Shown: positions 1 to 64,000 of the stretch, one piece after another | Position numbering within the stretch: position 1 is the stretch's first letter | How the letters are laid out: each line of letters starts with the position of its first letter | Source: Candidatus Anderseniibacteriota bacterium | GTDB taxonomy: Bacteria > Patescibacteriota > JAUYIX01 | NCBI GenBank assembly: GCA_046350905.1 | Contig: JAXLZN010000002.1 | Coordinates: 65,293 to 129,292 of the forward strand | Length of the DNA stretch: 64,000 bases | Reading direction: 5' to 3' | Program-made: the position numbers and the translations under genes | The notes under the pieces: model-generated | The model's input: the letters and a program-made list of their open reading frames with translations, nothing else | Told to the model about the DNA's origin: nothing | The model's database searches: none

Positions 1-168
1 AAAATCCTGCGACCCGTGCCCCGCTGGGAGCTAGACCTGCTGCGTTGAGGTAGAAGTACAGCAGTACATCGCTCGCCACGAGCAGCACGAGCGCGCGGGT
101 AACCCCGACCCAGGCGGTACTCCTTTCGGGGCGGGGTGGTTCGCCGCGAAGCACGTTATCCGAGGCAG

Positions 169-882
169 CTACGTGCCGCTCGGCAGCTTGATTGAGGCCA
201 GCAGGTCGAGGGCCGCTTGGTACTCGGACAGCGAGGTGATATCGGTGTAGGACGGCTCAAAAGCCTTGGGGTTGGCCACCGGGTCGACCTGCTCGATCGC
301 GATGACCAGCTCAAACCCACCGAGCGAGAACGGCTTGGTGTTGACGACGCCGGCCGAGGTAGAGGTGTGGCCGACAAAGACGTGGAGCGGCGTGCCGCCG
401 AAGGCGTCGACCAGCATGGTCGAGGGAACCTTGGTGCCTGCTACGTCGACGCTCGGACCGGTCGCCGCTTGGCCGGCTGGCAAGCCGGTGCGGCACTGGA
501 TCGAGGTGCTCGCAGACGTGGGGCGAAAACCGACCGTGAGCGTCAGCGTCTTGCCGGCGTCGGTAAAGACGGTGATGTTCTGCGGCTCGGGGCACGTGGG
601 ATCATCGAAAATTTTGGTCTCGGCGGCGTCCCAACCCCGGGGCAGCACGGCCGTGTAGCCGTAGAGGGTTTTCGTAGGCCGAGCGTGCCGGTTGACCGTA
701 GCGTTGGAGGGGCGTTGGTGGCGTTGTTCGCGCCGTTGCTGGTGGTGTTGCCTGTGGGGGTGGAGCTCGTGGTGTTGGTTGCTGCTGGGGTAGCCGCTTG
801 CAGGCGCGACTGGAGCAAAGCCGCCCAGCCCTGCGGCGACAGGCCAGCGACGAGCGCGATCAGGCCGACCTTGCGTCGACAT
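169..882 (-). CDS. hypothetical secreted protein, reading frame broken by indels
   Basis: ORF 169..897 with ATG at 882. A hydrophobic signal-like segment (KVGLIALVAGL) and a Thr/Asn/Ser-rich linker lie in the frame of ORF 543..818 before rejoining the 169.. frame. No family recognised. Confidence 0.4.
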   Translation of the reverse strand: MSTQGRPDRARRWPVAAGLGGFAPVAPASGYPSSNQHHELHPHRQHHQQRREQRHQRPSNATVNRHARPTKTLYGYTAVLPRGWDAAETKIFDDPTCPEPQNITVFTDAGKTLTLTVGFRPTSASTSIQCRTGLPAGQAATGPSVDVAGTKVPSTMLVDAFGGTPLHVFVGHTSTSAGVVNTKPFSLGGFELVIAIEQVDPVANPKAFEPSYTDITSLSEYQAALDLLASIKLPSGT

Positions 883-897
883 GGTGCCGGTCACCAC

Positions 898-976
898 TGG
901 TGGGCGCGCCTGGAGTTGAACCAGGGACCTCAGTCTTATCAGGACTGCGCTCTAACCACCTGGGCTTTAAGCGCCC
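898..976 (-). tRNA. tRNA-Ile (anticodon GAU), CCA encoded
   Basis: Hand-folded cloverleaf. Anticodon stem CAGTC/GACTG with loop CTGATAA, T arm CCTGG-TTCAACT-CCAGG, 3' ACCA. The D-arm region has 2 extra nt and there is a 7:66 mismatch, possibly local indel errors. Confidence 0.8.
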
Positions 977-1173
977 GAGCGAGCGCACGCTAGCAGTCCT
1001 GAGGAGGTGTTTCAACGGCTGGGTCGTGCGGAGGCTCGGAGCTGCAGTCCGACCCTTGCTTTTTGAGGAGCTCCCGTGGTACTGTTCGCGTTGTAGCAGG
1101 TACACGTTCATAGTTAGTCGCTCAGTCGATACCCCCGCACAGCGACTTATCCGCTTTTAGAGACTCAACCCAC

Positions 1174-1474
1174 ATGGGTAAAGAGGCTGTTCGTAGGCGG
1201 GGTGTCCTTCAGCACCTGCGACGACGGACTCCGCGACGCATTTGCGCAAGCGGGGAACGTCACGTCCGCTCAGATCATTAAGGACCGGGAGACCGGTCGC
1301 TCCGAGGCTTCGGCTTTGTGGAGTACGCCACCGACGAGGAAGCGGCCAAGGGCGTCGAGATGTGGAACAACAAAGAGCTGGACGGTCGTTTCGTCCGCGT
1401 GAGCGAAAGCGCGCCCGATGGCGCCTCGCGCACCGCGCGGTGGCAACAACGGCGGTTTCGGCGGCGGGTACTAA
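1174..1474 (+). CDS. RRM-type RNA-binding protein with Gly-rich tail (at least 3 apparent frameshifts)
   Basis: RNP motifs are readable across frames: KRLFVGGVSFS, (R)GFGFVEYATDEEA, then a GGNNGGFGGGY tail ending at TAA 1472-1474. Pieces lie in ORFs 1202..1402 and 1318..1503. One frameshift is at TCC-GAG (~1301-1305), where TCCCGAGGCTTC is expected. Confidence 0.7.
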
Positions 1475-1512
1475 CCCGTCTGTACCGCTCGCTCCTCACG
1501 TAGGGCGTGAGC

Positions 1513-1541
1513 AAGCCCGCGCAAGAGCGCGGGCTTTTCGT
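1513..1541 (+). terminator. rho-independent terminator after the RRM gene
   Basis: AAGCCCGCGC-AAGA-GCGCGGGCTT (10-bp stem) followed by TTCGTT. Confidence 0.6.
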
Positions 1542-2352
1542 TGCGCGAGTAGTTCGCGCCCTTGGGCAACTGGAACGTGACAGAGCTGCAAACGTCTTCC
1601 TCTGAGGATAGGCTGCCTCGCGGCGCGAGGTCAGCGAGAGTTGATTTAGATTTTTGCGTGTCGGGCGGCGCCGCTGCCCGCAGAAAGGTCTACCTTTATC
1701 TGCGCACCGCGCACGGTCATCTCGGCTTCATCAGCTCGGTGCCGGTATAACGCTGCGCACGGCGATAAGCTCTCGGACCGAGCAAGGTCCTACGAGCTGA
1801 ATCTCCTAAAAGGAGGTGATCCATCCGCACCTTCCGATACGGATACCTTGTTACGACTTAGCCCCGATCACCAGTCCCGCCTTGAACGCTACGGGCGCCT
1901 TTGAGCATTACTGGCTTTCTTGACTTGACGGGCGGTGTGTACAAGGCCGAGAACGTATTCACCGTGGTATGGCTGACCCACGGTTACTAGCGAATTCCGA
2001 CTTCATGAGGCGAGTTGCAGCCCTCAATCCGAACTGGGGCCATTTGGTGCGATTCGCTCCACCTTACGGTTTCGCAGGTCGCTTTGTACCGGCCATTGTA
2101 GCATCGCGTCAACCCTAGGCATCAGGGGCCATGCGGATTTGACGTCATCCCACCTTCCTCCGACTATACGCCGGCAGTCCCCTGTGAGATTTCAACACAG
2201 GGCAAGGGTTACTACGCTCGTGCAGGACTTGCCAACAGCTCACGCCGAGCTGACGACAACCATGCAACACCTGTCTAGCACCCACTGAAGGCCGCTCCTG
2301 TTTCCAGGAGCCTGCAGCTAGATGTCAAGCCTGAGTAAGGTTCTTCGCTCTG

Positions 2353-2388
<36 letters not shown>

Positions 2389-2394
2389 TCCCCA

Positions 2395-2429
<35 letters not shown>

Positions 2430-2790
2430 TCCCGAGCGAGGTATAACGCGTTAACGACTCAGAGCGTGTCGAACGCGAAGCCTGGTACCCATCGTTTACG
2501 GCGTGGTTCCTGGGGTATCTAATCCGGAATTCCGCTCCCCACGCTTTCGTCCCTGGATGTCAGTGTTGGCCAGCTGACTGCCTTCGCAATTGGTGTTCTT
2601 CCCGATCTTAACGCATTTCACTGCTACACCGGGAGTTCCATCAGCCTCTCCGACCTCGTCTGGTATCCAGGCCAGATCGACGGTTGAGCCGTCGGATTTT
2701 AAGCTCGACTTTCGTAACCATTTGCCGGACGCTTTACGCCCAATGATTCCGGAAAACGCTCGAGGTCTCTGTATTACCGCTGCTGCTGGC

Positions 2791-3679
2791 CTGCCACCCT
2801 AGCACGCTCACGTGGAGCGATCTTGTAGGCGAAGACTGGATGTAAACGGCCGCACGAGCTCTATAAACCGCCCCATGCTTACGGAGCGAACGTAGAGTCG
2901 ATAGTACAGCTTGCCTCGCATGCTACAGCGCGTCGCAGAAGCTTCTACTTTGAAGTTCTTCTTGAGCACGTGCACCAAGCGCAGACAATCTTCGAGCGAA
3001 AAGCAGTACGTAGCGATCATTGCGTTCCAGTGCTGGCCGGAGCGCTGATCGAGTGTCCCGTCATCCTGGTACCAGACTGCAAGACCGAGCGGGTCTTGGA
3101 GGAGGTCAGCAATGTTGCGGGGCACCTTCTTTACGCCGTTCGGGTAGAAAAGCTTACGGAGCTCTCCTAGATCCGAGCGAGACTGCGTATAGAAGTAGTG
3201 TTGCGTGTACCGTTGAATCGGCTTGAGCTCAGAGGGTTGTAGCTCTCGGAGCTTGCTGCGCATCCACGTTAGGTACGGCAATGTCTTGTCAGCTGTCTTG
3301 AGCCGGTAAATAGCTGTTGCGGCGCCTTGCCGCTCGAGCCACCCATCGCCCAACAGTGAGCCGACCAGAATGCTTCTCGTTTGAACGTTCATACAAAAGT
3401 CGGTGGACTATATCACCACCCTGCTTAACAAAATGTGTTATGCGAGGGGCTTCGCGTGTAGTCTCTGAGGAGCCCGCTCGTATGAGCGGTTTCCTGCTGA
3501 TTGCGTTGCAACCTGTACCGGGGCAGCGATGTCCCTTCGTAGGTTGTGCCGTCGATTGTCACTGCCGCGAACGGGAGTTCGCGACGAGTACGTCGGCATT
3601 TGCAACGTGTTCCAGCATATAGCGAAGTTTTCTCTGCACGCATTTCTGCGCACACTCTGCACCAGCCCCCTATGGGCTT
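2791..3679 (-). mobile_element. intervening sequence (group I-like intron) in 16S at about E. coli position 516
   Basis: Exon 1 ends ...GCTAACTCTGT (plus-strand coordinate 3680). Exon 2 starts GCCAGCAGC (2790). Joined, they restore the conserved GCTAACTC(C/T)GTGCCAGCAGC. The 5' exon ends in U and the insert ends in G. The insert carries a homing endonuclease ORF on the rRNA strand. Confidence 0.75.
2808..3392 (-). CDS. LAGLIDADG homing endonuclease (double motif), intron-encoded
   Basis: 194-aa ORF with two LAGLIDADG-type motifs (LVGSLLGDGWL and LAVWYQDDGTL). It lies wholly inside the 16S insertion on the same strand. Confidence 0.85.
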   Translation of the reverse strand: MNVQTRSILVGSLLGDGWLERQGAATAIYRLKTADKTLPYLTWMRSKLRELQPSELKPIQRYTQHYFYTQSRSDLGELRKLFYPNGVKKVPRNIADLLQDPLGLAVWYQDDGTLDQRSGQHWNAMIATYCFSLEDCLRLVHVLKKNFKVEASATRCSMRGKLYYRLYVRSVSMGRFIELVRPFTSSLRLQDRST

Positions 3680-4475
3680 ACAGAGTTAGCAACCTCTTAT
3701 TCCTGCAGTACCATCAGATCTTTTTCCTGCAGAAAAGCGGTTTACACTCCGAAGAGCTTCATCCCGCACGCGGCGTCGCGTCGTCAGACTTTCGTCCATT
3801 GCGAACTATTCCCAACTGCTGCCTCCCGTAGGAGTGGGACCCGTTCTCAGTGTCCCTGTGGCCGTACACCCTCTCGGGCCGGCTACCCGTCGTCGCCTTG
3901 GTGGGCTTTTACCCCGCCAACTAGCTGATAGGCCGCAGACTCCTCCCAAAGCGCAAAAGCTTTACCTACGTAGCCGAAGCTACGCAGACACATTCGGTAT
4001 TAGACCCGCTTTCGCAGGCTTATGCCGAACTTCGGGGCAGATTATCTACGTGTTACTCACCCGTTTGCCACTAGCGTGTAGTTCCCGACATCCGTCGGGC
4101 ACGCCCGTTCGACTTGCATGTTTTAGGCACGCCGCCAGCGTTATTCCTGAGCTAGGATCAAACTCTCAGAACGAGTTCGATCACTCAAAGGTTAACGTTT
4201 GCATGCACCGTACGCACGTGCCGGGACAAACCCGACCGTTAGCAGCACGGTGCTTCTGTCACGTTCCAGTTGTCAAAGTCCATCGATGAAACCGTGCGCT
4301 CAACTCGCGTCGAGCGTGGCTCACGTCACGTGCGGGTTGTCTGGTAGCGGCTTGCACCGCTAGCCCGCGTTTCGGTGGGTTTCCAAGCAGGACCCTCAAT
4401 CCGTTCGCGCCCGAGCAGGCTAGGTCAGGTTGCCGAGCACGTCAAGGACCCGCCTGTGCGTGGGCGGTGGACAGC

Positions 4476-4884
4476 TCAGATGACCGTGCAGTAGGGCTGC
4501 AGGTCGAGGCTCGGCAGGCTGCCGCGGCAGGTGCAGTAGGGCGGCTGCGTTTGGTTGGGGAGGTGGTCGCAGGTGTCGTAGAGCACCTCGTAGCTGTAGG
4601 GCGGCGGAGTGAGCGGGCCGGTAGGGCAGCTTGCGGTTGTGCCGGAGAGCAGGGTTGATGGACTGTTCGTCCGCCGTGTACTGCACGCACAGGCCGTGGC
4701 CGTCCTTGTCCTGTGCGCAACCTTTTGCGTTTGGCGAGGGGGACCAGGTTTGCGGTGTGCTGGTAGCGCTGACGTTGGAGCGCTGAGCCGACAGAACGTA
4801 AACGTGCCCGCACCGTTCAGGGCGAGGAACACGATGAGTCCGCCGAGCAGCGACCAGCAGCAGTACAGCGACGCGTAGCGCCAT
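4476..4884 (-). CDS. hypothetical small Cys-rich secreted protein (frame broken)
   Basis: MALRVAVLLLV signal-like start at 4884. Cys-containing pieces occur in ORFs 4420..4887 and 4476..4832. No family recognised. Confidence 0.3.
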
Positions 4885-4909
4885 CACGCCGGCAGTGTAC
4901 CATGCTGGC

Positions 4910-5854
4910 GTGCAGCTTGCTCTCAGACGTACTCATCGTGGGTGCTGGACCAGCAGGGCTGACCGCGGGTCTCTACACCGCGCGCCAACCTGCGTACGTT
5001 GATCCTCCGTGATCGTGAGGGCAGCAACCTGGCCCGCCGCATCGCCAACCTGTTTGGGCAGGTCTCGGGCCCGACGCTCCTGCGTACGGGCGAACGCCAC
5101 GCGACTCGGTACGGCGCCGCCATCCAGACCGAAGAGGTGATCAAGTGCGTGGACTGTTCGCTGCTGCCGGCGCGCGCACCAGCGCTGCCGGCGCTTCGCG
5201 TTGCCGTTTTTGGTGCACACCGACCGTGCTGTCTACGGTACCCGCGCCTTGATCGTTTGCGGCGGGGATCAAATCCGCTCGGGCGGGATTGCCCGGAAAT
5301 TTGAGATGTTCGGCAAGGGGGTGGCGGTGTGTGTGGCCTGCGACGGGCCGTTCTACAAAGAAAAAGAAAGTCGTGGTCGTAGGCGGCGGTAACCTGGCGG
5401 CGAGCGAGGCGCTCGATCTACTCGCGCACACGCGGGACGTACGGGTCAACACCAACGGCGAACGCCCAACCATGGATGCGAGCTGGCGGCGCAAGCTCGA
5501 CCGCGCGAACTGTTGCGCGGATGCGTCAGCAAAAAAATCGTTCGGGTAGCAGGCACGCGTTGGATGGATGTCGAGTACGCCGATGGCTCGAGCGACCCGA
5601 TGGCGGGGCTTGTTCCTCGCGATCGGCACAGCGTCGGCAGTGGACTTTGCGCGTTCGCTCGGACGACCATGGCTGGCCAGTCAATCGAGGTAGACCGGCG
5701 CATGCGCACCAACACGGAGGGTGGCCAGGCGGCTGGAGACATGACCGGTCCCCCGCGGCAGGTCGGCAAGTCGATCTGGCGACGGCGTCCGGGCCGCCAT
5801 CGACTGCGTCGAGTACTTGCCCGGCGGAACGTACGTCGACCACCGCGAGGATAG
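4910..5854 (+). CDS. trxB: thioredoxin-disulfide reductase-like flavoprotein (several apparent frameshifts; 3' end uncertain)
   Basis: Motifs read across three frames: DVLIVGAGPAGLTAGLY (from ~4925, GTG start at 4910), GVAVCVACDGPFY (CxxC), KKVVVVGGGNLAASEA, and AAGDMTGPPRQ..AAIDCVEYL. Frame changes occur at ~4980 and in the A-rich run at 5357-5370, among others. Confidence 0.7.
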
Positions 5855-6534
5855 CGTCCAGCAGCGCAGACGCTGCCGCGCACGCCGCCAGGCGGCGATT
5901 TTGGCGTGGTCACCAGGAACTGAGCACGTCCGGCACCTTGTAGCCGCGGAAATTGGCCAGCGGTACGTACTGCGGGTACTCGAGGGCCGCGCCCGCTTCC
6001 GCTCCAAAACTCTCCTCGGCCAGCGACTCTTCTTTGCCGAGCACGCCAGGGACGAGCCGTGCGGTCGCCTCGAGGATGGTCAGCGCAGCGAGTTCGCCAC
6101 CGCTCAGGACGTACGGTCCACCGGGCGAACGGTCCACCAGGTGCTCACGTACACGCTCATCGACGCCTTCGTAGCGGCCGCAGATAAAGATGAGGTGCGG
6201 CAGCCTGCTCAACTCCCGGGCGATCGCCTGCGTGAACGGCTCGCCGCGCGGGTCCATGAGGATCACGTGCGGTTTGGCTGACCCACGGTTCGCGCCGGCC
6301 GAGGTGCTCTACCGCTCTAAAGATCGGCTCAGGCTTGAGGACCATGCCCGGTCCCCCGCCGTAGGGCGTGTCGTCGACCGTCTTGTGCACGCCCTCGGCA
6401 AAGTCGCGTAGGTTGACTGCCTCAACCTTGATGGCGCCTGCGGCCTGACCGCGGCCGAGGATCGAAGCCTGCGCGTAGCCGTCGATGATCTCCGGAAAAA
6501 TCGTGATGACCTGGTAGCGGTGTGCGGTGGGCAT
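5840..6534 (-). CDS. trmD: tRNA (guanine37-N1)-methyltransferase TrmD (2 apparent frameshifts; 3' end uncertain)
   Basis: ORFs 6157..6534 and 5910..6266 contain QVITIFPEI, PYGGGPGMVLKPEP, ICGRYEGVDERV and VLSGGELAAL. GDHAKIAAWRR continues in a third frame near 5900. Confidence 0.8.
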
Positions 6535-6576
6535 GCCGGTGCTACGAAGAACCGCCTCAGTAGGCGGTTGTTCGTG

Positions 6577-6990
6577 CTAGATGCTGAGGTTGTCCATCGG
6601 GCTGGCCTCGGGCTTAGGAGGTTCCAGGCCGGACTCACCTGCCGCTGCCGCGGACGTCTGGCTCGGCTGGCCCAGGTCGTGGCTCTGGTCGCTCATGCGT
6701 TGGTCTTGCTCCTGGAATTCCTTGAAGCGCTTACCGCCCTCGGGCTCGAGGATCTTGAGGTTGACGCGCGCGTCGTTCTTGGCGCCGATGACGCGCAGCA
6801 AGGTGCGCACCGACTTGGCGGTCTGGCCCTGGCGGCCGATGACCTGACCCATGTCTTCGGGGCTGACCGAGAGCGTGATCAAGACGCCCATCTCGTCGAT
6901 GGTTCGCTCGGCTTTGACCGCGTCCGGGTGGTCAACGATGGATTTAATGACGTACTCGACAAACTGCTGGTCGGCGAACTGTTCTGCCAT
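6577..6990 (-). CDS. KH-domain RNA-binding protein (YlqC/UPF0109-like) with acidic/Gln-rich tail
   Basis: 137-aa ORF with the KH GXXG loop VIGRQGQTAKSVRTLL. Classical position between rpsP and trmD. Confidence 0.85.
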   Translation of the reverse strand: MAEQFADQQFVEYVIKSIVDHPDAVKAERTIDEMGVLITLSVSPEDMGQVIGRQGQTAKSVRTLLRVIGAKNDARVNLKILEPEGGKRFKEFQEQDQRMSDQSHDLGQPSQTSAAAAGESGLEPPKPEASPMDNLSI

Positions 6991-7072
6991 GGCTGTGGAG
7001 GCTAGGAGTTAGGTAGTTGGACGCGCCGACGCTACCGCACTCGCGCGGCAGCGTCAACGCGTGGCGGGTCGG

Positions 7073-9937
7073 CTAGATGATGCTGCCGATGAAGTCTTGG
7101 ACGGCCTGGCTGATCTGCTCGAGCGTACCGATGATAGTTGCGCTGGTGATGGTGGCCGCGTGGTCGCGGATGTAGGTTTCGATCTGACCGGGCAGGGCGC
7201 CAGACTCAGTCAGGAGCAGCGGGGCGTGCAGCTTGGCGGCGAACGGCCCCGACAGCAGCGCAGCGAAGAAGAAGCTGTCGCCCGTCAGGGCGGGGTTGGG
7301 CGCGGGCGCGGCTGCTCCGCTCAGGCTTTCGGCGGCCGGGTAGGCAGACCTGTTGCCGCTCGCCACAACAATCGCCGTGGGCGCAGGCGCGTAGGTCGTA
7401 TTGATCTTGGCGTTGGTGGCGTAGCGTTCGTCGCCTGCAACCCGTGTCACTGTAGCCGACGGCAGGAGGGACTTGATCGTCTGGTCCATCGAGGTGGGCA
7501 CGGCGTCGTCACCGCCGATGATCACCACCTCGCTGACGGCTGAGGCGTGGTTGGTCAGGTACTGCTTGGCAAAGCTGTTGAGGGTAGCCTGGCCGCGGTC
7601 GGTCAGAATGGTCGGGTCGACTTTGCCGTCGGCCACGTCAGCGTCGATCGCGCTCATGCCGAGCGTGTCGACAAACCTGAGGTCTTCGGCCAAGACGACG
7701 CGGCCGGACGTGAGGCCGTCACCAAAGAGCTTGTTGTCGATGCGCAACGCAGTCTCGCGGCGATCCCTGCCACCCAGGCGCGTCACGTCGACGAACCCGG
7801 CACCCCTGATGTCGCTGATGACCTGGTCAGCCTGGGCCACCTCGCGGCCGAGGACAAAGATGCAGGCGCTCGGCTTGAGGGCACGCTGCAGCTCGGTCTT
7901 GACCGCGTCATCGAGCTTATCGGTGCGGTTGAGCAAGATCGGCGCGTTCTTGGAGGTCGAGAGCTGCGCGCCCACAAAGGCGTCCGACATGTTGTCGTTG
8001 CGTGCCACGATGCCGCAGTCTGCGGTGTGGTCAGCAAACTCGGCCTGCGAGACCTTGATGGACTGCTCGGTCGGGTCGTTGCCCTCGATACGCGTGACGG
8101 TCTCACCGCTCGGCTGCGTCACAACCACCTCAGGTGTGGTGTAGCTGATGGAGAGCGCGTCGACAACCGGAGCAAGTCGCGGATCGCTCGGGTTACGCGT
8201 AACGTCGACCTTCCAGCACAGGCTCGAACCGGTCGTGCTGAAGGTCAGCGGTGAGCCCAGCGTGGCGGCCGCAAAGGTGCTGCAGTCGTTGCTCAGGCTG
8301 TAGACGTCGGTGCCACCTCGCAGGGTTTCCGTTGCCGTGATGGTCGCGCTGAGGATGTTTCCGCTGACCGTGTCGACCGGGGTTGAGAGAGCTAGGCCGT
8401 TGGTTCGGTCCCGTACAATCAAGCCGCCAAAGAGGTCCCGGACTCCGCTTACCTCTTCGTCGTAAACAAAGTCTAGGTCATCAAACTGGTCAAAGGCCGC
8501 CGAAACGGCGAAGTTGAATATCCCTGTGCTCGCCGAAATGTTGAGCTGACCCGAGGTTGTGCGGTCGGTAGGTTGCACCCAGTCGTTGAGGTCGGGATTG
8601 TAGAGCGAGCAGACCACCTCGCCTGGTTCACCGCCATCCACGTCGGCAAAAATCCAGCACACGCCCGGGTTACCAGACGAATCGAGGTCAATCGAAGCGG
8701 CAGTGTTGTTGTCGCTGGTCGAAATGGTCTCAAAGCCTGCAGTGGTGCCATCGGCAGCCGTCAGCGTCGTGCCGTTCCACATGGTAAAGCGCAGTGGACG
8801 GTTCGTGGCGGTCAAGGCCTCGGTGTAGACGATCAGGGGTTGGTCGGAAGCGTTGAGGCGCATGTCGACACCCAGGCTGTTGGTAGCGGTGTTGCTAATG
8901 TTGCTGGTGCCCGCGGTAGAGCCGTTGAGCTGGCGGTAAGCGCCCGAGGCAAACTGCGTGTAGAGGATTTCGCTCGGACCACCTGAGTTCCAGATGATGT
9001 CCGGGAGGTTGTCGCTGCCTACCTGCACGACCGGCTGGGAGTCCAGCACCGCAGGCGTGCTCGTGAGGTTGTCGGGTGAGGCACCGAGGAAGCCCTGGTA
9101 GGTACCGCTCGTGAGGTGCGCCACCATGATGTCGCCAGAAAAACCGGCACCGTCTTCCCACGCCAGGACCGGCTCGGCGTTGGGGCCAAAGGCAAGGTAT
9201 ACGTTTGATTGGTCGTCCGCGGCGGCTGTGATCGCGTCTGGGGCCGCCCCCGAGACCGGGCCGACCCAGGCGCTGCCGTTCCACATGGCGAGGTAGACCT
9301 GCGACACGGTGCCTGCGTCGTCCTGCGTGTAGGCAACGTAGGGTCGCTCGCTAGTCGGGTTGATGGCGAGCGAGACGTTGAAGACCTGGCGGGTGGGAAA
9401 CGAGCTGACTACGTCGCTACCCGCCACACCGGCGGCGTTCACCAACTGGGTGCCATCCCAACGGGTAAACTTTGCGGCGTCTACGCTGCTGCCCGAATCG
9501 CCGATGAAGGCAAGGTTCTGACGGAAGCTGCTGTCGATCTGGATCGAGCTGTGCCCGATGAACTCGTTGTAGCTACCCGTTGTAATGACGGGTTGCACGC
9601 CCGCGGTGCTCAGGTCAAAGTTGCGCACCACGCCGCTGGCGCGGTTGAGCTCGAGCTGGCCGACGGAGGTGTTCCAGTTGAGCGTGGTAGCTGCGTCTTT
9701 GTAGGTCACCGCGCTGAAGTCTTCGTTGTAGGTGTCTGTTGCGGCGGCGGAGAAGGAGGCGCTGCTGCGTTCGACCCGCATCTGGATCAAGATCACTGCA
9801 CTCACGACCGCGGCAACAACCCCTACGATCGTAAGGGTGTAGTAGACCCAGGCGGCTGGGAGCTCGGGACGAACGGTGCCGTGCGGCGCGCGGCAGAAAG
9901 AACGAGGCATGCGTTGGTTATTACGGGAAGTGAACAC
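7073..9937 (-). CDS. large membrane-anchored surface protein with three C-terminal CWB2 (cell wall binding repeat 2) modules
   Basis: Intact 954-aa ORF. It has an N-terminal TM helix (YYTLTIVGVVAAVVSAVILI) and a long Ser/Thr/Gly/Asp-rich beta-type region. Three repeats of the CWB2 pattern follow (..G.DR.ET/AT...; VVLA/VVAS..; APLLLT/APILLN; IIGG/VLG). Confidence 0.8.
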   Translation of the reverse strand: MFTSRNNQRMPRSFCRAPHGTVRPELPAAWVYYTLTIVGVVAAVVSAVILIQMRVERSSASFSAAATDTYNEDFSAVTYKDAATTLNWNTSVGQLELNRASGVVRNFDLSTAGVQPVITTGSYNEFIGHSSIQIDSSFRQNLAFIGDSGSSVDAAKFTRWDGTQLVNAAGVAGSDVVSSFPTRQVFNVSLAINPTSERPYVAYTQDDAGTVSQVYLAMWNGSAWVGPVSGAAPDAITAAADDQSNVYLAFGPNAEPVLAWEDGAGFSGDIMVAHLTSGTYQGFLGASPDNLTSTPAVLDSQPVVQVGSDNLPDIIWNSGGPSEILYTQFASGAYRQLNGSTAGTSNISNTATNSLGVDMRLNASDQPLIVYTEALTATNRPLRFTMWNGTTLTAADGTTAGFETISTSDNNTAASIDLDSSGNPGVCWIFADVDGGEPGEVVCSLYNPDLNDWVQPTDRTTSGQLNISASTGIFNFAVSAAFDQFDDLDFVYDEEVSGVRDLFGGLIVRDRTNGLALSTPVDTVSGNILSATITATETLRGGTDVYSLSNDCSTFAAATLGSPLTFSTTGSSLCWKVDVTRNPSDPRLAPVVDALSISYTTPEVVVTQPSGETVTRIEGNDPTEQSIKVSQAEFADHTADCGIVARNDNMSDAFVGAQLSTSKNAPILLNRTDKLDDAVKTELQRALKPSACIFVLGREVAQADQVISDIRGAGFVDVTRLGGRDRRETALRIDNKLFGDGLTSGRVVLAEDLRFVDTLGMSAIDADVADGKVDPTILTDRGQATLNSFAKQYLTNHASAVSEVVIIGGDDAVPTSMDQTIKSLLPSATVTRVAGDERYATNAKINTTYAPAPTAIVVASGNRSAYPAAESLSGAAAPAPNPALTGDSFFFAALLSGPFAAKLHAPLLLTESGALPGQIETYIRDHAATITSATIIGTLEQISQAVQDFIGSII

Positions 9938-10017
9938 ACTGTATCAAGCAAACGACGCTTTGTCAAGCGTCGAGGCCTCTGAAGCCACGTACTTTTGTGC
10001 GAACGTCCGCTCGCGCG

Positions 10018-10545
10018 CTACTGCTTCGGCTCTTCTTTTTTCTCCGGAGCGGGAGTAGCCGCTGGTTTTTCTGCAGGTGCAGCTGGTTTTTCTGCCGGCA
10101 CGGCTGGAGCTTCGGCAGGTTTTACCTCGGCCGGCTTCTCAGCTGGCGCTGCCTCGGCTGGCTTGCCCTGCGCTTTCTGCTTGGCTTCGGCGCGTTCTTT
10201 CTTGAGCTTGACGACCTGCTCTTTCCAGGTGCGGCGTTCGCTCAAACGCTTGCGGGCGTGCTCGCGGCGGGCGCGCTCACGCTTGAGGTCGGGGGCCTGC
10301 TCGACCTTGAGGAGGTCCTGCTTGATCAGGAGCTCAGCTGCCGGCACGCTCGGCTGAGCGCCCACGGAGAGCCAGTAGTCCAGGCGGGCCTTGTCGGCCA
10401 CGATCTTAGAGGGCTCCGACTTGGGGTCGTAGCTACCCAGGATTTCGACCACGCGCGAGCGGGGCGAACGGGTCTTTTCTTGCACCACCAGGCGGTAGGC
10501 GGGCAGGTTGGTGCGGCCGACGCGGGCCAGACGAATGGTTAGCAT
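10018..10545 (-). CDS. rpsP: 30S ribosomal protein S16 with ~95-aa Lys/Ala/Pro/Glu-rich C-terminal extension
   Basis: MLTIRLARVGRTNLPAYRLVV..YDP..YWLSVGAQPS, followed by PAEKPA-type repeats. Confidence 0.95.
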   Translation of the reverse strand: MLTIRLARVGRTNLPAYRLVVQEKTRSPRSRVVEILGSYDPKSEPSKIVADKARLDYWLSVGAQPSVPAAELLIKQDLLKVEQAPDLKRERARREHARKRLSERRTWKEQVVKLKKERAEAKQKAQGKPAEAAPAEKPAEVKPAEAPAVPAEKPAAPAEKPAATPAPEKKEEPKQ

Positions 10546-10557
10546 GCGGAGGAGAGG

Positions 10558-13236
10558 CTACGACCGGAGCGCGCTGCTGTCAACGCTCGGGTGGTCGAGC
10601 TTGACCGAGAGCAGCTTGGAGACGCCGTCTTTCTGCATCGTGACGCCGTAGAGGATCGAGGCCTGGCGCATGGTCTCGCGGTTGTGCGTGATGGTGATGA
10701 ACTGCGTCTTGCCCGAGAGCGACTTAACAATCTTGGCAAAGCGGCGGCTGTTGGCCTCGTCGAGCGCGGCGTCGACCTCGTCGAGGATCACAAAGGGGGA
10801 GGGTTTGGTAGCGAGGATGGCCGAGAGGAGCGCGATGGAGGTGAGCGCCTTTTCGCCACCTGAGAGCATGCTGGTGCTCTGGAGCTTTTTGCCGGGCGGC
10901 GTGGCGCGAACCTCTACGCCGATGATGCCGTCACCCGCGCGCAGCCGTTCCACCTCGCGGGTGACGGCATCTTCTTCTGGTTCCGCGGCAACCTCGTCGT
11001 CTGCAGCCAGCTCGTCAGTCGCCGCGGCTTTTTTCTTTTGCGCGCGCACCGGGGTGAGCTTGGCTGACCCACCGTTGAAGAGCACCTTGAAGGCCCGATC
11101 GAACTCCACGTTGATCTGCTCGAGCTGCTTGGTGAAGAGCTGGTGGATCTTGCCGTCGAGTTCGCCGATCAGGTCGCGCAGGCTCGCCGAGGCCGCGTCG
11201 AGGTCAGCCGACTGCTTGGTTAAAAACGTAAAGCGCTCGTTAGTCTGCGTAAACTCGGCCAGCACAGTCTCGTCGACGCCGCCCGCCTGCTCGTACCTGT
11301 GGCGCAGCTCGTCGATGCGGCGCTTGAGGGTCGCGCGCTTGCTCTCGCTGAGCTGCTCAGCACCTCCGCGTCGGACCGCTTTGGCGTGCGTCACCCTCGG
11401 CGCTCGGTTGCCTCGCAGCAGGTCCTCGCAGCGAACCTGGTGCTGCCCCTCGGCGACCTGGAGCTTGCCCACCTGCTCGGCCAAGCCCAGCGAGCGCGGC
11501 ACGCAGCTCGCCGAGCACGCTCGTTGGCGGCACCGCTCGTGCGCTGCTGCTGGCGCTGCTTGTCGAGCATCAGCCACCTCGCGCTCGAGGGCGCGCACCT
11601 GCTCGTCCTGCGTGGCGATGCGCCGCTCGAGATCTTTGAGCTCCTGCTGGAAGAGGGCCTGCTGCTCAGCCTTGCGCCCCGGCAGCACCACCTTTCTTGG
11701 CGGCGGCCACCTGCTGCTTGAGGGTGGTGGTAGAGGCGGGTCAGGTCGGCCACCTGCTCGGCCAGCAGCTTGTGCTCGGTTTCGCGAGCGGCGAGCTGCG
11801 ACTGCGGTCGCCAGCTCAGCCAGGGCATATCGCGTGCCTCGAGCACCCGGTCGAGCTCAGCGTTGAGCTTGGTGGCGTCGGCCTGGTTGGCGGAGTTCGG
11901 CCCGCTTGACCCCGCTGGCGGCGAGCACCTCGAAGGTGGCCGCGCGTACGCCGCGCGCTCTGCCGCACCGCTGCCAGCTGGGCCGGGGTGGTAGCGCTGG
12001 CCGATGGCGGCAACCGAGGTCGTCCAGCAGGCGTTCCAGCTCGCGTACGAGCGAACCCACCTCGCGCTGGTCAACTTGGCCGGCTTGGCGGGGGCTAGCA
12101 GGCCGCGCAGCAGCGTGGTCGTGCCGGTCGTGGCGCGCTGCTGCTCGGCGCGTGCCACCCTGCTCGCGCAACTGCTCAACCTGGGGCACCAGCTCTTTGG
12201 CGCGCCGCGTCAGGCGGTCGAGCTGCGCCTGCTGGATCGCGATGCGCTCCGGCAGATCGGCTACGCTCGCGGGAAGCTCTTTTTCTTCGAGTGACGCGGC
12301 GCGCCGCCGCGTCTCGTTGCGGCGGTCTTCGAGCGTGCTGAGCTCTGCGCGCGCTCTCCCGAGCCGCTCGGCTACCCGCGCCTGCTCCTCGTCGAGCCGC
12401 TGCTGCTCGGCGCTCGAGTGGGCACGCTCGAGCGTGGTGATCTGGCGCTCGAGCGCGGTTCGCTGCTTGGTGACGGTGCTGAGCTGCTCGACGTCGGTCG
12501 CGGCGGCGGCATCGAGCGCGGCCAGCTCGGCTCCAAACCGAAAGCGCAAGCTCTCGGAGCGCAGCTCCTGCTCGATGGCCCCGCGCAGCTCGGCGCGTTC
12601 AGCTTTGTAGCTTGTACAGGCTGGCGAGGCGCGGCTTGATCGTCTCGCTGCCGCAGGTCCTCGACGCGCACCAGGTTGCGACAGGTCGTCTCGAGCTTGC
12701 GCAGGCTCTGCTCCTTGCGCACCTGGTACTGCTTAACCCCCGCAGCTTCTTCAAAAAACTCTTTGCGCTCGGCCGGGCTGGCGCGCAGCGTGTTGTCGAC
12801 CTGCCCCTGGCCCACCACCGCGTAGCTGCGCTGGGCAAAGCCCGCCTTGAGCAGCAGCTCCTGCAGGTCGCGCAGCAGGGCGTGCGCCACGTTGATCTCG
12901 TACTCGCTGTCGCCGTTGCGGAAGAGCCGGCGCGTGATCGCCACCTCGGCTGCGTCCACGCTCAGACCGCCGTCGGCGTTATCAAAGGTGAGCGTCACCT
13001 CGGCCATGGAGTGTCGCGCCCGTGCGTGCGAACCCGCAAAGATCACGTCCTCGCTCTTTTTGCCGCGCAGGGTCTTGAGGCTCATCTCGCCCAGCACCCA
13101 GCGCACCGCGTCTGCCACGTTGCTCTTGCCGGAGCCGTTCGGCCCCCACGATCGCGGTCAGCCCCGGCGTAAACTGCAGGTGCGTCGGGAGCGCAAAGCT
13201 CTTGAAGCCGTTAATGTCGAGCGCCGTGAGGTGCAC
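10558..13236 (-). CDS. smc: chromosome partition protein SMC (multiple apparent frameshifts)
   Basis: N-terminal INGFKSF..GPNGSGKSNVADAVRWVLGE (Walker A). C-terminal LSGGEKALTSIALL and FVILDEVDAALD lie in ORF 10558..11691, with a coiled-coil middle. Pieces lie in ORFs 12982..13236, 12372..13118, 11857..12549, 11391..12179 and 10558..11691. One shift is at the C5 run 13143-13147, where the motif requires a run of 4. Confidence 0.85.
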
Positions 13237-13270
13237 CCGGACAGTCTAGCGGCTCACGGCGCCGGGTGCA

Positions 13271-13785
13271 TCAAAACCAGGCCCGCAGCAGGATCACGAG
13301 CATCAGCAGGCCAAAGACGACCTGCATGACCACCCCGCCGAGCACCCCCAGGGCGCTCCCCAGCCCCGACCGGAGCGAACGCCGCAGCGTCTTGCCGCCG
13401 ATGAGCTCAAAGGCAAACGCACCGAGGAACGGGTAGACCACAAAGCCAAAGATGCCGAAGGCACCGGCACCACGATAGCCAGGATCAGGCCACCGATGAT
13501 GGCGCCGCGACACCCACCAGGATGACCCGATCACCTTGCCTCGAACCACCCCGCCAGCTGGCCGAGGAGCTGCGAGCGCAGCGACGAGGCCGAGGCGATG
13601 AGCGTGCGCGCGTCGATGGGGTGGAACCCCGCGCGGAGGCTTGCGCCTTTGCCATTGAGCAGCAAGCTGCCTGCAAAGATAATGACCGTGCCGGGCAGCA
13701 CGGGGATGAGCGTTCCAACGAGGCCGACCACGATCAGTACGATCGCGACGGCTTCACCGAGCACCGTGAGCCCAGAGCAGCACCA
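13271..13785 (-). CDS. DUF456-like small membrane protein (apparent frameshifts)
   Basis: Hydrophobic segments IVVGLVGTLIPVLPGTVIIFAG (ORF 13531..13944 frame) and FGFVVYPFLGAFAFELIGG..LLMLVILLRAWF (ORF 13271..13549). Confidence 0.5.
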
Positions 13786-13792
13786 TGCGCCG

Positions 13793-14498
13793 CTACTCCC
13801 AGCCGCGCGCCTTGAGCGCGTTGGTGGCAGCGTCGAGCTGCGCAGCTTGCTTGGAGGAGCCGCTGCTGAGCCGGCGAGTTCGTCCCGAGGTAGACGCCGA
13901 CGGTAGAAGCGCTTGTCGTGGTCGGGGCCGCTCGACTCGAGCACCTTGGCCGCACCGGCGTGACGTGCAGCTCGTCCTGCGCCTGCTCCTGCAGCTTGGA
14001 CTTGGAGTCGAGGTAGAGCTTCTGCTGGATGATGGTGGGGAGCTCCGGCAGCAGCTCGCGGCTGATGAAGTCGCGCGCTGGCTCAAAGCCCTGGTCGAGG
14101 TAGATCGAACCCACGACCGACTCAAAGGCGTTGCCCAGGATGTACTCGCGGGCGCGGCTTGGTGTCCCATGGTCTCGCCGCGCGAGAGGTACGAAAGCGT
14201 TCCAAGCCGAGACGCTTGCCGATCTCGGCCAGCTTGCGCGAGTTGACGATCGAGCTGCGCCAGTTGGTCAGGTCGCCCTCGGGGTTGGGGTAGTTGGCGT
14301 AGAGGTACTCGGTCACGACCAGCTCGAGCACGGCGTCGCCCAGGAACTCGAGGCGTTCGTTGTGGCCGAGTGCAAAGCCAGGGTTCTCGTTGGTGGGACC
14401 GGTGCGCAAGGCCTGCGCAGCAGGTCGAGGTTCTTGAAGGTCACCCCGATGTGCTGCTCGAGCTCGTGGAAGTCCGGAGTTGTGGGTGCGGGGGTCAT
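13793..14498 (-). CDS. rnc: ribonuclease III (multiple apparent frameshifts)
   Basis: [18 protein letters not shown] at the start (14498). [21 protein letters not shown] signature in ORF 14122..14409. [17 protein letters not shown] and the dsRBD end ..[19 protein letters not shown] lie in other frames. Confidence 0.8.
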
Positions 14499-14510
14499 GG
14501 ACCGGAGAGG

Positions 14511-15140
14511 CTACCCCGAGGTGCCCTCATCCGTCGACTCCGGGCGGGAGGCAACGGCGCGTCGACCGGCGGCGGGGGCGGCTTGGCGAGGCAGGGGGGA
14601 TCTCAAGGGCGGGCTGACCCTTGGCCTTGGCTTCGTCGATGGCCTTTTACGTTCGGCCATGCGTTCGGCGGTCATGGGGTCTTTCTTCGCCGCCGAGCTG
14701 ACAGCGATGCAAGAGCGTACCGAGCACGCCGTTGACGAAGCGGCCGGACGACTCGCCGCCGAACGTTTTGGCCAGCTCGATCGCCTCGTTGATCGCGACC
14801 TTGGGCGGAATGCCGGGGTCGTACTGCATCTCAAAGATGCCGAGCCGCAAGAAGTGTTCCGGTCGACCGTGGTGATCTGCTCGAGCGGCCACTCGGGTGC
14901 AGTTCGTACAATCTTGGCGTCGATATCCTTGGTGGGCCAGCACGCCGTCGACCAGCTCACGCGCAAAGCCATCATCCTTGAGGCCGGGGGCGAACTCCGC
15001 AAGGTTGTGGGCCACGATCTTGACGAGGGTCGCCCGCGGGCTTTTTGTTGAAGTCCCACTCGTACAGCGACTGGAGCGCAATGGTGCGGGCAAGGTGTCG
15101 GTTGGCCGGTGGGCGGTAGTAAGACGAACGAACAGGTGGC
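14511..15140 (-). CDS. nusB: transcription antitermination factor NusB (apparent frameshifts; start not resolved)
   Basis: [63 protein letters not shown] are spread over frames of ORFs 14647..15282 and 14511..15680. One shift is at the A-run AACAAAAAGCCC. Confidence 0.65.
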
Positions 15141-15163
15141 CAGGATTGTGCCGCCGAGGAGGG

Positions 15164-15197
15164 CTAAACGCAAGGACCTCGCCGAGCGGCGAGGTCC
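15164..15197 (-). terminator. rho-independent terminator after the 15228..15933 gene
   Basis: Minus strand: GGACCTCGCC-GCTC-GGCGAGGTCC (10-bp stem) followed by TTGCGTTT. Confidence 0.6.
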
Positions 15198-15227
15198 GGT
15201 ACGAGAACGTGCGTCTGTAGGTGAAAT

Positions 15228-15933
15228 CAGGTGCCCTGGCCGCTGCCGCGGCCGCCGCCACTGTCGCAGCCCCCACCACCAAGTTCGCCGGCCTCGAGGA
15301 GGTACTGCTGCGTGCTGCCGTCGCTCGTACCCGACACGGCCGTGGCTGACGTGCTCAGCACCAGCGGGGCGTTCTTGGTGAGGCCTGTGCCGTAGAGGGT
15401 TAGCACGTCGCCGGGGCGCGCAGCAGCCGCTGCCCGAGGTCCCGTACAAAGGCCGCGACGTCAAGTTGATTGCTGCCATGGAGGCAGCGACCTTCTTGAG
15501 GTACGCATCACGCGTGGCGGCTGGTGCGCTGCTGACGGGAGCCGTGCGCGTTCGCCGCGACCGGGCTGAGTGCGGCCTGCTGTGGCGCGGGGAACGGGAC
15601 CACAATGTTGACCTGGTACAAGCCGATGAAGCGAGCGCCGACGCCACCTTGGCAACGCGCTGAAAGCTGTAGGTCGCCAACGTGACGCCCGCCTTGTTCT
15701 TGAGGTTGACGGTGATGGGCTTGCTGATGTCGCGGTCACTACACCGTGCTGCCCGCCAGCTGCGTCAGCCCGGTCGGAAACGTAGCTACGGCACTCGTGC
15801 TCGAGGTGCTCGTTGAGGTGGGTGTAGCGACCAGCGCCGTGCCTGCTCCGCCAAACCCGCCTGCAAATGCGTAGATGCCGAGCGCCAGGGCAATGATGCT
15901 CAGCACGAGGGCAAGGTAAGAGAGACCTTTCAT
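15228..15933 (-). CDS. hypothetical membrane-anchored/secreted protein (apparent frameshifts)
   Basis: [23 protein letters not shown] anchor (ORF 15739..15933). A Thr/Ser linker follows. Later pieces ([21 protein letters not shown].., ..[14 protein letters not shown]..) lie in other frames, down to the TGA at 15228. Confidence 0.4.
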
Positions 15934-15993
15934 GGGAAGCGTGGTTAGGGAGTAGTGCCCCAGATGCTAGGCCACCGCGGCCCGTCTGTCGAC

Positions 15994-16275
15994 CTACTCT
16001 TCTTCGTGCGTGTGGGTGGCCTCGGCGGCCGCAGCTTTGCTGCGCGCGAGAGCAGCCTTTTCCGCGGCGCGGCGTTCGCTCCGGGTCACGCGGTGTTTGG
16101 TCTTGAGCACGGTCGCGCCCTTGTACGTCCCGCAGACCTTGCAGACCTGGTGGGGCTGCTTGGGCGTCTTGCACTTGGGGCAGGCCTGCAGCTTGGAGGC
16201 CTTGAGGCGCGCCATCCAGGCCGAACGACGGTGTCGGCCGAGTGAACGTGGGTGTCGTTTGCCAGGGAGAGCCAT
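15994..16275 (-). CDS. rpmF: 50S ribosomal protein L32 with basic/Ala-rich C-terminal extension
   Basis: MALPGKRHPRS...CPKCKTPKQPHQVCKVCGTYKG zinc-ribbon pattern. Confidence 0.9.
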   Translation of the reverse strand: MALPGKRHPRSLGRHRRSAWMARLKASKLQACPKCKTPKQPHQVCKVCGTYKGATVLKTKHRVTRSERRAAEKAALARSKAAAAEATHTHEEE

Positions 16276-16308
16276 GCAGGTCGCGGGGTTAGGTGAGCGG
16301 AGAGCCTA

Positions 16309-18783
16309 CTAGACGACCGCGATGGACGCAACCGAATCACCCTCGCGCAGGCTCATGATGCGTACACCCTGGGTGGCGCGGCCGAGCTGCGAGACCGAGG
16401 CCAGCGGCGAACGAATCACGATGCCCTTGGTGGAGATGGCGACCACGTCGTGCTTGAGCAGCTCTGGCGAGAGCAGCCGCGTGGCCACGACCGGCCCGGT
16501 CTTCTTGGTTACGGCAGCGGTGAGGATGCCCGAACCGCCACGGCTCTGGACCTTGTACTCGGAGATCAACGTGCGCTTGCCGTAGCCGTTGCGCATGACG
16601 ACCAGCAGGTTGGTGCTGGCTTCTTTGGCCGCGGCCGGGGTGATCGTGTCCATGCCCACGACCTGGTCGGTGCCCTTGAGCCGGATGGCGCGAACGCCAG
16701 CCGCCGCGCGGCCCATGGGCCGCGCGTCTTTCTCAGAGAAGCGAATCGACTGCCCCTGCGCCGTGACGACCAAGATGTCGTCGCTGCCGGAGGTTCGCCG
16801 TACCCAGCCGAGCTCGTCGCCCGAGTTGATCTTGATCGCGATCAGACCATTGCGGCGCACGTTGGCAAAGTCGCCGAGCGGCGTCTTCTTGATCACGCCC
16901 TTGCGCGTGACCATGGTCAAGAAGTCCGAGGTCTGCGCGTTGCGCAGGTCGATGACTGCGGTGGTCGTCTCGCCGGGCCCGAGCTGCAAAAAGTTGGCGA
17001 TGTTCTGACCCTTGGCGATGCGGCTGGTCTCAGGAATTTCGTAGGCACGCGTCTGGAAGACCCGTCCGGTCGAGGTAAAGAAGAGCAGGCGCGAGAGGGT
17101 CGTGGTCTTAAAGAAGTGCTTGACCACGTCCTCCTCTTTGAGCTCGGCGCCCTTGATGCCGACCCCGCCGCGCTTCTGCGTGCGGTAGACCTCAGGCTTG
17201 AGCCGCTTGATGTAGCCGCTGCGGGTGACGGTCACGATCGTATCGACGTCGGGGATGAGGTCCTCTTCTTCAAAACCCTCGACCGAGGACTTTACGATCT
17301 TGGTGCGACGTTCGTCCCCAAAGGTAGCTTTGAGCGTGGTGAGCTCCGACTTAATCAGGGCGTTCTGCTTGGCGCGCGACTTGAGCAGCGCCTCGAGCTC
17401 GGCAATGAGCCGGCGCTTTTCCTTGAGCTCGTCTTCGATCTTTTTGCGCTCGAGGCCGGCCAACGTCGAGAGCTTCATCTCGAGGATCGCGTCGGCCTGC
17501 AGCTCGGAGAACTTGAACTTCTTGATCAGGTTACCCTTGGCCAGCTCGCGCGTCTCGGAGGCCTTGATGGTCTTGATGATGGCGTCGATGTGGTCGAGAG
17601 CCTTGGAGAGCCCCTCGAGGATGTGGGCGCGGTCCTTGGCTTTCTGCAGCTCAAACTTGGTGCGGCGCACCACCACCTCGAGGCGGAACTTGAGGAACTC
17701 CTCAAAGACGTTCTTGAGGTTGAGCACGCGCGGTTGCAAGCCGTCGACGAGAGCCAGCACGTTGTAGTTGAAGCTGGTCTGGAGCGCCGAGAGGGTAAAG
17801 AGCTGGTTCAAGACCTTCTTGGGGTAGCTGTCCTTCTTGAGGTCGATCGCCACCCGCACCCCCTCCTTGTCGGACTCGTCGCGCACGTCGCGGATGCCCT
17901 CGATCTTTTTCTCGCGCACCAGGTCGGCGATGTGCTCAACCAAGGTCGACTTGTTGATCAGGTACGGGATCTCGGTGATGACGATTTGGAACTGCCCCTC
18001 TTTTTCTTCCACGATCTCGGTCTTGGCGCGAACTACCACGCCGCCCTTGCCGGTGGCGTAGGCCTGCGTGATGTCTTTTTGGCCGTAGACAATTCCGCCA
18101 GTCGGAAAGTCCGGACCTTTGACGAACTCGAGCAGGTCTTCGGTGGTCGACTCGGGGTGGTCGACCAGGTGCACCAGGCCGTCCACGACTTCGCCGAGGT
18201 TGTGGGGCGGGATCGAGGTAGCCATGCCGACAGCGATCCCAGTCGAGCCGTTGAGCAGCAGCTGCGGCACCACGCTCGGCAGCACGGTCGGCTCCTTGGT
18301 CGTGCTGTCGTAGTTAGGGATGAACTGCACCGTATCGCGGTCGATGTCGGCCAGCATGTGCTCAGCCATGCGCGACATCTTGGCCTCGGTGTAGCGCATC
18401 GCAGCGGGCGCATCGCCGTCTAGCGATCCAAAGTTGCCCTGCCCCGTGATGAGCATGTAGCGCACCGAAAAGTCCTGGGCCAGGCGGGTCATGGCGTCGT
18501 AGACCGCCACGTCGCCGTGCGGGTGGTAGCTCTTGAGGACTTCACCGACGACAGCAGCAGACTTGCGGAACTTGGCGTTGGCGCGCAGCCCCGTCTCCCA
18601 CATGGCGTACAGGATGCGGCGGTGCACCGGCTTGAGTCCGTCGCGGACGTCCGGCAGCGCGCGCGACACGATTACGCTCATGGCGTAGTCGAGGTACGAC
18701 TCCTGCATCTCCTGCGTCAGTCCGCGGGGGCGAACGTTGCCGATAGCGTTGGTCGTCGGTGGTGTGGTTTTTTTGTCTGCCAT
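16309..18783 (-). CDS. gyrA: DNA gyrase subunit A
   Basis: Intact 824-aa ORF with [12 protein letters not shown], the [10 protein letters not shown] active-site Tyr motif, and C-terminal beta-pinwheel repeats. Confidence 0.97.
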
Positions 18784-18953
18784 GGTGAGAAAACCGAGCC
18801 CTCAGACTACCCGTTTTGGAGCCTCTTGTCTAGCGCTCTGAAGGCTCCGCGCATGGTGCTAACGTGGCTTGGTTGAGCCACTGCTGATGACTGCCTGCGG
18901 GTCGACCGACAGGTGGGCGGACCAGCGCATTTGGTCACGCGTGAACCCGAGTT

Positions 18954-20699
18954 CTAGGTCAAAGGGGCGGTGGGTATCGATAGCCGGAAAATGTGCGACG
19001 AGCTGCGCCTGGCTGTGCGCGGAGACGCTCGTCGGGGCAAGCTTGGTGGCTGGTTGCTGGTGCAGCGTGCTGGTGCCTGGGTCGAGGTGACTGCGCCGTC
19101 GCTGTCGTTGATGACCGTGCAGTACGTGGTGGTCGCACCGGCGTAGAACTCCGCGCGGTCGAGCACCACGGTCACCTCGTGCGATGTAGCGGTAGCCGAG
19201 GTACAGAATACCGGTGGGCTGCTCGGCCGGCGCTCCGGACCCGGTGTGCTGCTGCAGGTTTTTGCCGCGCTGCGGCCGCTGCTGCGCGGCGCGTGCGGCG
19301 GTTCGCTCCTGGATCAGGCGCGCGGTGGCAGCTCCATCGCTCGGCTTGCTGGCAAAGGGCAGCGGGGGTGCTCCGTAGAGGAAGGCCGACCACGAGCCAG
19401 GCCACCAGGCTCTCCCCGCCGGCGACCAGCACAGCGCTCCCGGCCACCAGACGCGCGTTGGATCGGGCGCTGCATGCGCTGGGTGACCTGGACGACGATG
19501 CTGCCGACAGAAAAAGTTGCGTGCACGTCTGGCGGCAGGTTGAGCAACCCTTCGGTGAGCGGGACCGAGGAGTCGCCGAGCCCGCGGCTGCCGCGTCGAT
19601 GCGGAGGTGCAGGTCGGCGCGCGCGGTGCGTACCTGGTCGGCAGGGCCGGTCAAGGTCCGCGGTTACGCTGGATGGGTCGGCCGGTCGCCCCGAGTCCGC
19701 CGCTGAGGTTGACCACCTCGGGCGGGAGGGTGATGTCGGCGCTGGTTCGCCCGGGCTTAACCTCAATTTCCAGCATGACCTCAGACGGATCGGCGCGGGT
19801 TGTCGGGCGTGTCGATCTCGACCGTGCGTTCGATCGTCTCGGTGGCGTCCTTGAGGTCGACGGCCACGGTCTTGAGTGTGGTGAGCTTGGCGGCGAGGTC
19901 TTGCTGCTGCCCTGCGCTGTAACGGTCGAGGGCTCGACTGGTGATGGTACCGACAAAGAAGCCCGGCTGGGCTGCCGGTGGTCTGCACCTCGACGCCGAC
20001 CTCTTTGGCGTCTTCAGCACTGCCGCGACCTTGAGCTGCACCGCCACGCTGCCGGGGTCAAAACAGCCCGGTCAGGGTGTTGCGGTCGGCGTCGAGCGCC
20101 TCAGGGGTGAGGGTTTTTTCTACCGTGCCGGTTTCGCCGTTGAGCTGGAGCCGCACGACGACCTTGGCAACGTTGGCGAGCGTGCTGGCCGCTCCCGAGA
20201 CGTCGACCCGCTTGGGAGTCAGGGTCGTGGTATCGGCCACAAAGCCCTGCCCGAGGTCGCCCTGGGTTTCGAGTTCGACCGAGAACGTCTTGGTAGCGCG
20301 TTTTTCTAGCTTGACCTCGACCACAGCCGGCGTCATAGCGATGATCTGCACGTTGGGGTCGTCGGCCGTGACCTGCACCGCGAGCGTGTGCGTGCCGGCC
20401 AGCAGGCCCGCGGCATCTACCACGGCGTGGAGCTGGTCCGGCGTGATGCCGGTGAACGTCGGGGTCGGGGCGCGCACCTCTACCTGCACGCTCGGGAGCT
20501 GGCCGGCGATGGCGAGGTCGCTCGCCACGTCACGGGCCTGGAGCGGAACGGGCTGCGCGAGCACCTCCTGCGTAAAACCGCTGTTGACGACAAAGGCCCA
20601 CAGGCCGATCGCGGCGAGGAGCGCCACGAGCTTGGCGCCCCAGTGCGCAACAACTGCCCGTGCCAGCCGCTTAAGCACGTGCACCTCCAGAGGGCGCAT
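18954..20699 (-). CDS. cdaR: CdaR-like YbbR-domain protein (distal two thirds frameshifted; 3' end uncertain)
   Basis: ORF 20058..20699 has an N-terminal TM helix and YbbR-type repeats (..VEVRAP.., VDVSGAASTLANV..). Further YbbR-like pieces lie in ORFs 19781..20047, 19651..19956 and 18954..19175. The start overlaps the cdaA stop. Confidence 0.6.
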
Positions 20700-21591
20700 C
20701 CGCGCCGCGCGTGCGTGGATCGGTGTGCTGGTCCCTGATGCCGAGCGCCAGTTCGACGTCCCGGGACGGTCCGTTGTACGCGGTGGCTTGGAGGGTGGCG
20801 CTCAGGCGTTCGCTCGCAACGTTGCGAACCAGGTGTCCGTTGTACGCGACTGCGACCGTGCCGCGCTCCTCGCTCACCACGATGGCGAGGGCGTCGCTAG
20901 CTTCGCTGATGCCGAGCGCCGCCTTGTGGCGGGTGCCGAGCTGGTAGGCCTGCACCGACTCGGAGAGCGGCAGCGTCACGCTCGCGGCGGCCACGCGGTC
21001 ACCGCGGATGATCACGGCGCCGTCGTGCAGTGGGCTGTTCGGAAAAAAGATGTTGAGCAGCAGCGAGCTCGTGAGCTCGGCGTCGAGCCGCGTGCCCCGT
21101 TCGATGTCCTCGTCGAGGCCGGTACGGCGGGCCAGCACGATCAGGGCGCCCGTCTTGGACTGCGCCAGGGTGCGAACCGCGTCGGTCACCTCGTTGGCAA
21201 TTGCGGCCGCCCGCCGACGCGAGGTTGAGAGCTTGAGCCGCCACGGCTGGTTACGGCCGAGGCGCTCCAGCGCCCGGCGCAGCTCCGGCTGAAAGACCAC
21301 CGGGATGGCGAGCAGCAAGGCCGGGATCGTCACCCGCAGGAGCCAGTTGAGCGCCTCGAGGTTGAAGGTGCGGCCGACCACAAAGATCACGCCAACCACC
21401 ACCAGGCCAGCCACGATGCTCTGGGCCTTGGTCCCGCGGATGGCGCGCCAGCCCCAGTACAGAATGAACGCCACGACCACGATGTCCACAATCGCAAAGG
21501 GGTGGTCGTGCAGGTTGAGGCTCTGGATAAAGAGCTGGACCTGCTCGCGTGCGGCGTCGAGCTGGGTTGCCAGGGAGGCGGTAGCGGCCAT
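20671..21591 (-). CDS. cdaA: diadenylate cyclase CdaA (DisA_N domain, N-terminal TM helices)
   Basis: 306-aa ORF with PLHDGAVII and GTRHKAALGISE motifs and three N-terminal hydrophobic helices. Confidence 0.9.
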   Translation of the reverse strand: MAATASLATQLDAAREQVQLFIQSLNLHDHPFAIVDIVVVAFILYWGWRAIRGTKAQSIVAGLVVVGVIFVVGRTFNLEALNWLLRVTIPALLLAIPVVFQPELRRALERLGRNQPWRLKLSTSRRRAAAIANEVTDAVRTLAQSKTGALIVLARRTGLDEDIERGTRLDAELTSSLLLNIFFPNSPLHDGAVIIRGDRVAAASVTLPLSESVQAYQLGTRHKAALGISEASDALAIVVSEERGTVAVAYNGHLVRNVASERLSATLQATAYNGPSRDVELALGIRDQHTDPRTRGADAPSGGARA

Positions 21592-21601
21592 CGGCTACAT
21601 A

Positions 21602-22622
21602 CTAAACGACCACGTAGCGGCCGTCGCGCCGTTCGATCCGGCCGGGCACGCGGAAGCCTGAGGCCAGACGGTGGCCACCCCCGCCCAGCACGCGCGCAAT
21701 GCTCGCGACGTCGGTGTCCTTGTGTTCGTTGGAGCGCAGGGAGCCCTTGACGCTGCCTGGCTCTTCTTCGGTCAGCAGCAGGGCGAACCGGCACTCCGGC
21801 ACGTGCGACAGAAAGCTCACGATGCCGTTGGCTTCTTCGGGGGTGACGTCGAGGTCGCGGAAGTCTTGCTGCGTGATGACCGAGAGGGCCATGCCCGAGG
21901 TGGGGTGCAGCTCGGTGCGCTCGAGCGCACGGCCCCACAGCCGCAGGGCTTTGGTGGTCTTGCTGCGGTAGAGCTTGGCAGCCACCAGGCCCGCGTCGGC
22001 GCCCGCGCGCACGCAGTCGGCCGCCATACGCAAGGCGCGTGCGTCGGTATTGGCGTGCTGCAGGCTGCCCGTGTCGTAGTAGAGCGTGGCGAGCAGGGCC
22101 GTCGCGGTCTCGACATCGAGCGGGACGTTCCAGGCTTTGCTCAGCTCGTGCACGATCAGGCCAGTCGAGGCGGCCGTCCGGTCGAGGAGCGAACGGTGGC
22201 CGTAGCCCGGGTCCTGCAGGTGGTGGTCGACGTTGATCACGCTGGCGAGGTCAGGGTTGGCGCCGCCGCAGTTGGCGGTGATGAGCCGCGCGAGCTGCTC
22301 GGTAAAACCGGTCAACAAGCTCGCCGCAGTCGAGGATGACGATAGCGGCGTAGCGCAGGAAGATCCGGCTGCTGCACGACGAGGTCGACGTCTGGCAAAA
22401 AGCGCAGGCTCTCGGGGACGAGGTCGGCGCAGGCAGCGTCGGCCAGCTGCCGAGGTTGATCAGGATACGGCGCAGCGCGAGGGCCGAGGCCAGGCTGTCC
22501 CCGTCGATCGGGCGTCCCGCCAAGCACAGCACGCGGCCACGTGCCACGAGCGAACGCAGCTCGGCCGCGCCGTGGGGCGAGGTCGGGGAGGGCGCGTTCT
22601 GGTTGTCGGTGTCCGGGATCAC
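21602..22622 (-). CDS. nrnA: DHH/DHHA1 phosphoesterase (NrnA/DhhP-like; N-terminal part frameshifted)
   Basis: GDSLASALAL (ORF 22251..22622), INVDHHLQ (DHH motif) and GGGGHRLASGF (DHHA1 GGGH motif) in ORF 21602..22318. Confidence 0.8.
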
Positions 22623-22987
22623 GGCTGCACCGGCTCGCGCGGCTGCTCACGGCGGTTGGCAACAAAGATCTGCTCCATGTGCGCGTGCTGTTCGCCCTTG
22701 TCGGGAACAAAGCGGAGACGTGGCACCGGGCGCATCGAGAGCCGGCTGTTGATCTGGCGCTGCAGGGCGTTGAGGCGCGTGCGCGAGCACGCGCAACGTG
22801 CGCCCAGCGTGCGATGCAGGGGCAGCACCGAGATCGAAACGGTGGCGTGCCGCAGATCGACCGAGCACTCTACGCGCGTGACCGTAGCCAGCACGTCGCG
22901 CCGTAGCTCAACCTCAAGCCGCAGGGCTCGGCGAGCTGCTGGCGGATCAGTTCGTTAACTTTTGCGATGCGGGTGCGGTCGGCCATG
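22619..22987 (-). CDS. rbfA: ribosome-binding factor A (apparent frameshifts)
   Basis: MADRTRIAKVNELIRQQLAE at 22987, then VTRVECSVDLRHATVSISVL..LRFVPD in ORF 22619..22894. Sits immediately downstream of infB. Confidence 0.8.
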
Positions 22988-23005
22988 TGCAGAACGGAGC
23001 GAACG

Positions 23006-24961
23006 CTAGAGCGTACGGGCGCGCTCTTCTTCTTTGTAGAACTTGAGGATGTCGCCGACACGGAGCTTGATCGGACCGGCGAACGTCACGCCTGCCTCGA
23101 TGCCGGTCTTCACTTCTTCGGCGCGCTTCTTGGCTTGCTGCAGGTCGGTGACCTTGCCCTTGCCGATGATTTCGTCGTTGCGGAGCACCTCGACGTGCAT
23201 GCCACGCACGGCCACCCCGCTCGTGATCTTGCCGCCCACGATCATCTCGCCCTTGCCGGTGCGGAAGATCGCGAGCAGGCGGAGCGTACCTAGGTCGGTG
23301 CGGATATGCTCCGTCGGGAGCAACGCCGCCATGCGCTTCTTGGTGGCTTCGACTAGGTCGTAGATCACCTTGTACTCCTCAACCTCGACGTGCTCTTTCT
23401 CGGCGATGCGTTTGGCGACTGGCGCGGTCTTGACGTTGAAGCCGAGCACCACGGCATGTGTGGCCTGCGCGGTCAGCACGTCAGATTCGGTCACGTCGCC
23501 GACGCCGGTGCGCACAAAGGCAGCTACGACTTCCTTGGTGCCGACCGAGCGTAACGTCTCCACCACCGCTTCGAGCGAACCCTGCACGTCTGCCTTAATA
23601 ATGACGGGCAGCTTGAGCACGGACTCATCTTGCTCGGCGGCGCGATCGGCCGATGACTGCGACATCTTACGCAGCTTGTCGAGCTCCTTGAGCTGCTTCA
23701 CCTTTTCTTTGGCGACCCGCTTGCTGATCTCGACCATCAGGACATCGCCAGCCTCGGGCGCTTGCGCCAAGCCAAAGACCTGCACCGGATCGGCGGGCAG
23801 GGCGCGTTCGACCTTGTCGCCCTTAAAGTCGGAGAGCTTGCGGATGGTCCCCGAGGTCGAACCTACCGAGATTTGGTCGTTGACGTTGAGCGTACCGGCC
23901 AGCACGAGGACGGTGGCGACGGGACCCTCCTGCTTGTCGACGTGCGACTCGAGCACCGTGCCGATGGCGGGGCGGTGCGGGTTGGCGCGTAGCTCCTGCA
24001 CGTCAGCCACGAGCAGCAGCATCTCGAGCAGCTTGTCGAGGTTCTTGTGCTGCTTGGCCGAGATCTCGACCGCCACGGTGTCCCCACCCCACTCTTCGGT
24101 CAGGACGCCAACTTCGGAGAGCTCCTTTTTGACGCGCGTGGGATCCGCGTCCGGGAGGTCGATCTTGTTGATCGCAACAACAATCGGAATGCCGGCTGCT
24201 TTGGCAAAGTTGATCGCCTCGATGGTCTGGGGCTTGACCCCGTCGTTGGCGGCGACCACCAGCACCGCAATGTCGGTGACCGAGGTACCGCGCTGCCGCA
24301 TAGCCGAGAACGCTTCGTGGCCCGGCGTGTCGAGGAAGGTAATTTTCTTGCCCTTCTTGACCACCTGGTAGGCTCCAATGTGCTGGGTGATGCCGCCGGC
24401 CTCACCTGCGGCCACGTTGGCCTCGCGCAGCGCGTCGAGCAGCGTGGTCTTGCCGTGGTCGACGTGGCCGGTGATGACCACGATAGGCGGACGGGGCTTG
24501 AGCTGGCGTTCGTCCTTTTCTACCAAGAGCTCGCGCAGCTGCTTGGGGCTCAGCTTGGTCGAACGCTGCTCGGTCTCCTCGCTCTTCTCAACCTTGACGC
24601 CGAGGTCTTCGGAAATGATGGCCGCGGTCTCAAAGTCGATCGACTCGTTGAGGTTGGCCACGATGCCGTTCTTGAGCAGCTCGGTGATGACCTCGGAGAC
24701 GCTCAGGTCGAGCCGCTCCGCAAAGGCCTTAACCGTGACGCGCGCCGGGATCTTGATGACGCGGGTGGCCTCAGGCTTGGCGCGCTCTGCGGCCTTGACC
24801 TGCTGCTTGTGCTGCTCGGCCAGGTACTGCTCGATGCGCTCAACCCACTTCTTTTCGATCTTCTTGGCGTTGGGCTTAACAGGCAAGCGCAGCTTGCGGA
24901 ACAGGTCCCGCAGTTCGTCCTTAGAGAGGTTGGTTCGTTTGGCTAGCTCGGTGATGTTCAT
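23006..24961 (-). CDS. infB: translation initiation factor IF-2
   Basis: Intact 651-aa ORF with [20 protein letters not shown] and NKID GTPase motifs. Confidence 0.97.
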
Positions 24962-25047
24962 ACAAAAAGTGCCCCGCGCACAGGGCGCACTTCACCCTGC
25001 AACGTCGGAGCTAGTCTGTCAACCGTGCCAGGCTTCTCCGTAGCGCG

Positions 25048-25377
25048 TTACTGGACCACCGGCGGGTGCGAACCATTCCCGCGCAACGCGGCTTGGAACT
25101 CGTCGATGTCGGCTTGGTCGGCAGGCGTGAGCGGAACCTGCTGGATCAGCCGCCGCTTACGTAGGTTGCGCGACAAGATCACGATGTGCGCGACCACCAT
25201 GAAGCCGAGCGCGATCCAGAGCGCGCCGCCTGCTACGTAGATCGCAGCGCGGTAGCCAAAAAAGAACCCGACCGTCACCAAGATCAAGCCTGCCACGGTA
25301 ATCTTGCCCCAGCGCGGCCACTTATCGTGGATGTGTCCGATGGTGTCCCACAGGAACCCCCAAGCAGCTTTAAACAT
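25048..25377 (-). CDS. hypothetical small membrane protein
   Basis: 109-aa ORF with two clear hydrophobic helices (ITVAGLILVTVGFFFGY; GALWIALGFMVVAHIVIL). No family recognised. Confidence 0.55.
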   Translation of the reverse strand: MFKAAWGFLWDTIGHIHDKWPRWGKITVAGLILVTVGFFFGYRAAIYVAGGALWIALGFMVVAHIVILSRNLRKRRLIQQVPLTPADQADIDEFQAALRGNGSHPPVVQ

Positions 25378-25412
25378 TGCTCCTACGTACTAGCACGGGT
25401 GGTCGACTTTTG

Positions 25413-26183
25413 CTACGCAAAGAGCCGCTGGCGGCCCACTACAAACTGCACGTTGGTGGTGGAGCTGTGCACGATGACGGGGGTTCGCACCACCTGGCGG
25501 CCATCGAGGTAGCAGGCAATCGGGTGGCTGGCTCGGATCTCGAGCTCGCGTCCCCAGAACGAACTACGTTCACCCTCTCGGCTGCGCAGCAGGCCACCGC
25601 CCCCGCGCACGAGCGAGAGCCGCAGCCGTCCCTCCATGGGGTCGTGCACCACGGTCAGCTCGTGGACCGGCGCCTCGACGCGTAGCGCACCGTCGATGCG
25701 GACGGAGGGGGTAAAGACCAGCTGCTCGCGGCGAACCCGCCGGAGCCACTTGCGTGGGCCTTCTTGCTCGACGGGCGGCGTGCAGGTCAGGCGGCTGATG
25801 AAGCCGTGCTCGTTAGCAAAGGCCAGCCGGAGCGGACGGACGATGCGTCGCGAGAGGGTCACGATGGCGTCCGCGCTCGTGACGCCGAGCAGGGCTGCGA
25901 TGGGCTGATCAGGTAGCACCGGCACGTACGCCAGCGGTGTAGCTGTGCCGAGCTTGGCCATGGCGTTGGTCGCGGCGTTGAGCGTGCGGTCGTCCCCCAC
26001 GATCACGATGGGTGCGTAGCCGCGCGTGACTGCGTCGCGCACCAAGTCCTCAACTTTTCGGAGCGAGGTGACCTGGCCGCGTTCGCCCGTGAGGCTCAAG
26101 TTGTTGACCTGCGTCTCAATGCGGCTGAGGGGGCGTTCGTGGCGTCCCCCGGCGAGGAACGCGTCGTAGACGTAGTAGTACAC
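25413..26183 (-). CDS. diacylglycerol/lipid kinase catalytic-domain-like protein (YegS/LCB5 family-like)
   Basis: 256-aa ORF. IVIVGDDRTLNAATNAM aligns to the GGDGT nucleotide-binding motif region (here GDDRT). Confidence 0.6.
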   Translation of the reverse strand: MYYYVYDAFLAGGRHERPLSRIETQVNNLSLTGERGQVTSLRKVEDLVRDAVTRGYAPIVIVGDDRTLNAATNAMAKLGTATPLAYVPVLPDQPIAALLGVTSADAIVTLSRRIVRPLRLAFANEHGFISRLTCTPPVEQEGPRKWLRRVRREQLVFTPSVRIDGALRVEAPVHELTVVHDPMEGRLRLSLVRGGGGLLRSREGERSSFWGRELEIRASHPIACYLDGRQVVRTPVIVHSSTTNVQFVVGRQRLFA

Positions 26184-26193
26184 CTAGGCGAAC

Positions 26194-26613
26194 CTAGGCG
26201 CTCGCGGCGGCCTTGGCGCGCAGCTCGGTCGGAACCTGCACCGCTGGGCCCGCTGCTGGTTCCTCGGTCGACATGCTGCTCTGACCCGTGAACTGGGCAC
26301 CCTGCGCAATGACCAGCTCAGTGCAGGTCAGGTTGCCTTTGACGCGGGCAGACTCAGCGAGCGCAATGCGCTTGGTTACGTTGATGTCGCCCTCAACGTG
26401 GCCTGCAACCTCTGCACTCGCGGCCTTTACGTTGGCAAAAACTTTGGCGCTCGTACCGATCAGGACAGCGCCGTCGGTGGTGATGGAGCCACGCACCTCT
26501 CCGTCGATCCGGATGTCGCCCTGGCTCTTGAGGTCCCCTTCCACCTTGAGGGATACGCCGACGATGGTTTCTACTACCGCGGTGGATTGTTCGTCAGGGA
26601 GCCGGTTGCGCAT
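26194..26613 (-). CDS. bactofilin-family cytoskeletal protein
   Basis: 139-aa ORF with the repetitive beta-helix pattern (VEGDLKSQGDIRIDGEVRGSI..VFANVKAASAEVAGHVEGDINV..ARVKGNL). Confidence 0.85.
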   Translation of the reverse strand: MRNRLPDEQSTAVVETIVGVSLKVEGDLKSQGDIRIDGEVRGSITTDGAVLIGTSAKVFANVKAASAEVAGHVEGDINVTKRIALAESARVKGNLTCTELVIAQGAQFTGQSSMSTEEPAAGPAVQVPTELRAKAAASA

Positions 26614-26696
26614 GTGATCGTAAGTTTATGTAAGTAGGTTATTCTACCTACGTCTTGCGTAGGATCTATTTGACTTAAGTAATAATGTATTAGCTA

Positions 26697-26993
26697 ATGC
26701 GATACCAACCTAGGAAAAAGCACGAGAAAAGGTTTGCGTCACAAGAGATCTCCTCAGGCGAGCAGGCTTCTGCCGCCCAGAGCGAGGTGACGCAGACCGA
26801 GTACGTGGCTGAATTCACCCCCAGTGAGGAGCGTATGGTCGGGTTTATCAGACGCGATGTTGTCCGTGTCCTGGCTGCTCTACTCGTTGTGGCGGTTGCA
26901 TTTGGCTCACTCGTGGTGGTGGGAATAAAGCGTCCACTCCTCCTACAAAACATTGGTCAGCGGCTTGCTCAGTCCGCTGGTCTCAAGAAGTAG
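26697..26993 (+). CDS. hypothetical small membrane protein (start uncertain)
   Basis: 98-aa ORF in a low-GC stretch with one TM helix (VVRVLAALLVVAVAFGSLVVVG). It follows an AT-rich intergenic region containing TTGACT. Confidence 0.4.
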   Translation: MRYQPRKKHEKRFASQEISSGEQASAAQSEVTQTEYVAEFTPSEERMVGFIRRDVVRVLAALLVVAVAFGSLVVVGIKRPLLLQNIGQRLAQSAGLKK

Positions 26994-26996
26994 TTC

Positions 26997-28259
26997 TTAA
27001 TGTTTCGTTAAGAATTTCTTCGTTTCACGTGGAACTGAGAGATTTGTCAAGAGCAGAATAAGGAGAACCGCGATTCCAACACCTTGCGGGATTGAGATCA
27101 GGTAGTGATCAAGCGTCGCAAGTGGGAGAAGAACTAGAAAAGTTGCTAGGTCACCAATCCGAGGTGACCTGAGCAAGGGTATGCAAAGCGCCAGAATAGC
27201 CGCAACGCCCAGCAGTCCTACTTCAGCCGCTAGGAGTAGCCCCACGTTGTGAACTGGTTGGAGCTCAAAGGGCTGCCAATCTGGGTGCCGAGCCTGCAAA
27301 ACAGGCACAAAGTTACGTAAACCAACCCCCACGAGGGGGTTCTGCTGGAGCACCTCGGCGGCAGCACTAGATAGGGAGTTCCGAATATCCAGCTGCTGGG
27401 TTTGCTCGCTGAGATTAAAACGACCGGTCAGTAACGGGACAAACGCAACGATGCCCAGTAGCGCAACCACGATGGTCGTCCCCGTCACCCGCCAGCGTGA
27501 ACGGCCACCCAGCACAAAGATCGCGAGCAACGCGACCAGTCCACTCAACCAGGCCGAACGAGAGAAGCTGACGATCAGCCCGAGTGTAACCAGTCCAGCG
27601 CCAACTTTTTCTAGTGTGCTTGACCTATCTTTATTTTTGTTAGCTAGTGCGTAGGCGCATAGTCCGACAACGCAGAACGCGCCAAAAAGATTGGCGTGCG
27701 GAAAGGTGCCGAAGGGCCGGAGGAGCTTCACGGTTCCAATAGCTAGCTTGGCCACGCCGAGGGTGGTGTCGTTGGCGACAGGTTCGCCGAGGCGCCAAAG
27801 ACCGAGGCTATGGCCGAGGGCAAACTGGAGGAGCCCGAGCGAGGCCTCTACTGCAGCTACCGCAAAGACCGTCTGGCCGAGGAGCTGCCGGGCTGCTGCA
27901 TCACGCTGGCAGTAGCGGTAGACCAGCACCGTCGTGAGGCCGTAGGTGCAGAGGAGGGCAAACCACCATACTGCCAAGTCCGGCCGGAGAGCGCGGTTGG
28001 CCCCGATGGCGACAGCGACTACCAGCGCTAGCAAGGCAAAAAAGCTGCGGAGGCTCAAACGGGGCGCGTAGCGCCGCAGCGCCACGATCAGGGCCACCGA
28101 GACCAGGGCCGAGAGCGGTAAAAACAGCCGGGTGTACTCGAGGTGCTGGTTCGCGCCAAAGTCTTGCGGCTGCCCAAAAACGTAGCGCGTACCTAACGCT
28201 AGGCTCACGATCCACGCGACCAAGATTCCTTTTGTTAGCAGGGCGCTGCGGCGACCCAT
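26997..28259 (-). CDS. O-antigen ligase/polymerase-like (Wzy_C) integral membrane protein
   Basis: 420-aa ORF with ~10 hydrophobic helices. The ..LIVSFSRSAWLSGLVALLAIFVL.. segment is typical of the O-antigen ligase domain. GC content is visibly lower than the flanks. Confidence 0.75.
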   Translation of the reverse strand: MGRRSALLTKGILVAWIVSLALGTRYVFGQPQDFGANQHLEYTRLFLPLSALVSVALIVALRRYAPRLSLRSFFALLALVVAVAIGANRALRPDLAVWWFALLCTYGLTTVLVYRYCQRDAAARQLLGQTVFAVAAVEASLGLLQFALGHSLGLWRLGEPVANDTTLGVAKLAIGTVKLLRPFGTFPHANLFGAFCVVGLCAYALANKNKDRSSTLEKVGAGLVTLGLIVSFSRSAWLSGLVALLAIFVLGGRSRWRVTGTTIVVALLGIVAFVPLLTGRFNLSEQTQQLDIRNSLSSAAAEVLQQNPLVGVGLRNFVPVLQARHPDWQPFELQPVHNVGLLLAAEVGLLGVAAILALCIPLLRSPRIGDLATFLVLLPLATLDHYLISIPQGVGIAVLLILLLTNLSVPRETKKFLTKH

Positions 28260-28308
28260 GCGGGTTGCCTAGTGTAGCGTACGGCCGGATTGTTCGCTGC
28301 GACGCCGT

Positions 28309-28385
28309 GGTGGGCACGAGAGGGATCGAACCTCTGACCTTGCGAATGTGAATCGCACGCTCTAACCAGCTGAGCTACGTGCCCC
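28309..28385 (-). tRNA. tRNA-Val (anticodon CAC), CCA encoded
   Basis: Hand-folded: acceptor GGGCACG/CGTGCCC, anticodon stem TGCGA/TCGCA with loop TTCACAT, T loop GGTTCGATCC. Confidence 0.9.
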
Positions 28386-28401
28386 TGGCCGCTTGGCCGT
28401 T

Positions 28402-28476
28402 GGTGGACCTGAGGGGGATTGAACCCCTGACCTCGTCAATGCGAATGACGCGCTCTACCACTGAGCTACAGGCCCC
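28402..28476 (-). tRNA. tRNA-Ala (anticodon CGC), CCA encoded
   Basis: Hand-folded: acceptor GGGCCTG/CAGGTCC with a G3:U70 pair, anticodon loop TTCGCAT. Confidence 0.9.
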
Positions 28477-28520
28477 GAAGCATTCGGCAGGGTAGTGCTT
28501 CTCGACGTCCGTCGCAAGGC

Positions 28521-28967
28521 GTGGTACCAGAGGCGGTCATGCAGGCTGCTCACCAACCCTACCGACTCGTTGTGGCGTTTCCGACCGACCTGACGCCCTG
28601 CTGCGAACGCGAGCGCCGCGCCTTTGCCGCCAAGCTGCGGCACCTGACGGCGGCCGGGGTGCGGGTCGAGGCGCTCTCACCGGTAGCGTGCGTCGCGCAC
28701 GATCGGTACGTCGCGCGTTTTGAGCTGGACTACCCGCTCGTGGTTGATGCTGAGTACAAACGTCTCCGTGAACTCGGCTGGGTCTCGGAGCGAACCTGGC
28801 ACGGCAAGCCCTACCGCCACGTGGCCCGCGCGGCCGCGCTGTTTGATGCTGCCGGTCGACTGGTACGCGAGTACCAGCCCTTTGATCTCGAGCACGAGGT
28901 GCTGCGGGTTACCGCCGACCTGCCGCTGCGGCCACGAGGCGCTCGAGGGTCGGCAAAAGCTGCGTAA
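28521..28967 (+). CDS. peroxiredoxin (Bcp/AhpC-TSA-like thioredoxin-fold protein)
   Basis: 148-aa ORF. VVAFPTDLTPCCERE aligns to the FYPKDFTPGCT peroxidatic-Cys motif. ..ALSPV...H..F....LDYPLVVD.. fits the family pattern. Confidence 0.65.
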   Translation: MVPEAVMQAAHQPYRLVVAFPTDLTPCCERERRAFAAKLRHLTAAGVRVEALSPVACVAHDRYVARFELDYPLVVDAEYKRLRELGWVSERTWHGKPYRHVARAAALFDAAGRLVREYQPFDLEHEVLRVTADLPLRPRGARGSAKAA

Positions 28968-29793
28968 ACCAGTCTGCGTAGCCCGCTACGCCCGGGTGAA
29001 AGCCATCTGCTGAGTAGTAGCGCTTGGGATCCTGCGCAAACGGGTCTTTGTCCGCGGGGCGGAGCAGATCAACGTAGGCGACCTGGTGCGACTTGGCCGC
29101 GGCGCGTGCGATGTCGCGCACCTGCCGGGAGCGCTGACCAAAAAATGCGTTGACTGGCCACGGAAATATCGGCGCCGTAGCGAACATCCCCGGCGGCATG
29201 AGCACGACGTGGTCGCTGAGCTTGCGCGCGCGGTCGAGCAGGTCGTTGACGTCAGCCGGCAGCTTGTCGAGTGGGGTGCGGTGCAAAATGTTGTTGCCGC
29301 AGGCGAGCAGTACGACAACGTCAAAACGCTCCGGTGGCGCAGGGAGCAGTGCGGCGATCTCGTGCACCTCGAGGCCGTTCTTGCTGCGGTTGACCACCGT
29401 CGCACCGGGGTAGCGAGCGCCGATCAGGCCGGCTACCGAGGTGGCCGGGTCGAGCACGCCCGTGCCGACGGCCGTGCTGTCGCCGGCGACGAGGATGCGG
29501 AGGTTCGCTCCGGCCCCGGTCGAGGCTCCGGCCTGCTCAAACGGACGGGCCTGCTGGGCGAGTGTGCGGCCGTGGGAAGCCAGAATTAACGTGCGCACGA
29601 CGTTGGTCACGACGGCGATAGCGAGCGTGATCCCGATGATCAGCGCGACGAGGATGAGGTTGCGGCCGAGCACGGTGCTACCGTACCACGCATGCCTGGC
29701 AGGTTGAGCAGCAAGCGAGTGGCGGCGTTTCGGGCGCTGGTGTGGCGCCACAACCGGCAGCACTACCGCGACTTTCCCTGGCGTCGAACGCAC
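28909..29793 (-). CDS. SGNH/GDSL-family hydrolase with N-terminal membrane anchor (true start may be GTG at 29673)
   Basis: LRILVAGDSTAVGTG (block I GDS), ..LLACGNNIL.. (block III) and a C-terminal DGFHPG (block V DxxH-like). The upstream 120 nt of the ORF overlap the divergent glycosylase gene. Confidence 0.75.
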   Translation of the reverse strand: MRSTPGKVAVVLPVVAPHQRPKRRHSLAAQPARHAWYGSTVLGRNLILVALIIGITLAIAVVTNVVRTLILASHGRTLAQQARPFEQAGASTGAGANLRILVAGDSTAVGTGVLDPATSVAGLIGARYPGATVVNRSKNGLEVHEIAALLPAPPERFDVVVLLACGNNILHRTPLDKLPADVNDLLDRARKLSDHVVLMPPGMFATAPIFPWPVNAFFGQRSRQVRDIARAAAKSHQVAYVDLLRPADKDPFAQDPKRYYSADGFHPGVAGYADWFTQLLPTLERLVAAAAGRR

Positions 29794-30525
29794 GACCCCT
29801 ACCGCATCGCCGTATCAGAGGTGATGCTGCAGCAGACGCAGGCCCCGCGGGTGGTGCCAAAGTACCTGGCGTTTGTGCGGCGGTTTCCCACCTGGCGAAC
29901 GCTTGCGCGCGCGTCGGTTGGCGATGTCTTGCGGCTGTGGTCCGGCCTCGGCTACAACCGACGCGCGCTGGCGCTGCGCTCCCTCGCGCAGGCGGTCGTG
30001 CAGGAGCACGGCGGCAAGCTCCCGTGCACGCAGGAAGGGCTCGAAGCGCTCCCCGGCATCGGCCCCGCTACTGCAGCCGCCATCCGCGCCTTTGCGTTTG
30101 AAGAGCCTTCGGTCTACCTCGACACCAACGTGCGGAGCGTGTACCTCCACAAATTTTTTCCGCGGCGGAGCAAGGTACCTGACGCGGCGCTCGTCCCGCT
30201 GATCGAGCAAACCTTTGTGCGTAGCCGTCCGCGGGACTGGTACTACGCCCTGCTCGACTACGGTGCCTGGCTCAAAGCTACGACCGGCAACGCCTCGCGA
30301 CGTAGCAAGCACTTTGCCAAGCAGTCGCGGTTTGAAGGTTCGCAGCGGCAGCTGCGTGGACTCGTTATCCGTGAACTGCTCATCCGAACGCACGAGCCAA
30401 AGAATCTTTTAGTTCGTGCCCGCCGAGAGCACGATTGGACCGCAAAAGAACTCAACGCGGTTCTCGCAGACCTGGCGAGCGACGGGCTCATTACCAAATC
30501 TGAAAACTTCGTACGCATAGTTTGA
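29692..30525 (+). CDS. HhH-GPD adenine DNA glycosylase, MutY-like, lacking the 4-Cys Fe-S cluster loop
   Basis: 277-aa ORF with SEVMLQQTQ (catalytic Glu context), WSGLGYNRRA, LPGIGPATAAAI (HhH-GPD) and YLDTNVRSV (catalytic Asp context). There is only one Cys in the whole protein. Confidence 0.75.
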   Translation: MPGRLSSKRVAAFRALVWRHNRQHYRDFPWRRTHDPYRIAVSEVMLQQTQAPRVVPKYLAFVRRFPTWRTLARASVGDVLRLWSGLGYNRRALALRSLAQAVVQEHGGKLPCTQEGLEALPGIGPATAAAIRAFAFEEPSVYLDTNVRSVYLHKFFPRRSKVPDAALVPLIEQTFVRSRPRDWYYALLDYGAWLKATTGNASRRSKHFAKQSRFEGSQRQLRGLVIRELLIRTHEPKNLLVRARREHDWTAKELNAVLADLASDGLITKSENFVRIV

Positions 30526-30585
30526 AAACGACGCAGCGCACGGTGTGCTAGTGTGACGTCACTTTACTCTGAGGAGGTGATTGAT

Positions 30586-30789
30586 ATGTCAAAGTACACG
30601 TTCGAATGCACCATGGGTCATGCGCCAGCCATGTTTGAAGTCATGGCTGATGACGACGACGCGGCCATGAAGATGATGATGGAAAAAGTGAAACCGCACC
30701 TCCAGGAGGTCCACAAGGATCAGCCCATGGACGACGCGGCCATCATGGATACGATCAAGAAAGGCTGGAAGAAAGAAGCAGCAGCCTAA
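30586..30789 (+). CDS. small acidic Met-rich protein (possibly DUF1059-like)
   Basis: ATG at 30586 lies 7 nt after GAGGAGGTGA (strong SD). 67 aa: MSKYTFECTMGH..MEKVKPHLQEVHKD. A terminator follows. Confidence 0.55.
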   Translation: MSKYTFECTMGHAPAMFEVMADDDDAAMKMMMEKVKPHLQEVHKDQPMDDAAIMDTIKKGWKKEAAA

Positions 30790-30815
30790 GGTTTTCAGGT
30801 CACCTGAAAGTAAAA

Positions 30816-30840
30816 ATGCGCCCTCGCGGGCGTATTTTTA
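30816..30840 (+). terminator. rho-independent terminator
   Basis: ATGCGCCC-TCGC-GGGCGTAT hairpin followed by TTTTTA. Confidence 0.7.
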
Positions 30841-30845
30841 TTCCC

Positions 30846-30922
30846 TGGTCGGGGTGACAGGACTTGAACCTGCGACCTCTTGCACCCCATGCAAGCGCTC
30901 TAGCCAACTGAGCTACACCCCG
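30846..30922 (-). tRNA. tRNA-Pro (anticodon GGG), CCA encoded
   Basis: Hand-folded: acceptor CGGGGTG/CACCCCG, anticodon stem CTTGC/GCAAG with loop ATGGGGT. Confidence 0.9.
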
Positions 30923-30959
30923 ATCGCGCGCGACCGACGCGTTTGCGTAGGTCACGCGG

Positions 30960-31035
30960 TGGTGGACCTGAGGGGATTTGAACCCCTTACCTCGCCCATG
31001 CCATGGGCGCGCTCTACCGATTGAGCTACAGGCCC
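30960..31035 (-). tRNA. tRNA-Ala (anticodon GGC), CCA encoded
   Basis: Hand-folded: acceptor GGGCCTG/CAGGTCC with G3:U70, anticodon stem CGCCC/GGGCG with loop ATGGCAT. Confidence 0.9.
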
Positions 31036-31111
31036 GCGCGGACGGGACGGTACGCTACCGGAGCGAACTCTTCAAGCCTCGCCAGGCGCGAACGCGCTAC
31101 CATGCTCCCAC

Positions 31112-31831
31112 ATGAAAAGGAGCCGTGGACCGATCTACCTCTCGGGCCTACACCTAGCTGCTACGTTTGCTCTGGTTGTTGTTCCCCTCGTGCTGCTCTT
31201 GGTCGTGGCGCTGGTTACCGGCATCAGCCCCGCCGGATTGTTCGGTGACATCGGCGTTTCTACGCTGCGGTTGCTCGTGGCCTACGTTGTCGCGGTAGTG
31301 CTGGCGTGGGTGGCGGCGGTGGCTTTTTACCACGGTCGCCGCGCCGCGGTGGCGCTGCCGATCTTTGACGTTCTGCAGAGCATTCCAAGTTTTGCGGCGC
31401 TGCCGTTTGCGGTCTACCTGCTCGGGCCGAGCAACGTAACCGTCGTACTCTTCCTCGTACTCGCGGTCATCTGGCCGATATTCTTTTCGGTGATTAGTTC
31501 GCTCAAGCAGGTGCAGTCGGACTGGCAAGATGTAGCGCGCGTCACCGACCTGCACGGCTGGCGCTACCTCTGGTACTTTTTGCTACCGATTACGCTACCC
31601 GGCCTCGTGACGGGGTCGATCGTCGGTCTCGGCGAAGGTTGGGAAGCGCTCGTGGCAACAGAAATTATTGTCGGGCCACACGCAGGTATCGGAAACTTTT
31701 TTCAGAACGTTGCCCACGATGTGACTGCCACGACGCTCGGCATCCTCGGCTTGCTCGTGCTGATCTTTAGCATCAACAAGCTGATCTGGCTGCCGCTCCT
31801 CGAGCGCAGCCACCGCCTCACGGAAGACTAA
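31112..31831 (+). CDS. ABC transporter permease (nitrate/sulfonate/taurine NitT-TauT-type)
   Basis: 239-aa ORF with six hydrophobic helices and a BPD_transp_1-like core (..VLQSIPSFAALPFAVYLLG.., ..ARVTDLHGWRYLWYFLLPITLPGLVTG..). Confidence 0.8.
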   Translation: MKRSRGPIYLSGLHLAATFALVVVPLVLLLVVALVTGISPAGLFGDIGVSTLRLLVAYVVAVVLAWVAAVAFYHGRRAAVALPIFDVLQSIPSFAALPFAVYLLGPSNVTVVLFLVLAVIWPIFFSVISSLKQVQSDWQDVARVTDLHGWRYLWYFLLPITLPGLVTGSIVGLGEGWEALVATEIIVGPHAGIGNFFQNVAHDVTATTLGILGLLVLIFSINKLIWLPLLERSHRLTED

Positions 31832-31832
31832 C

Positions 31833-32579
31833 GTGCCACGACCTGTTCTCACCGTCACGCACCTCTCCAAGTCGTTTACCTCTGACGACGGCCGGCGTAC
31901 GTCGGTACTCAGCAACGTGCACTTTTCGGTGCAGCGCGGCGAAATCTTTGTGCTGCTCGGACCGTCAGGTGTCGGTAAGTCGACCTTGCTGCGAACCATG
32001 GCCGGCCTCGAGCAGCCTGACCGGGGTGCGGTACGGCTTGATCCCTCGGTCGGGCGGCACGAGATCAGCGTTGTGTTCCAGCAGTTCGCGCTCCTGCCCT
32101 GGCTCACGATCGAACGCAACGTTGAGCTACCGCTGCTCGCGCGTGCCGTGCCAGCAGCCGAACGTCATCGCCGCGTGGCGCACGAGCTGCGACGTATGCG
32201 CCTCGGCGCGCTCAAGGAGGCGTACCCGCACGAACTCTCCGGTGGGCAGCGTCAGCGGGTCGGCATCGCGCGTGCCCTCGTTTCGCGCCCCACCATCATC
32301 TTTATGGACGAACCCTTTTCTGAGCTCGACTCATTTACGGCTGCAGCACTGCGCCGCGAGGTTCTAGAGATTTGGCGGGAGCAGCGAGTTACCTTTGTGA
32401 CGGTCACGCACAGCCTGCCCGAAGCGCTCGAGCTGGCTGACCACATCGCGGTACTGGCTGATCGTCCGGTGCGCAACGTGCGTGTGGTGCGCAATGATCT
32501 GCCGCGACCGCGCTCGCTCCGTTCGCCGGCCTTCTACCGACTCGAAGACCGGCTCAGCGCGCGCATCCATCCGCTCTAG
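31833..32579 (+). CDS. ABC transporter ATP-binding protein
   Basis: GPSGVGKSTLL (Walker A), LSGGQRQRVGIARAL (signature), IIFMDEPFSELD (Walker B). Starts 2 nt after the permease stop. Confidence 0.9.
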   Translation: MPRPVLTVTHLSKSFTSDDGRRTSVLSNVHFSVQRGEIFVLLGPSGVGKSTLLRTMAGLEQPDRGAVRLDPSVGRHEISVVFQQFALLPWLTIERNVELPLLARAVPAAERHRRVAHELRRMRLGALKEAYPHELSGGQRQRVGIARALVSRPTIIFMDEPFSELDSFTAAALRREVLEIWREQRVTFVTVTHSLPEALELADHIAVLADRPVRNVRVVRNDLPRPRSLRSPAFYRLEDRLSARIHPL

Positions 32580-32587
32580 CAGCGGTG

Positions 32588-32929
32588 CTAGCTACGTACG
32601 ATTGGCAGGCCTGCTTCGTGCCAGGCGTGCACGCCGCCGGCAATGCTTACGGCGGTAAAGCCCTTGCTCGCCGCAATCTGTGCCACCCGTCCGCTGCGCA
32701 CACCCGCGTAGCAGACAAAGACGAGCTGCTTGGTGGCGGGTGGGGCCGTGGTGATGCGTTCCAGCAGGTCGATCTGGCGTTGGTAGTCGCTGTGGGACGC
32801 ACCCGGCAGGTGCTCACGGGCAAAGGCGTCTGCATCGCGTACGTCGATGAGCGAGACGGTGGGCAGGAGTGCGTTGCCTTTGCCGTAGAGGAGCCGGGCG
32901 GCTTCGGTTGGGCTGATCTGGTTCGCCAT
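32588..32929 (-). CDS. rhodanese-domain sulfurtransferase
   Basis: MANQISPTEA..LIDVRDADAFAREHLPGA..VFVCYAGVRSGRVA (active-site Cys loop CxxGxR). Confidence 0.8.
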   Translation of the reverse strand: MANQISPTEAARLLYGKGNALLPTVSLIDVRDADAFAREHLPGASHSDYQRQIDLLERITTAPPATKQLVFVCYAGVRSGRVAQIAASKGFTAVSIAGGVHAWHEAGLPIVRS

Positions 32930-32952
32930 GGTCGTCGGCGTATACTGGCGCA

Positions 32953-33405
32953 ATGCGAGAAGCAGGTCCAGGTCCCAGCCGCGAGAGCCACCAGCACGAA
33001 GAGCGGAAAGCGACGGTGCTCGGCAACCTGCGCATGCTAGACGGCTACGCCCGCGATGCGCTGGCCAACGAACGCTGGACGCCGTACGAAACCCACGACG
33101 GCCACCATTTTTCCGGTGTAGAAATCAAAGGTTACTTTGACACGCAGAACGGCCGACTCACCTCCATCGGTGAGTACAAGGAGCGGGTCCCGGCTTACTG
33201 GTCGACCATCCGGATGTTCATGGGTGCCCCCAGGGGCAAAACAGTGATGGAGACCATGTCGAACTACCCACGCATCGCGGAGTGGGCCGTACCTAAGAGC
33301 GTGTCCGAGCGGTACCCCGAGGCGATGGCCGGCTTAGGGGCCTCGTTCCAGGCCTTTGAGCTCGACCGCAAGCGGCGGCACGCTGAGCAGCAGCGTCCGC
33401 TCTAA
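32953..33405 (+). CDS. hypothetical protein
   Basis: Intact 150-aa ORF filling an otherwise empty gap. No family recognised. Confidence 0.45.
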   Translation: MREAGPGPSRESHQHEERKATVLGNLRMLDGYARDALANERWTPYETHDGHHFSGVEIKGYFDTQNGRLTSIGEYKERVPAYWSTIRMFMGAPRGKTVMETMSNYPRIAEWAVPKSVSERYPEAMAGLGASFQAFELDRKRRHAEQQRPL

Positions 33406-33422
33406 ACCTACGTTGTGCTACC

Positions 33423-33498
33423 TGGTCGGGGTGCGCGGACTTGAACCGCGGACCTCACGGTCCCGAACCGTGCGCTCTACCAACTGAGCTACACCCCG
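33423..33498 (-). tRNA. tRNA-Pro (anticodon CGG), CCA encoded
   Basis: Hand-folded: acceptor CGGGGTG/CACCCCG, anticodon stem CACGG/CCGTG with loop TTCGGGA. Confidence 0.9.
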
Positions 33499-33586
33499 AC
33501 GTGAAGAGCATCCTAGAGGCGCGTGGTTCGATCGTCAAAGAATCTGGAACCTCTATTTATGTAACCAGTAAGTATCACAGGTTCCA

Positions 33587-34261
33587 ATGTCGTGGCACAA
33601 TCCCCGCGTGCCACGATTGACACGTGAGACAATTAGGCAGCTCAAACGCCACCGGGCACTGGGCAAGAGTTACAAGGAACTCATCCAGTTGTTCTCACTG
33701 CCAAAGACAACGATCTGGCATCACGTGCATGCCGTCAAAATGTCTTCAAGGTATCGGTGGGTTTGGAAATCCAAGCGAGGAGGAAGCGCAACCCGTAACA
33801 GGAGGAGGTGGGAAGAAGCTCGTAATCAAGCACGTACCTTGCTCTCTGGGAAAGATCGAGAATTGGTGGTGATCTGGGCAATGCTGTACTGGGCGGAAGG
33901 CCGAAAGCACAGCGAGTTTGCATTAGTGAATACGGATCCAGACCTAATCCGCCTCTACCTCCTAGTTGTAAGAAGTATTTTGAAAGTTCCTGAAGATCAG
34001 GTGGTTGGAACCGTAAGAATTTTTTCGGGTACGAGCGAAGAGGCCTCCGTCAGGTACTGGTCGCGCACTACTGGTATTGCCCAAAAATTGCTTCGCGTAC
34101 GTTTCAATGATGGTGGAAATCACGGCAGAACTCCTTACGGTCTATGCAGAATCACGATTCGAAAAGGCGGGCGCTACTTGAAGTTAGCGCGCTGCGTAGT
34201 AGAAGGTGTTCTAGAGCAGTACTGTAACGGTACTCTCGTAAAACTGGCCCCCGTCGCTTAA
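33587..34261 (+). CDS. free-standing HTH + LAGLIDADG-like homing-endonuclease-family protein (low GC)
   Basis: 224-aa ORF with an N-terminal HTH-like LGKSYKELIQLFSLPKTTIWHHV, then VVIWAMLYWAEGRKHSEFALVNTD, which resembles a LAGLIDADG-type helix plus acidic residue. GC is clearly below the flanks. The last 15 nt overlap tRNA-Arg. Confidence 0.5.
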   Translation: MSWHNPRVPRLTRETIRQLKRHRALGKSYKELIQLFSLPKTTIWHHVHAVKMSSRYRWVWKSKRGGSATRNRRRWEEARNQARTLLSGKDRELVVIWAMLYWAEGRKHSEFALVNTDPDLIRLYLLVVRSILKVPEDQVVGTVRIFSGTSEEASVRYWSRTTGIAQKLLRVRFNDGGNHGRTPYGLCRITIRKGGRYLKLARCVVEGVLEQYCNGTLVKLAPVA

Positions 34262-34323
34262 TGGACTAAAGCGTCCCTGTCCTAAAGGGAAGACTGCAGG
34301 TTCGATTCCTGCCGGGGGTACCA
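34247..34323 (+). tRNA. tRNA-Arg (anticodon CCU), CCA encoded
   Basis: Hand-folded: acceptor GCCCCCG/CGGGGGT, D stem GCTT/AAGC, anticodon stem TCCCT/AGGGA with loop GTCCTAA, T arm GCAGG-TTCGATT-CCTGC. Confidence 0.9.
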
Positions 34324-34375
34324 AAAAAGGAGGGCGAACCGCTACGTGCGCGGTTCGCCCAAGGGCTGCTGTCAT

Positions 34376-35935
34376 CTACTTCCACTTGCTGGCCGGCCAC
34401 AGGCTGTAGCCATCCGAAGCCGCGACGTACCACGAGCCGTTGAGTAGGTAGGCAAGGTCGTCGCGCCTGTCGCCGGTGAAATCTGCGGCAATGCGCAGGG
34501 TCGACCCGCTCGCCTGTCCCTGCGTGCGTGGGTTGTTGTCGACGTGGAACCCGCCAGCGCCGAGGCCGTAGGAGTTCCAGACGGTGACATAGCCTGGCCA
34601 GCTACCGAACTGGTGCCAGAAGGCCCAGGCGTCAGCCGCGCCGTTGCCGTCGATGTCACCCAGGAGCTGGTCGTTGGAGGCATCACCGTGCCCCACCGCC
34701 CACAAGCCGTACGAGGTTCCAAACGTGCCGTCCGGCTGCCCAGCTGCTCCGTACCAGCTGTCGTCTTGGGCAAAGTAGGCAAAGGCGTCAACCCGTCCGT
34801 CGCCGGTCACGTCACGCACCAATCGCTTGGTCGAACCAGTGCCGTGCCCGAGGATGCCCCACTGCGGCCAGCCAAAGTGCACGCCGTCCGACAATGCCAC
34901 GTACCAGTTACCGTTGACGTAGCCGATGAAGTCGTCGCGTCCGTCCCCGTCGACGTCGCCGAAGAACTTGTTCTCCATGGCGTGCTGCCAGATCGGTGCT
35001 GAGGTTGCCTTGTACCAGTTGTTGAAGCCGGTGCCGTTGGAGAGCGCACAGTACACGTTGCCGTCGCTATCGAAGTAGGCAAAGGCATCGTAGCGGCCGT
35101 CGCCGTTCATGTCGCCCACGCCTTGCCAGTCGGAGTGGGTACCGTGCCCTTGCGCAAACCAGGTCTGCTGCACAAAGCTTGACCCGGTTGAGAGCAGCAC
35201 ATCCCAGCGGCCCGTATCGCAGTAGAACTTGGCGATGTCCATGCGCCCGTCTCCGTTGAAGTCGCCTGCCCTGTTGAGGTAAACGAACGAACCTGGCTGG
35301 CAGCTCGGGGGTGGCGGCGTGCCTTGGTGCGCGGCGATGAACCCGTTCGGTTCCCACCAGCTGTTCAGGCCAGCCGGGGTCGGCGTGTACCCCGCGACGC
35401 ACTCTGGCCAGCTGTAGCCTCCCTTGCGGATTCCAAAGTGGAGGTGGTGCCAGTTCTGGGTAGGAGGACAGTTCATGTAGTCAGCGACCCGTGCGATGTA
35501 CTGGCCGCGTGCAACAGTTGATCCGGCGGGAACCAGGCCGGTTTGGGCGGATGGATTGTAGGCGCCGCCCTGCACGTGTCCGAGCGTTGAGCACACCTTG
35601 GAGCCATCTGAGAGGGTGTGCTCAATGACAACGACGTAGCCGTAGCAGCTGTTTCCACCACACGGCACGCAGCCGTACCCGCTAGCGGTTGATGCAAACC
35701 TCACCTTTCCGTCGGCTGGCGCGTAGACCTTGGTACCGGTGGGTGTCCGGCTGACGTTGGTGTCCTGTGCGAGATGGTACCAGTTGTTGAAGTACGGATT
35801 CTGTTCGCCGAAGCCCTGGCCGTACTGTGAGACGTAGCTCCAGTTGTTGAGCGGGTACTGCCAGATGTCGGCAGCTCCCAATCCGATGCGGGGAAGCGCT
35901 ACCAGGAGCAGCGCCGAGAGAGTTGTTCGCCACAT
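34376..35935 (-). CDS. secreted M23-family metallopeptidase fused to six FG-GAP/VCBS-type repeats
   Basis: 519-aa ORF with a signal peptide (LLLVALPRIGLGAA). M23 motifs YHLAQD (HxxxD) and WHHLHFG (HxH). Repeats: GDFNGDGRMD, GDMNGDGRYD, GDVDGDGRDD, DVTGDGRVD, GDIDGNGAAD, ADFTGDRRDD. Confidence 0.85.
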   Translation of the reverse strand: MWRTTLSALLLVALPRIGLGAADIWQYPLNNWSYVSQYGQGFGEQNPYFNNWYHLAQDTNVSRTPTGTKVYAPADGKVRFASTASGYGCVPCGGNSCYGYVVVIEHTLSDGSKVCSTLGHVQGGAYNPSAQTGLVPAGSTVARGQYIARVADYMNCPPTQNWHHLHFGIRKGGYSWPECVAGYTPTPAGLNSWWEPNGFIAAHQGTPPPPSCQPGSFVYLNRAGDFNGDGRMDIAKFYCDTGRWDVLLSTGSSFVQQTWFAQGHGTHSDWQGVGDMNGDGRYDAFAYFDSDGNVYCALSNGTGFNNWYKATSAPIWQHAMENKFFGDVDGDGRDDFIGYVNGNWYVALSDGVHFGWPQWGILGHGTGSTKRLVRDVTGDGRVDAFAYFAQDDSWYGAAGQPDGTFGTSYGLWAVGHGDASNDQLLGDIDGNGAADAWAFWHQFGSWPGYVTVWNSYGLGAGGFHVDNNPRTQGQASGSTLRIAADFTGDRRDDLAYLLNGSWYVAASDGYSLWPASKWK

Positions 35936-36028
35936 GAGGATGACTCCTTTGCTGCGGTTGTTAAGAAACCGCAGTCACCTTCACGCACCCAGGCTTACCA
36001 AAAGATGAGGCATTGATTACGGATTGAT

Positions 36029-36056
36029 AAAAAACAGCGCCGCTTCCGCGGCGCTG
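36029..36056 (-). terminator. rho-independent terminator after the lipoprotein gene
   Basis: Minus strand: CAGCGCCGC-GGAA-GCGGCGCTG followed by TTTTTT. Confidence 0.75.
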
Positions 36057-36072
36057 CCTACGAGTGGCGCGC

Positions 36073-36705
36073 TTAGAGAAAGGAGAACGAACCCACCACC
36101 ACCTGGAAGTCTGCTGTGCCCCGATCTTTTTGGTGTGAAAAATCGTAGACTCTCCCATCGTCCCGCACAAAAGCCACGGAGACCTGATCGGGCGTACCTT
36201 GGTTCCCGTACAAACCCGGGCTAGCGGGTGCAGGCATGCCAGGCCTGATGTAGTCGTAGCGAACACCGTGCTCCAGCTTGGTTGTGCTGGTGAGCTGTAC
36301 GGCACTCGAATGTACGTACCCCTCAACGCTCGTGGCGCTCGAGCTCATCTGCTGCAGCATCTGCTTTTCGGTCGAGAACGCGACCAGCGCAACTTCGGTG
36401 TCGATGCTGGCACTGCTAAACCCAAAGAAAGGTGCTTGCAGGCCGGCCGGGCAGCCTTCCACGCAGGCTGTTCCTTCGTGCACGCTCAGAGTAGCGGGGT
36501 AGTGGACCGAAAATCCGAGCCCAGGTTTGGACAGCGTTTGCGTGGAAACGCTTGTTCCAGGGGTTGACTGCGCGTTTATGGAACTCGGTTGGTTGCTGGA
36601 CGTTTGGTTCGTCGCATTTTGCGGCTGGTTCGCTGCCTGAAACCACGTGCAGCCCGAGAGCAGCACGGTAAACGCGGCGAGGACGGCGAGGAGAGCGGGC
36701 TTCAT
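36073..36705 (-). CDS. hypothetical lipoprotein
   Basis: 210-aa ORF. MKPALLAVLAAFTVLLSGC is a signal peptide with a lipobox (LSGC). A Ser/Thr/Asn/Gln-rich linker follows. Confidence 0.7.
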   Translation of the reverse strand: MKPALLAVLAAFTVLLSGCTWFQAANQPQNATNQTSSNQPSSINAQSTPGTSVSTQTLSKPGLGFSVHYPATLSVHEGTACVEGCPAGLQAPFFGFSSASIDTEVALVAFSTEKQMLQQMSSSATSVEGYVHSSAVQLTSTTKLEHGVRYDYIRPGMPAPASPGLYGNQGTPDQVSVAFVRDDGRVYDFSHQKDRGTADFQVVVGSFSFL

Positions 36706-36776
36706 AGGTGGATGGGGTTATGAATAGCGCAGCGAGGCTACCTAGCCAAAGCTTAACAATCCTTTAAGCCAAATGG

Positions 36777-38309
36777 GTGTTTTTCCACCCACACCACAGA
36801 CACGTGCTAGCATGCCGCACTCAAATGGTGCTGGAAGCGTTCCCAACCCCAAAGGAGCCCGCTGCTGATCTGGTGGCGCTCCGGGGTTCGCTCGCCGATC
36901 AGCTCGAGAGCAACCGCGCCAGCCTGGTCCAGACCTGGGTGAGCGAACTCCGCCGCACCCTGCACCTCCCCACCACCACGGGCCTCCCTGACCCCGCAAC
37001 CCAGGCCCTCTCCTACAAGGAGCTCGACCGGCTACTCCAGCAGCTGATCCAGGCGATCCGCGACGACGACTACGCCGCTCTGCCCGACGCCGCCGCGGCC
37101 AACCACCATGAACCGCGGGAGCACGCCTACAGCATCGTGCCGCTGCTCGCCAAGCTCACCATCTTGGGCGACACGCTCCGCCGCCACGTTGCGGGTGACG
37201 CCGCGGCGCTCTACCTGCTCGACCGTGTACTCATCAAGCTCTCGGTCGAAGCCACGCTCGTGTTTGCCGCGCGCCGCAAGCAATCCTTTGATCGCATCAC
37301 CGACCGCAGCGAAACGCTCAAAGAAACGCTCGAAGCGATCCTCGACTCTTCGCCGGTCGGCATCCTCGTGACCGACCGCGACGGCTACATCACCTACTTT
37401 AACCGCGAGCAGGAGCGCGTCTCGGGCGTCAGCCGCGACAAGGCGCTCGGCCGTAAGCTCTACGTTGAGTACGCCCGCCGTACCGCCGAAGATGTTCGCG
37501 CAGCTTTCCGTAAAGCGGTCGAGCAGGGCGCTACCACGAGCTTTCTGCGCCGACGCTACGAAGGTCGAGGCGGTGCGCAGATCCTCGACGTGCAGATGGG
37601 CCCGATCCGCGACGACGCCGGTCGCATCGCCGGCACGGTCCACATCTGCCGCGACGTCAGCGACCTGGCCACGCTCGAGGACAAGCTCCTCCAGCGCAAC
37701 CGCGAGTTGGCCGCCAAGGTGCACGAGCTCGAAGAGGCCTACACCTACATCGGCAAGGTCAACCGGCAGTTCGCCTCGCTCATCGACGTCAACAGCACGC
37801 TCGGCACGCAGCTCTCCCTCGACAAGGTGCTCGACTTTATCGTGCGCTCGGCTGCCATGCTGACCCGTGCACGCCTGGTGACCCTGCGGCGCCTCGAGCC
37901 CAACGGGCGAACCCTGACGCTCGCCGCGCACTACGGCTTTACCGCTGAGCAAGCCGCGCACTACCGCCCGGTCGACATCGACCAGAGCGTGATCGGCCGC
38001 GTGATCCGCGAAAATCGTCCCATCCTCGTCGTCGACCTCAACCACGACGTGACGTTCCAGTTCCCCGAGCTCGTCGAGGATTTTGGCCTCAAGTCGCTCG
38101 TCTCGGTGCCGCTCAACTCGCGCGGCCGCACCATCGGCACCCTCTCGATCCACCTACCTGAGTCGCGCAGCTTCTCCAACCTCGAGCTCAACTTTTTGAT
38201 CGCCCTCGCCAACCAGGCCGCTCTCGCCATCGACCTGGAGCGAACCCTCCGCACCGCCCGCCGTCCGGCCCCAACGCCCGGCCGTCTCCCGATTTCTGCC
38301 AAGCCATGA
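36777..38309 (+). CDS. PAS-GAF sensor-domain protein without recognisable output domain (start may be ATG 36825)
   Basis: 510-aa ORF. PAS: LEAILDSSPVGILVTDRDGYITYFNREQERVSGV. GAF: LDKVLDFIVRSAAMLTRARLVTLRRL...LVSVPLNSRGRTIGTLSIH. The stop overlaps the rnhB ATG (ATGA). Confidence 0.75.
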   Translation: MFFHPHHRHVLACRTQMVLEAFPTPKEPAADLVALRGSLADQLESNRASLVQTWVSELRRTLHLPTTTGLPDPATQALSYKELDRLLQQLIQAIRDDDYAALPDAAAANHHEPREHAYSIVPLLAKLTILGDTLRRHVAGDAAALYLLDRVLIKLSVEATLVFAARRKQSFDRITDRSETLKETLEAILDSSPVGILVTDRDGYITYFNREQERVSGVSRDKALGRKLYVEYARRTAEDVRAAFRKAVEQGATTSFLRRRYEGRGGAQILDVQMGPIRDDAGRIAGTVHICRDVSDLATLEDKLLQRNRELAAKVHELEEAYTYIGKVNRQFASLIDVNSTLGTQLSLDKVLDFIVRSAAMLTRARLVTLRRLEPNGRTLTLAAHYGFTAEQAAHYRPVDIDQSVIGRVIRENRPILVVDLNHDVTFQFPELVEDFGLKSLVSVPLNSRGRTIGTLSIHLPESRSFSNLELNFLIALANQAALAIDLERTLRTARRPAPTPGRLPISAKP

Positions 38310-39445
38310 GCCCCGTCGGCATCGCTACCCGCAAGCGTACCGTTGCCCGCGCCAGCTTCCGCCTAGAAAACCAGCTCTACCGGGCGGGGTACCAGGTTGT
38401 GGCGGGCCTCGACGAGGTTGGCGTCGGCGCCTGGGCTGGCCCAGTCGTTGCCGCGGCTTGTATTCTCCCGCGCACGCTCAGCATCGGCACCATCTTTGAC
38501 TCCAAGAGCCTGACCAAGCTGCAGCGTCGTGATCTGCAGCAGCTCGTGGTTAAGAAATCGTTAAGCTTTGGCATCGGCGAGGCTTCTGCGCAAGAGGTTG
38601 AACGCTTTGGCATGACGCAAGCGCTCAAGCGGGCGTACGTTCGCGCCGTAGGCAACCTCACGCTCAAGCCAGACGTGCTGCTGCTGGATGGACGCGAGGT
38701 GCGCGGCTTGCCGTTTGAGCACCGCGCCGTCGTCGACGCGGACCAAAAGTGCAAGTGCGTGGCGGCCGCCTCGATTATCGCCAAGGAGTACCGCGATGCG
38801 CTCATGACGCGGCTCGCCCCGGAGTACCCCGCGTACGGTTTTGAGGTGCACAAGGGCTACGGCACGCCGCAGCACCAGCGCGCCCTGCTCGAGCACGGCA
38901 TCAGCCCGATCCACCGCAAGAGCTACCGCTGGATTCAGCAGCTGCTGGCAGGCACCACGCCCGACACGGCCGCCACGCGAGTACCTGGCTGCGGCTCAGA
39001 TGGGCTCGGCAGCCTGGGTGCTACTATTGCGGGCACATGGCCCGCTCCGCCAAACGTTCTCGTACCTCCAGTACGTCAAAGCTGCTCGCTCAAGGTGCGG
39101 CAGGTGCAGCGAACCGTACGACGCCCAGCCCCGCTCGCGCCATCAACTACATCTGCTCGACCGCCCGCCGCCCGGGCGCGTGCGTCGTCCGGTCCACCCA
39201 AGCCGGTGACCCCGACCCCCGAGCGGGTCGAGCAGGTCATGCCTGCCTCACCGGTCGGCCGAGCGAGCCCCGCCGTCCCGCCGACCAAGCCTGCTCGTCA
39301 GCCGCAGCGTACCGCGAGCCGCACCGGCATGGCCTACCAGCCGCCGCACCTCGATTTTATGGATCCAGCCACGGCGCTCCGGCACGCCCACATCAAGTCG
39401 GCCGAGCTGTCGTCGCCGACCTCGGCGCCGGCGCGGGCTTCTTGA
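38306..39445 (+). CDS. rnhB: ribonuclease HII (catalytic domain ~38306-38950; the ORF stays open through a Pro/Ala/Arg-rich stretch)
   Basis: GLDEVGVGAWAGPVVAAA (DEVG motif), DSKSLT, AAASIIAKEYRD and HKGYGTPQH. After ..SYRWIQQLL the frame continues ~165 aa without a stop. Confidence 0.8.
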   Translation: MSPVGIATRKRTVARASFRLENQLYRAGYQVVAGLDEVGVGAWAGPVVAAACILPRTLSIGTIFDSKSLTKLQRRDLQQLVVKKSLSFGIGEASAQEVERFGMTQALKRAYVRAVGNLTLKPDVLLLDGREVRGLPFEHRAVVDADQKCKCVAAASIIAKEYRDALMTRLAPEYPAYGFEVHKGYGTPQHQRALLEHGISPIHRKSYRWIQQLLAGTTPDTAATRVPGCGSDGLGSLGATIAGTWPAPPNVLVPPVRQSCSLKVRQVQRTVRRPAPLAPSTTSARPPAARARASSGPPKPVTPTPERVEQVMPASPVGRASPAVPPTKPARQPQRTASRTGMAYQPPHLDFMDPATALRHAHIKSAELSSPTSAPARAS

Positions 39446-39894
39446 GCATCCTCGCGGCGCGGGCCGTCGGTCCGGTCGGCGTGGTCTACGCAGTCGACAT
39501 TCTCCAAGACAACCTGCGCGCCATCCGCAGCCAGGCGGCGCTCTTCGGCCTCCCCAACGTGGTAACGATCTGGGCCGACCTCGAGGTGCCGGGTTCGACC
39601 AAGATCCCCAACGACACGTGCGACGCGACGCTGCTCTTTAAGGTGCTCTGCCAGCAGGAGGCGCACGAAAAAACCCTGCGCGAAGCCGTGCGCATCACCA
39701 AGCCGGGTGGCCGCGTGATCCTGACCGAGTGGGCCGAGGCGCGGTTTGGCTTCTGCCCGCCTGAGCGCATCGTCCAAAAGCCCCAGGCCGTCCAGCTCGC
39801 TCGGAACCTCGGCCTCGAGCTCGTCGAGGAGCACACCATCGACAGCTTCCACTACATGCTGGAGTTCAAGAAGGTGGCGGCGCGAACCATTTAG
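39329..39894 (+). CDS. class I SAM-dependent methyltransferase (apparent frameshift near 39405; start uncertain)
   Basis: MAYQPPHLDFMDPATALRHAHIK lies in the rnhB frame. VVADLGAGAGFLSILAARAVGPVGVVYAVDI (motif I) ..ITKPGGRVIL lies in ORF 39037..39894. Confidence 0.7.
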
Positions 39895-39913
39895 TTCTAG
39901 CCTGCCGACCAAG

Positions 39914-40357
39914 ATGGATTTCCTGATCACCCTCGCCAACCGCCCGTGGTTCTTTCCGGTCGTGGGCGGCTTGATCGCGGCCTACCTGCTCACGCTCTCG
40001 GTCACGTTGGCCCTCTGGACGCTCCGCGATGCCCGCCGACGCGTGCTCACCCGCGGGGCGCAGGTCGGAGCGGCGCTCTTTGTGCTGGCCTTTGGGCTGG
40101 TCGGGTTTGTGGCCTACGTCGCGCTCCGCCCGCGCCGGACCCTGGAGGAGCGCCACGACGACCTGCGCGAACGCGCCCTCCTGGCCCGCGCTGTCGCCCG
40201 CGCCACCTGCCCCTCCTGCAAGCAAGAAGTTGAGAGCGACTTTGCGAGTTGCCCGTTCTGCAAGGTCGATTTTGCACCGGTCTGCACCAGCTGCGGCGGC
40301 GTGGTCCATTTGAGCTGGAAGCGCTGCGGCTTCCTGCGGGACCGAGGTGGGGGCTGA
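39914..40357 (+). CDS. small membrane protein with PLDc_N-like N-terminus and C-terminal double zinc ribbon
   Basis: MDFLITLANRPWFFPVVGG.. has two TM helices flanking WTLRDARRR. CPSCKQEV..CPFCKV..CTSCGG...CGF follows. Confidence 0.6.
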   Translation: MDFLITLANRPWFFPVVGGLIAAYLLTLSVTLALWTLRDARRRVLTRGAQVGAALFVLAFGLVGFVAYVALRPRRTLEERHDDLRERALLARAVARATCPSCKQEVESDFASCPFCKVDFAPVCTSCGGVVHLSWKRCGFLRDRGGG

Positions 40358-40639
40358 CGTGCGCTCGCGTAAGTTTGCCTCACCGGTGCCGCTCAGCGTC
40401 GACGTGCTTGAAGCCGCAGCGCTCACGGCGGCCAAGCAGCAGCTCAGCCGTGACGGCGGCCAGGCCGGTGGGGCTGCCGGTGCTCTTTACTCGGCTCAGA
40501 AATCTTCTGCCAAGCCCATCCCGGTTGCGCCTAAGAGCCTGCCGATCAGGCCAGCGCCGACCCCAGCGTCGCGCTCACGCTGCGGCGCTTCTTTTCGATT
40601 AAGCGTTGGCTAAGCAATCGTTAAGGTCCACCGTGCTTT

Positions 40640-41018
40640 CTTGGCACGGTGTCGACCTCCCCAGCCTCTCCAAGCAAGAGCTCGGCGCTCTGGAGCGAAC
40701 GCATCGTCTCCGGACGCGCTAGCGCGGCGCGGCTACAAGAACGCTCGCCCGCAACGTGCGCGCCGCTTCGGTGAAGTCGACCTGGTGGTCGCAACACCGC
40801 ACGGTCTTGTTTGTCGAGGTTAAGACCCGCACCAGCCGTCGGTTCGGCCTGCCTGAGGAGGCGGTCGATGCTCGTAAGCGCCTCCACCTCGCCACTGCGC
40901 CGTGGTGCTGGCTGACAGGTTTGCCGGAGAAGCAGACTGGGCCATTTTGGTGGTGGCTGTGGAAATCGATCTCACTAACCGCTCAGCTAGGCTCCGGAGG
41001 ATCGAGGTGGACGGCTAG
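40640..41018 (+). CDS. yraN: YraN-family (UPF0102) endonuclease-like protein (apparent frameshifts)
   Basis: ..GERIVS..RRGYKNARPQRARRFGEVDLVVATPHGLV / FVEVKTRTSRRFGLPEEAVDARKRLHL.. / ..VVAVEIDL.. are read over three frames. TAG stop at 41016-41018. Confidence 0.55.
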
Positions 41019-41034
41019 CCGCACCTGGCGCGAG

Positions 41035-42717
41035 GTGTACAATCCTCCAGTGCAGCCTCGCTACATATTCGTTACCGGTGGAGTACTGAGCGGGATCGGA
41101 AAAGGGATCACGGCTGCGTCTATCGGCGCGATCTGCAAAGCGGCCGGCAAAAAAGTCTTTATGCAGAAGCTGGAGCGCTACCTCAACGTAGACGCCGGCA
41201 CCATGAACCCCTTCCGCCACGGGGAAGTCTTTGTGCTCGACGACGGTACCGAGACCGACCTCGACCTCGGGCACTACGAGCGCTTCATCGACGAGAGCCT
41301 CTCCAAGCTCTCCTTTGTCACGAGCGGCGCCATCTACTGGGAGCTGCTCCAGAACGAACGCCGCGGCGACTACCTCGGCCGCGACATCCAGGTCATCCCG
41401 CACGTGACCGACCTGGTCAAGGCCAAGGTGCGCACCGCCGCCAAGAAGTCCGGCTGCGACGTCATGATCATCGAGGTGGGCGGCACGGTCGGCGACATGG
41501 AGGGCAACCACTTTTTGGAGGCGGCCCGCCAGATGCACCGCGAGGAAGGCGAGGGCCGCGTGCGCTTTGTCCACGTCAGCTACCTGCCCTACGTCACCGC
41601 CACCGGCGAACTCAAAACCAAGCCCACGCAGCAGTCGGTCCAGCTGCTGCGCTCCATCGGCATCCAGCCGGACATCATCGTGGCGCGCTCGGACGTCGAC
41701 ATGCTACCCGACCACGTCGACAAGATCGCCATGTACTGCGACGTGGATCCGGCGGCTGTCATCCCGGCACCGACCATCAAGACGGTCTACGAGGTACCGC
41801 TCAACTTTGAGCGCGCTGGAATCTCTAAGATTCTGTTCAAGCTGCTGGGCTGGACCTACAAGAAGCCGGACCTGAGCAACTGGCGCCAGCTGGTCAAGAC
41901 CATCAACACCGAAAAACCACCCGTGCGTATTGCGCTGGCCGGCAAGTACACCTCGCTCGAGGACGCCTACATCTCGGTGATCAAGGCTATCAAGGGCGCG
42001 GCCTACGCCGAGGGGCGCTGGCCGATCATCGAGTGGGTCGACACGGAAAAAATCGAGCAGGGTGACAAGAAAGAGTGGGCCAAGCTGCGCAGCGTGGACG
42101 GCGTGGTCGTGCCGGGCGGGTTTGGCAAACGCGGGATTGAGGGCAAGATCAAGGTGGCCCAGTACTGCCGCGAGCAGCGCGTGCCCTACTTTGGCCTGTG
42201 CCTGGGTGCCCAGATCATGACGGTTGAGTTCGCCCGGAACGTGCTGGGGATCAAAGACGCCAACTCAGAGGAGTTTGATCCCACGGGGGCGCACCGCGTG
42301 GTGCACTACCTGCCGGGCCAGTACGAGGGGCGCGAGATGGGCGGGACGTTGCGGCTCGGTGCGCGTGACTGCGTGATCAAGGCAGGCACCATCGCCCGCA
42401 AGGCCTACAGCTCCGCTCGCATCAGCGAACGCCACCGCCACCGCTACGAGTTCAACAACGAGTACCGCAAGCAGCTCGAAGCCGCCGGCCTGGTCATCTC
42501 CGGCCAGTCACCCAAGGGGCAGCTCATGGAGATCGTCGAGGTTGCCGATCACCCCTTTATGCTCGGCACGCAGTTCCACCCTGAGTTCAAGGCGCGGCCG
42601 CACAAGGTGCACCCACTCTTTGGGGCCTTTGTGCAGGCCATCGTACGTGGTGCCGCACCAGAGCCGGCCAAGCCCAAGGCGGCCGCGCGCTCAGCGCATG
42701 CGTTCGCTACCCGGTGA
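41035..42717 (+). CDS. pyrG: CTP synthase (start GTG 41035 or 41050)
   Basis: PRYIFVTGGVLSGIGKGI, the GATase motif GLCLGAQ, and HRHRYEFN. The ORF 40756..42717 extension upstream is read-through of the yraN region. Confidence 0.95.
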   Translation: MYNPPVQPRYIFVTGGVLSGIGKGITAASIGAICKAAGKKVFMQKLERYLNVDAGTMNPFRHGEVFVLDDGTETDLDLGHYERFIDESLSKLSFVTSGAIYWELLQNERRGDYLGRDIQVIPHVTDLVKAKVRTAAKKSGCDVMIIEVGGTVGDMEGNHFLEAARQMHREEGEGRVRFVHVSYLPYVTATGELKTKPTQQSVQLLRSIGIQPDIIVARSDVDMLPDHVDKIAMYCDVDPAAVIPAPTIKTVYEVPLNFERAGISKILFKLLGWTYKKPDLSNWRQLVKTINTEKPPVRIALAGKYTSLEDAYISVIKAIKGAAYAEGRWPIIEWVDTEKIEQGDKKEWAKLRSVDGVVVPGGFGKRGIEGKIKVAQYCREQRVPYFGLCLGAQIMTVEFARNVLGIKDANSEEFDPTGAHRVVHYLPGQYEGREMGGTLRLGARDCVIKAGTIARKAYSSARISERHRHRYEFNNEYRKQLEAAGLVISGQSPKGQLMEIVEVADHPFMLGTQFHPEFKARPHKVHPLFGAFVQAIVRGAAPEPAKPKAAARSAHAFATR

Positions 42718-44311
42718 TCCGCTCGCTCCGCTCGCGGGCGAACCCGAACCACTCCTCGATCGCGTAGGTCAGGGCCTTGAACGGTGCCTCGAGCACGATG
42801 TCAAAGATAAAGAGAAAGAGGTTGTAGCGGCGCACGTTGACGGAGAACCAGTAGCCGACCTCGAGCAGCGGGTTGGCAAAAAACAGGAAGAGCGAACCGA
42901 GCAGCCCCACGCGACGTTGCACCATGAAGTACTCGCCGGCGCGGGTGCGCAGGCGGATGCCCACAAAGGTCACGAGCGAGAGGAAGAGCAGGAAGAGCGT
43001 CCCATCCAGCCAGTTGAACCCGAGCCAGGCCAGCAGCCAGATCAGGGCGCCGGTCGTGACGGCAAAGGTCAGGACGTAGACCACCCCGAGCAGAACCTTG
43101 GCGGCCTCGGAGCGGCGGCTGAGCAGCCGCACGTGGTAGACAGACGGCGTGCGGTCGGCGCGGATGCTGGTCCAGAGGTCGGACAGGATGCGCTTGGTGT
43201 TCTCTTTGTCCGGGAACCGCGCGGTCGTGCCTAGCACGAGCAGCAGCAGCGGATGGAAGGTTACGTTGATAATGAGCGGGACGTAGCTGAGGCTGCCGAG
43301 CACCCAAAAGTCGTAGGGCACCTCGAGCGCCAGCGCCAGCAGCATCTTGGTGATAAAGATGAACATGATCGAACGCACCGTGCTGCGGCGCGTACCCGTG
43401 CGGTTCTTGGCGTAGTAGCCGTCGACCACGCCGCGCACGTCGGCGATGAAGGTTTTTTCGTCATCGAGCCGCTCGAGCGCGTCGGTGGGGTGCTCTTTAA
43501 CCACGTCGAGCAGGGCCTGGTACGGGATCACCATGCGGCGAACCTGCTGCGCCAGGCGCGGCCCGTTGGGGTGGGCCAGGTGGTTCCGCACCACGTCACG
43601 GTACCCGAGGATGTGGTGGGCCAGGTTGTGCGCGTCGGCTTCGGTCGTCTCGCGCCAGCCCGGGTAGTACGAGGTGAGGAGGTGGTACTCGATCAGGCGC
43701 GCATCGGACTTGAAGGTCGCGCGGTGCAGCGCGGCGTAGAGCTGCAGGTCGCGGTCCTCTGGATCAAAGGCCGCGTCCTCCCACACGATACGGGGCTTGA
43801 GGACATCAAAGGCGTAGCGGATCAACGCCTCTTCGCGAGATGGATCGTAGATGGCCTGCTCAATTTCTACGGAGGCCAATCCGAGCACCCAATTGGCGAT
43901 GCTGCGCGGGCTCTCCGGCAAGCGGCCCTGCAGCTCGTCGCTCAGGCGGCGGTACTTGGCGATGATTGCGTCGATGCGCGGGACGTCGCGCTCTGGGAAC
44001 GTCCCGTTGGGCACGTACCCCGTCCGGACGAGGTCGCGTACGAGGAGTTCGCCCAGGCGGCTGGGGGAGGTGCGGTAGACCAAGACTTGGCGGCGCAGAA
44101 AGCGGTGGATCGCGTTGCGACGCAGGAGGTGCTGGTCGGTGTTGTCGACCGTGTTGCGGAGCTGCTCGTACAGGCGCGCGATCGAGCTGGAGAGCTCTTC
44201 GGTTTGGATGCGCGGAGAGTCGTCGGGTGCTGGGGCTACGCTGCGCTCAGCAACAAACCGTACGAACTCCGCTGCGTCCTGCTTGAGGCCGGTGTGGCTC
44301 GCTTCTGCCAT
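42707..44311 (-). CDS. hypothetical polytopic membrane protein (soluble N-terminal ~300 aa plus C-terminal TM bundle)
   Basis: Intact 534-aa ORF with at least 6 hydrophobic helices in the C-terminal 230 aa. No family recognised. Confidence 0.6.
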   Translation of the reverse strand: MAEASHTGLKQDAAEFVRFVAERSVAPAPDDSPRIQTEELSSSIARLYEQLRNTVDNTDQHLLRRNAIHRFLRRQVLVYRTSPSRLGELLVRDLVRTGYVPNGTFPERDVPRIDAIIAKYRRLSDELQGRLPESPRSIANWVLGLASVEIEQAIYDPSREEALIRYAFDVLKPRIVWEDAAFDPEDRDLQLYAALHRATFKSDARLIEYHLLTSYYPGWRETTEADAHNLAHHILGYRDVVRNHLAHPNGPRLAQQVRRMVIPYQALLDVVKEHPTDALERLDDEKTFIADVRGVVDGYYAKNRTGTRRSTVRSIMFIFITKMLLALALEVPYDFWVLGSLSYVPLIINVTFHPLLLLVLGTTARFPDKENTKRILSDLWTSIRADRTPSVYHVRLLSRRSEAAKVLLGVVYVLTFAVTTGALIWLLAWLGFNWLDGTLFLLFLSLVTFVGIRLRTRAGEYFMVQRRVGLLGSLFLFFANPLLEVGYWFSVNVRRYNLFLFIFDIVLEAPFKALTYAIEEWFGFARERSERITG

Positions 44312-44387
44312 GGCTCAACCATGCTACGCGCGTTGCATCGCGTGGCGCAACCGCATGCTAGGCTAGCGGCGCACCAGGAGGTGCGAG

Positions 44388-44930
44388 ATGGAAGCCACCT
44401 CAGCTCTTGTTCTCTACAACAGCCCAAGCGAGTTTCTTGCCGGTGGGCTAGCGCCCATCGTGACGCTCAACCAAATTGCGGAGGACTACGGTCTCGTTGG
44501 ACGGGCCAGGGCGGACCACCTCTGCTACAAGTGCGGCGACCACGCATCGTACCTGCACCTGCGGGAGGTGCTCGAGCCGTACGCGGACTACAACCACGTA
44601 GCTCCCATTGGCGGTCGTATGATTTCGTACCTCAAGCTCCGGGAGCCGCTCAGCACAGTCCTCGGCCCGATCTGGTACATCGAACTCTCCGACCAAAAGC
44701 CGGACGGTAGCCAGCACGAGGGGTTCGACCACGTGGAGGTGTACCCGACTGAGTCCAGCATGCGAGCGCTGGCCGTGCACCTCGAAGCGCGCGGGCTCCA
44801 GACCTCGGCTGGGTCCTGCCCCACCCACGAGACGATCGACGTTCGGCGCATCAAGGGGCTCAAGCTCCGCATCGAAGCCGGCCCGCTCGTCGAGAAGATC
44901 GCCCGTGAAGAAATGGGCATCAAGTTCTAG
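44388..44930 (+). CDS. YecM-like VOC-superfamily metal-binding protein
   Basis: 180-aa ORF. ADHLCYKC....GGRMISYLKLREPL....IELSDQKPDGSQHEGFDHVEVYP parallels the E. coli YecM pattern (ADHISLRC...ICLFKLHEP...VELPWPGEKRYPHEGWEHIEIVLP), recalled from memory. Confidence 0.55.
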   Translation: MEATSALVLYNSPSEFLAGGLAPIVTLNQIAEDYGLVGRARADHLCYKCGDHASYLHLREVLEPYADYNHVAPIGGRMISYLKLREPLSTVLGPIWYIELSDQKPDGSQHEGFDHVEVYPTESSMRALAVHLEARGLQTSAGSCPTHETIDVRRIKGLKLRIEAGPLVEKIAREEMGIKF

Positions 44931-44977
44931 ACCACCCTCGGTAGCCGGCTCGCGCGCCAGCTACCGAGGTTCTACGT

Positions 44978-45006
44978 TTGACAAAAAGGTGCTGCCGGAC
45001 TAGGGT
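44978..45006 (+). promoter_or_regulatory. candidate sigma70-type promoter for nusA
   Basis: TTGACA (44978-44983), 17-nt spacer, TAGGGT (45001-45006), about 70 nt upstream of the nusA ATG. Confidence 0.35.
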
Positions 45007-45074
45007 CACGCCACACAGCTAGACAGACTAGCTGACGTTTTTGCATAAGCACGCTTACCCCTCAACCAACCACC

Positions 45075-46319
45075 ATGGCCCAAAAGAAGGAGTTCCAGCT
45101 CGCGATCGAACAGATCGCCGCAGAGAAGAACATCCCGCTCGAAAAAATCATTGAGACGATCGAGGCTGCGCTCGCGGCGGCCTTCCGTAAGGACTTTGGC
45201 ACGCCCGACCAGAACGTCCGCGTGAAGTTCAACGTGGAGGACGGCTCGTCCAAGGTTTTTGACGTTAAGACCGTGGTTGAGGCGATCCCCGAGGACGCCG
45301 AGCAACAAAAAGAGACCGGCATCAACGCCAAGGAGCACGTCACGGTCGAGAACGCGCAGGTCCTTAAAAAAGGCGCGGCCGTCGGCGACGTGATCGAGAC
45401 CGAGATTGCCCCGCCGGCCGGCTACGGCCGCATCGCTGCGCAGACCGCCAAGCAGGTGATCATCCAGCGGCTACGCGAGGCCGAGCGCGAGATCGTGTCG
45501 CGTGAATTTAAGGGCAAAGAGGGTGAGATCATCAACGGCACGGTCCAGCGCATCGAGGGTCGCAACGTCTACGTCGACCTGGCGCAGGCCACCGGTGTCC
45601 TGTACCCGCACGAGCAGATTCCGGGTGAGACCTACACGGTCGGCATGCGGCTCAAGGTGTACGTGGCGGAGGTTCGCGACACGAGCAAGGGCCCCGAGAT
45701 CATCCTGTCCCGCTCGCACCCGAAGTTTGTCGCCAAGCTGTTTGAACTCGAGGTGCCAGAAATCTACTCCGGCGTGGTGCAGATCAAGGGCATCGCGCGC
45801 GAAGCCGGTAGCCGCACCAAGGTTGCGGTCTGGACCGACCAGGACGGCGTCGACCCCGTCGGCTCGGCCGTGGGTCAGCGCGGTACGCGCGTGCAAACCG
45901 TGATCGCAGAAATCGGCGGCGAAAAAATCGACATCATTCAGTTCGACGAGGACCAGGACACCTACCTGCGCAACTCCATGTCGCCCGCCAAGGTCCTCAA
46001 GGTCGAACTCAACGAGGCGGAGAAGCGCGCCAAGGTTGTCGTCGACGACGACCAGCTCTCGCTCGCGATCGGCAAGGGTGGGCAGAACGTTCGCCTCGCG
46101 GCCAAGCTGACCGGCTGGAAGATCGACGTGGTCGGTGCCGGCGAAGAGGGTGGCAAGAAGGAAGGCGAGGAGAAGAAAGAGGGCGAAGAGAAGCCTGCGG
46201 ACGGCGAGAAGCCGGCCGAAACCGAAGCCAAGCCTGAAGAGAAGAAAGAGGAAGTGAAGGAGGAGAAGCCTGCCGAAAAAGAGGAGAAGAAAGAAGAGCC
46301 CGAGAAGAAGTCCGAGTAG
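45075..46319 (+). CDS. nusA: transcription termination/antitermination factor NusA with Lys/Glu-rich C-terminal tail
   Basis: Intact 414-aa ORF with S1 and two KH domains (..IGKGGQNVRLAAKLTGWKIDV..) and a tail EGEEKKEGEEKPADGEKPAETEAKPEEKKEE. Confidence 0.95.
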   Translation: MAQKKEFQLAIEQIAAEKNIPLEKIIETIEAALAAAFRKDFGTPDQNVRVKFNVEDGSSKVFDVKTVVEAIPEDAEQQKETGINAKEHVTVENAQVLKKGAAVGDVIETEIAPPAGYGRIAAQTAKQVIIQRLREAEREIVSREFKGKEGEIINGTVQRIEGRNVYVDLAQATGVLYPHEQIPGETYTVGMRLKVYVAEVRDTSKGPEIILSRSHPKFVAKLFELEVPEIYSGVVQIKGIAREAGSRTKVAVWTDQDGVDPVGSAVGQRGTRVQTVIAEIGGEKIDIIQFDEDQDTYLRNSMSPAKVLKVELNEAEKRAKVVVDDDQLSLAIGKGGQNVRLAAKLTGWKIDVVGAGEEGGKKEGEEKKEGEEKPADGEKPAETEAKPEEKKEEVKEEKPAEKEEKKEEPEKKSE

Positions 46320-46336
46320 CCGTAACTTCAACATCC

Positions 46337-48361
46337 ATGCTGTTCAACCTTCGACTCGAGTACCTCGCGATCGGTGTCGCAGCCCTGGCGCTGCTCTTCG
46401 CGGTGCTACTGACAATTCGCATCAAGGCAACCAAGGGTGGCGACCGCTTTATGGAAGAGATTGCACGCGCCATCCGTGAGGGCGCCTTTGCCTACCTCAA
46501 GCGGCAGTACATCGTCGTGGGCGGCCTGACCGTCCTCGGCGCCGCGGCCCTCTACTACTTTGTGAACTGGCAGACCGCGGTGGGCTTTTTGGCAGGCGCG
46601 GTCACCTCGCTCATCGCCGGCCTGATCGGCATGTGGATCGCTGTCCAGGCGAACGTCAAAACGGCCGAGGCGGCTAAGGAAACCCTCGGCAAAGCCCTGC
46701 GCGTGGCGTTCACCGCTGGCACGGTCACCGGCATGGTGGTCGTGGGGCTCGGCTTGCTCGGCGTGGCTGGGTTCTACCTCTGGCTCGGTGACCCGATGCT
46801 GCTGATCGGCTTTGGCTTTGGTGCCTCGCTCGTTTCGCTCTTTGCGCGCGTGGGTGGCGGCATCTACACCAAGGCAGCGGACGTGGGTGCGGACCTGGTC
46901 GGCAAGGTCGAGAAAGGCATTCCAGAAGACGACCCCCGCAACCCGGCGGTCATCGCCGACAACGTGGGCGACAACGTGGGCGACACGGCTGGCATGAGCG
47001 CCGACCTCTTTGAGACGTACGTGGTCACGCTGCTCGCTGCCATGATCTTGGGCGGCACGGTCGCGGTGGCCGGGGTCGGTGGCGTGCTCTACCCGCTGGC
47101 GCTCGGTGCGATCGGCGTGCTGGCTTCGATCATCGGCTCGTTTTTTGTCCGGCTGCGTGGAACCAACATCACGGGCGCTCTCTACAAAGGTGCGGGTGCC
47201 GCGTTGGTGCTGAGCGGCGTTGGCTTTTACGTCTTTAACCGGATGTACGCGGGCAACGACCTCAAGCTCTTTGGCGCCACGCTCGTTGGGTTGGCCGTTA
47301 CGGTCCTGACGATCGTCATCACCAACACCTTTACGGCTCGCAACCGTCGCGCGGTCTACGAGATCGCCAAGGCTTCTGAGACTGGCCCCGGCACCAACAT
47401 CATTGCTGGCCTCGCGGTGGGGTTGCGTTCGACCTGGCCGATGGTGGTTACGATTGTGGCGGCCATCCTGACGGCCTACTACCTGGCGGGCCTGTACGGT
47501 ATCGCGATTGCAGCGGTGGCCATGCTCTCGAGCATGGGCATCATCGTGGCGATCGACGCCTACGGTCCGATCACGGACAACGCGGGCGGGATTGCGGAGA
47601 TGAGCAACCTGCCGGCCAAGGTACGCAGCAAGACCGACGCGCTGGATGCCGTGGGCAACACGACCAAGGCCATCACCAAGGGCTACGCGATTGGCTCGGC
47701 GGCACTCGCCACGCTGGCGCTGTTTGCAGCCTACGCAGACGAGATCCGCGGGTACCTGAGCCAAGCCGGTCTGTCGCACAGCTTTAGCCTGGAGAACCCG
47801 CTCGTGCTGGTTGGACTGTTCATCGGTGCGGCGCTGCCGTTCTTCTTTGCCAGCCAGCTCATGACCGCGGTCGGCAAGGCAGCCTTTACGGTGGTCGAGG
47901 CGGTTCGCCAGCAGTTCAAGACCAAGAAGATTATGGAAGGCATCGACAAGCCGGACTACGGCCAGGTCGTCGACATCGTGACGCGCGCGGCGCAGAAGTA
48001 CCTGGTGCTGCCGGCGGTCGTCGCGGTTGCGGTGGCGCTGCTGGTCGGCTTTGGGCTAGGGCCCGTGGCGCTCGGTGCGCTCCTGATCGGCCTGATCGTG
48101 AGCGGCTTCTTCCTTGCCATCATGATGACGACCGGCGGTGCTGCCTGGGACAACGCCAAGAAGTACGTCGAGGCGGGACAGTTCGGCGGCAAGGGCTCTG
48201 ACGCGCACAAGGCTGCCGTCGTCGGCGACACCGTGGGTGACCCGTTCAAGGACACGGCTGGTCCGGCGCTCAACTCGCTCATCAAGGTGGTCAACACGCT
48301 GGCCGTGATCTTCGCTGGGCAGTTTGCCCTGCACCACTGGCTCGATAAGTTTTTCCGCTAG
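46337..48361 (+). CDS. hppA: membrane-bound proton/sodium-translocating pyrophosphatase
   Basis: Intact 674-aa ORF with GGIYTKAADVGADLVGKVE, DNVGDNVGD and GDTVGDPFKDTAGP. Confidence 0.95.
   Translation: MLFNLRLEYLAIGVAALALLFAVLLTIRIKATKGGDRFMEEIARAIREGAFAYLKRQYIVVGGLTVLGAAALYYFVNWQTAVGFLAGAVTSLIAGLIGMWIAVQANVKTAEAAKETLGKALRVAFTAGTVTGMVVVGLGLLGVAGFYLWLGDPMLLIGFGFGASLVSLFARVGGGIYTKAADVGADLVGKVEKGIPEDDPRNPAVIADNVGDNVGDTAGMSADLFETYVVTLLAAMILGGTVAVAGVGGVLYPLALGAIGVLASIIGSFFVRLRGTNITGALYKGAGAALVLSGVGFYVFNRMYAGNDLKLFGATLVGLAVTVLTIVITNTFTARNRRAVYEIAKASETGPGTNIIAGLAVGLRSTWPMVVTIVAAILTAYYLAGLYGIAIAAVAMLSSMGIIVAIDAYGPITDNAGGIAEMSNLPAKVRSKTDALDAVGNTTKAITKGYAIGSAALATLALFAAYADEIRGYLSQAGLSHSFSLENPLVLVGLFIGAALPFFFASQLMTAVGKAAFTVVEAVRQQFKTKKIMEGIDKPDYGQVVDIVTRAAQKYLVLPAVVAVAVALLVGFGLGPVALGALLIGLIVSGFFLAIMMTTGGAAWDNAKKYVEAGQFGGKGSDAHKAAVVGDTVGDPFKDTAGPALNSLIKVVNTLAVIFAGQFALHHWLDKFFR
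48329..48361. repeat. direct repeat copy 1 (last 10 codons plus stop of hppA)
   Basis: CTGCACCACTGGCTCGATAAGTTTTTCCGCTAG is identical to 57025-57057. Confidence 0.95.
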
Positions 48362-48384
48362 GAACAGCTGGTAGCGCCTAGATA

Positions 48385-49176
48385 ATGGTCCACGACGCAG
48401 AATCTGAAGGCGCACGCGAATCCGCGGCTGAAGCAACCGAGCTCAAGGCTGTCACGGAACGCCTTGCACGTGGCGACGGCGCGCTCGTTGAGGTCAAAGG
48501 CATCCAGTCGACTGTCGGTGAGCGGCTTTGGGTTACTGCGCGGTATGGGCAGGACGTCACGCTGCCCGAGCCCGGTCAGTACTTTCTCAACATCGACCTC
48601 TTTGCCGACCGGAACGGTCGGTTCGAGCCAATCGGCATGCGGGACTTCGAGGTTCGCAACGGCGTCGCTGATGGCAACAAGCAGCGCCACGGCCGCCTGC
48701 CGGAGATGTCCAACGCCAGAGCCGATGAGCGAACCGCGCACGCACGTGCCGACAAAAAATGGGCAACTGGCGAAGGCATCAAGATCTCGGACGAAGACCT
48801 CCTCAACTACGCAGGCAGACTCGGCGGCCTCAAGGGCATGGGCGTCCTGCGCGAGCGCGGCCTCATCCAGTCCGAGAAAGACTGGGGCAAGAAGGTCTAC
48901 CAAGAGCGCGGCCTCGGAACGCTGCTGAACGTCATCGCATTGCTCGTGCTCAGGCAGAAGGGGGTGGAGCGCGTGCAGCTCGGTCACCTCAACAAGGCAT
49001 CCGAAGCACTGTGGCGGCGGTGGGAGAAGTGGCGTTCGCCTGGCTGGCAGCCGAAGTCGCGCGAGGAGGTGCTGGTGGACGAACTCTACAACGATCCGGT
49101 CGTGCGCGCGGCGCTACTCAAAATTGTGCGGGCCACACAGCGCCAGACCGGCTCGCCCCCCGTGATCTGGAATTAG
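48385..49176 (+). CDS. hypothetical protein with GNAT-like motif in the C-terminal half
   Basis: 263-aa ORF. QERGLGTLLNVIALLVLRQKGVERVQL resembles the acetyl-CoA-binding motif A (R/Q-x-x-G-x-G/A). This is weak evidence. Confidence 0.45.
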   Translation: MVHDAESEGARESAAEATELKAVTERLARGDGALVEVKGIQSTVGERLWVTARYGQDVTLPEPGQYFLNIDLFADRNGRFEPIGMRDFEVRNGVADGNKQRHGRLPEMSNARADERTAHARADKKWATGEGIKISDEDLLNYAGRLGGLKGMGVLRERGLIQSEKDWGKKVYQERGLGTLLNVIALLVLRQKGVERVQLGHLNKASEALWRRWEKWRSPGWQPKSREEVLVDELYNDPVVRAALLKIVRATQRQTGSPPVIWN

Positions 49177-49185
49177 TCGCGAAAA

Positions 49186-49974
49186 CTAGTCGCGCGCACT
49201 CTGCTGCCAGAACGAATTGAATAGGGCGCGCAGCATGCCGACGATGTACTCGTCCGTGATGACAACCGCGATGGGCGTCTTGGGTTGCCACAGCACCACC
49301 TTGTTGGCAAAGAGCTGAATCCCGGTGACAAACGGTGTCACTCCACGTAGTACCCGGGTTTCTCGCAGCTCGGCGACGTCCTTTCCCTTGAGGGTCTCCG
49401 TATCGGGGCTCGGCAGGAGCAGCGCATTAATCTTGATGCCCTTGCGCACGCGTGTGGCGATCCAACGCCGTTCCTCCGCCCACGAGATAAAGCCGATAAA
49501 ATCCTTAGCCGAACCCAGGAACTCCGTCGTCCCCTTGGCCTCATCGAGGATCTGGTAGAAGAGCTTGAGAAACTGATCACGCCCCTCCAGCACCTGGACC
49601 TGCGTCGCGGCGCTGCCCTGCCGGTACATGGCGAGCAAGTCGGGGAGTGCCCCCACGATGTCTTGGTCGTAGGTAGCGAGCGACTCACGCTTCTTACGTA
49701 GCAGCTCGCGCACGGTCGTGGGTGGTTCGACCACAAAGGTGCGTGCGTAGCGCCTGCGTTCCGAAAAGCGTGCCAACCCCTTACGCTCGAGGCCCTGGAT
49801 GAGCTTGTACATGTTGGGTCTCGAGATGCCGAGTCCTTTGGAGAGGGCGGCTAGCGACGCCGGCCCCATTGCCAGCGATAGCACGTAGAGCGCCGTTTCC
49901 TGTTCCGTAAGCCCCAGTTCCCGCAGCGAACTGTACAAGAGACGTTTAACTTGGCTTTGGCTGAGCTTGGCCAT
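49186..49974 (-). CDS. TrmB-family transcriptional regulator (paralog 1)
   Basis: 262-aa ORF with an N-terminal winged HTH (LGLTEQETALYVLSLAMGPASLAALSKGLGISRPNMYKLIQGLERKGLA) plus a TrmB-type C-terminal domain. Same architecture as 57894..58709. Confidence 0.8.
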   Translation of the reverse strand: MAKLSQSQVKRLLYSSLRELGLTEQETALYVLSLAMGPASLAALSKGLGISRPNMYKLIQGLERKGLARFSERRRYARTFVVEPPTTVRELLRKKRESLATYDQDIVGALPDLLAMYRQGSAATQVQVLEGRDQFLKLFYQILDEAKGTTEFLGSAKDFIGFISWAEERRWIATRVRKGIKINALLLPSPDTETLKGKDVAELRETRVLRGVTPFVTGIQLFANKVVLWQPKTPIAVVITDEYIVGMLRALFNSFWQQSARD

Positions 49975-50014
49975 GTCTATCTAATATAAGTATATAGATA
50001 GTATACACATATAA

Positions 50015-50073
50015 TAAATAAAGTCAATACAAAGCCAAATAGTATTGACTAATACGCTATAGTGCGCTATACG
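50015..50073 (+). promoter_or_regulatory. shared operator-like block plus candidate promoter (cassette 1)
   Basis: TAAATAAAG-N13-AAATAG-TATTGACT (50015-50050) matches 58781-58815. There is a dyad AGTCAATA/TATTGACT (50022-29/50043-50). TTGACT (50045-50), 17-nt spacer, TATACG (50068-73). A 5'-UTR hairpin CCAAAC/GTTTGG lies at 50082-50100. GACAAAGGAGA lies at 50127-50137. Confidence 0.5.
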
Positions 50074-50143
50074 TACCGGTTCCAAACAAAAGCCGTTTGG
50101 ACCTCTCGCAAGGGAGAATGTTCCTCGACAAAGGAGACTTATC

Positions 50144-50383
50144 ATGAAGATGAACTGGTCAGACATGAAGACCCTGCCCCGACGTTCCGAGAGGGACGGC
50201 GAATACCTCCTTGGTTTTGGTTTCGTGTTTCCCGACGAGTTCGTCGGTGAGGCCGAGGACCCGGAAGCGCCTCCAAGATTCATCAGCGGTGGGTGGACCA
50301 GGGCGGGGGTGACTGTCTTTCGTGATCGCGACGGCAGCCTGTACGCGGTGCCGTGCGAGGTATTCACCGGATGCAGTGGATGA
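50144..50383 (+). CDS. hypothetical 79-aa protein (first cistron of cassette 1)
   Basis: ATG lies 6 nt after AAGGAGA. MKMNWSDMKTLPRRSERDGEYLLGFGFVFPDEF...GCSG. No family recognised. Confidence 0.55.
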   Translation: MKMNWSDMKTLPRRSERDGEYLLGFGFVFPDEFVGEAEDPEAPPRFISGGWTRAGVTVFRDRDGSLYAVPCEVFTGCSG

Positions 50384-50411
50384 GCCTCTGGGTTAGACAG
50401 ATTTCCTGTGC

Positions 50412-50512
50412 GCAACGCAGCTGCGCAATGCTGCGACCGTTCGGCCAACATACATCGTTTTGGTTGGCCCTCCGTCAGAGCTGCCCTTGTCCGGCGGCTC
50501 TGACGGGGAAAC
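50412..50512 (+). promoter_or_regulatory. conserved three-hairpin RNA element, copy A (candidate cis-regulatory RNA)
   Basis: Aligns with 60550-60643. P1 at 50416-21/50430-35, P2 at 50443-49/50463-69, P3 at 50472-85/50493-506. Ends GGGGAAAC, 4 nt before the ATG at 50517. Confidence 0.6.
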
Positions 50513-50516
50513 ACAC

Positions 50517-51983
50517 ATGACCAAGCAACCAACCATCAAGAAATTAAAGAAAGTTGTCGTACTCGACACTATTTTTTTCTACCCCGAGCACCGGGCGGTC
50601 TTGGAGCAGCTCGCGGATGAAGTCATCGAGTACCCCTCGAGCCTGCCGGAGTCGCTCGAACGGCAGTACGTCGACAACCCGGAGCTATTCCGCAACGTTC
50701 GTTGCTACACGGAGCTCGGCGCCAACAATTCCTCGCTCCAGCTCCTCATGAACCGCATCGATGGCGCCGACTGTGTCATCAGCTGCTGGACGTGCATTCC
50801 TGACGAGATTCTCAAGCTCAACCCGCAGCTCAAGCTGATCGTCTTCTGGACGCACGAGAAGGAGCACCGCCTCAACCTCAAGCTCGCCGAGCAGTTCGGC
50901 ATCACCGTGACAAACATTCCCGACTACGGCACTGACGCGGTCGCGGAGGTCGTCTTTGCGGGACTGCTCGAGGTGCTCGCCAAGAACTACGTTACGCACA
51001 CGCTGCCGCAGAACGAGGAAAGCCTCGCCCTCACGGTCATGCACGAGCTGCTCCGCCGCCGCCGCATGCTCGACCGCAACGAGAAGTACACGCGGGCTGG
51101 GAAGTTCGTGCACCACTTCCACAAGCTCGGCAAGATCACCTTTGATCCCGGGCAGCGGACGCTCGATGAACTTATTCCAGAACGGCTGCTCGCGCGCGCC
51201 GGCGTAGCGCTCATCGGACAGCAGCCGTACGCACATCTCCGCACGTGGTTGCGAGCCTTTGAGGTGGTTGTCGATGAGCTGCCTGTGTTTGACGCGAGCA
51301 AGGCGGAGTTCTACCGCACGCTCGCCCGAAATGACTTCGTCGTGATCAGCAGCAATGAGCTCGATCCGAAGCTCGTGCAGAAAATCAATCTGCTCGCGGG
51401 TGTCAAGGTCGTCGACCTTGCGCAGCTCAAGACGATCGACTGGAGCGTCGCGGGCAAACGCTTTGGCGTGCTCGGTCTCGGCCGCATTGGTTCCAAAGTG
51501 GCGCGGGTCGCGCGCGACGTTGGATTTGAAGTGCAGTTCGCCGCGCGGGTCCCTGCTGCTCGTAGCGACCACCGCCACGTCTCAGTCAGTGAGCTGCTCG
51601 CAACTTCTGACGTGCTCTCGGTGCACCTTCCGGCGCACAAAGCCGACAACTTTTTGTCGGCCGATAAGCTCGCGCTCCTCAAGAAGGGCGGCATCTTCAT
51701 CAACACCGCTGACGGCAACATCACCGACACCGCCAAGCTGACCGAGCTCCTCAGCGCGAACCACGTGCTGGCCTACCTCGACGTCTACCCCGGCCTGCCG
51801 CGCAAGGATGTGTTCGGCTTGCCAATGGAGGACAAAGCGGACTGGAAACTCAAGGCTGCGCTCCCGCGCCACGTGCTCGCCTACCGCGCGGGCTGGAAGA
51901 CGCAGGAATCAATTCGAGTCAAAACCTTTGAGCTGCTCGGCCACATGGTCGACTACCTCACCTCGCACCCCCATGCCCACTGA
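50517..51983 (+). CDS. atypical D-isomer-specific 2-hydroxyacid dehydrogenase-family protein with large internal insertion
   Basis: Catalytic-domain pattern (..LKLIVFW..FGITVTNIPDYGTDAVAEVVFAGLL) and NAD fold GVLGLGRIGSKVARVARDVGFEV. More than 100 extra residues separate them. INTADGN replaces the family NxxRG motif. Confidence 0.7.
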   Translation: MTKQPTIKKLKKVVVLDTIFFYPEHRAVLEQLADEVIEYPSSLPESLERQYVDNPELFRNVRCYTELGANNSSLQLLMNRIDGADCVISCWTCIPDEILKLNPQLKLIVFWTHEKEHRLNLKLAEQFGITVTNIPDYGTDAVAEVVFAGLLEVLAKNYVTHTLPQNEESLALTVMHELLRRRRMLDRNEKYTRAGKFVHHFHKLGKITFDPGQRTLDELIPERLLARAGVALIGQQPYAHLRTWLRAFEVVVDELPVFDASKAEFYRTLARNDFVVISSNELDPKLVQKINLLAGVKVVDLAQLKTIDWSVAGKRFGVLGLGRIGSKVARVARDVGFEVQFAARVPAARSDHRHVSVSELLATSDVLSVHLPAHKADNFLSADKLALLKKGGIFINTADGNITDTAKLTELLSANHVLAYLDVYPGLPRKDVFGLPMEDKADWKLKAALPRHVLAYRAGWKTQESIRVKTFELLGHMVDYLTSHPHAH

Positions 51984-52842
51984 ACGCCAAACGCGAGCAA
52001 CCTTCAACCGGCTCAAGCGGTTCTACGACGCGAGCTGGGACCCCAAACGTAAGACGCTCCACGTCGGTCTGTTCCGACAAGCGGACGACTCCCTGCAGCG
52101 TGCCTACGCGAACGCGACGAGCTACCTGCTCGAGCTCGTCAACGAGCAGCGGCGCATCACCGCGCAATCGGTTGTGCTCGACGTTGGCTGCGGTACAGGA
52201 CAAACGTTGCTCGACCTGTGTGCACGCGTTGGCTGCCGTGGCGTCGGCCTCGATCTGAGCGACGCGCAGGTTTCGCACGCGCGGGCTGACCTCCGCGCCC
52301 GGAATGCGCTGCGAGTCAAGCGCAACCTGCCAAAGCTGCGCTGCACGTTCATCCGCGGCAGTGCGAGCGTGCTCACGCGCCACGTCGGGGCCCGGCCGGA
52401 GTTCACGCACGTGATCAGCCAGGACGCGCTCTTCCTCGCAGCCAACAAGCAGCGCGCGTTCCAGGGCATCGCTACGGTACTTGTCCCAGGCGGCGTGGTC
52501 GGCATCGCAGACTTCCTGCAGCAGGCCTCTGCCGCACGCTACAGTTCGCCCGCCCGTCGCGCGATCTTCAAGGTGGTCAACTGGCAGGAGGGTTTGTCGT
52601 TCGAGCGGTACCAGCGTGCGCTACGTACAGTCGGACTCGACGTCGTCCACGCCGAGCAACGCGATCGCGACATGATCAAGACGTACACGCTGCTCGTCCG
52701 GCAGCTCGCAGCGTTCATCGACCGTCACCCAACCTACCGCACGCTGCGCGAACGGTACCAGAGCATCGTTGCTGCGGTGCGCGCAGGCAAGATGGGGTGG
52801 GCGCTCTGCATCGCGCGCAAGCCGCTCACCGCACGCCAATGA
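51973..52842 (+). CDS. class I SAM-dependent methyltransferase
   Basis: ATG at 51973 overlaps the upstream stop by 11 nt. VLDVGCGTGQTLLDL (motif I), GVGLDLS, and LVPGGVVGIADF (post-II). The N-terminal HVGLF....SLQRA is typical of small-molecule MTases. Confidence 0.8.
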   Translation: MPTERQTRATFNRLKRFYDASWDPKRKTLHVGLFRQADDSLQRAYANATSYLLELVNEQRRITAQSVVLDVGCGTGQTLLDLCARVGCRGVGLDLSDAQVSHARADLRARNALRVKRNLPKLRCTFIRGSASVLTRHVGARPEFTHVISQDALFLAANKQRAFQGIATVLVPGGVVGIADFLQQASAARYSSPARRAIFKVVNWQEGLSFERYQRALRTVGLDVVHAEQRDRDMIKTYTLLVRQLAAFIDRHPTYRTLRERYQSIVAAVRAGKMGWALCIARKPLTARQ

Positions 52843-53582
52843 AGTACGTCATCGGCAACTGGAAGATGAACCCGACCGAGCTGCCCCGCGCGCTCGAACT
52901 GATCCGCGCGACCGAGGCAGCAATCCCGGCCGGCACACCGCGCGGCTGCGTAGCGATCGCGGCACCGTTTGTGTACCTCCACCCGCTTGCCTGCGAGACC
53001 GCTGCCGTCGCACTCGCCGCGCAGGACACCTTCTGGGATCAGGCTGGCGCGTACACTGGGCAGGTCTCGCCCGCCATGCTGAAGGGTCTGGGCGTGCGGT
53101 ACGTCTTGATCGGCCACAGCGAACGCCGCACGCACGCATTTGAAACCGACGCACACATCACGCATAAGGTGCGCGCTGCTCTCGACGCCAATCTACGCGT
53201 GATCCTCGCGGTCGGCTCGCGCGCTCGATCAGAAGCAGCGGTCCTGCGTGACATCCGTCGGCAGCTGCGGGTGCTCGACGTACTCGGCAGCGGTCGTGCG
53301 CAGGGTCGCCGGGATTTGCTCATCGCGTACGAACCGCTCGTGGCGATCGGCACCGGGCAGGCGGCACCAGTCGACCACGTGCGTCGCGTCGCTGCAGAAA
53401 TCAGCAGACTGTCCGGGGCACCCGTGCTGTACGGCGGCAGCATCAGCCGCAAGAACGCGAGCACGTACCTCGCGCTGCCGGAGCTTGCTGGCGTGCTCGT
53501 CGGGAGCGCGAGCCTGCGTGCGCGCGAGTTCGCTGCAATTATCCAGGCTGCCGAGCAACTCTCCCACCACCATGACTCCTAA
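52839..53582 (+). CDS. tpiA: triosephosphate isomerase
   Basis: ATGA overlap with the methyltransferase stop. IGNWKMN, IGHSERR, YEPLVAIGTG and YGGS motifs. The loop-6 Trp of the usual EPxWAIGTG is Val here. Confidence 0.8.
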   Translation: MKYVIGNWKMNPTELPRALELIRATEAAIPAGTPRGCVAIAAPFVYLHPLACETAAVALAAQDTFWDQAGAYTGQVSPAMLKGLGVRYVLIGHSERRTHAFETDAHITHKVRAALDANLRVILAVGSRARSEAAVLRDIRRQLRVLDVLGSGRAQGRRDLLIAYEPLVAIGTGQAAPVDHVRRVAAEISRLSGAPVLYGGSISRKNASTYLALPELAGVLVGSASLRAREFAAIIQAAEQLSHHHDS

Positions 53583-54222
53583 GAAAATCATTCTCGCCGG
53601 CACCAAGCCGCACTCCATCGCACGCGTCATTGGGCGCCACCTGCACGAGCAAGGCTGGGACGTGTGGCTCTACAGTCGTCACGCCAAGCGGGTCGAGCAC
53701 ACTCGCTGGCACGAGCGTCGCTGCGACGTAACGAAATCGGCTGACATTGCACGCCTCCTCTCAGAGGTTGGTACGCCGCAGGCTGTGGTGTTCAGCGCTG
53801 ATTCGGATGGCCACGGCACCATCCAACGTATTTCTGAACGGCGGCTCCGTGCGCTCATCGATGCCAAAGTGACGGGCAGCATTCTCTTGACCAAGCGCGT
53901 GCTCGCACATTCGCGCAAGCCGGTTTCACTCGTGTGGCTGATCGGCAAGATTGGGGTCAAGCCACAGGACCTCTTCCTGTACGGCGTCGTCAACGCGGCA
54001 GTCGTTGCCTTCGTAGATCAGCTCAAAGCGCTGGGTCGAACGGTGCGACCGTACATGCTGCCGCTCGGGGTGATCACGCCATCGACGCTCGGTGATGCGT
54101 ACCTGCGCCAGAATCCCGGGAAGCAGCTTGCGACGGATTCGCCGGTGAACGTCGCACGTTTCGTCGCTCGCATCCTCCGGGGGGGGGTACGCATCCGGTA
54201 CCGTACAAAGGGATCAATCTGA
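53572..54222 (+). CDS. short-chain dehydrogenase/Rossmann-like protein with degenerate SDR motifs
   Basis: ATG at 53572 overlaps the tpiA stop by 11 nt. KKIILAGTKPHSIARVIG sits in place of TGxxxGxG. LYGVVNAAV sits in place of YxxxK (no Lys). Confidence 0.55.
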   Translation: MTPKKIILAGTKPHSIARVIGRHLHEQGWDVWLYSRHAKRVEHTRWHERRCDVTKSADIARLLSEVGTPQAVVFSADSDGHGTIQRISERRLRALIDAKVTGSILLTKRVLAHSRKPVSLVWLIGKIGVKPQDLFLYGVVNAAVVAFVDQLKALGRTVRPYMLPLGVITPSTLGDAYLRQNPGKQLATDSPVNVARFVARILRGGVRIRYRTKGSI

Positions 54223-54325
54223 GATGGTGTAGCACCGCTCGCAATCCGTGATTGCCGTTGCTTGGTCGGGATGTGACCTGACCAGGAAACGGAAATTACG
54301 GAACGTCCTTCACAAGGGAGAAAAC

Positions 54326-54658
54326 ATGAAAAATACTGTGCAGCTCGGGTACCTGCTCCTCCTCATGCTCTCTTTTTTCAACGCGATATTCGGCTCCCAA
54401 CAGCCAACGCTTAGCAGGCTGCTCTGGGCTCTCTTCTACAGCACGTTGGTTATTGCATTCGTGCTGAAACCGCCCGCAGACGATGGGTATGTCGGTGCCG
54501 CCCGAATCGTATACGCGTTTGCGTTACTGATGATGGCTGGATCATGGATTGGTCGAAGTCCAACCCCCATCACGTCAATGTGGAGTGCCATTACTTTTGT
54601 TGTAGCTGCCGACAACTGGCTGCTCTGGAGTAAGTGCCGGACCGAGAGCGATCAGTAA
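54326..54658 (+). CDS. hypothetical small membrane protein (3-4 TM helices)
   Basis: ATG lies 6 nt after AAGGGAGAA. MKNTVQLGYLLLLMLSFFNAIF.. GC is lower than in the upstream operon. Confidence 0.6.
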   Translation: MKNTVQLGYLLLLMLSFFNAIFGSQQPTLSRLLWALFYSTLVIAFVLKPPADDGYVGAARIVYAFALLMMAGSWIGRSPTPITSMWSAITFVVAADNWLLWSKCRTESDQ

Positions 54659-54682
54659 CGTCTTGAAATCTGACGTCGCAGT

Positions 54683-54724
54683 GCCGCCTAGTAGGTCTTC
54701 GGGCTGAACGGCGGCTTCTCTTTG
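54683..54724 (+). terminator. terminator-like hairpin after cassette 1
   Basis: GCCGCC (54683-88) pairs with GGCGGC (54710-15), followed by TTCTCTTT. Confidence 0.45.
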
Positions 54725-54811
54725 GCAAGAACTATGGGGAGCCACCTCCACGCGTGCAGCTGTCCATGCCAACACCCTCATGGTGATCTTCGAGATCGGC
54801 TGGACAGCGGC

Positions 54812-56308
54812 CTACAAACCGCTGCGGCCAAACTTCTTCTCAGATTCGTCGAACTTCCTCTTGAGCTCTTCTGAGCGAAAGAATACATGGCGAGCAGGGT
54901 CGTAGAGAAACCCCATCTGCTCGAACCCCTCGGGCGTGGCGCGTGGATCGCCTGGCGGTAAGCGAAACACTGCTGCCATCTGCTCGAGTGTGTAACGAGG
55001 AATCCAGGTGGCGGGCTGCTCTTGCAGCTGCGACGTTAGCGCGAGCATCCGTTTGCTGACCGAGGCGACTGTATCGTCCGCTGAAATGGGAACCCGCAGA
55101 GAGGCCTCAATGCGCTGCCCGACTTCTTCGACCACTCCTATCCGTCGCACGATGGCACGGTTCGCTTGTGAGAGGTGGTCCCAGCCGATGGTGATCGCAC
55201 CCTCGTTGCCCACGTTCTTAGCGTTGGCTGTGGACATGAGCGTCTCGATGTTCTTGTCGAAGAGCTCCTCTACCGCTGGTATGAGGGGCGGCTCAATCAC
55301 TTCATGAATGAGGCTGCGTTCGGTGAGCAATGTACTACCGGATAGCTCAATGGGCTGCACAGCACGCATGGACGGCGACAGAGGTTCGACCTGGTCCGAC
55401 CCTTCAGCCTCGTCGATGGGCTCTACGGCGCTCTCATTGGGCCAAGGCTCGCGGTTGTCAAAGTAAAGGCCGCCATCGCGCACGGCCTGTTTGGCATCGC
55501 TGCCTTTCATGCTCGGCGCCCTATTGAAGAGCATGACTAGGTCGAACTTCTCCGTCCGCTCCTTGAACTGACTTAACGTTTCTGGCAGGAGGGTAACGAC
55601 GTAGTCCACGCCGCCATGCTTAAAGTGGAGCGTCCTGTGGGTTGTATCGTAGCGGGCCTGCCGGTCGTAGCTGCTCTTGATGCGGTCAACCAGAGCCGCG
55701 ACGTGGCGGTCATCAAGTACGGGATCAACCAGCGTGATGTCTCGGGCACCTGCCAGAATCGCCAGCTCGACGTCGTCCGCTGAACCAAAGTACACGGCCC
55801 GCCGGTAGTGCTCCGGCTCACCTGTAGCAGTGGCATGCTCACTGATCATTTGAGCAAAATGCAGCTTGTCGCGCTTGATCGTGTCCGCAAAGCCAATTGA
55901 GTGGACCTGTAAGTTTCTGGCTAGCACCTGTTCTGCAGGTGGGAGTTTCTCGACTTGGCGCTCGAATTCACGCCGGGTAAGCTCGGCGTTCGCATACATA
56001 TCGGCGAAATCGACGATGTTTTGGTCAAGCGCTGCCCGGTCGACGTGCGCTGCATCAAGCTCGTTCATCGCCGCGTGTGTCTCTATGGCACGCTCGAGCA
56101 CTCCGTTGAGGGTCTCATCGTCGATCTGCGGATGACCGGCCTTCCAACGTTCGGCAGAAACGGTTTGACGGTTCGTAGCCTCCTCAGTCTCGAGCTGCGC
56201 AGGTTGTTCGCCAGGCTGCGACGGCGGCAGGATGCCCTCGTCCTCTCGAGGATCTGGGGCAGGTGCATTCTCTTTCTTAGTGGCCATGCCTGTATGGTAC
56301 TCCTCCAT
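54812..56308 (-). CDS. hypothetical 498-aa protein (acidic N-terminus; possible Rossmann-like core)
   Basis: Intact ORF in a lower-GC region. AVYFGSADDVELAILAGARDITLVDP resembles a nucleotide/SAM-binding beta-alpha-beta strand. No family recognised. Confidence 0.55.
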   Translation of the reverse strand: MEEYHTGMATKKENAPAPDPREDEGILPPSQPGEQPAQLETEEATNRQTVSAERWKAGHPQIDDETLNGVLERAIETHAAMNELDAAHVDRAALDQNIVDFADMYANAELTRREFERQVEKLPPAEQVLARNLQVHSIGFADTIKRDKLHFAQMISEHATATGEPEHYRRAVYFGSADDVELAILAGARDITLVDPVLDDRHVAALVDRIKSSYDRQARYDTTHRTLHFKHGGVDYVVTLLPETLSQFKERTEKFDLVMLFNRAPSMKGSDAKQAVRDGGLYFDNREPWPNESAVEPIDEAEGSDQVEPLSPSMRAVQPIELSGSTLLTERSLIHEVIEPPLIPAVEELFDKNIETLMSTANAKNVGNEGAITIGWDHLSQANRAIVRRIGVVEEVGQRIEASLRVPISADDTVASVSKRMLALTSQLQEQPATWIPRYTLEQMAAVFRLPPGDPRATPEGFEQMGFLYDPARHVFFRSEELKRKFDESEKKFGRSGL

Positions 56309-56516
56309 TCTGCTTGCGCGTGAGCTTCTTTCAACCTTCCGGCAGTACTCTTTACATTTCGCGCAGCATGAACAAGTTCGCTCAGCACCTCGAATAACGC
56401 GGGCCCCTTTACGTATTCACGCAATATGGTTTGATGCGTGCATGGGTGTGGAAACTCCCGGACCAGGCGAAGCTGGGAACGCAGACAAATCAATTGTACG
56501 AGAGCGCGAGGCGGCC

Positions 56517-56969
56517 ATGCAGCGCTACGCCGGCCGCACGTTCAAGACTGAGAAGGGATGGACCTACACGTACGATGACCGCGGGCGTACGACGCGACAG
56601 CAGGCTGAAACCGGACACACGCACGCCCCGCAAGATCTCACGGTTTTTGTCGAAATGAACGTAGAAGAGAAACTATCCTTTGCTGCCGCAATGCATGCAG
56701 AAAATGACGACCCGGCATCAAAGGAAAAGGTTTACGTCGTTGAACGAGGCTCCGACAATCAGCCTCGGATCGTGGAATCGTGGGCAGATATTACCGACCC
56801 ATCGAAGCTATCTATTGCGATTGTGCGTGATGGCAAAATGCTGAGGTTCAAACCGGTCACGCTTCGGCCTAGGGTTGGTTCGTACGTCTTTGATACGAGG
56901 CTATTTCGAGACCGGCACGGCAAGTCGTACAAAGAGAGGCACTTGGGGCACAGAGTTACTGAAGTATAG
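56517..56969 (+). CDS. hypothetical 150-aa protein (alternative start 56442)
   Basis: MQRYAGRTFKTEKGWTYTYDDRG..., with GAGG 5 nt upstream of the ATG. No family recognised. Confidence 0.45.
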   Translation: MQRYAGRTFKTEKGWTYTYDDRGRTTRQQAETGHTHAPQDLTVFVEMNVEEKLSFAAAMHAENDDPASKEKVYVVERGSDNQPRIVESWADITDPSKLSIAIVRDGKMLRFKPVTLRPRVGSYVFDTRLFRDRHGKSYKERHLGHRVTEV

Positions 56970-57020
56970 GTAGTAGAAAAAGTCTTCGGTTAGCTGATGC
57001 TGGGCCGAATATGCTCTACG

Positions 57021-57057
57021 TTCGCTGCACCACTGGCTCGATAAGTTTTTCCGCTAG
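57021..57057. repeat. direct repeat copy 2: orphan hppA 3' fragment
   Basis: 57025-57057 is identical to 48329-48361. TTCGCTG (57021-27) matches 48311-17 if 14 nt (GGCAGTTTGCCCTG) are deleted. There is no hppA body upstream. Confidence 0.95.
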
Positions 57058-57081
57058 ACTGCAGGATCTCGAAGAGCGAAC

Positions 57082-57107
57082 AGAGCGCGGCCGGTAGGCC
57101 GCGCTCT
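57082..57107. terminator. strong hairpin (probable original hppA terminator; also directly follows the stop of the convergent 57111 gene)
   Basis: AGAGCGCGGCC-GGTA-GGCCGCGCTCT, an 11-bp perfect stem. The T-tract is weak on both strands. Confidence 0.5.
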
Positions 57108-57110
57108 TGC

Positions 57111-57884
57111 CTATTGAGCGCTGTCTGTTTGCGTAGAGGATGGGGCCCAGGTAAATCGAACATTTGCGTCGTAGTAGTCCAGCGAACCGTGGCCGGAGTA
57201 CTCCCACCCTTCCGTCGCTAGGATGCCGCGGGGAGATGGCGTAAGGGTGTGCGAGGGTCCTTCCAAAGAATCATCCAGTCCCAAGCCAATTTTCAGCATA
57301 GCCTTATCGTAGTAGGCATCTAAGAACTTTGGCATGGTGAGTTCGCTCAATCGATAATCACCGATAGGACCCTTCACTGGCCCCGGCTTTTGTTCAAAAT
57401 CGGCAATTGCGCTTTTAAGCTCCTCAGGGGGGTTTCCAGAAAAGATTCGTTCCACGTATTCTTTTGCGAGTTCGGGTAACTTGTCATATCGCCCTTTGAT
57501 TGACGGCTCTCTGGAAACAAGGGCCCAGCTTCGTCTTACGGAGTCGTTGAAATCGTCACGTGAAACAAACTCACCGCCGTAGTATGCCTGCTCACCTTTT
57601 GGAACATGCCTCAACACAAGCTTGGAAAGTCTTTCCGCAGTAAGCGGCGCTCCCTCCTCGTCATGTTGAACCCTGAAAATGAGAACGAGGTCATTCTCCT
57701 TGGCGACATCAATGTCTCTCTTGGAGAAGGGTAATGGAGGAATATCGCGTTCAGGAATCTCGATTTTGAGAAACTCAGAAACTTGCTTAGGCCCGATAAC
57801 ATCCCTCCCGAGTATACTTTCCGCGTATTCCAGGTTGGCCTTTTCGTTCTTGCCTTCTGGATTGATGCTTCCGATTTCGCGCAC
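57111..57884 (-). CDS. hypothetical 257-aa protein, co-oriented 9 nt downstream of TrmB paralog 2
   Basis: Intact ORF with low GC. No family recognised. Confidence 0.55.
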   Translation of the reverse strand: MREIGSINPEGKNEKANLEYAESILGRDVIGPKQVSEFLKIEIPERDIPPLPFSKRDIDVAKENDLVLIFRVQHDEEGAPLTAERLSKLVLRHVPKGEQAYYGGEFVSRDDFNDSVRRSWALVSREPSIKGRYDKLPELAKEYVERIFSGNPPEELKSAIADFEQKPGPVKGPIGDYRLSELTMPKFLDAYYDKAMLKIGLGLDDSLEGPSHTLTPSPRGILATEGWEYSGHGSLDYYDANVRFTWAPSSTQTDSAQ

Positions 57885-57893
57885 GGCTTATTG

Positions 57894-58709
57894 TTAGGTC
57901 TTACTGCTTGAGGATACTCCAGCCCACGCCAGCTCAAAGATCATGACCATCATGTCGTGAATGGTTTTGTCCTCGATGATCGTAGCAGCAAACTGAGGAC
58001 CGCTGAAGTTGATTATCGAGACCTTGTTGATACCATAGACGGTAATGTCGCTCTTATACGGAAAGAGCTTCTGCGGCACGTGCCGGACTTTTGGCCAAAT
58101 CTTCTTTGAGTAGCCTGCGTAGATGGTCTTGCTGTAGTCCACATCGACTTCGGTGTAGGGCAGCACGGCTCGGGCTGTGATCGACAGCTTCTCTTTCCTA
58201 CGGATGTACGTGTGAATGAACTTCTCGGGCAGGAACTTCAGCAGATCCGCAGTGTTCGCAAATGCCAGCATTTCGTAGGGCCCCTTCCCTGATACGTGGT
58301 CCTCGAAGACCTTCAGGACGCCCTCTTTACCCTCAAAGAACCTGACAATCGGCTTGTTAGCGGCGTGCGAGTAGAGCCCCTCCAGCGTAGGGAGGAGAGC
58401 CTGCATGCTCTCGAGGTCTCGCTTGGCGAGGGTGATACGAGACTGCGCATGCCGTTCTAGGCTCTTGGGGTTCTCAACCTGGTAGAAGAGCTTGTTGCGC
58501 TTCTCAAGCTCAGAAACGAGTCCTTTGACGGCCAGGTTCTCCAGCACTTTGTAGGTAGTGCTGCGGTTGAGCTTGGTGAGTTCCGCAACCTTGGATGGGT
58601 AGGCCCCACCTGCTTGGAGGAGGGCAGCGTAGACAGCAGCCTCCTTTCCAGCCAGCCCGGCTTTCCTGAGCTGTTTTTGGATGTTGCTGTCTTCAGTAGC
58701 CATCTGCAA
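57894..58709 (-). CDS. TrmB-family transcriptional regulator (paralog 2)
   Basis: 271-aa ORF with a wHTH (AGLAGKEAAVYAALLQAGGAYPSKVAELTKLNRSTTYKVLENLAVKGLV) and a C-terminal domain colinear with 49186..49974. Confidence 0.8.
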   Translation of the reverse strand: MQMATEDSNIQKQLRKAGLAGKEAAVYAALLQAGGAYPSKVAELTKLNRSTTYKVLENLAVKGLVSELEKRNKLFYQVENPKSLERHAQSRITLAKRDLESMQALLPTLEGLYSHAANKPIVRFFEGKEGVLKVFEDHVSGKGPYEMLAFANTADLLKFLPEKFIHTYIRRKEKLSITARAVLPYTEVDVDYSKTIYAGYSKKIWPKVRHVPQKLFPYKSDITVYGINKVSIINFSGPQFAATIIEDKTIHDMMVMIFELAWAGVSSSSKT

Positions 58710-58780
58710 ACCAGTCTACGCTGTATTACCAATTTTGTCAATTCTAACGAACAAAATGAAAGTAGAATGAAATATTTGTT

Positions 58781-58836
58781 TAAATAAAGCCATAAACAGC
58801 AAATAGATTGGCATTGTAGAAGCACAAAATATGAAT
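58781..58836 (+). promoter_or_regulatory. shared operator-like block plus candidate promoter (cassette 2)
   Basis: TAAATAAAG-N11-AAATAG-ATTGGCA (58781-58813). TTGGCA (58808-13), 17-nt spacer, ATGAAT (58831-36). A 5'-UTR hairpin GTTTCC/GGAAAC lies at 58855-70. GACAAAGGAGA lies at 58880-90. Confidence 0.5.
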
Positions 58837-58899
58837 TCCGAGCTACAAAGATCTGTTTCCAAAGGGAAACAAATTCATTGACAAAGGAGATAGAACGCC

Positions 58900-60519
58900 A
58901 TGGCTAAGCCCAAGGTGCTGTTCGTCAAGGCCGCGCAGGAGAGCGATGCTACCTGGGACCCGATCCGGATGAGCCCTAACCAGGGCCTCTGGTACCTGGC
59001 CTCGGAGCTGCGCGAGCAGGGCTACTACGTGCGTCTCATCGATGAGACCACGCGCCACGGCGGACTCCACAAGCACTCCATGGTGCACCGCACGATCAAG
59101 CTGGCCACCAAGGCTGGCGAGGTCGACGAGGTGTACGAGGTGCCTGTGGTGACGCCGTTCGCCGATCATATCCGGAGCAAGATGGAAGACTTCGAGCGGC
59201 TCTCCCCTGGAGAGTTCGTCGAGAAGCACTCCGCCTTCCGGATTCCCGGCGAGATCAACCGCACGGTCGTCCGGACCGGCAACCCCATCGAGCACACGCT
59301 CGAGGACATCGAGCGGGAGCTGGCCAGCGGAGACGCGGTGATCGTGGGCATTCCGTTGCCTGCCACCTCGAACTACGTTTCGGCCACTCGGCTCGGCAAG
59401 GCCATCAAGGACACCTTCGGCCAGCACGTGAAGGTGATCTACGGTGGGCAGCACATCACGGCGATGCCGGGGCAGTTCCTCAAGGACAACCCCTGGGTCG
59501 ACGTGGCCGTGTGCGGGGATGCCGTGACGACGATCGAGCGGGCGCTCCAGTGCGCGCTCGATGGGACCACCAAGGTCGTCTGGAGGATGTGCGGGGATAA
59601 GACGGCGAGGCAGGAGGACATTTCCTGCTACCCGCTGCTCGACCCCACGCTCCTCGAGGAGAACGAGTACCCGACGCGCCCCAACCATACGTTCGATACG
59701 GATGGGCGCAGGTGGGTGGACTTCATGACCTCCAAGGGTTGCGGGCTGAGCTGCGAGTTCTGCGGCGTCAGCGGCATTCCCAAGGAGGAGAAGAAGTACT
59801 CGGCGATTCCGCTCGATAAGCTCGAGCAGCAGCTCTTGCTGTTCAAGCGGGCGGACATCTCCGAGCTCGTGATCCAGGACGACGCGGTCCTGTCGAACAA
59901 GCTTCTCCCGGGGGCAGTCGCGCTCTTCAAAAAGCACGGCTTCTCCTGGCAGAACAACGGCGGCATCGAGTACGAGAGGATCGACGATGCAACCGTGGAG
60001 CAGTGGAGCGCGTACAACCGCTCGGGCGAGGGTCGCACCACCGCGCTCTACGTGCCCTTCAATCCACGCGAGTGGAACGAGGGGCAGAGCGCTGGCGTGA
60101 CCCAGACCCAGCGGCGGCCCCACGTGGTCGAGCTCCTCAAGAAGCTGCGCGAGTCTGGCTGCTACGTGTTCTCTTCGGAGATCATCGGGCAACCGACCGA
60201 GCGGCGCGAGGAGTCCGGGCGCGATACGGCCCGGTACATCGACCTGGTGCGTGAGGGCTACATCGATCAGGCCCTCACGTTTTCCGCCACAGTCCTGCCG
60301 GGCACCAAGTGGTCATGGAAGCACGGCGCCCTCGTGGTCAGTAGCATTGACTACGTCGGGTACAGCCTGTTCACCACGCACCACCGCACCTACTGCATCT
60401 CCGACCCGCGCGAGATCGAGCGCTGGGTGGTTGAGCGGAACAAGACGCTCAACGAGGTGCAGCGCTCCTACGCCTGGGGCACGGCGTTTCCAAACGTCGG
60501 GCCGCAGGTGGGTGAGTGA
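58900..60519 (+). CDS. B12-binding-domain radical SAM enzyme (class B-like)
   Basis: Intact 539-aa ORF. N-terminal Rossmann-like cobalamin-binding-type region (VLFVKAA...GLWYLASELREQGYYVRLID..., ..VIVGIPL..., VIYGGQHITAMP). Radical SAM CxxxCxxC (GCGLSCEFCG, 59740-59763). Confidence 0.8.
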   Translation: MAKPKVLFVKAAQESDATWDPIRMSPNQGLWYLASELREQGYYVRLIDETTRHGGLHKHSMVHRTIKLATKAGEVDEVYEVPVVTPFADHIRSKMEDFERLSPGEFVEKHSAFRIPGEINRTVVRTGNPIEHTLEDIERELASGDAVIVGIPLPATSNYVSATRLGKAIKDTFGQHVKVIYGGQHITAMPGQFLKDNPWVDVAVCGDAVTTIERALQCALDGTTKVVWRMCGDKTARQEDISCYPLLDPTLLEENEYPTRPNHTFDTDGRRWVDFMTSKGCGLSCEFCGVSGIPKEEKKYSAIPLDKLEQQLLLFKRADISELVIQDDAVLSNKLLPGAVALFKKHGFSWQNNGGIEYERIDDATVEQWSAYNRSGEGRTTALYVPFNPREWNEGQSAGVTQTQRRPHVVELLKKLRESGCYVFSSEIIGQPTERREESGRDTARYIDLVREGYIDQALTFSATVLPGTKWSWKHGALVVSSIDYVGYSLFTTHHRTYCISDPREIERWVVERNKTLNEVQRSYAWGTAFPNVGPQVGE

Positions 60520-60549
60520 CGTGCCACCGAGGATGTCGCATCAGCGACC

Positions 60550-60643
60550 GCAACGCAGCTGCGCAGCGCTGCGACATGGCCAACTCATTGATTAGTTGGC
60601 CCTCCGTCAGAGCCGCTCTTCTCGGCGGTTCTGACGGGGAAAC
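60550..60643 (+). promoter_or_regulatory. conserved three-hairpin RNA element, copy B
   Basis: P1 at 60554-59/60568-73, P2 at 60578-84/60595-601, P3 at 60604-16/60625-37, ending GGGGAAAC. Lies between the radical SAM stop and the 106-aa ORF. Confidence 0.6.
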
Positions 60644-60673
60644 CCGATCGTACATTAGAGAGGAGAAACCAAA

Positions 60674-60994
60674 ATGAACTCTGCCGAAAAGTTCGTGCGT
60701 TTGTCCGAGGCCAATTTGATCACCGAGTGCACCCAGATCAAGACCTCGTTCCACGACCTCAAGCGGCTGACCATCAACACGGTCGGCATGATGCGTATCC
60801 AGTTCCAGGGCGACGTGCCCCGGATGCGCACGCAGAACTGGGATGGTAGCTACGACGTGGACATCTACTCCGATAGCGTCGTGACCATTCACGACCAGCA
60901 CGGAGTCCACTGCTACGTCGTGACCTGGTCCAAGCGGAGCGACAAGCTGCCGACCACGCACATCCTGCCGCGCCTCCCGGAGGTCGAGGACTAG
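60674..60994 (+). CDS. hypothetical 106-aa protein (last cistron of cassette 2)
   Basis: ATG lies 8 nt after GAGAGGAGAAA. MNSAEKFVRLSEANLITECTQIKTSFHDL... No family recognised. Confidence 0.6.
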   Translation: MNSAEKFVRLSEANLITECTQIKTSFHDLKRLTINTVGMMRIQFQGDVPRMRTQNWDGSYDVDIYSDSVVTIHDQHGVHCYVVTWSKRSDKLPTTHILPRLPEVED

Positions 60995-61001
60995 CGGCAC
61001 T

Positions 61002-61033
61002 AAGGGCGCCCGGAAAGATTTCCGTGCGCCCTT
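61002..61033 (+). terminator. terminator hairpin after cassette 2
   Basis: AAGGGCGC...GCGCCCTT with an inner CGGAA/TTCCG stem, followed by TAATGTT. Confidence 0.55.
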
Positions 61034-61166
61034 TAATGTTGAGTTCGCAACCTGAGAATGTGACTTGACTATTTGGCGCAGCCGGCTACACTGCGGTCAA
61101 AGGTTCCCGCCTGATGACAAGAGCTCCTGGGCTCTCCCGCAAGGGTAGTCGGGCGGGTCATTCGTA

Positions 61167-61799
61167 TTAACTGACTTCCAGAGCGTCGATAGGTACGTTG
61201 CCCAACGCTCGCATCGGCCGTTCTTCTCCACGCGACAAACTGACATATCGTGCCCATGACACATAATCGGCGATCTGGCCGTTGAGATCGGCCATCGTAC
61301 TGTGGAAGAACACGTGAAACGGTTTTCCTGTCGTTTTCAAGACCGGCTTAATCGCTTTCAACAATGCACGTTGCTCTTTCCGGATAAGCGTCTTGTCGAA
61401 GATAACCACTATTCTTTTTAGCGGTGTCGTTGACCAAATCTGTAGCGTTCGAGTAAGCAGTGCACGGCCAAATCGAGCATACATAGACACGGGGTCCCGC
61501 AAATTAGTGGGGAGCAGCCGTTTCTGAGCGTGCGCAACGCAGCACCTAATTCCGTGTGTACTGTTGATAGTGGAGAAGACTTGATCGCGCACTAATTGCG
61601 CATCTGGTGCGGCATGAAAAAAGGGAACGTCGATGCCACGCGACAGAAGCCAGTACCGCAGCTGTAGCAACGGACGCGCCGATGCGATGGGCTGCATGGT
61701 CGACATAGATCCCATCACAAAGTACTTGGTGCCAAGCTCAGAAAAATCGAAGTTGCCAGACTCGTCAATGAAAACGAATAACGTGCCTTGTGTGTTCAC
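61167..61799 (-). CDS. DUF3800-family protein
   Basis: 210-aa ORF with low GC. N-terminal LFVFIDESGNFDF matches the DUF3800 IDESG signature. Confidence 0.65.
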   Translation of the reverse strand: MNTQGTLFVFIDESGNFDFSELGTKYFVMGSMSTMQPIASARPLLQLRYWLLSRGIDVPFFHAAPDAQLVRDQVFSTINSTHGIRCCVAHAQKRLLPTNLRDPVSMYARFGRALLTRTLQIWSTTPLKRIVVIFDKTLIRKEQRALLKAIKPVLKTTGKPFHVFFHSTMADLNGQIADYVSWARYVSLSRGEERPMRALGNVPIDALEVS

Positions 61800-61885
61800 C
61801 GGTAGAGGCTACTGAATCCGACCTTACGAGAAGTTAAAGTCTAGAGTTTGTTCGTACAGAAAGAACGCGCTAGCCTCTGGCGGGC

Positions 61886-63190
61886 ATGGATGTAAAGGTC
61901 CACAAGCTACCCACGTCGACCGTCGAGCTGATGGTCGAAGCCAGCCCTGACGAGCTGAAGGCACACGAGGATCGCGCGCTGCGGTCGCTCGCCAGCAAGC
62001 TGCAGCTGCCGGGATTCCGTCCGGGCAAGGTGCCGCTCAGCTTGGCCCGCAAGCACCTCGACCCGGCCAAGCTGCTGGCCGCGGTGGTCGACCTGGCCGT
62101 CCCGCAGCTCTACGCCAAGGCTGTCATCGACAACAAGCTCGAGACGATCGGCCCGCCGCAGATTCAGATTCTGAAAATCGCGCCGGGTAACCCGCTGGTC
62201 TTCCGTGCCACGGCCGCGATTCTGCCCGAGTTCAAGCTGCCGGACTACCGTAAGGTGCGCGTCGAACAAAAAAAGGCCGAGGTCACCGACGACCAGGTCG
62301 AACGCCTGATTCGTGACCTGCGCCGCGACCGTGCCAACGAAAAAACGGTCGACCGCGCCGCTGCCAAGGGCGACGTGGCCGTGATCGACTTTGACATCAC
62401 CCAGAACAAGGTCCCGATCGAACGCGGCCAGGGCCGCGAGCAGCCGCTCCTCATCGGCGACGAAGCTTTTGTGCCCGGTTTTGAAGACAACCTGATTGGC
62501 CTCAAGGCTGGCGACGAGAAAGACTTCTCTCTCAAGTTCCCGGACGACTACGGCGCCAAGGTCTTAGCTGGCAAAATCGCCGAGGTGCACGTCAAGGTGC
62601 GCAAGGTCAACGAGCGCATCCAACCAGAACTCGACGATGCCTTTGCCAAGCAGGTCGGACAGTTCGCCTCGATGACAGATCTAAGGACGCAGCTCAAGAA
62701 GAACATGCAACTGGACGCCGAGGCGCGCGAACAGGAGCGCTACGAGGGCGAGGTGCTCAAGAAGTTGGCCGGGCAGACTACCGTGGAGGTACCGGACCCG
62801 CTGCTGCAGGGCGAGCTCGACAAAATGGCGCGCGAACTCGAGGGCAGCCTGGCCCGTCAGGGCGCCAACCTGCAGGACTACTTGACCAGCATTAAGAAAA
62901 GCTTAGACGAGCTCAAGAAAGGCTGGGTCGAGCAGGCCAAGCAGCGCATCGTGATCGGCCTGCTGCTCCGAGCCATCGCCAAAGAAGAGGAGATCAAGGT
63001 CGAGGACAGCGAGGTGCAAGACGAGGTCAACGCCACGCTCAAACAGAACCCCGGCAACGTCGAGGTTGAGAAAACGGTGCGCGGCAAGCCCTACCAAGAC
63101 TACGTGCGGGAGATTGTTCGCAACAGAAAGACGATCGAGCTACTATCCTCGCTAGCGCAAGGCAAGACACCGGCCGACTCACCGCGGTAG
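61886..63190 (+). CDS. tig: trigger factor
   Basis: 434-aa ORF. N-terminal ..LPGFRPGKVP ribosome-binding signature, central FKBP-like region, C-terminal helical arms. Confidence 0.9.
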   Translation: MDVKVHKLPTSTVELMVEASPDELKAHEDRALRSLASKLQLPGFRPGKVPLSLARKHLDPAKLLAAVVDLAVPQLYAKAVIDNKLETIGPPQIQILKIAPGNPLVFRATAAILPEFKLPDYRKVRVEQKKAEVTDDQVERLIRDLRRDRANEKTVDRAAAKGDVAVIDFDITQNKVPIERGQGREQPLLIGDEAFVPGFEDNLIGLKAGDEKDFSLKFPDDYGAKVLAGKIAEVHVKVRKVNERIQPELDDAFAKQVGQFASMTDLRTQLKKNMQLDAEAREQERYEGEVLKKLAGQTTVEVPDPLLQGELDKMARELEGSLARQGANLQDYLTSIKKSLDELKKGWVEQAKQRIVIGLLLRAIAKEEEIKVEDSEVQDEVNATLKQNPGNVEVEKTVRGKPYQDYVREIVRNRKTIELLSSLAQGKTPADSPR

Positions 63191-63214
63191 TAGCCAGCGT
63201 CCGTAACCAAACTC

Positions 63215-63775
63215 ATGGCAAAGCTCGTCAAAGAGATCATGACTACCGAGGTCGTCAGCGTGCAGCCAGGCACGACGATCGCGAAGTTGGCAGCCGCAAT
63301 GGTGGACCACAACCTGACCGGCGTGCCGGTCGTGCGCAAGGGCGCTGTAGTTGGCATGGTCACCGACAGCGACCTGGTCGCGCAGAAGTCCAACATCCAC
63401 GCGCCCCAGTTTTTGTCGGCGCTGCACTCGTTCATCATGCTGCGCTCGAGCAAGTCGGTCGAGGAGGAGATCAAGAAGCTGCTTGGCAGCAAAGCTGAGG
63501 ACATCATGACTTCGCCGATCGTGAGCGTGCGGTCGGGGGAGACGATCGCCAAGCTCGCCACGCTGATGGTCGAGACCAAGGCCAACCCCATCCCCGTCGT
63601 CGACAACGGTGCGCTCGTCGGCATCGTCAGCCGCCACGACCTGCTCAAGCTCATCGCCGACGAGGCCACCGCCAAGCCTGCACCGACCCCCGCACCCGGG
63701 AGCGAACCCGCCGCCGGACCCAGCAAGCCGGGCCCGAGCAAGCCGCAGGCTAAGCCCGCCAAGCCTAGCAAGTAG
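63215..63775 (+). CDS. CBS-pair domain protein with Pro/Ala/Lys-rich tail
   Basis: Two CBS repeats (IMTTEVVSVQPGTTIAKLAAAMVDHNLTGVPVV..; IMTSPIVSVRSGETIAKLATLMVETKANPIPVV..). Tail AKPAPTPAPGSEPAAGPSKPGPSKPQAKPAKPSK. Confidence 0.85.
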   Translation: MAKLVKEIMTTEVVSVQPGTTIAKLAAAMVDHNLTGVPVVRKGAVVGMVTDSDLVAQKSNIHAPQFLSALHSFIMLRSSKSVEEEIKKLLGSKAEDIMTSPIVSVRSGETIAKLATLMVETKANPIPVVDNGALVGIVSRHDLLKLIADEATAKPAPTPAPGSEPAAGPSKPGPSKPQAKPAKPSK

Positions 63776-63779
63776 GCGC

Positions 63780-64000
63780 GTGGTTAAGCTGCGCACGACA
63801 GTTCCGTCTGCTGCCGCCGCCAAGCGTGGCGCAGTGCGGCCGCGCATTGCTGCCCACCACGTCGGCATTGGTGCGCACGTTTCGATCGCGGGCGGCTACT
63901 GCCAGGCTTTGGACCGTGCCCACGAAGCCGGCCTCGACGCCATGCAGATTTTTACGTCCTCGCCCCGCAGTAAAGCGCGCCGCGAGATCAAGAAAGAAGA
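63780..64000 (+). CDS. nfo: deoxyribonuclease IV (endonuclease IV), 5' partial; start uncertain
   Basis: The open frame to the window end reads ..HVGIGAHVSIAGGYCQALDRAHEAGLDAMQIFTSSPR.., matching the Nfo N-terminal pattern (GAHVSxAGG...QIFTKSP). Confidence 0.65.
   Translation, partial: MVKLRTTVPSAAAAKRGAVRPRIAAHHVGIGAHVSIAGGYCQALDRAHEAGLDAMQIFTSSPRSKARREIKKE

Follow-up and report, generated by a model that had tools for sequence, protein, structure and literature searches.

The window, the whole 64,000-nucleotide stretch of DNA analysed here, comes from a CPR genome, that of a Candidatus Anderseniibacteriota bacterium, and carries a gene for a B12-type radical SAM enzyme, which raises the question of what such an enzyme does in this organism and whether it works with the 106-aa protein encoded after it. 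CPR bacteria and DPANN archaea are poor in biosynthetic enzymes, and we know of no such organism that makes cobalamin. To find both groups sharing a conserved B12-type radical SAM enzyme with a regulator of its own is unexpected, and the presence of this enzyme implies cofactor scavenging or else cobalamin-independent chemistry.

The gene (58900..60519, plus strand) encodes a 539-aa protein that Pfam, NCBIfam, alignment, AlphaFold, and structure matches place in an uncharacterised class-B radical SAM subfamily. Residues 127 to 214 match the B12-binding domain PF02310 (E 1.1e-11; 45 bits versus a Pfam cut-off of 32.1), and residues 277 to 438 match Pfam Radical_SAM at 25 bits, slightly below the cut-off of 29.5. 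The radical SAM [4Fe-4S] cluster motif CxxxCxxC (C281, C285, and C288) reads CGLSCEFC at exactly 59740..59763 on the plus strand and is kept in 34 of 34 aligned members, in which the remaining Cys residues are all variable. Both the B12-binding domain and the single CxxxCxxC had been named in the original prediction and were confirmed, as was the absence of SPASM: Pfam returned no match to this domain, no Cys beyond CxxxCxxC is conserved, and the C-terminal 100 residues hold one Cys, which is non-conserved. For the B12 motif GG/GGxH, the family alignment displayed G182 and G183 as invariant and H185 as nearly so. The Rossmann domain is split by an insertion of ~75 residues (about residues 50 to 125), and the family-specific motifs LPGT, SLFTTHHRT, and WGTAFPN lie in a distinct C-terminal domain. 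Pfam searches found no TRAM, PUA, or other RNA-binding domain, and an RRE/PqqD-like domain is absent. The AlphaFold model (pLDDT 92.4) has the class-B architecture. The protein is a radical SAM enzyme, with CxxxCxxC in a TIM-barrel-like core, and it belongs to class B, with an N-terminal PF02310 Rossmann domain of the cobalamin type; it has one [4Fe-4S]/SAM site and no auxiliary clusters.

When the model was compared to PDB structures using Foldseek, the best matches were MgmA, AprD4, OxsB, TokK, TsrM, and CysS (probability 1.0; E 1e-13 to 1e-9), with AprD4 and MgmA at the top and MiaB and RimO also among the fold matches. The best PDB sequence match to the family profile was TokK (E 4e-13). 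In these six proteins, as in the enzyme, an N-terminal Rossmann domain of the B12 type precedes a radical SAM domain that forms a partial TIM barrel and carries one CxxxCxxC, but their identity to the enzyme is only 10 to 15% (TM-score 0.46 to 0.6), and they differ from it in the Rossmann insertion and the C-terminal domain. Characterised class-B radical SAM enzymes are mostly methyltransferases. AprD4, however, is a dehydratase whose B12-like domain reportedly does not bind cobalamin, and since it is one of the two best structural matches, cobalamin binding by the enzyme cannot be assumed.

Among 5.8 billion protein clusters, 88 relatives of the enzyme were found (as 90% identity clusters). 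Their spread over CPR, DPANN, Firmicutes, Cyanobacteria, and Chlorobi is patchy and HGT-like, and no relative was found in the viral contigs and plasmids searched. Bacterial and archaeal members share 40 to 47% identity, with a mean column identity of 53%; the family is a compact one, in which numerous residues beyond the cofactor motifs are invariant. The closest orthologues with complete flanks, at loci L012 and L002, are 71% and 70% identical to the window enzyme. The enzyme fell below every cut-off of the NCBIfam models for BchE, PhpK, Sden_1168, KedN5, and the TIGR03975/CxnA-like RiPP C-methyltransferases, and likewise of those for Mmp10/MgmA-type proteins, BzaD, and MJ_1487. Its top score against curated class-B families was 26.9 bits, versus cut-offs of 250 to 700. 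A literature search found no paper describing the family. These sequence comparisons place the enzyme in a class-B subfamily that is small, tightly conserved, and not described before.

Divergent from the enzyme gene lies a gene for a 271-aa TrmB-family transcription regulator (57894..58709, minus strand). Its residues 14 to 78 match the TrmB HTH domain PF01978 (E 7e-13; 48.7 bits versus a cut-off of 25.6). Only this HTH region matches, with no match to the C-terminal sugar-binding TrmB effector domain, and the equivalog models of TrmBL1, TrmB, and TrmBL2 gave 15 to 21 bits versus cut-offs of 500 to 650. The enzyme gene had been described as the first gene after the TrmB promoter; the adjacency stands, but the TrmB gene is on the minus strand, and an AT-rich spacer of 190 bp separates the two genes, which do not form one operon. 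In L012, L002, and L038, TrmB orthologues with 46 to 69% identity are likewise divergent neighbours of the enzyme gene, and L054 has a TrmB gene in this position too. Overall, of the 34 loci that have upstream sequence, about 25 have a regulator as the first gene upstream, transcribed divergently; it is TrmB-type in bacteria, CPR and others alike, and a tandem Lrp/AsnC protein in the DPANN archaea (15 TrmB-type proteins from 15 bacterial loci and 15 tandem Lrp/AsnC proteins among the enzyme neighbours). Because two unrelated DNA-binding families hold this position, they would act as regulators and not as enzyme subunits. Amino acids are the typical ligands of Lrp/AsnC regulators. The possibility that the DPANN tandem proteins are AhbA/B-like siroheme decarboxylases was rejected (25 to 30 bits versus cut-offs of 125 to 140); the regulator models for Lrp, AsnC, LysM, and ChrS give them 63 to 72 bits. 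The bacterial loci have an unrelated TrmB protein in this position instead.

The intergenic region shared by the two genes contains an operator-like palindrome, TTTTGTCAATTCTAACGAACAAAA (58733..58756), as a candidate TrmB binding site. Its cores, TTTTGTCA and AACG.ACA.AA, are invariant in four aligned intergenic regions (window, L012, L002, and L038), in which the sequence around them is poorly conserved, and the motif overlaps a promoter-like -35 hexamer of the TrmB gene. In the 5' leader of the enzyme gene, a putative small hairpin or palindrome, TGTTTCC-AAAG-GGAAACA (58854..58871, plus strand), can be read directly from the sequence; the aligned position holds GTCTC-AAAT-GAGAC in L002 and GCTC...GAGC in L012. 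A shared spacer with a conserved palindrome between regulator and target is also the arrangement of divergent repressor-enzyme cassettes under TrmB or Lrp/AsnC control, the difference here being a C-terminal domain in the window TrmB protein that has no match among known sugar-binding domains of TrmB. As judged from gene order, the conserved unit is a divergently transcribed regulator and enzyme, and it is this cassette, not the small open reading frame, that is worth following.

A lead to function comes from the free-living clade of the family, a monophyletic group comprising Paenibacillus, Limnospira, Prosthecochloris, and metagenome contigs. A TrpRS gene adjoins the enzyme gene in seven of its eight loci (L009, L023, L028, L040, L050, L051, and L052). 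These TrpRS genes are of three types whose mutual identity is only 25 to 29%, and they were therefore recruited independently; the Limnospira copy has its closest named relatives outside the cyanobacteria. Genes for tRNA_edit/YbaK-like proteins occur in L009, L046, L023, L028, L040, and L051, a TrpX-like Trp ABC binding protein is encoded in the Paenibacillus operon (349 bits), and SSF symporters are found in L009 and L046. The presence of importers in these operons is a poor fit to toxin production and export. From its genomic context, the TrpRS beside the enzyme hints at a tryptophan-related job in the free-living relatives, and the original statement that function was not inferable was too pessimistic, given so concrete a lead. 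That one enzyme has recruited three TrpRS types yields a testable hypothesis, namely that a tryptophan-analogue enzyme is tied to translation fidelity, and the cultured Paenibacillus and Limnospira among its carriers offer cultivable hosts for experiments.

No TrpRS, YbaK, or transporter gene was found near the enzyme in CPR/DPANN loci, nor was a conserved downstream gene. Since no CPR/DPANN locus carries a TrpRS, extending the tryptophan link to the window enzyme (40 to 42% identity) assumes that the family is isofunctional. With Rfam, run at both gathering and E-value thresholds on the window and on the loci of Paenibacillus, Limnospira, and Prosthecochloris, neither a T-box nor a cobalamin riboswitch nor any other family was detected near the genes; upstream of the Paenibacillus operons in particular, no Trp-sensing RNA, T-box or otherwise, was found. 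A Pyl-like genetic-code-expansion cassette was considered and rejected, as there is no tRNA gene in the loci with enzyme and TrpRS or in window positions 50000 to 64000. Also rejected was a kynureninase assignment for the class-V aminotransferase by the L007 enzyme, which is a SufS-type cysteine desulfurase.

Two known systems bear on this lead. TsrM, the class-B tryptophan 2-C-methyltransferase of the thiostrepton pathway, uses free L-tryptophan as its substrate, which makes the proposed substrate class feasible; its chemistry is non-radical. It appears at ranks 11 to 19 among the fold matches of the enzyme, with no sequence-level relationship detectable, and differs in context in that its gene is part of a thiopeptide cluster and not beside TrpRS, YbaK, or a local regulator. 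In the chuangxinmycin cluster, the B12 radical SAM methylase CxnA occurs together with a resistant TrpRS (PMC5925218). The likeness lies in the logic of the cluster, an extra TrpRS being encoded beside a radical SAM enzyme of class B, and L050 has ThiS-like, JAB, and ThiF genes as well. CxnA differs in being a TIGR03975-like protein of 623 aa, a model on which the window enzyme scores 22 bits versus a cut-off of 282, and the remaining chuangxinmycin pathway genes are missing from CPR/DPANN loci.

Our preferred reading, held tentatively and at a little less than even confidence, is that of a ligand-regulated two-gene cassette, in which a regulator controls a stand-alone class-B enzyme acting on tryptophan or an analogue. 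A ligand-sensing regulator, here of the TrmB type, and the divergent enzyme gene would share an operator-bearing spacer, and the enzyme would convert a small molecule in a single step under this local control. The substrate would most likely be free tryptophan or a close analogue, and the chemistry most likely cobalamin-mediated C-methylation. The product or the substrate would probably be an amino-acid analogue able to interfere with tryptophanyl-tRNA synthesis, which would explain the extra TrpRS, the YbaK-type deacylase, and the Trp-type importers of the free-living carriers. The reaction might serve to produce a toxic analogue, to render one harmless, or to salvage Trp. The enzyme has no conserved protein or peptide partner. 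A more specific version, which we regard as quite improbable, is that the enzyme makes a one-step tryptophan antimetabolite (e.g., C-methyl-tryptophan) that corrupts or blocks tryptophanyl-tRNA synthesis and that CPR/DPANN episymbionts use against hosts or competitors. If so, free-living bacteria that took up the gene would have needed self-protection, in the form of a co-recruited TrpRS that is insensitive, a deacylase for trans-editing, and additional Trp import, the regulator would control deployment, and the cobalamin would be scavenged from the host or community.

Somewhat unlikely, though the strongest competitor, is that the substrate is a small molecule unrelated to tryptophan, possibly converted by a cobalamin-free dehydratase or rearrangement reaction like that of AprD4, with TrpRS a secondary specialisation of the free-living members. 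The CPR/DPANN members without a nearby Trp-related gene are consistent with this, as are the leading positions of AprD4 and MgmA among the structural matches, the lack of known cobalamin synthesis in these organisms, and the sugars that are the classical ligands of TrmB regulators. However, the compactness of the family and its many invariant residues outside the cofactor motifs favour one function, the B12 motif is retained (G182 and G183 invariant, H185 nearly so), and an enzyme with no Trp-related activity would hardly account for TrpRS having been recruited three times independently.

Unlikely is the reading that the enzyme modifies a macromolecule of translation (tRNA-Trp, TrpRS, or a ribosomal component) and not the free amino acid. 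RNA methylases of the Cfr/RlmN type provide a radical SAM precedent, the neighbours TrpRS and YbaK both bind tRNA, and the strong conservation of the enzyme across domains of life and the MiaB and RimO fold matches would suit such a target. Against it, the ligand-sensing regulators (Lrp/AsnC with a ligand domain, and TrmB) and the amino-acid-type importers point to a small molecule, the loci contain no tRNA genes, and the enzyme lacks TRAM, PUA, or any other RNA-binding domain in Pfam searches.

This leaves the 106-aa protein, which the original prediction had paired with the enzyme as a possible partner, carrier, or substrate. Its gene (60674..60994, plus strand) was assessed by GC3, homology search, and structure model. 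The in-frame GC3 of 0.91, compared to 0.53 and 0.37 in the two other frames and close to the 0.89 of the enzyme gene, shows it to be a real coding gene. As originally noted, the gene has a Shine-Dalgarno-like sequence upstream (GAGAGGAGAA) and is followed by a terminator-like inverted repeat (61002..61033, plus strand) with 15-nt arms that are 93% complementary and then TTTAATG; a consensus terminator scan did not flag this repeat, as its T-run is short. An exhaustive search of 1.84 billion representative proteins returned one homologue, P0090, with 49% identity; matches to three large Ig/cadherin-repeat proteins were dismissed as summed weak repeat matches. P0090 sits behind the same hairpin element as the 106-aa gene, on a truncated 1.8-kb contig whose first 30 bases match the 3' flank of the L012 enzyme gene, and a sub-lineage association with the enzyme is therefore possible. 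The model of the 106-aa protein (pLDDT 69 overall, 84 to 89 in the core) predicts a small Ig-like beta-sandwich, with weak Ig-like fold matches (E 1e-3 or higher), and bears no resemblance to RiPP precursors or PqqD-like chaperones.

It is very unlikely that the two proteins form a functional pair, with the 106-aa protein as substrate, carrier, or chaperone. The genes are adjacent in the window genome, on the same strand and alike in codon composition, and through P0090 the pairing may recur in one more organism. However, the 106-aa gene is absent downstream of the L012 and L002 orthologues, both with complete flanks, tblastn found no homologue in 48 other loci, and no same-strand small open reading frame is conserved downstream of the enzyme across the family. 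Absence of the small gene beside orthologues is the outcome that the original prediction had itself named as refuting the pair, and the two genes are paired only by their adjacency in this genome. The single homologue, the generic Ig-like fold, the lack of both an RRE/PqqD-like domain and SPASM in the enzyme, and a 154-bp spacer with three to four strong hairpins between the genes, which in L012 ends in a T-run terminator, also count against a pair. By homology and gene order, the 106-aa open reading frame is a real gene but a lineage-specific neighbour, outside the conserved system. That the enzyme makes an antiviral molecule in an anti-phage defence or conflict system is highly improbable, as the patchy distribution, a DUF3800 gene and low-GC3 genes on the flanks of the block, and a PADLOC match to PDC-M51A (29.9 bits) are met by the weakness of that match, its confinement to the generic B12/SAM region, the lack of recurring defence genes in the neighbourhoods, and the lack of relatives in viral contigs and plasmids.

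The spacer between the enzyme and 106-aa genes contains a multi-hairpin element (60520..60645, plus strand), which lies directly 3' of the enzyme stop codon. Several strong hairpins form when the spacer (60520-60673) is folded as RNA, at -71.4 kcal/mol with a z of -5.0. Orthologues in L012 and L055 have the element after their stop codon as well, and L054 has part of it; the copies show compensatory changes, and in L012 a T-run follows hairpin 2. Rfam contains no match for it, and the lone match in a metagenome pattern scan (L053) was judged to be due to chance, as that contig is unrelated. The element is probably a 3' terminator, attenuator, or stabiliser and, in addition, a repeated element; a second copy lies at window positions 50411-50515.

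The contig from which the window derives is 130 kb long and belongs to a metagenome-assembled genome of Candidatus Andersenbacteria (CPR). Its 539-aa ORF (58900-60519, + strand) matches, at 100% identity, a protein listed by NCBI as "cobalamin-dependent protein." A Pfam B12-binding domain was detected at residues 127-214 (E value of 1e-11, exceeding the gathering score), together with a Radical_SAM match at residues 277-438 that, at 25 bits, fell slightly under the gathering score. The CxxxCxxC motif, CGLSCEFC, was read directly from the sequence at 59740-59763 (+), confirming the domain and motif content of the original prediction. The predicted lack of a SPASM domain was likewise borne out: in an alignment of 34 relatives, the only conserved cysteines were the three of CGLSCEFC, and since no further cysteine is conserved, the enzyme carries one Fe-S cluster and neither a SPASM nor a twitch domain. 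An AlphaFold model built from the same alignment was confident (pLDDT of 92.4), and its top PDB matches were class-B enzymes or look-alikes, namely MgmA, AprD4, OxsB, TokK, TsrM, and CysS, at 10-15% identity and TM-scores of 0.46-0.6. Cobalamin use is best regarded as putative, with the presence of AprD4 among these structural matches serving as a warning. Membership in a characterized subfamily was not found: no curated NCBIfam class-B family scored above 27 bits, against cut-offs of 250-700, which places the enzyme outside all of them. It is a new, uncharacterized class-B radical SAM member that stands alone, with one cluster.

The 106-aa ORF that follows (60674-60994, +) had been proposed to encode a partner, carrier, or substrate of the enzyme. 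Its in-frame GC3 of 0.91 (0.53 and 0.37 in the other frames) is on par with the 0.89 of the enzyme gene, and the ORF is therefore a genuine coding gene; the strong Shine-Dalgarno sequence and the terminator-like hairpin (61002-61033) noted for it are both present. Its product is a near-orphan. When 5.8 billion protein clusters were searched by word index, only the protein itself came back, while exhaustive phmmer against 1.84 billion representative proteins yielded one true homologue, P0090 (102 aa, 49% identity). Three other phmmer matches, all giant Ig/cadherin repeat proteins, were artifacts of summed weak matches. The structure of the 106-aa protein was predicted as a small beta-sandwich of seven strands, for which the only matches were weak and Ig-like. 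The proposed pairing did not hold under the test that the original prediction itself had set, the presence of the ORF next to orthologues of the enzyme. The ORF is missing at the loci with the 71% and 70% identical enzymes (L012 and L002), where a convergent triose-phosphate isomerase gene and an unrelated convergent gene, respectively, lie downstream; tblastn found no homologue in any of the other loci then collected, and no conserved small downstream ORF of another kind was seen across the family. P0090 itself is encoded on a truncated contig of 1.8 kb, where it too comes after the hairpin element seen downstream of the enzyme gene. Since, in addition, this contig opens with 30 bases that match the 3' flank of the enzyme gene at L012, the adjacency may recur in one close relative. 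At locus L049 (624-1178), the gene for the sole homologue of the 106-aa protein precedes one for a protein with an ORF6N (KilA-N-like, phage-associated) domain.

When folded, the spacer that separates the enzyme gene from the 106-aa ORF (60520-60673) gives several strong hairpins (-71.4 kcal/mol, z = -5.0). This hairpin element recurs directly 3' of the orthologous enzyme stop codon at L012 and L055, and in part at L054. Compensatory changes were observed in hairpin 2 (GGCCAAC/GTTGGCC to GGCCAAG/CTTGGCC in L055) and in hairpin 3 (CCGTCAGA/TCTGACGG to TCATCAGA/TCTGATGG in L049). In L012, hairpin 2 resembles a terminator of the enzyme gene, as a T-run comes next. A second copy is present elsewhere in the window (50411-50515), within the 5' leader of a gene for a 2-hydroxyacid dehydrogenase (about 50519-51983, +); that gene is divergent from a further TrmB-family gene (49186-49974, -). 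No Rfam family matched the element; the most fitting view is of a structured 3' or intergenic feature specific to the lineage, rather than a sign of operon coupling.

Gene context was compared over 37 loci, one genome per species, plus more from metagenome assemblies; neighboring ORFs of all loci were clustered and their Pfam content was summarized. In about 25 of the 34 loci having upstream sequence, the immediate upstream gene encodes a divergent DNA-binding regulator. In CPR and other bacteria, this regulator belongs to the TrmB family and spans 260-275 aa; in DPANN archaea, it is a tandem Lrp/AsnC protein, about 323 aa long, that has ligand-binding domains (15 such neighbors each). Orthologues of the window's TrmB protein occupy the same position at L012, L002, and L038 (46-69% identity), and L054 also has a TrmB gene there. 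Four orthologous spacers share a near-invariant 24-nt palindrome, TTTTGTCAAnnnTAACGAACAAAA (58733-58756 in the window), within AT-rich surroundings that are otherwise divergent. The divergent regulator, with its conserved operator-like site, is the only conserved partner of the enzyme. Two domains of life have unrelated regulator families in the one slot, which indicates that this self-contained enzyme is controlled locally and in a ligand-dependent way. In a nanoarchaeal locus (L044, 4588-7605), two tandem enzyme-family paralogues sit behind a single Lrp/AsnC regulator.

The enzyme family is small (88 clusters) and very well conserved: mean column identity is 53%, and bacterial and archaeal members share 40-47%. 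Carriers are concentrated among CPR (Andersen-, Buchanan-, Uhr-, Berkel-, Azam-, Peri-, and Magasanikbacteria) and DPANN (Woese-, Pace-, Nano-, and Micrarchaeota). Free-living carriers form one derived clade of three cultured Paenibacillus species, Limnospira/Arthrospira, Prosthecochloris, and metagenome contigs. No relatives were found on viral contigs or plasmids, and nothing convincing as a defense-system signature was seen. Three MAGs labeled "uncultured Gammaproteobacteria" (L034, L038, and L039) contain several paralogues of TrmB, and the enzyme copies in them cluster with those of Uhrbacteria; these bins may be misclassified CPR genomes.

Within the free-living clade, a tryptophanyl-tRNA synthetase (TrpRS) gene adjoins the enzyme gene in seven of eight loci. 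The Paenibacillus operon runs enzyme, TrpRS paralogue, YbaK-like protein, TrpX-like tryptophan ABC binding protein (349 bits), permease, ATPase, and hydrolase. Limnospira has TrpRS, enzyme, YbaK-like deacylase, and SSF symporter, and Prosthecochloris has enzyme, YbaK-like protein, SSF symporter, and methyltransferase. The adjacent synthetases are of three types (L009, 4920-5918; L023, 7584-8519; L052, 1896-2891) that share just 25-29% identity, so TrpRS was recruited to the enzyme on at least three independent occasions. Among named organisms, the Limnospira TrpRS has its nearest relatives in Patescibacteria, Geobacteraceae, and Halanaerobaculum (66-69% identity) rather than in cyanobacteria, which suggests an acquired extra copy. 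At L050 (1-9184), the enzyme-TrpRS pair is preceded by genes for a nitroreductase, AMP-ligase, pterin-binding-like protein, chorismate mutase, ThiS-like carrier, Prok-JAB, ThiF, and FrhB-like ferredoxin protein, an arrangement resembling a cluster for biosynthesis of an aromatic compound that contains sulfur. At L040 and L051, the pair lies beside an AgrCA-like LytTR two-component system. A pyrrolysine-like cassette is unsupported, since no tRNA gene was found beside the enzyme-TrpRS loci.

These free-living loci recall the chuangxinmycin cluster, in which a resistant TrpRS is co-located with a B12 radical SAM methylase (PMC5925218), although the window enzyme, which scores 22 bits where the CxnA-like family has a cut-off of 282, falls outside that family. 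The enzyme would probably carry out a one-step reaction on a small molecule, for which tryptophan, or a tryptophan analogue able to enter or block tryptophanyl-tRNA synthesis, is the best candidate; such a substrate would explain the extra TrpRS, trans-editing deacylase, and importers of free-living carriers. Judging by the base rate among class-B enzymes, the most likely chemistry would be cobalamin-dependent C-methylation. The role may be antimetabolite production, antimetabolite inactivation, or tryptophan salvage. For the CPR enzyme, the putative tryptophan link comes from the compactness of the family and not from CPR gene context. The regulatory partner of the enzyme is clear, and its putative link to tryptophan can be tested.

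Elsewhere in the window, Rfam matches the 16S rRNA gene (1809-4173, -) in two pieces (1809-2983 and 3620-4173), and a group I intron match (3384-3689) falls between them. On either side of the block formed by the TrmB, enzyme, and 106-aa genes, the flanking genes (56232-57884 and 61167-61799) have a GC3 of 0.53-0.57, much below the 0.72-0.91 of the block. These flanking genes, one encoding a DUF3800 protein and two without a Pfam match, may be foreign insertions.

Follow-up and report, generated by a model that had tools for sequence, protein, structure and literature searches.

The radical SAM gene studied here is followed by a compact RNA structure that is real, evolutionarily conserved and selected on the + strand. 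It occurs twice (copies A and B) in the window, the 64-kb stretch of DNA that was analysed as a whole. The structure falls outside every Rfam family and is classified as a lineage-restricted, conserved 3'-UTR or intercistronic RNA structure. Its conserved association is with the 3' end of the transcript of a B12-binding radical SAM (rSAM) gene. Its most likely role is that of a leaky barrier that sets transcript ends or stability, a familiar kind of element.

Structure and conservation of the element

The window comes from a 130-kb contig of a Candidatus Andersenbacteria (CPR/Patescibacteria) metagenome-assembled genome and has a GC content of 62%. The sequence of contig L014 matches the window completely and extends it by 85 nt. 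The two gene units that contain the element are listed in Table 1. In the copy A unit, the dehydrogenase gene is followed by genes for a SAM methyltransferase, triosephosphate isomerase (TIM) and a short-chain dehydrogenase. Sequence comparison revealed that the two units share the element and a 17-nt stretch at the ribosome-binding site (RBS) and nothing else, which speaks against the copy A unit being a decayed form of the copy B unit. The ORF79 and ORF106 proteins showed no similarity to each other when compared. ORF106 is clearly coding, as indicated by its GC3 of 0.91 and GC2 of 0.36; its protein is an orphan, whose sole match among 5.8 billion proteins is itself. A single homologue of ORF79 was found, P0211 (43% identity, E=9e-11), and the two end in a common C-terminus, FTGCSG; ORF79 represents a real small-protein family. 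The P0211 gene, located in L013, lies behind a homologous promoter region and is followed by stable, unrelated hairpins (z -3.8) and other small ORFs.

Table 1. Features of the two gene units in the window that carry the element
Feature	Position	Strand	Remarks
Second TrmB-family regulator	49186-49974	-	Divergent from ORF79/dehydrogenase; unit ~10 kb upstream
ORF79, small protein gene	50144-50383	+	Upstream of copy A; GC3 0.70
Copy A	50411-50512	+	Between ORF79 and the 2-hydroxyacid dehydrogenase gene
Copy A H1	50416-50435	+
Copy A H2	50443-50469	+
Copy A H3	50470-50508	+	Tail AAAC
Long-form D-2-hydroxyacid dehydrogenase gene	50517-51983	+	Pfam PF02826, PF00389; orthologues begin at the equivalent Met
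TrmB-family regulator	57894-58709	-	Divergent from the rSAM gene
B12-binding radical SAM (rSAM) gene, 539 aa	58900-60519	+	Pfam PF02310, PF04055; CxxxCxxC motif CGLSCEFC; stop codon 60517-60519
Copy B H0	60535-60548	+	5-bp GUCGC-AUCA-GCGAC; dG -6.3 kcal/mol, z -6.2; begins 15 nt past the rSAM stop
Copy B, A/B-homologous part	60549-60643	+	Between the rSAM gene and ORF106
Copy B H1	60554-60573	+	Stem CGCAGC / GCUGCG; 8-nt loop containing GCGCA
Copy B H2	60578-60601	+	Stem GGCCAACU / AGUUGGCC, variable loop; dG -11.8 kcal/mol
Copy B H3	60602-60639	+	16 bp, GC-rich; abuts H2; followed by AAAC; two G.U/U.G wobbles
ORF106 Shine-Dalgarno sequence GAGAGGAGAAA	60658-60668	+	Outside copy B; opening cost 4.3 kcal/mol
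ORF106	60674-60994	+	ATG at 60674
Hairpin + UUUAAUGUU	61002-61033	+	dG -22.1 kcal/mol

A BLAST search of the rSAM-ORF106 spacer against the window showed that copies A and B are identical at 83 of 102 positions (81%; E=3e-20). The homology spans 60549/60550 to 60643 in copy B (GGGGAAAC). The common fold consists of three hairpins, H1 (6 bp with an 8-nt loop), H2 (7-8 bp with a variable loop) and H3 (16 bp, about -30 kcal/mol), and ends in a conserved AAAC tail. Copy B, which runs from a CGCAA linker through the three hairpins to this tail, has a minimum free energy of -54.7 kcal/mol and scores 103 bits with a covariance model built from A and B. The fold z-scores on the + strand are -6.9 for B and -6.2 for A, and none of 200 shuffles folded as well. 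Neither BLAST nor the covariance model found a third copy in the window, and a search with the model of the window and 11 fetched loci found no additional copies. In copy B there is also a fourth hairpin, H0, which lies outside the A/B homology and belongs to the orthologous element.

The three-hairpin element between the rSAM gene and ORF106 had been noticed from the letters alone, and the similarity of the two copies, their fold z-scores and the sparing of their stems establish that it is real. The rSAM stop, the end of copy B, the ORF106 start codon with its own Shine-Dalgarno (SD) sequence outside the element, and the position of copy A near the dehydrogenase start were all correctly located. 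The distance of 30 nt that was given between the rSAM stop and copy B is right for the A/B homology but not for the real element, whose start H0 shifts to 15 nt. A search of the whole window against Rfam 15 gave no match at the gathering threshold. Around both copies, the best sub-threshold matches at E<=10 scored 16-18 bits with E>0.5, and nothing relevant was among them. A 53-aa ORF (60516-60677) extends across the element, sharing bases with the rSAM stop (GTGA) at one end and with the ORF106 start (ATGA) at the other. It was rejected as a coding sequence: a 1-nt indel in the H3 loop breaks the frame between A and B, and its GTG start is replaced by GTA in the related locus L006.

The pattern of substitutions shows that the stems have been preserved. 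Of the 56 stem positions, 2 differ between copies A and B, compared with 18 of the 47 positions outside the stems (Fisher p=8e-6), and both stem changes are of the G-C/G.U type and retain pairing. The stems are likewise spared between copy B and L006 (p=2e-6). Between L001 and L009 the element is identical at 81 of 81 positions, loops included, next to 9 differences in the last 52 nt of the rSAM gene (p=1.4e-4); the flanks of these two loci outside the element are unrelated. Wobble pairs are without exception G.U on the + strand; the opposite strand would have A.C mismatches in their place. The predicted energy of H3 is -30.6 (B) and -29.5 (A) kcal/mol on the + strand versus -22.4 and -26.5 kcal/mol on the - strand, an advantage of 3-8 kcal/mol. 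The spared stems, the wobble pairs and the strand energies together indicate that the selected entity is a + strand RNA and not a double-stranded DNA site.

Individual parts of the element differ in how strictly they are kept. The GCGCA in the H1 loop is invariant in all five aligned sequences, and the H2 loop is free to vary in length and sequence. H2 is paired in 100% of the cells of the five-sequence alignment; its seventh pair, C-G in four sequences, is reversed to G-C in L006. Compensatory changes are found in H0 (L005), H1 (L001 and L009) and H2 (L006). With five or six instances of the element, formal covariation is weak: two pairs show double changes, a number reached by 203 of 500 shuffles.

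The element in relatives

The rSAM protein has only four close relatives (P0002-P0005, 68-71% identity) among 5.8 billion proteins, and a wider family at about 40-47% identity in Patescibacteria and DPANN archaea. The divergent pairing of TrmB and rSAM genes seen in the window recurs in L001, L002, L005 and L012, and the pair is found widely among CPR bacteria and DPANN archaea, where no small ORF is conserved with it. The hairpin module (H0-H1-H2, with or without H3) is located 13-20 nt past the rSAM stop in the window and in L001, L005, L006 and L009, the last of which, a JGI contig, was recovered with a DNA pattern scan. L006 (rSAM 68% identical) is the sole other locus that bears H3; it contains H0, H1, H2 and the 5' arm of H3, and the contig stops within H3, so that whatever follows lies outside it. 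L005 (68%) contains H0 as GUCGU/ACGAC, a compensatory change from C-G to U-A, and the start of H1 at its contig end. The element in L001 (71%) consists of H0, H1 (with U-A, not C-G, as its second pair) and a 10-bp H2 followed by a U-rich tract, UUUAACUUUAUUUAUUUUUUU; there is no H3, and the next gene is a convergent TIM gene. L009 carries a partial rSAM gene, the same element as in L001, also without H3, and then a gene for a 113-aa membrane protein on the same strand.

Other orthologues end in ordinary terminators. The rSAM stop in L002 and L003 (70% identity) is followed by a textbook terminator (GGGGUCAGG...CUGACCC UUUUAUUAUUU), and the more distant orthologues in L010 and L012 have a canonical hairpin with a U-tract within a few nucleotides of the stop. 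These terminators place the element at the terminator position of an ancestrally monocistronic, TrmB-paired rSAM gene.

The search was extended with sequence patterns. An H1-H2 pattern covering all known variants had one match in the GTDB species representatives, at the rSAM 3' end on the L001 contig; an H1-H2 scan of the JGI metagenomes also had one match, L009, and two patterns gave no matches in viral contigs. The element does not appear to be a dispersed repeat. Gene order breaks directly downstream of it in every relative. Because the module follows rSAM in four other contigs whatever lies downstream, the conserved association is best described as one with the 3' end of the rSAM transcript. 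The original prediction was that the element marks the boundary between a small protein and enzyme genes. The symmetrical arrangement of small ORFs and enzymes on which it was based is present in this genome but not in the relatives, where the module is followed by the convergent TIM gene (L001), the membrane-protein gene (L009) or a contig edge (L005 and L006), and the boundary role is not upheld. The conserved polarity would be that of upstream versus downstream gene, not of small protein versus enzyme.

Relatives of the copy A unit have a different organization. In L001, L007 and L008 the dehydrogenase gene (64% identity in L007 and L008) begins 126 nt from the divergent TrmB gene, almost leaderless, with a promoter-like TTGACA-17-TAAATA. 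The covariance model found no element in these three loci, and they have no room for a small ORF. Thus, a copy A preceding the dehydrogenase was seen in this genome and in none of the other loci examined. Absence of the element from orthologous loci had been named in advance as an outcome that would speak against the prediction; it is absent from relatives of the copy A unit but not from those of the copy B unit. The two units are adjacent in L001, in the order rSAM, TIM, TrmB, dehydrogenase, suggesting that the rSAM and dehydrogenase units are functionally linked.

Transcription through the element and its function

A promoter scan found no promoter between the rSAM stop and the ORF106 start, or between copy A and the dehydrogenase start. 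The best candidate for a hidden ORF106 promoter in or after the element, CTGACG-14 nt-TACATT, has the wrong spacing and was not called by the scan. The element is separated from the next start codon by 30 nt in B and 4 nt in A. Since there is neither room nor a match for a promoter after the element, ORF106 and the dehydrogenase gene would have to be read through it; co-transcription across the element, with ORF106 expressed by read-through of copy B, is the most likely arrangement. Read-through of the downstream genes, including TIM behind copy A, argues that the element is no efficient terminator.

The sequence after the hairpins points in the same direction. H2 runs straight into H3 in both copies, which leaves no U-tract after H2, and the tails (AAACCCGAUC in B, AAACACACAUG / AAACACACAU in A) have none either. 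The earlier reading that the element is not a classical intrinsic terminator is borne out for both copies in this genome. The window has other terminator-like hairpins, and these do carry U-rich tails (44936-44969 with UUCUACGUUU; 61002-61033 with UUUAAUGUU), so the absence of U after H3 is specific to the element. In a study of the mycobacterial RNA polymerase, which also comes from a high-GC organism, a U-tract was needed for termination and U-less hairpins failed in vitro (PMC3993855). The hairpin and U-tract behind ORF106 probably form the true terminator of the rSAM-ORF106 unit, and could serve as a terminator for the convergent DUF3800 gene as well.

Copy A has an additional property. 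The only SD-like sequence of the dehydrogenase gene, GGGGA (-12 to -8), forms the base of the 3' arm of H3, where it is paired with CUCC. Opening the region from -20 to +13 of the dehydrogenase start is predicted to cost 28 kcal/mol, versus 9.5-10.4 kcal/mol for ORF106, rSAM and ORF79. By this measure copy A buries the dehydrogenase RBS inside H3, and it should strongly damp translation of the dehydrogenase unless H3 is cleaved or opened. Occlusion of the RBS is not the shared function of the two copies, since copy B leaves the downstream SD sequence untouched.

We propose that H0-H1-H2-H3 is a + strand module at the 3' end of the B12-radical SAM transcript. In the lower-GC relatives L001 and L009, H2 and the U-rich sequence behind it probably still terminate transcription. 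In L006 and in this genome, with its 62% GC, the very stable, U-less H3 would have taken the place of the U-tract. RNA polymerase would then largely pass copy B into ORF106 and halt at the hairpin behind it. The hairpin cluster could be a site of pausing or partial termination, a barrier to 3'-to-5' exonucleases, or a processing site at the H2-H3 stack, and the rSAM segment of the mRNA would be more abundant or longer-lived than the ORF106 segment. Copy A would be an older paralogue, comprising H1-H3 only, which favours ORF79 over the dehydrogenase-methyltransferase-TIM genes and whose H3 additionally locks the dehydrogenase RBS. We estimate the probability of this model, in which copy B is a U-less, leaky 3'-end or stability barrier favouring the upstream gene and copy A has the role just described, at roughly 45%. 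A control of relative dosage through mRNA processing or stability, which had been suggested from the start, survives as the most economical function given the intercistronic read-through, but with a polarity between upstream and downstream genes in place of small protein and enzyme.

Some features suggest more than a barrier. The invariant GCGCA and the 81/81 identity that includes the loops exceed the needs of a plain stability or termination element and suggest a specific partner. A hairpin of -30 kcal/mol over the RBS of a TIM-containing operon is also odd for a mere stability role. Binding of a common factor, the other function that had been put forward, is possible in view of the invariant H1 loop.

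These features lead to the strongest of the alternatives, which we nevertheless consider doubtful: the element is a specific regulatory RNA, either a small RNA derived from the 3'UTR (H0-H1-H2) or a cis element bound through the H1 loop, that coordinates the rSAM and dehydrogenase operons. As a small RNA it would be terminated by H2 in loci of the L001 type. In copy A, H3 would open upon binding or cleavage, freeing the RBS. This explanation accounts for an H1 loop that is constant in five sequences beside a variable H2 loop, for the identity of the L001 and L009 elements next to diverged coding sequence, and for the high opening energy at copy A. It also agrees with the architecture of 3'UTR-derived small RNAs, in which hairpins come right after the stop and the last has a U tail, as in L001, and with the adjacency in L001 of two operons that each have a TrmB-type regulator. 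However, the element matches no Rfam family and folds into simple hairpins in series, without a junction or pocket, and the scan found no promoter upstream of it. The relatives control their dehydrogenase without the element, L001 has no downstream gene for control in cis, and no candidate target or binding protein was identified. A bolder form of this explanation is rather improbable: an undescribed CPR riboregulator whose GCGCA loop is recognised by a protein, metabolite or RNA, and which also gates translation of the dehydrogenase, methyltransferase and TIM through H3. If true, it would couple two operons of an uncharacterised pathway that is widely distributed in CPR and DPANN.

There is a slim chance that the element is a complete, U-less intrinsic terminator of the rSAM transcript, and that ORF106 and the dehydrogenase gene are expressed from undetected promoters. 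The terminator position, which canonical terminators fill in L002, L010 and L012, the great stability of H3 and the rarity of U-tracts in a high-GC genome would fit. However, the distances of 30 and 4 nt to the next start contain no promoter-like site, the other terminator-like hairpins in the window have retained their U-rich tails, and U-less hairpins did not stop the mycobacterial enzyme mentioned above. In addition, a full stop at copy A would silence the dehydrogenase, methyltransferase and TIM genes.

Slightly less credible is the idea that copy B is a functional 3' UTR structure and copy A a functionless, neutral by-product of rearrangement. The relatives lack copy A, which lies in an 8.7-kb segment bounded by 33-bp direct repeats, and TIM differs in position and orientation between the window and L001, which indicates that the region has been rearranged. 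However, the H1-H2 linker of copy A, GTTC, is that of L006, and its H1 loop has the AAU of L001; copy B differs at both sites. Copy A is thus no recent copy of B and has been kept intact for some time. None of its 28 base pairs is broken despite changes at 18 of 47 non-stem positions.

The least probable of the alternatives, and a very improbable one, is that the element works at the DNA level or is selfish, as a REP/BIME- or MITE-like repeat, an integron attC-like site or a TrmB operator. The occurrence of two copies with discrete boundaries in one genome, the breaks in gene order just downstream in every relative, the direct repeats around copy A and the resemblance of the H2 arms to the attC consensus could be taken in its favour. 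However, two copies per 64 kb are few for a repeat, the single GTDB match implies one copy in the scanned contigs of the L001 genome, the JGI metagenomes add one match and the viral contigs none, and the element is always attached to the same gene. Its G.U wobbles and the energy gap between strands indicate RNA, H2 is far below the size of an attC site, and the promoters of the TrmB regulators are AT-rich and have nothing in common with the element. A RiPP pathway can be dismissed: the rSAM protein matches RiPP, P-methyltransferase and C-methyltransferase models only weakly and below threshold, and the gene conserved beside it encodes a TrmB regulator rather than a peptide.

Very little has been learned so far about post-transcriptional control in CPR/Patescibacteria, organisms that cannot be cultivated on their own. 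The element is a small RNA fold that purifying selection has clearly maintained next to a B12-radical SAM gene whose function is not known. Should it determine transcript ends or stability in the absence of a U-tract, it would illustrate how classical terminators are replaced in a high-GC CPR lineage; as a specific regulator, it would link the rSAM and dehydrogenase operons. Its reach is small: five or six instances are known, all from a few related metagenomic genomes, and its likeliest function is well known in kind.

Comparison with known systems

Several known classes share a part of the element's features. An attC site is a single imperfect hairpin of 55-140 nt with the arrangement R''(RYYYAAC)-L''...L'-R'(GTTRRRY) and extrahelical bases. 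The resemblance to the R boxes is confined to H2 (GGCCAAC/GTTGGCC, with a single mismatch in each), a hairpin of ~25 nt that lacks L boxes, and no recombinase domain was found in the ORFs scanned around both units. REP/BIME sequences are dispersed in many copies per genome, have a conserved 5' GTAG and are associated with RAYT (TnpA_REP) genes. The element, with two copies in 64 kb and one match in GTDB, falls short of such copy numbers, and no RAYT gene was found among the ORFs scanned near the two units.

Translational repressor stems and RNA thermometers sequester SD sequences, as copy A does with its paired GGGGA. For a thermometer, however, H3 at -30 kcal/mol is far too stable. In lantibiotic and other RiPP operons such as nisA-nisB, leaky terminator or attenuator hairpins follow the precursor-peptide genes. 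The copy A unit has the same order of small ORF, hairpin and enzyme genes, but the upstream gene is an enzyme in the copy B unit and in all orthologues, and nothing identifies ORF79 or ORF106 as precursor peptides.

The enterobacterial small RNAs CpxQ, SroC and DapZ are derived from 3'UTRs. Like them, the element starts a few nucleotides past a stop codon, consists of two to four hairpins and is better conserved than the adjoining coding sequence, and its L001 version ends in the mRNA's own terminator. The window version differs in having no terminator tail. A separate RNA, a seed and targets are features of these small RNAs, whereas the element is known from sequence alone.

The resemblance to canonical intrinsic terminators lies in the GC-rich stems of H2 and H3, the position after a stop codon and the U tail of H2 in L001. 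The differences are the promoterless downstream genes and the extra conserved hairpins upstream, as well as the U-tract: about 7-9 nt directly 3' of the hairpin are expected, and such a tract is present in the L001 orthologue only and not after H2 or H3 in the window. By position the element ends the transcription unit in the orthologues, but in the window a gene without a detectable promoter begins 4-30 nt behind each copy.

The REP sequences between malE and malF of E. coli and the hairpins between pufA and pufL of Rhodobacter stabilise mRNA from intercistronic positions. Of the known kinds, these stabilisers and leaky terminators come closest to how the element would work. The element differs from the stabilisers in that it is not a genome-wide repeat, with two copies here and one in a related genome, and in that it combines four distinct hairpins, joined by conserved linkers and with one loop that is conserved, and is inherited with one particular gene. 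Like them, it is stable, U-less and located between cistrons of what, judging from the absent promoter, would be one transcript. The common effect predicted for all three is that the upstream segment is shielded from 3' exonucleases and exceeds the downstream segment in expression.

Two units with B12-radical SAM or dehydrogenase genes and TrmB-family regulators

Two enzyme genes, one for a B12-binding radical SAM protein and one for a long-form 2-hydroxyacid dehydrogenase of about 490 aa, are each paired with a divergent TrmB-family regulator, both in the window and in L001, a metagenomic contig that carries an orthologue of the radical SAM gene. In L001 the two units adjoin, together with the triosephosphate isomerase gene. 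Both enzyme families are widespread, occurring in Patescibacteria and DPANN archaea, and the two units look like a conserved pathway that is so far uncharacterised. The radical SAM gene and ORF79, the small ORF upstream of the dehydrogenase gene, have a common ribosome-binding-site context, GACAAAGGAGA (17-nt match, 88%), and the 5' leaders of both contain a small hairpin around TTCCAAA. These common leader features could be a shared regulatory site. Two dehydrogenase homologues (P0094 and P0117, 56% identity) have the same C-terminal extension of about 35 residues, WRDRRExQASVxKTEDGGLRPPLASI, which may be a read-through into conserved non-coding sequence 3' of the gene.

Coordinates of the features discussed
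Feature	Window	Other contig
16S rRNA gene, two separate matches	1809-4173 (-)	
Group I intron	3384-3689	
33-bp direct repeat, left copy	48329-48361	
33-bp direct repeat, right copy	57025-57057	
Hairpin and U-tract terminator	about 57084-57110	
Radical SAM and dehydrogenase units	49186-60519	L001 4653-9731
AT-rich promoter region	49990-50075	L013 1-90
ORF79 and homologue	50144-50383	L013 196-447
Small ORF next after ORF79 homologue		L013 556-804
RBS context, ORF79	approximately 50125-50141	
RBS context, radical SAM gene	approximately 58874-58890	
H1 loop, copy A	50422-50429	
H1 loop, copy B	60560-60567	
53-codon open frame	60516-60677 (+)	

The small proteins

The protein family of ORF79 is tiny: it has one homologue, on the metagenomic contig L013, among 1.8 billion representatives. 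The C-terminal motif FTGCSG is identical in the two proteins, and the AT-rich promoter regions upstream of their genes are homologous. The next small ORF in L013 has a 9-residue motif, T(Q/N)xW(D/N)GSYD, in common with ORF106, the ORF at 60674-60994 that follows the radical SAM gene, with a pairwise E value of only 0.003. If there is a relationship between these two ORFs, the families of ORF79 and ORF106 sit side by side in L013 and in separate cassettes in the window.

The hairpin element and the frame across copy B

The loop of H1, the first stem-loop in both copies of the hairpin element (copy A in the ORF79 cassette, copy B downstream of the radical SAM gene), holds UGCGCA, and its GCGC core is present in all five sequences. 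Because UGCGCA is self-complementary, the loop would in principle permit loop-loop kissing of two RNA copies.

An open frame of 53 codons spans all of copy B. Its GTG start overlaps the radical SAM stop (GTGA) and its TGA stop overlaps the ORF106 start (ATGA), an arrangement that resembles a translational-coupling relay. The frame was rejected as a gene, since the start position reads GTA in the orthologous contig L006 and the frame is disrupted between copies A and B. It is probably a chance product of GC-rich DNA.

The 8.7 kb segment and the 16S rRNA gene

Two copies of a perfect direct repeat flank the dehydrogenase unit. The left one makes up the 3' end of the H+-pyrophosphatase gene, including its stop codon, and a terminator comes after the right one. 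The 8.7 kb between them carry three unknown ORFs (263 aa, 498 aa and 245 aa) and a 136-aa ORF, along with the regulator gene TrmB1, ORF79, copy A and the genes for the dehydrogenase, a methyltransferase, triosephosphate isomerase and a short-chain dehydrogenase. GC content goes down to 0.50-0.58 at the right end of the segment and past it. The unknown ORFs gave no integrase or phage-family matches. The segment resembles DNA that inserted into the pyrophosphatase gene at its 3' end.

Elsewhere in the window, the two 16S rRNA matches are separated by a group I intron and another gap without a match; in CPR bacteria such interruptions of rRNA genes are a typical feature.
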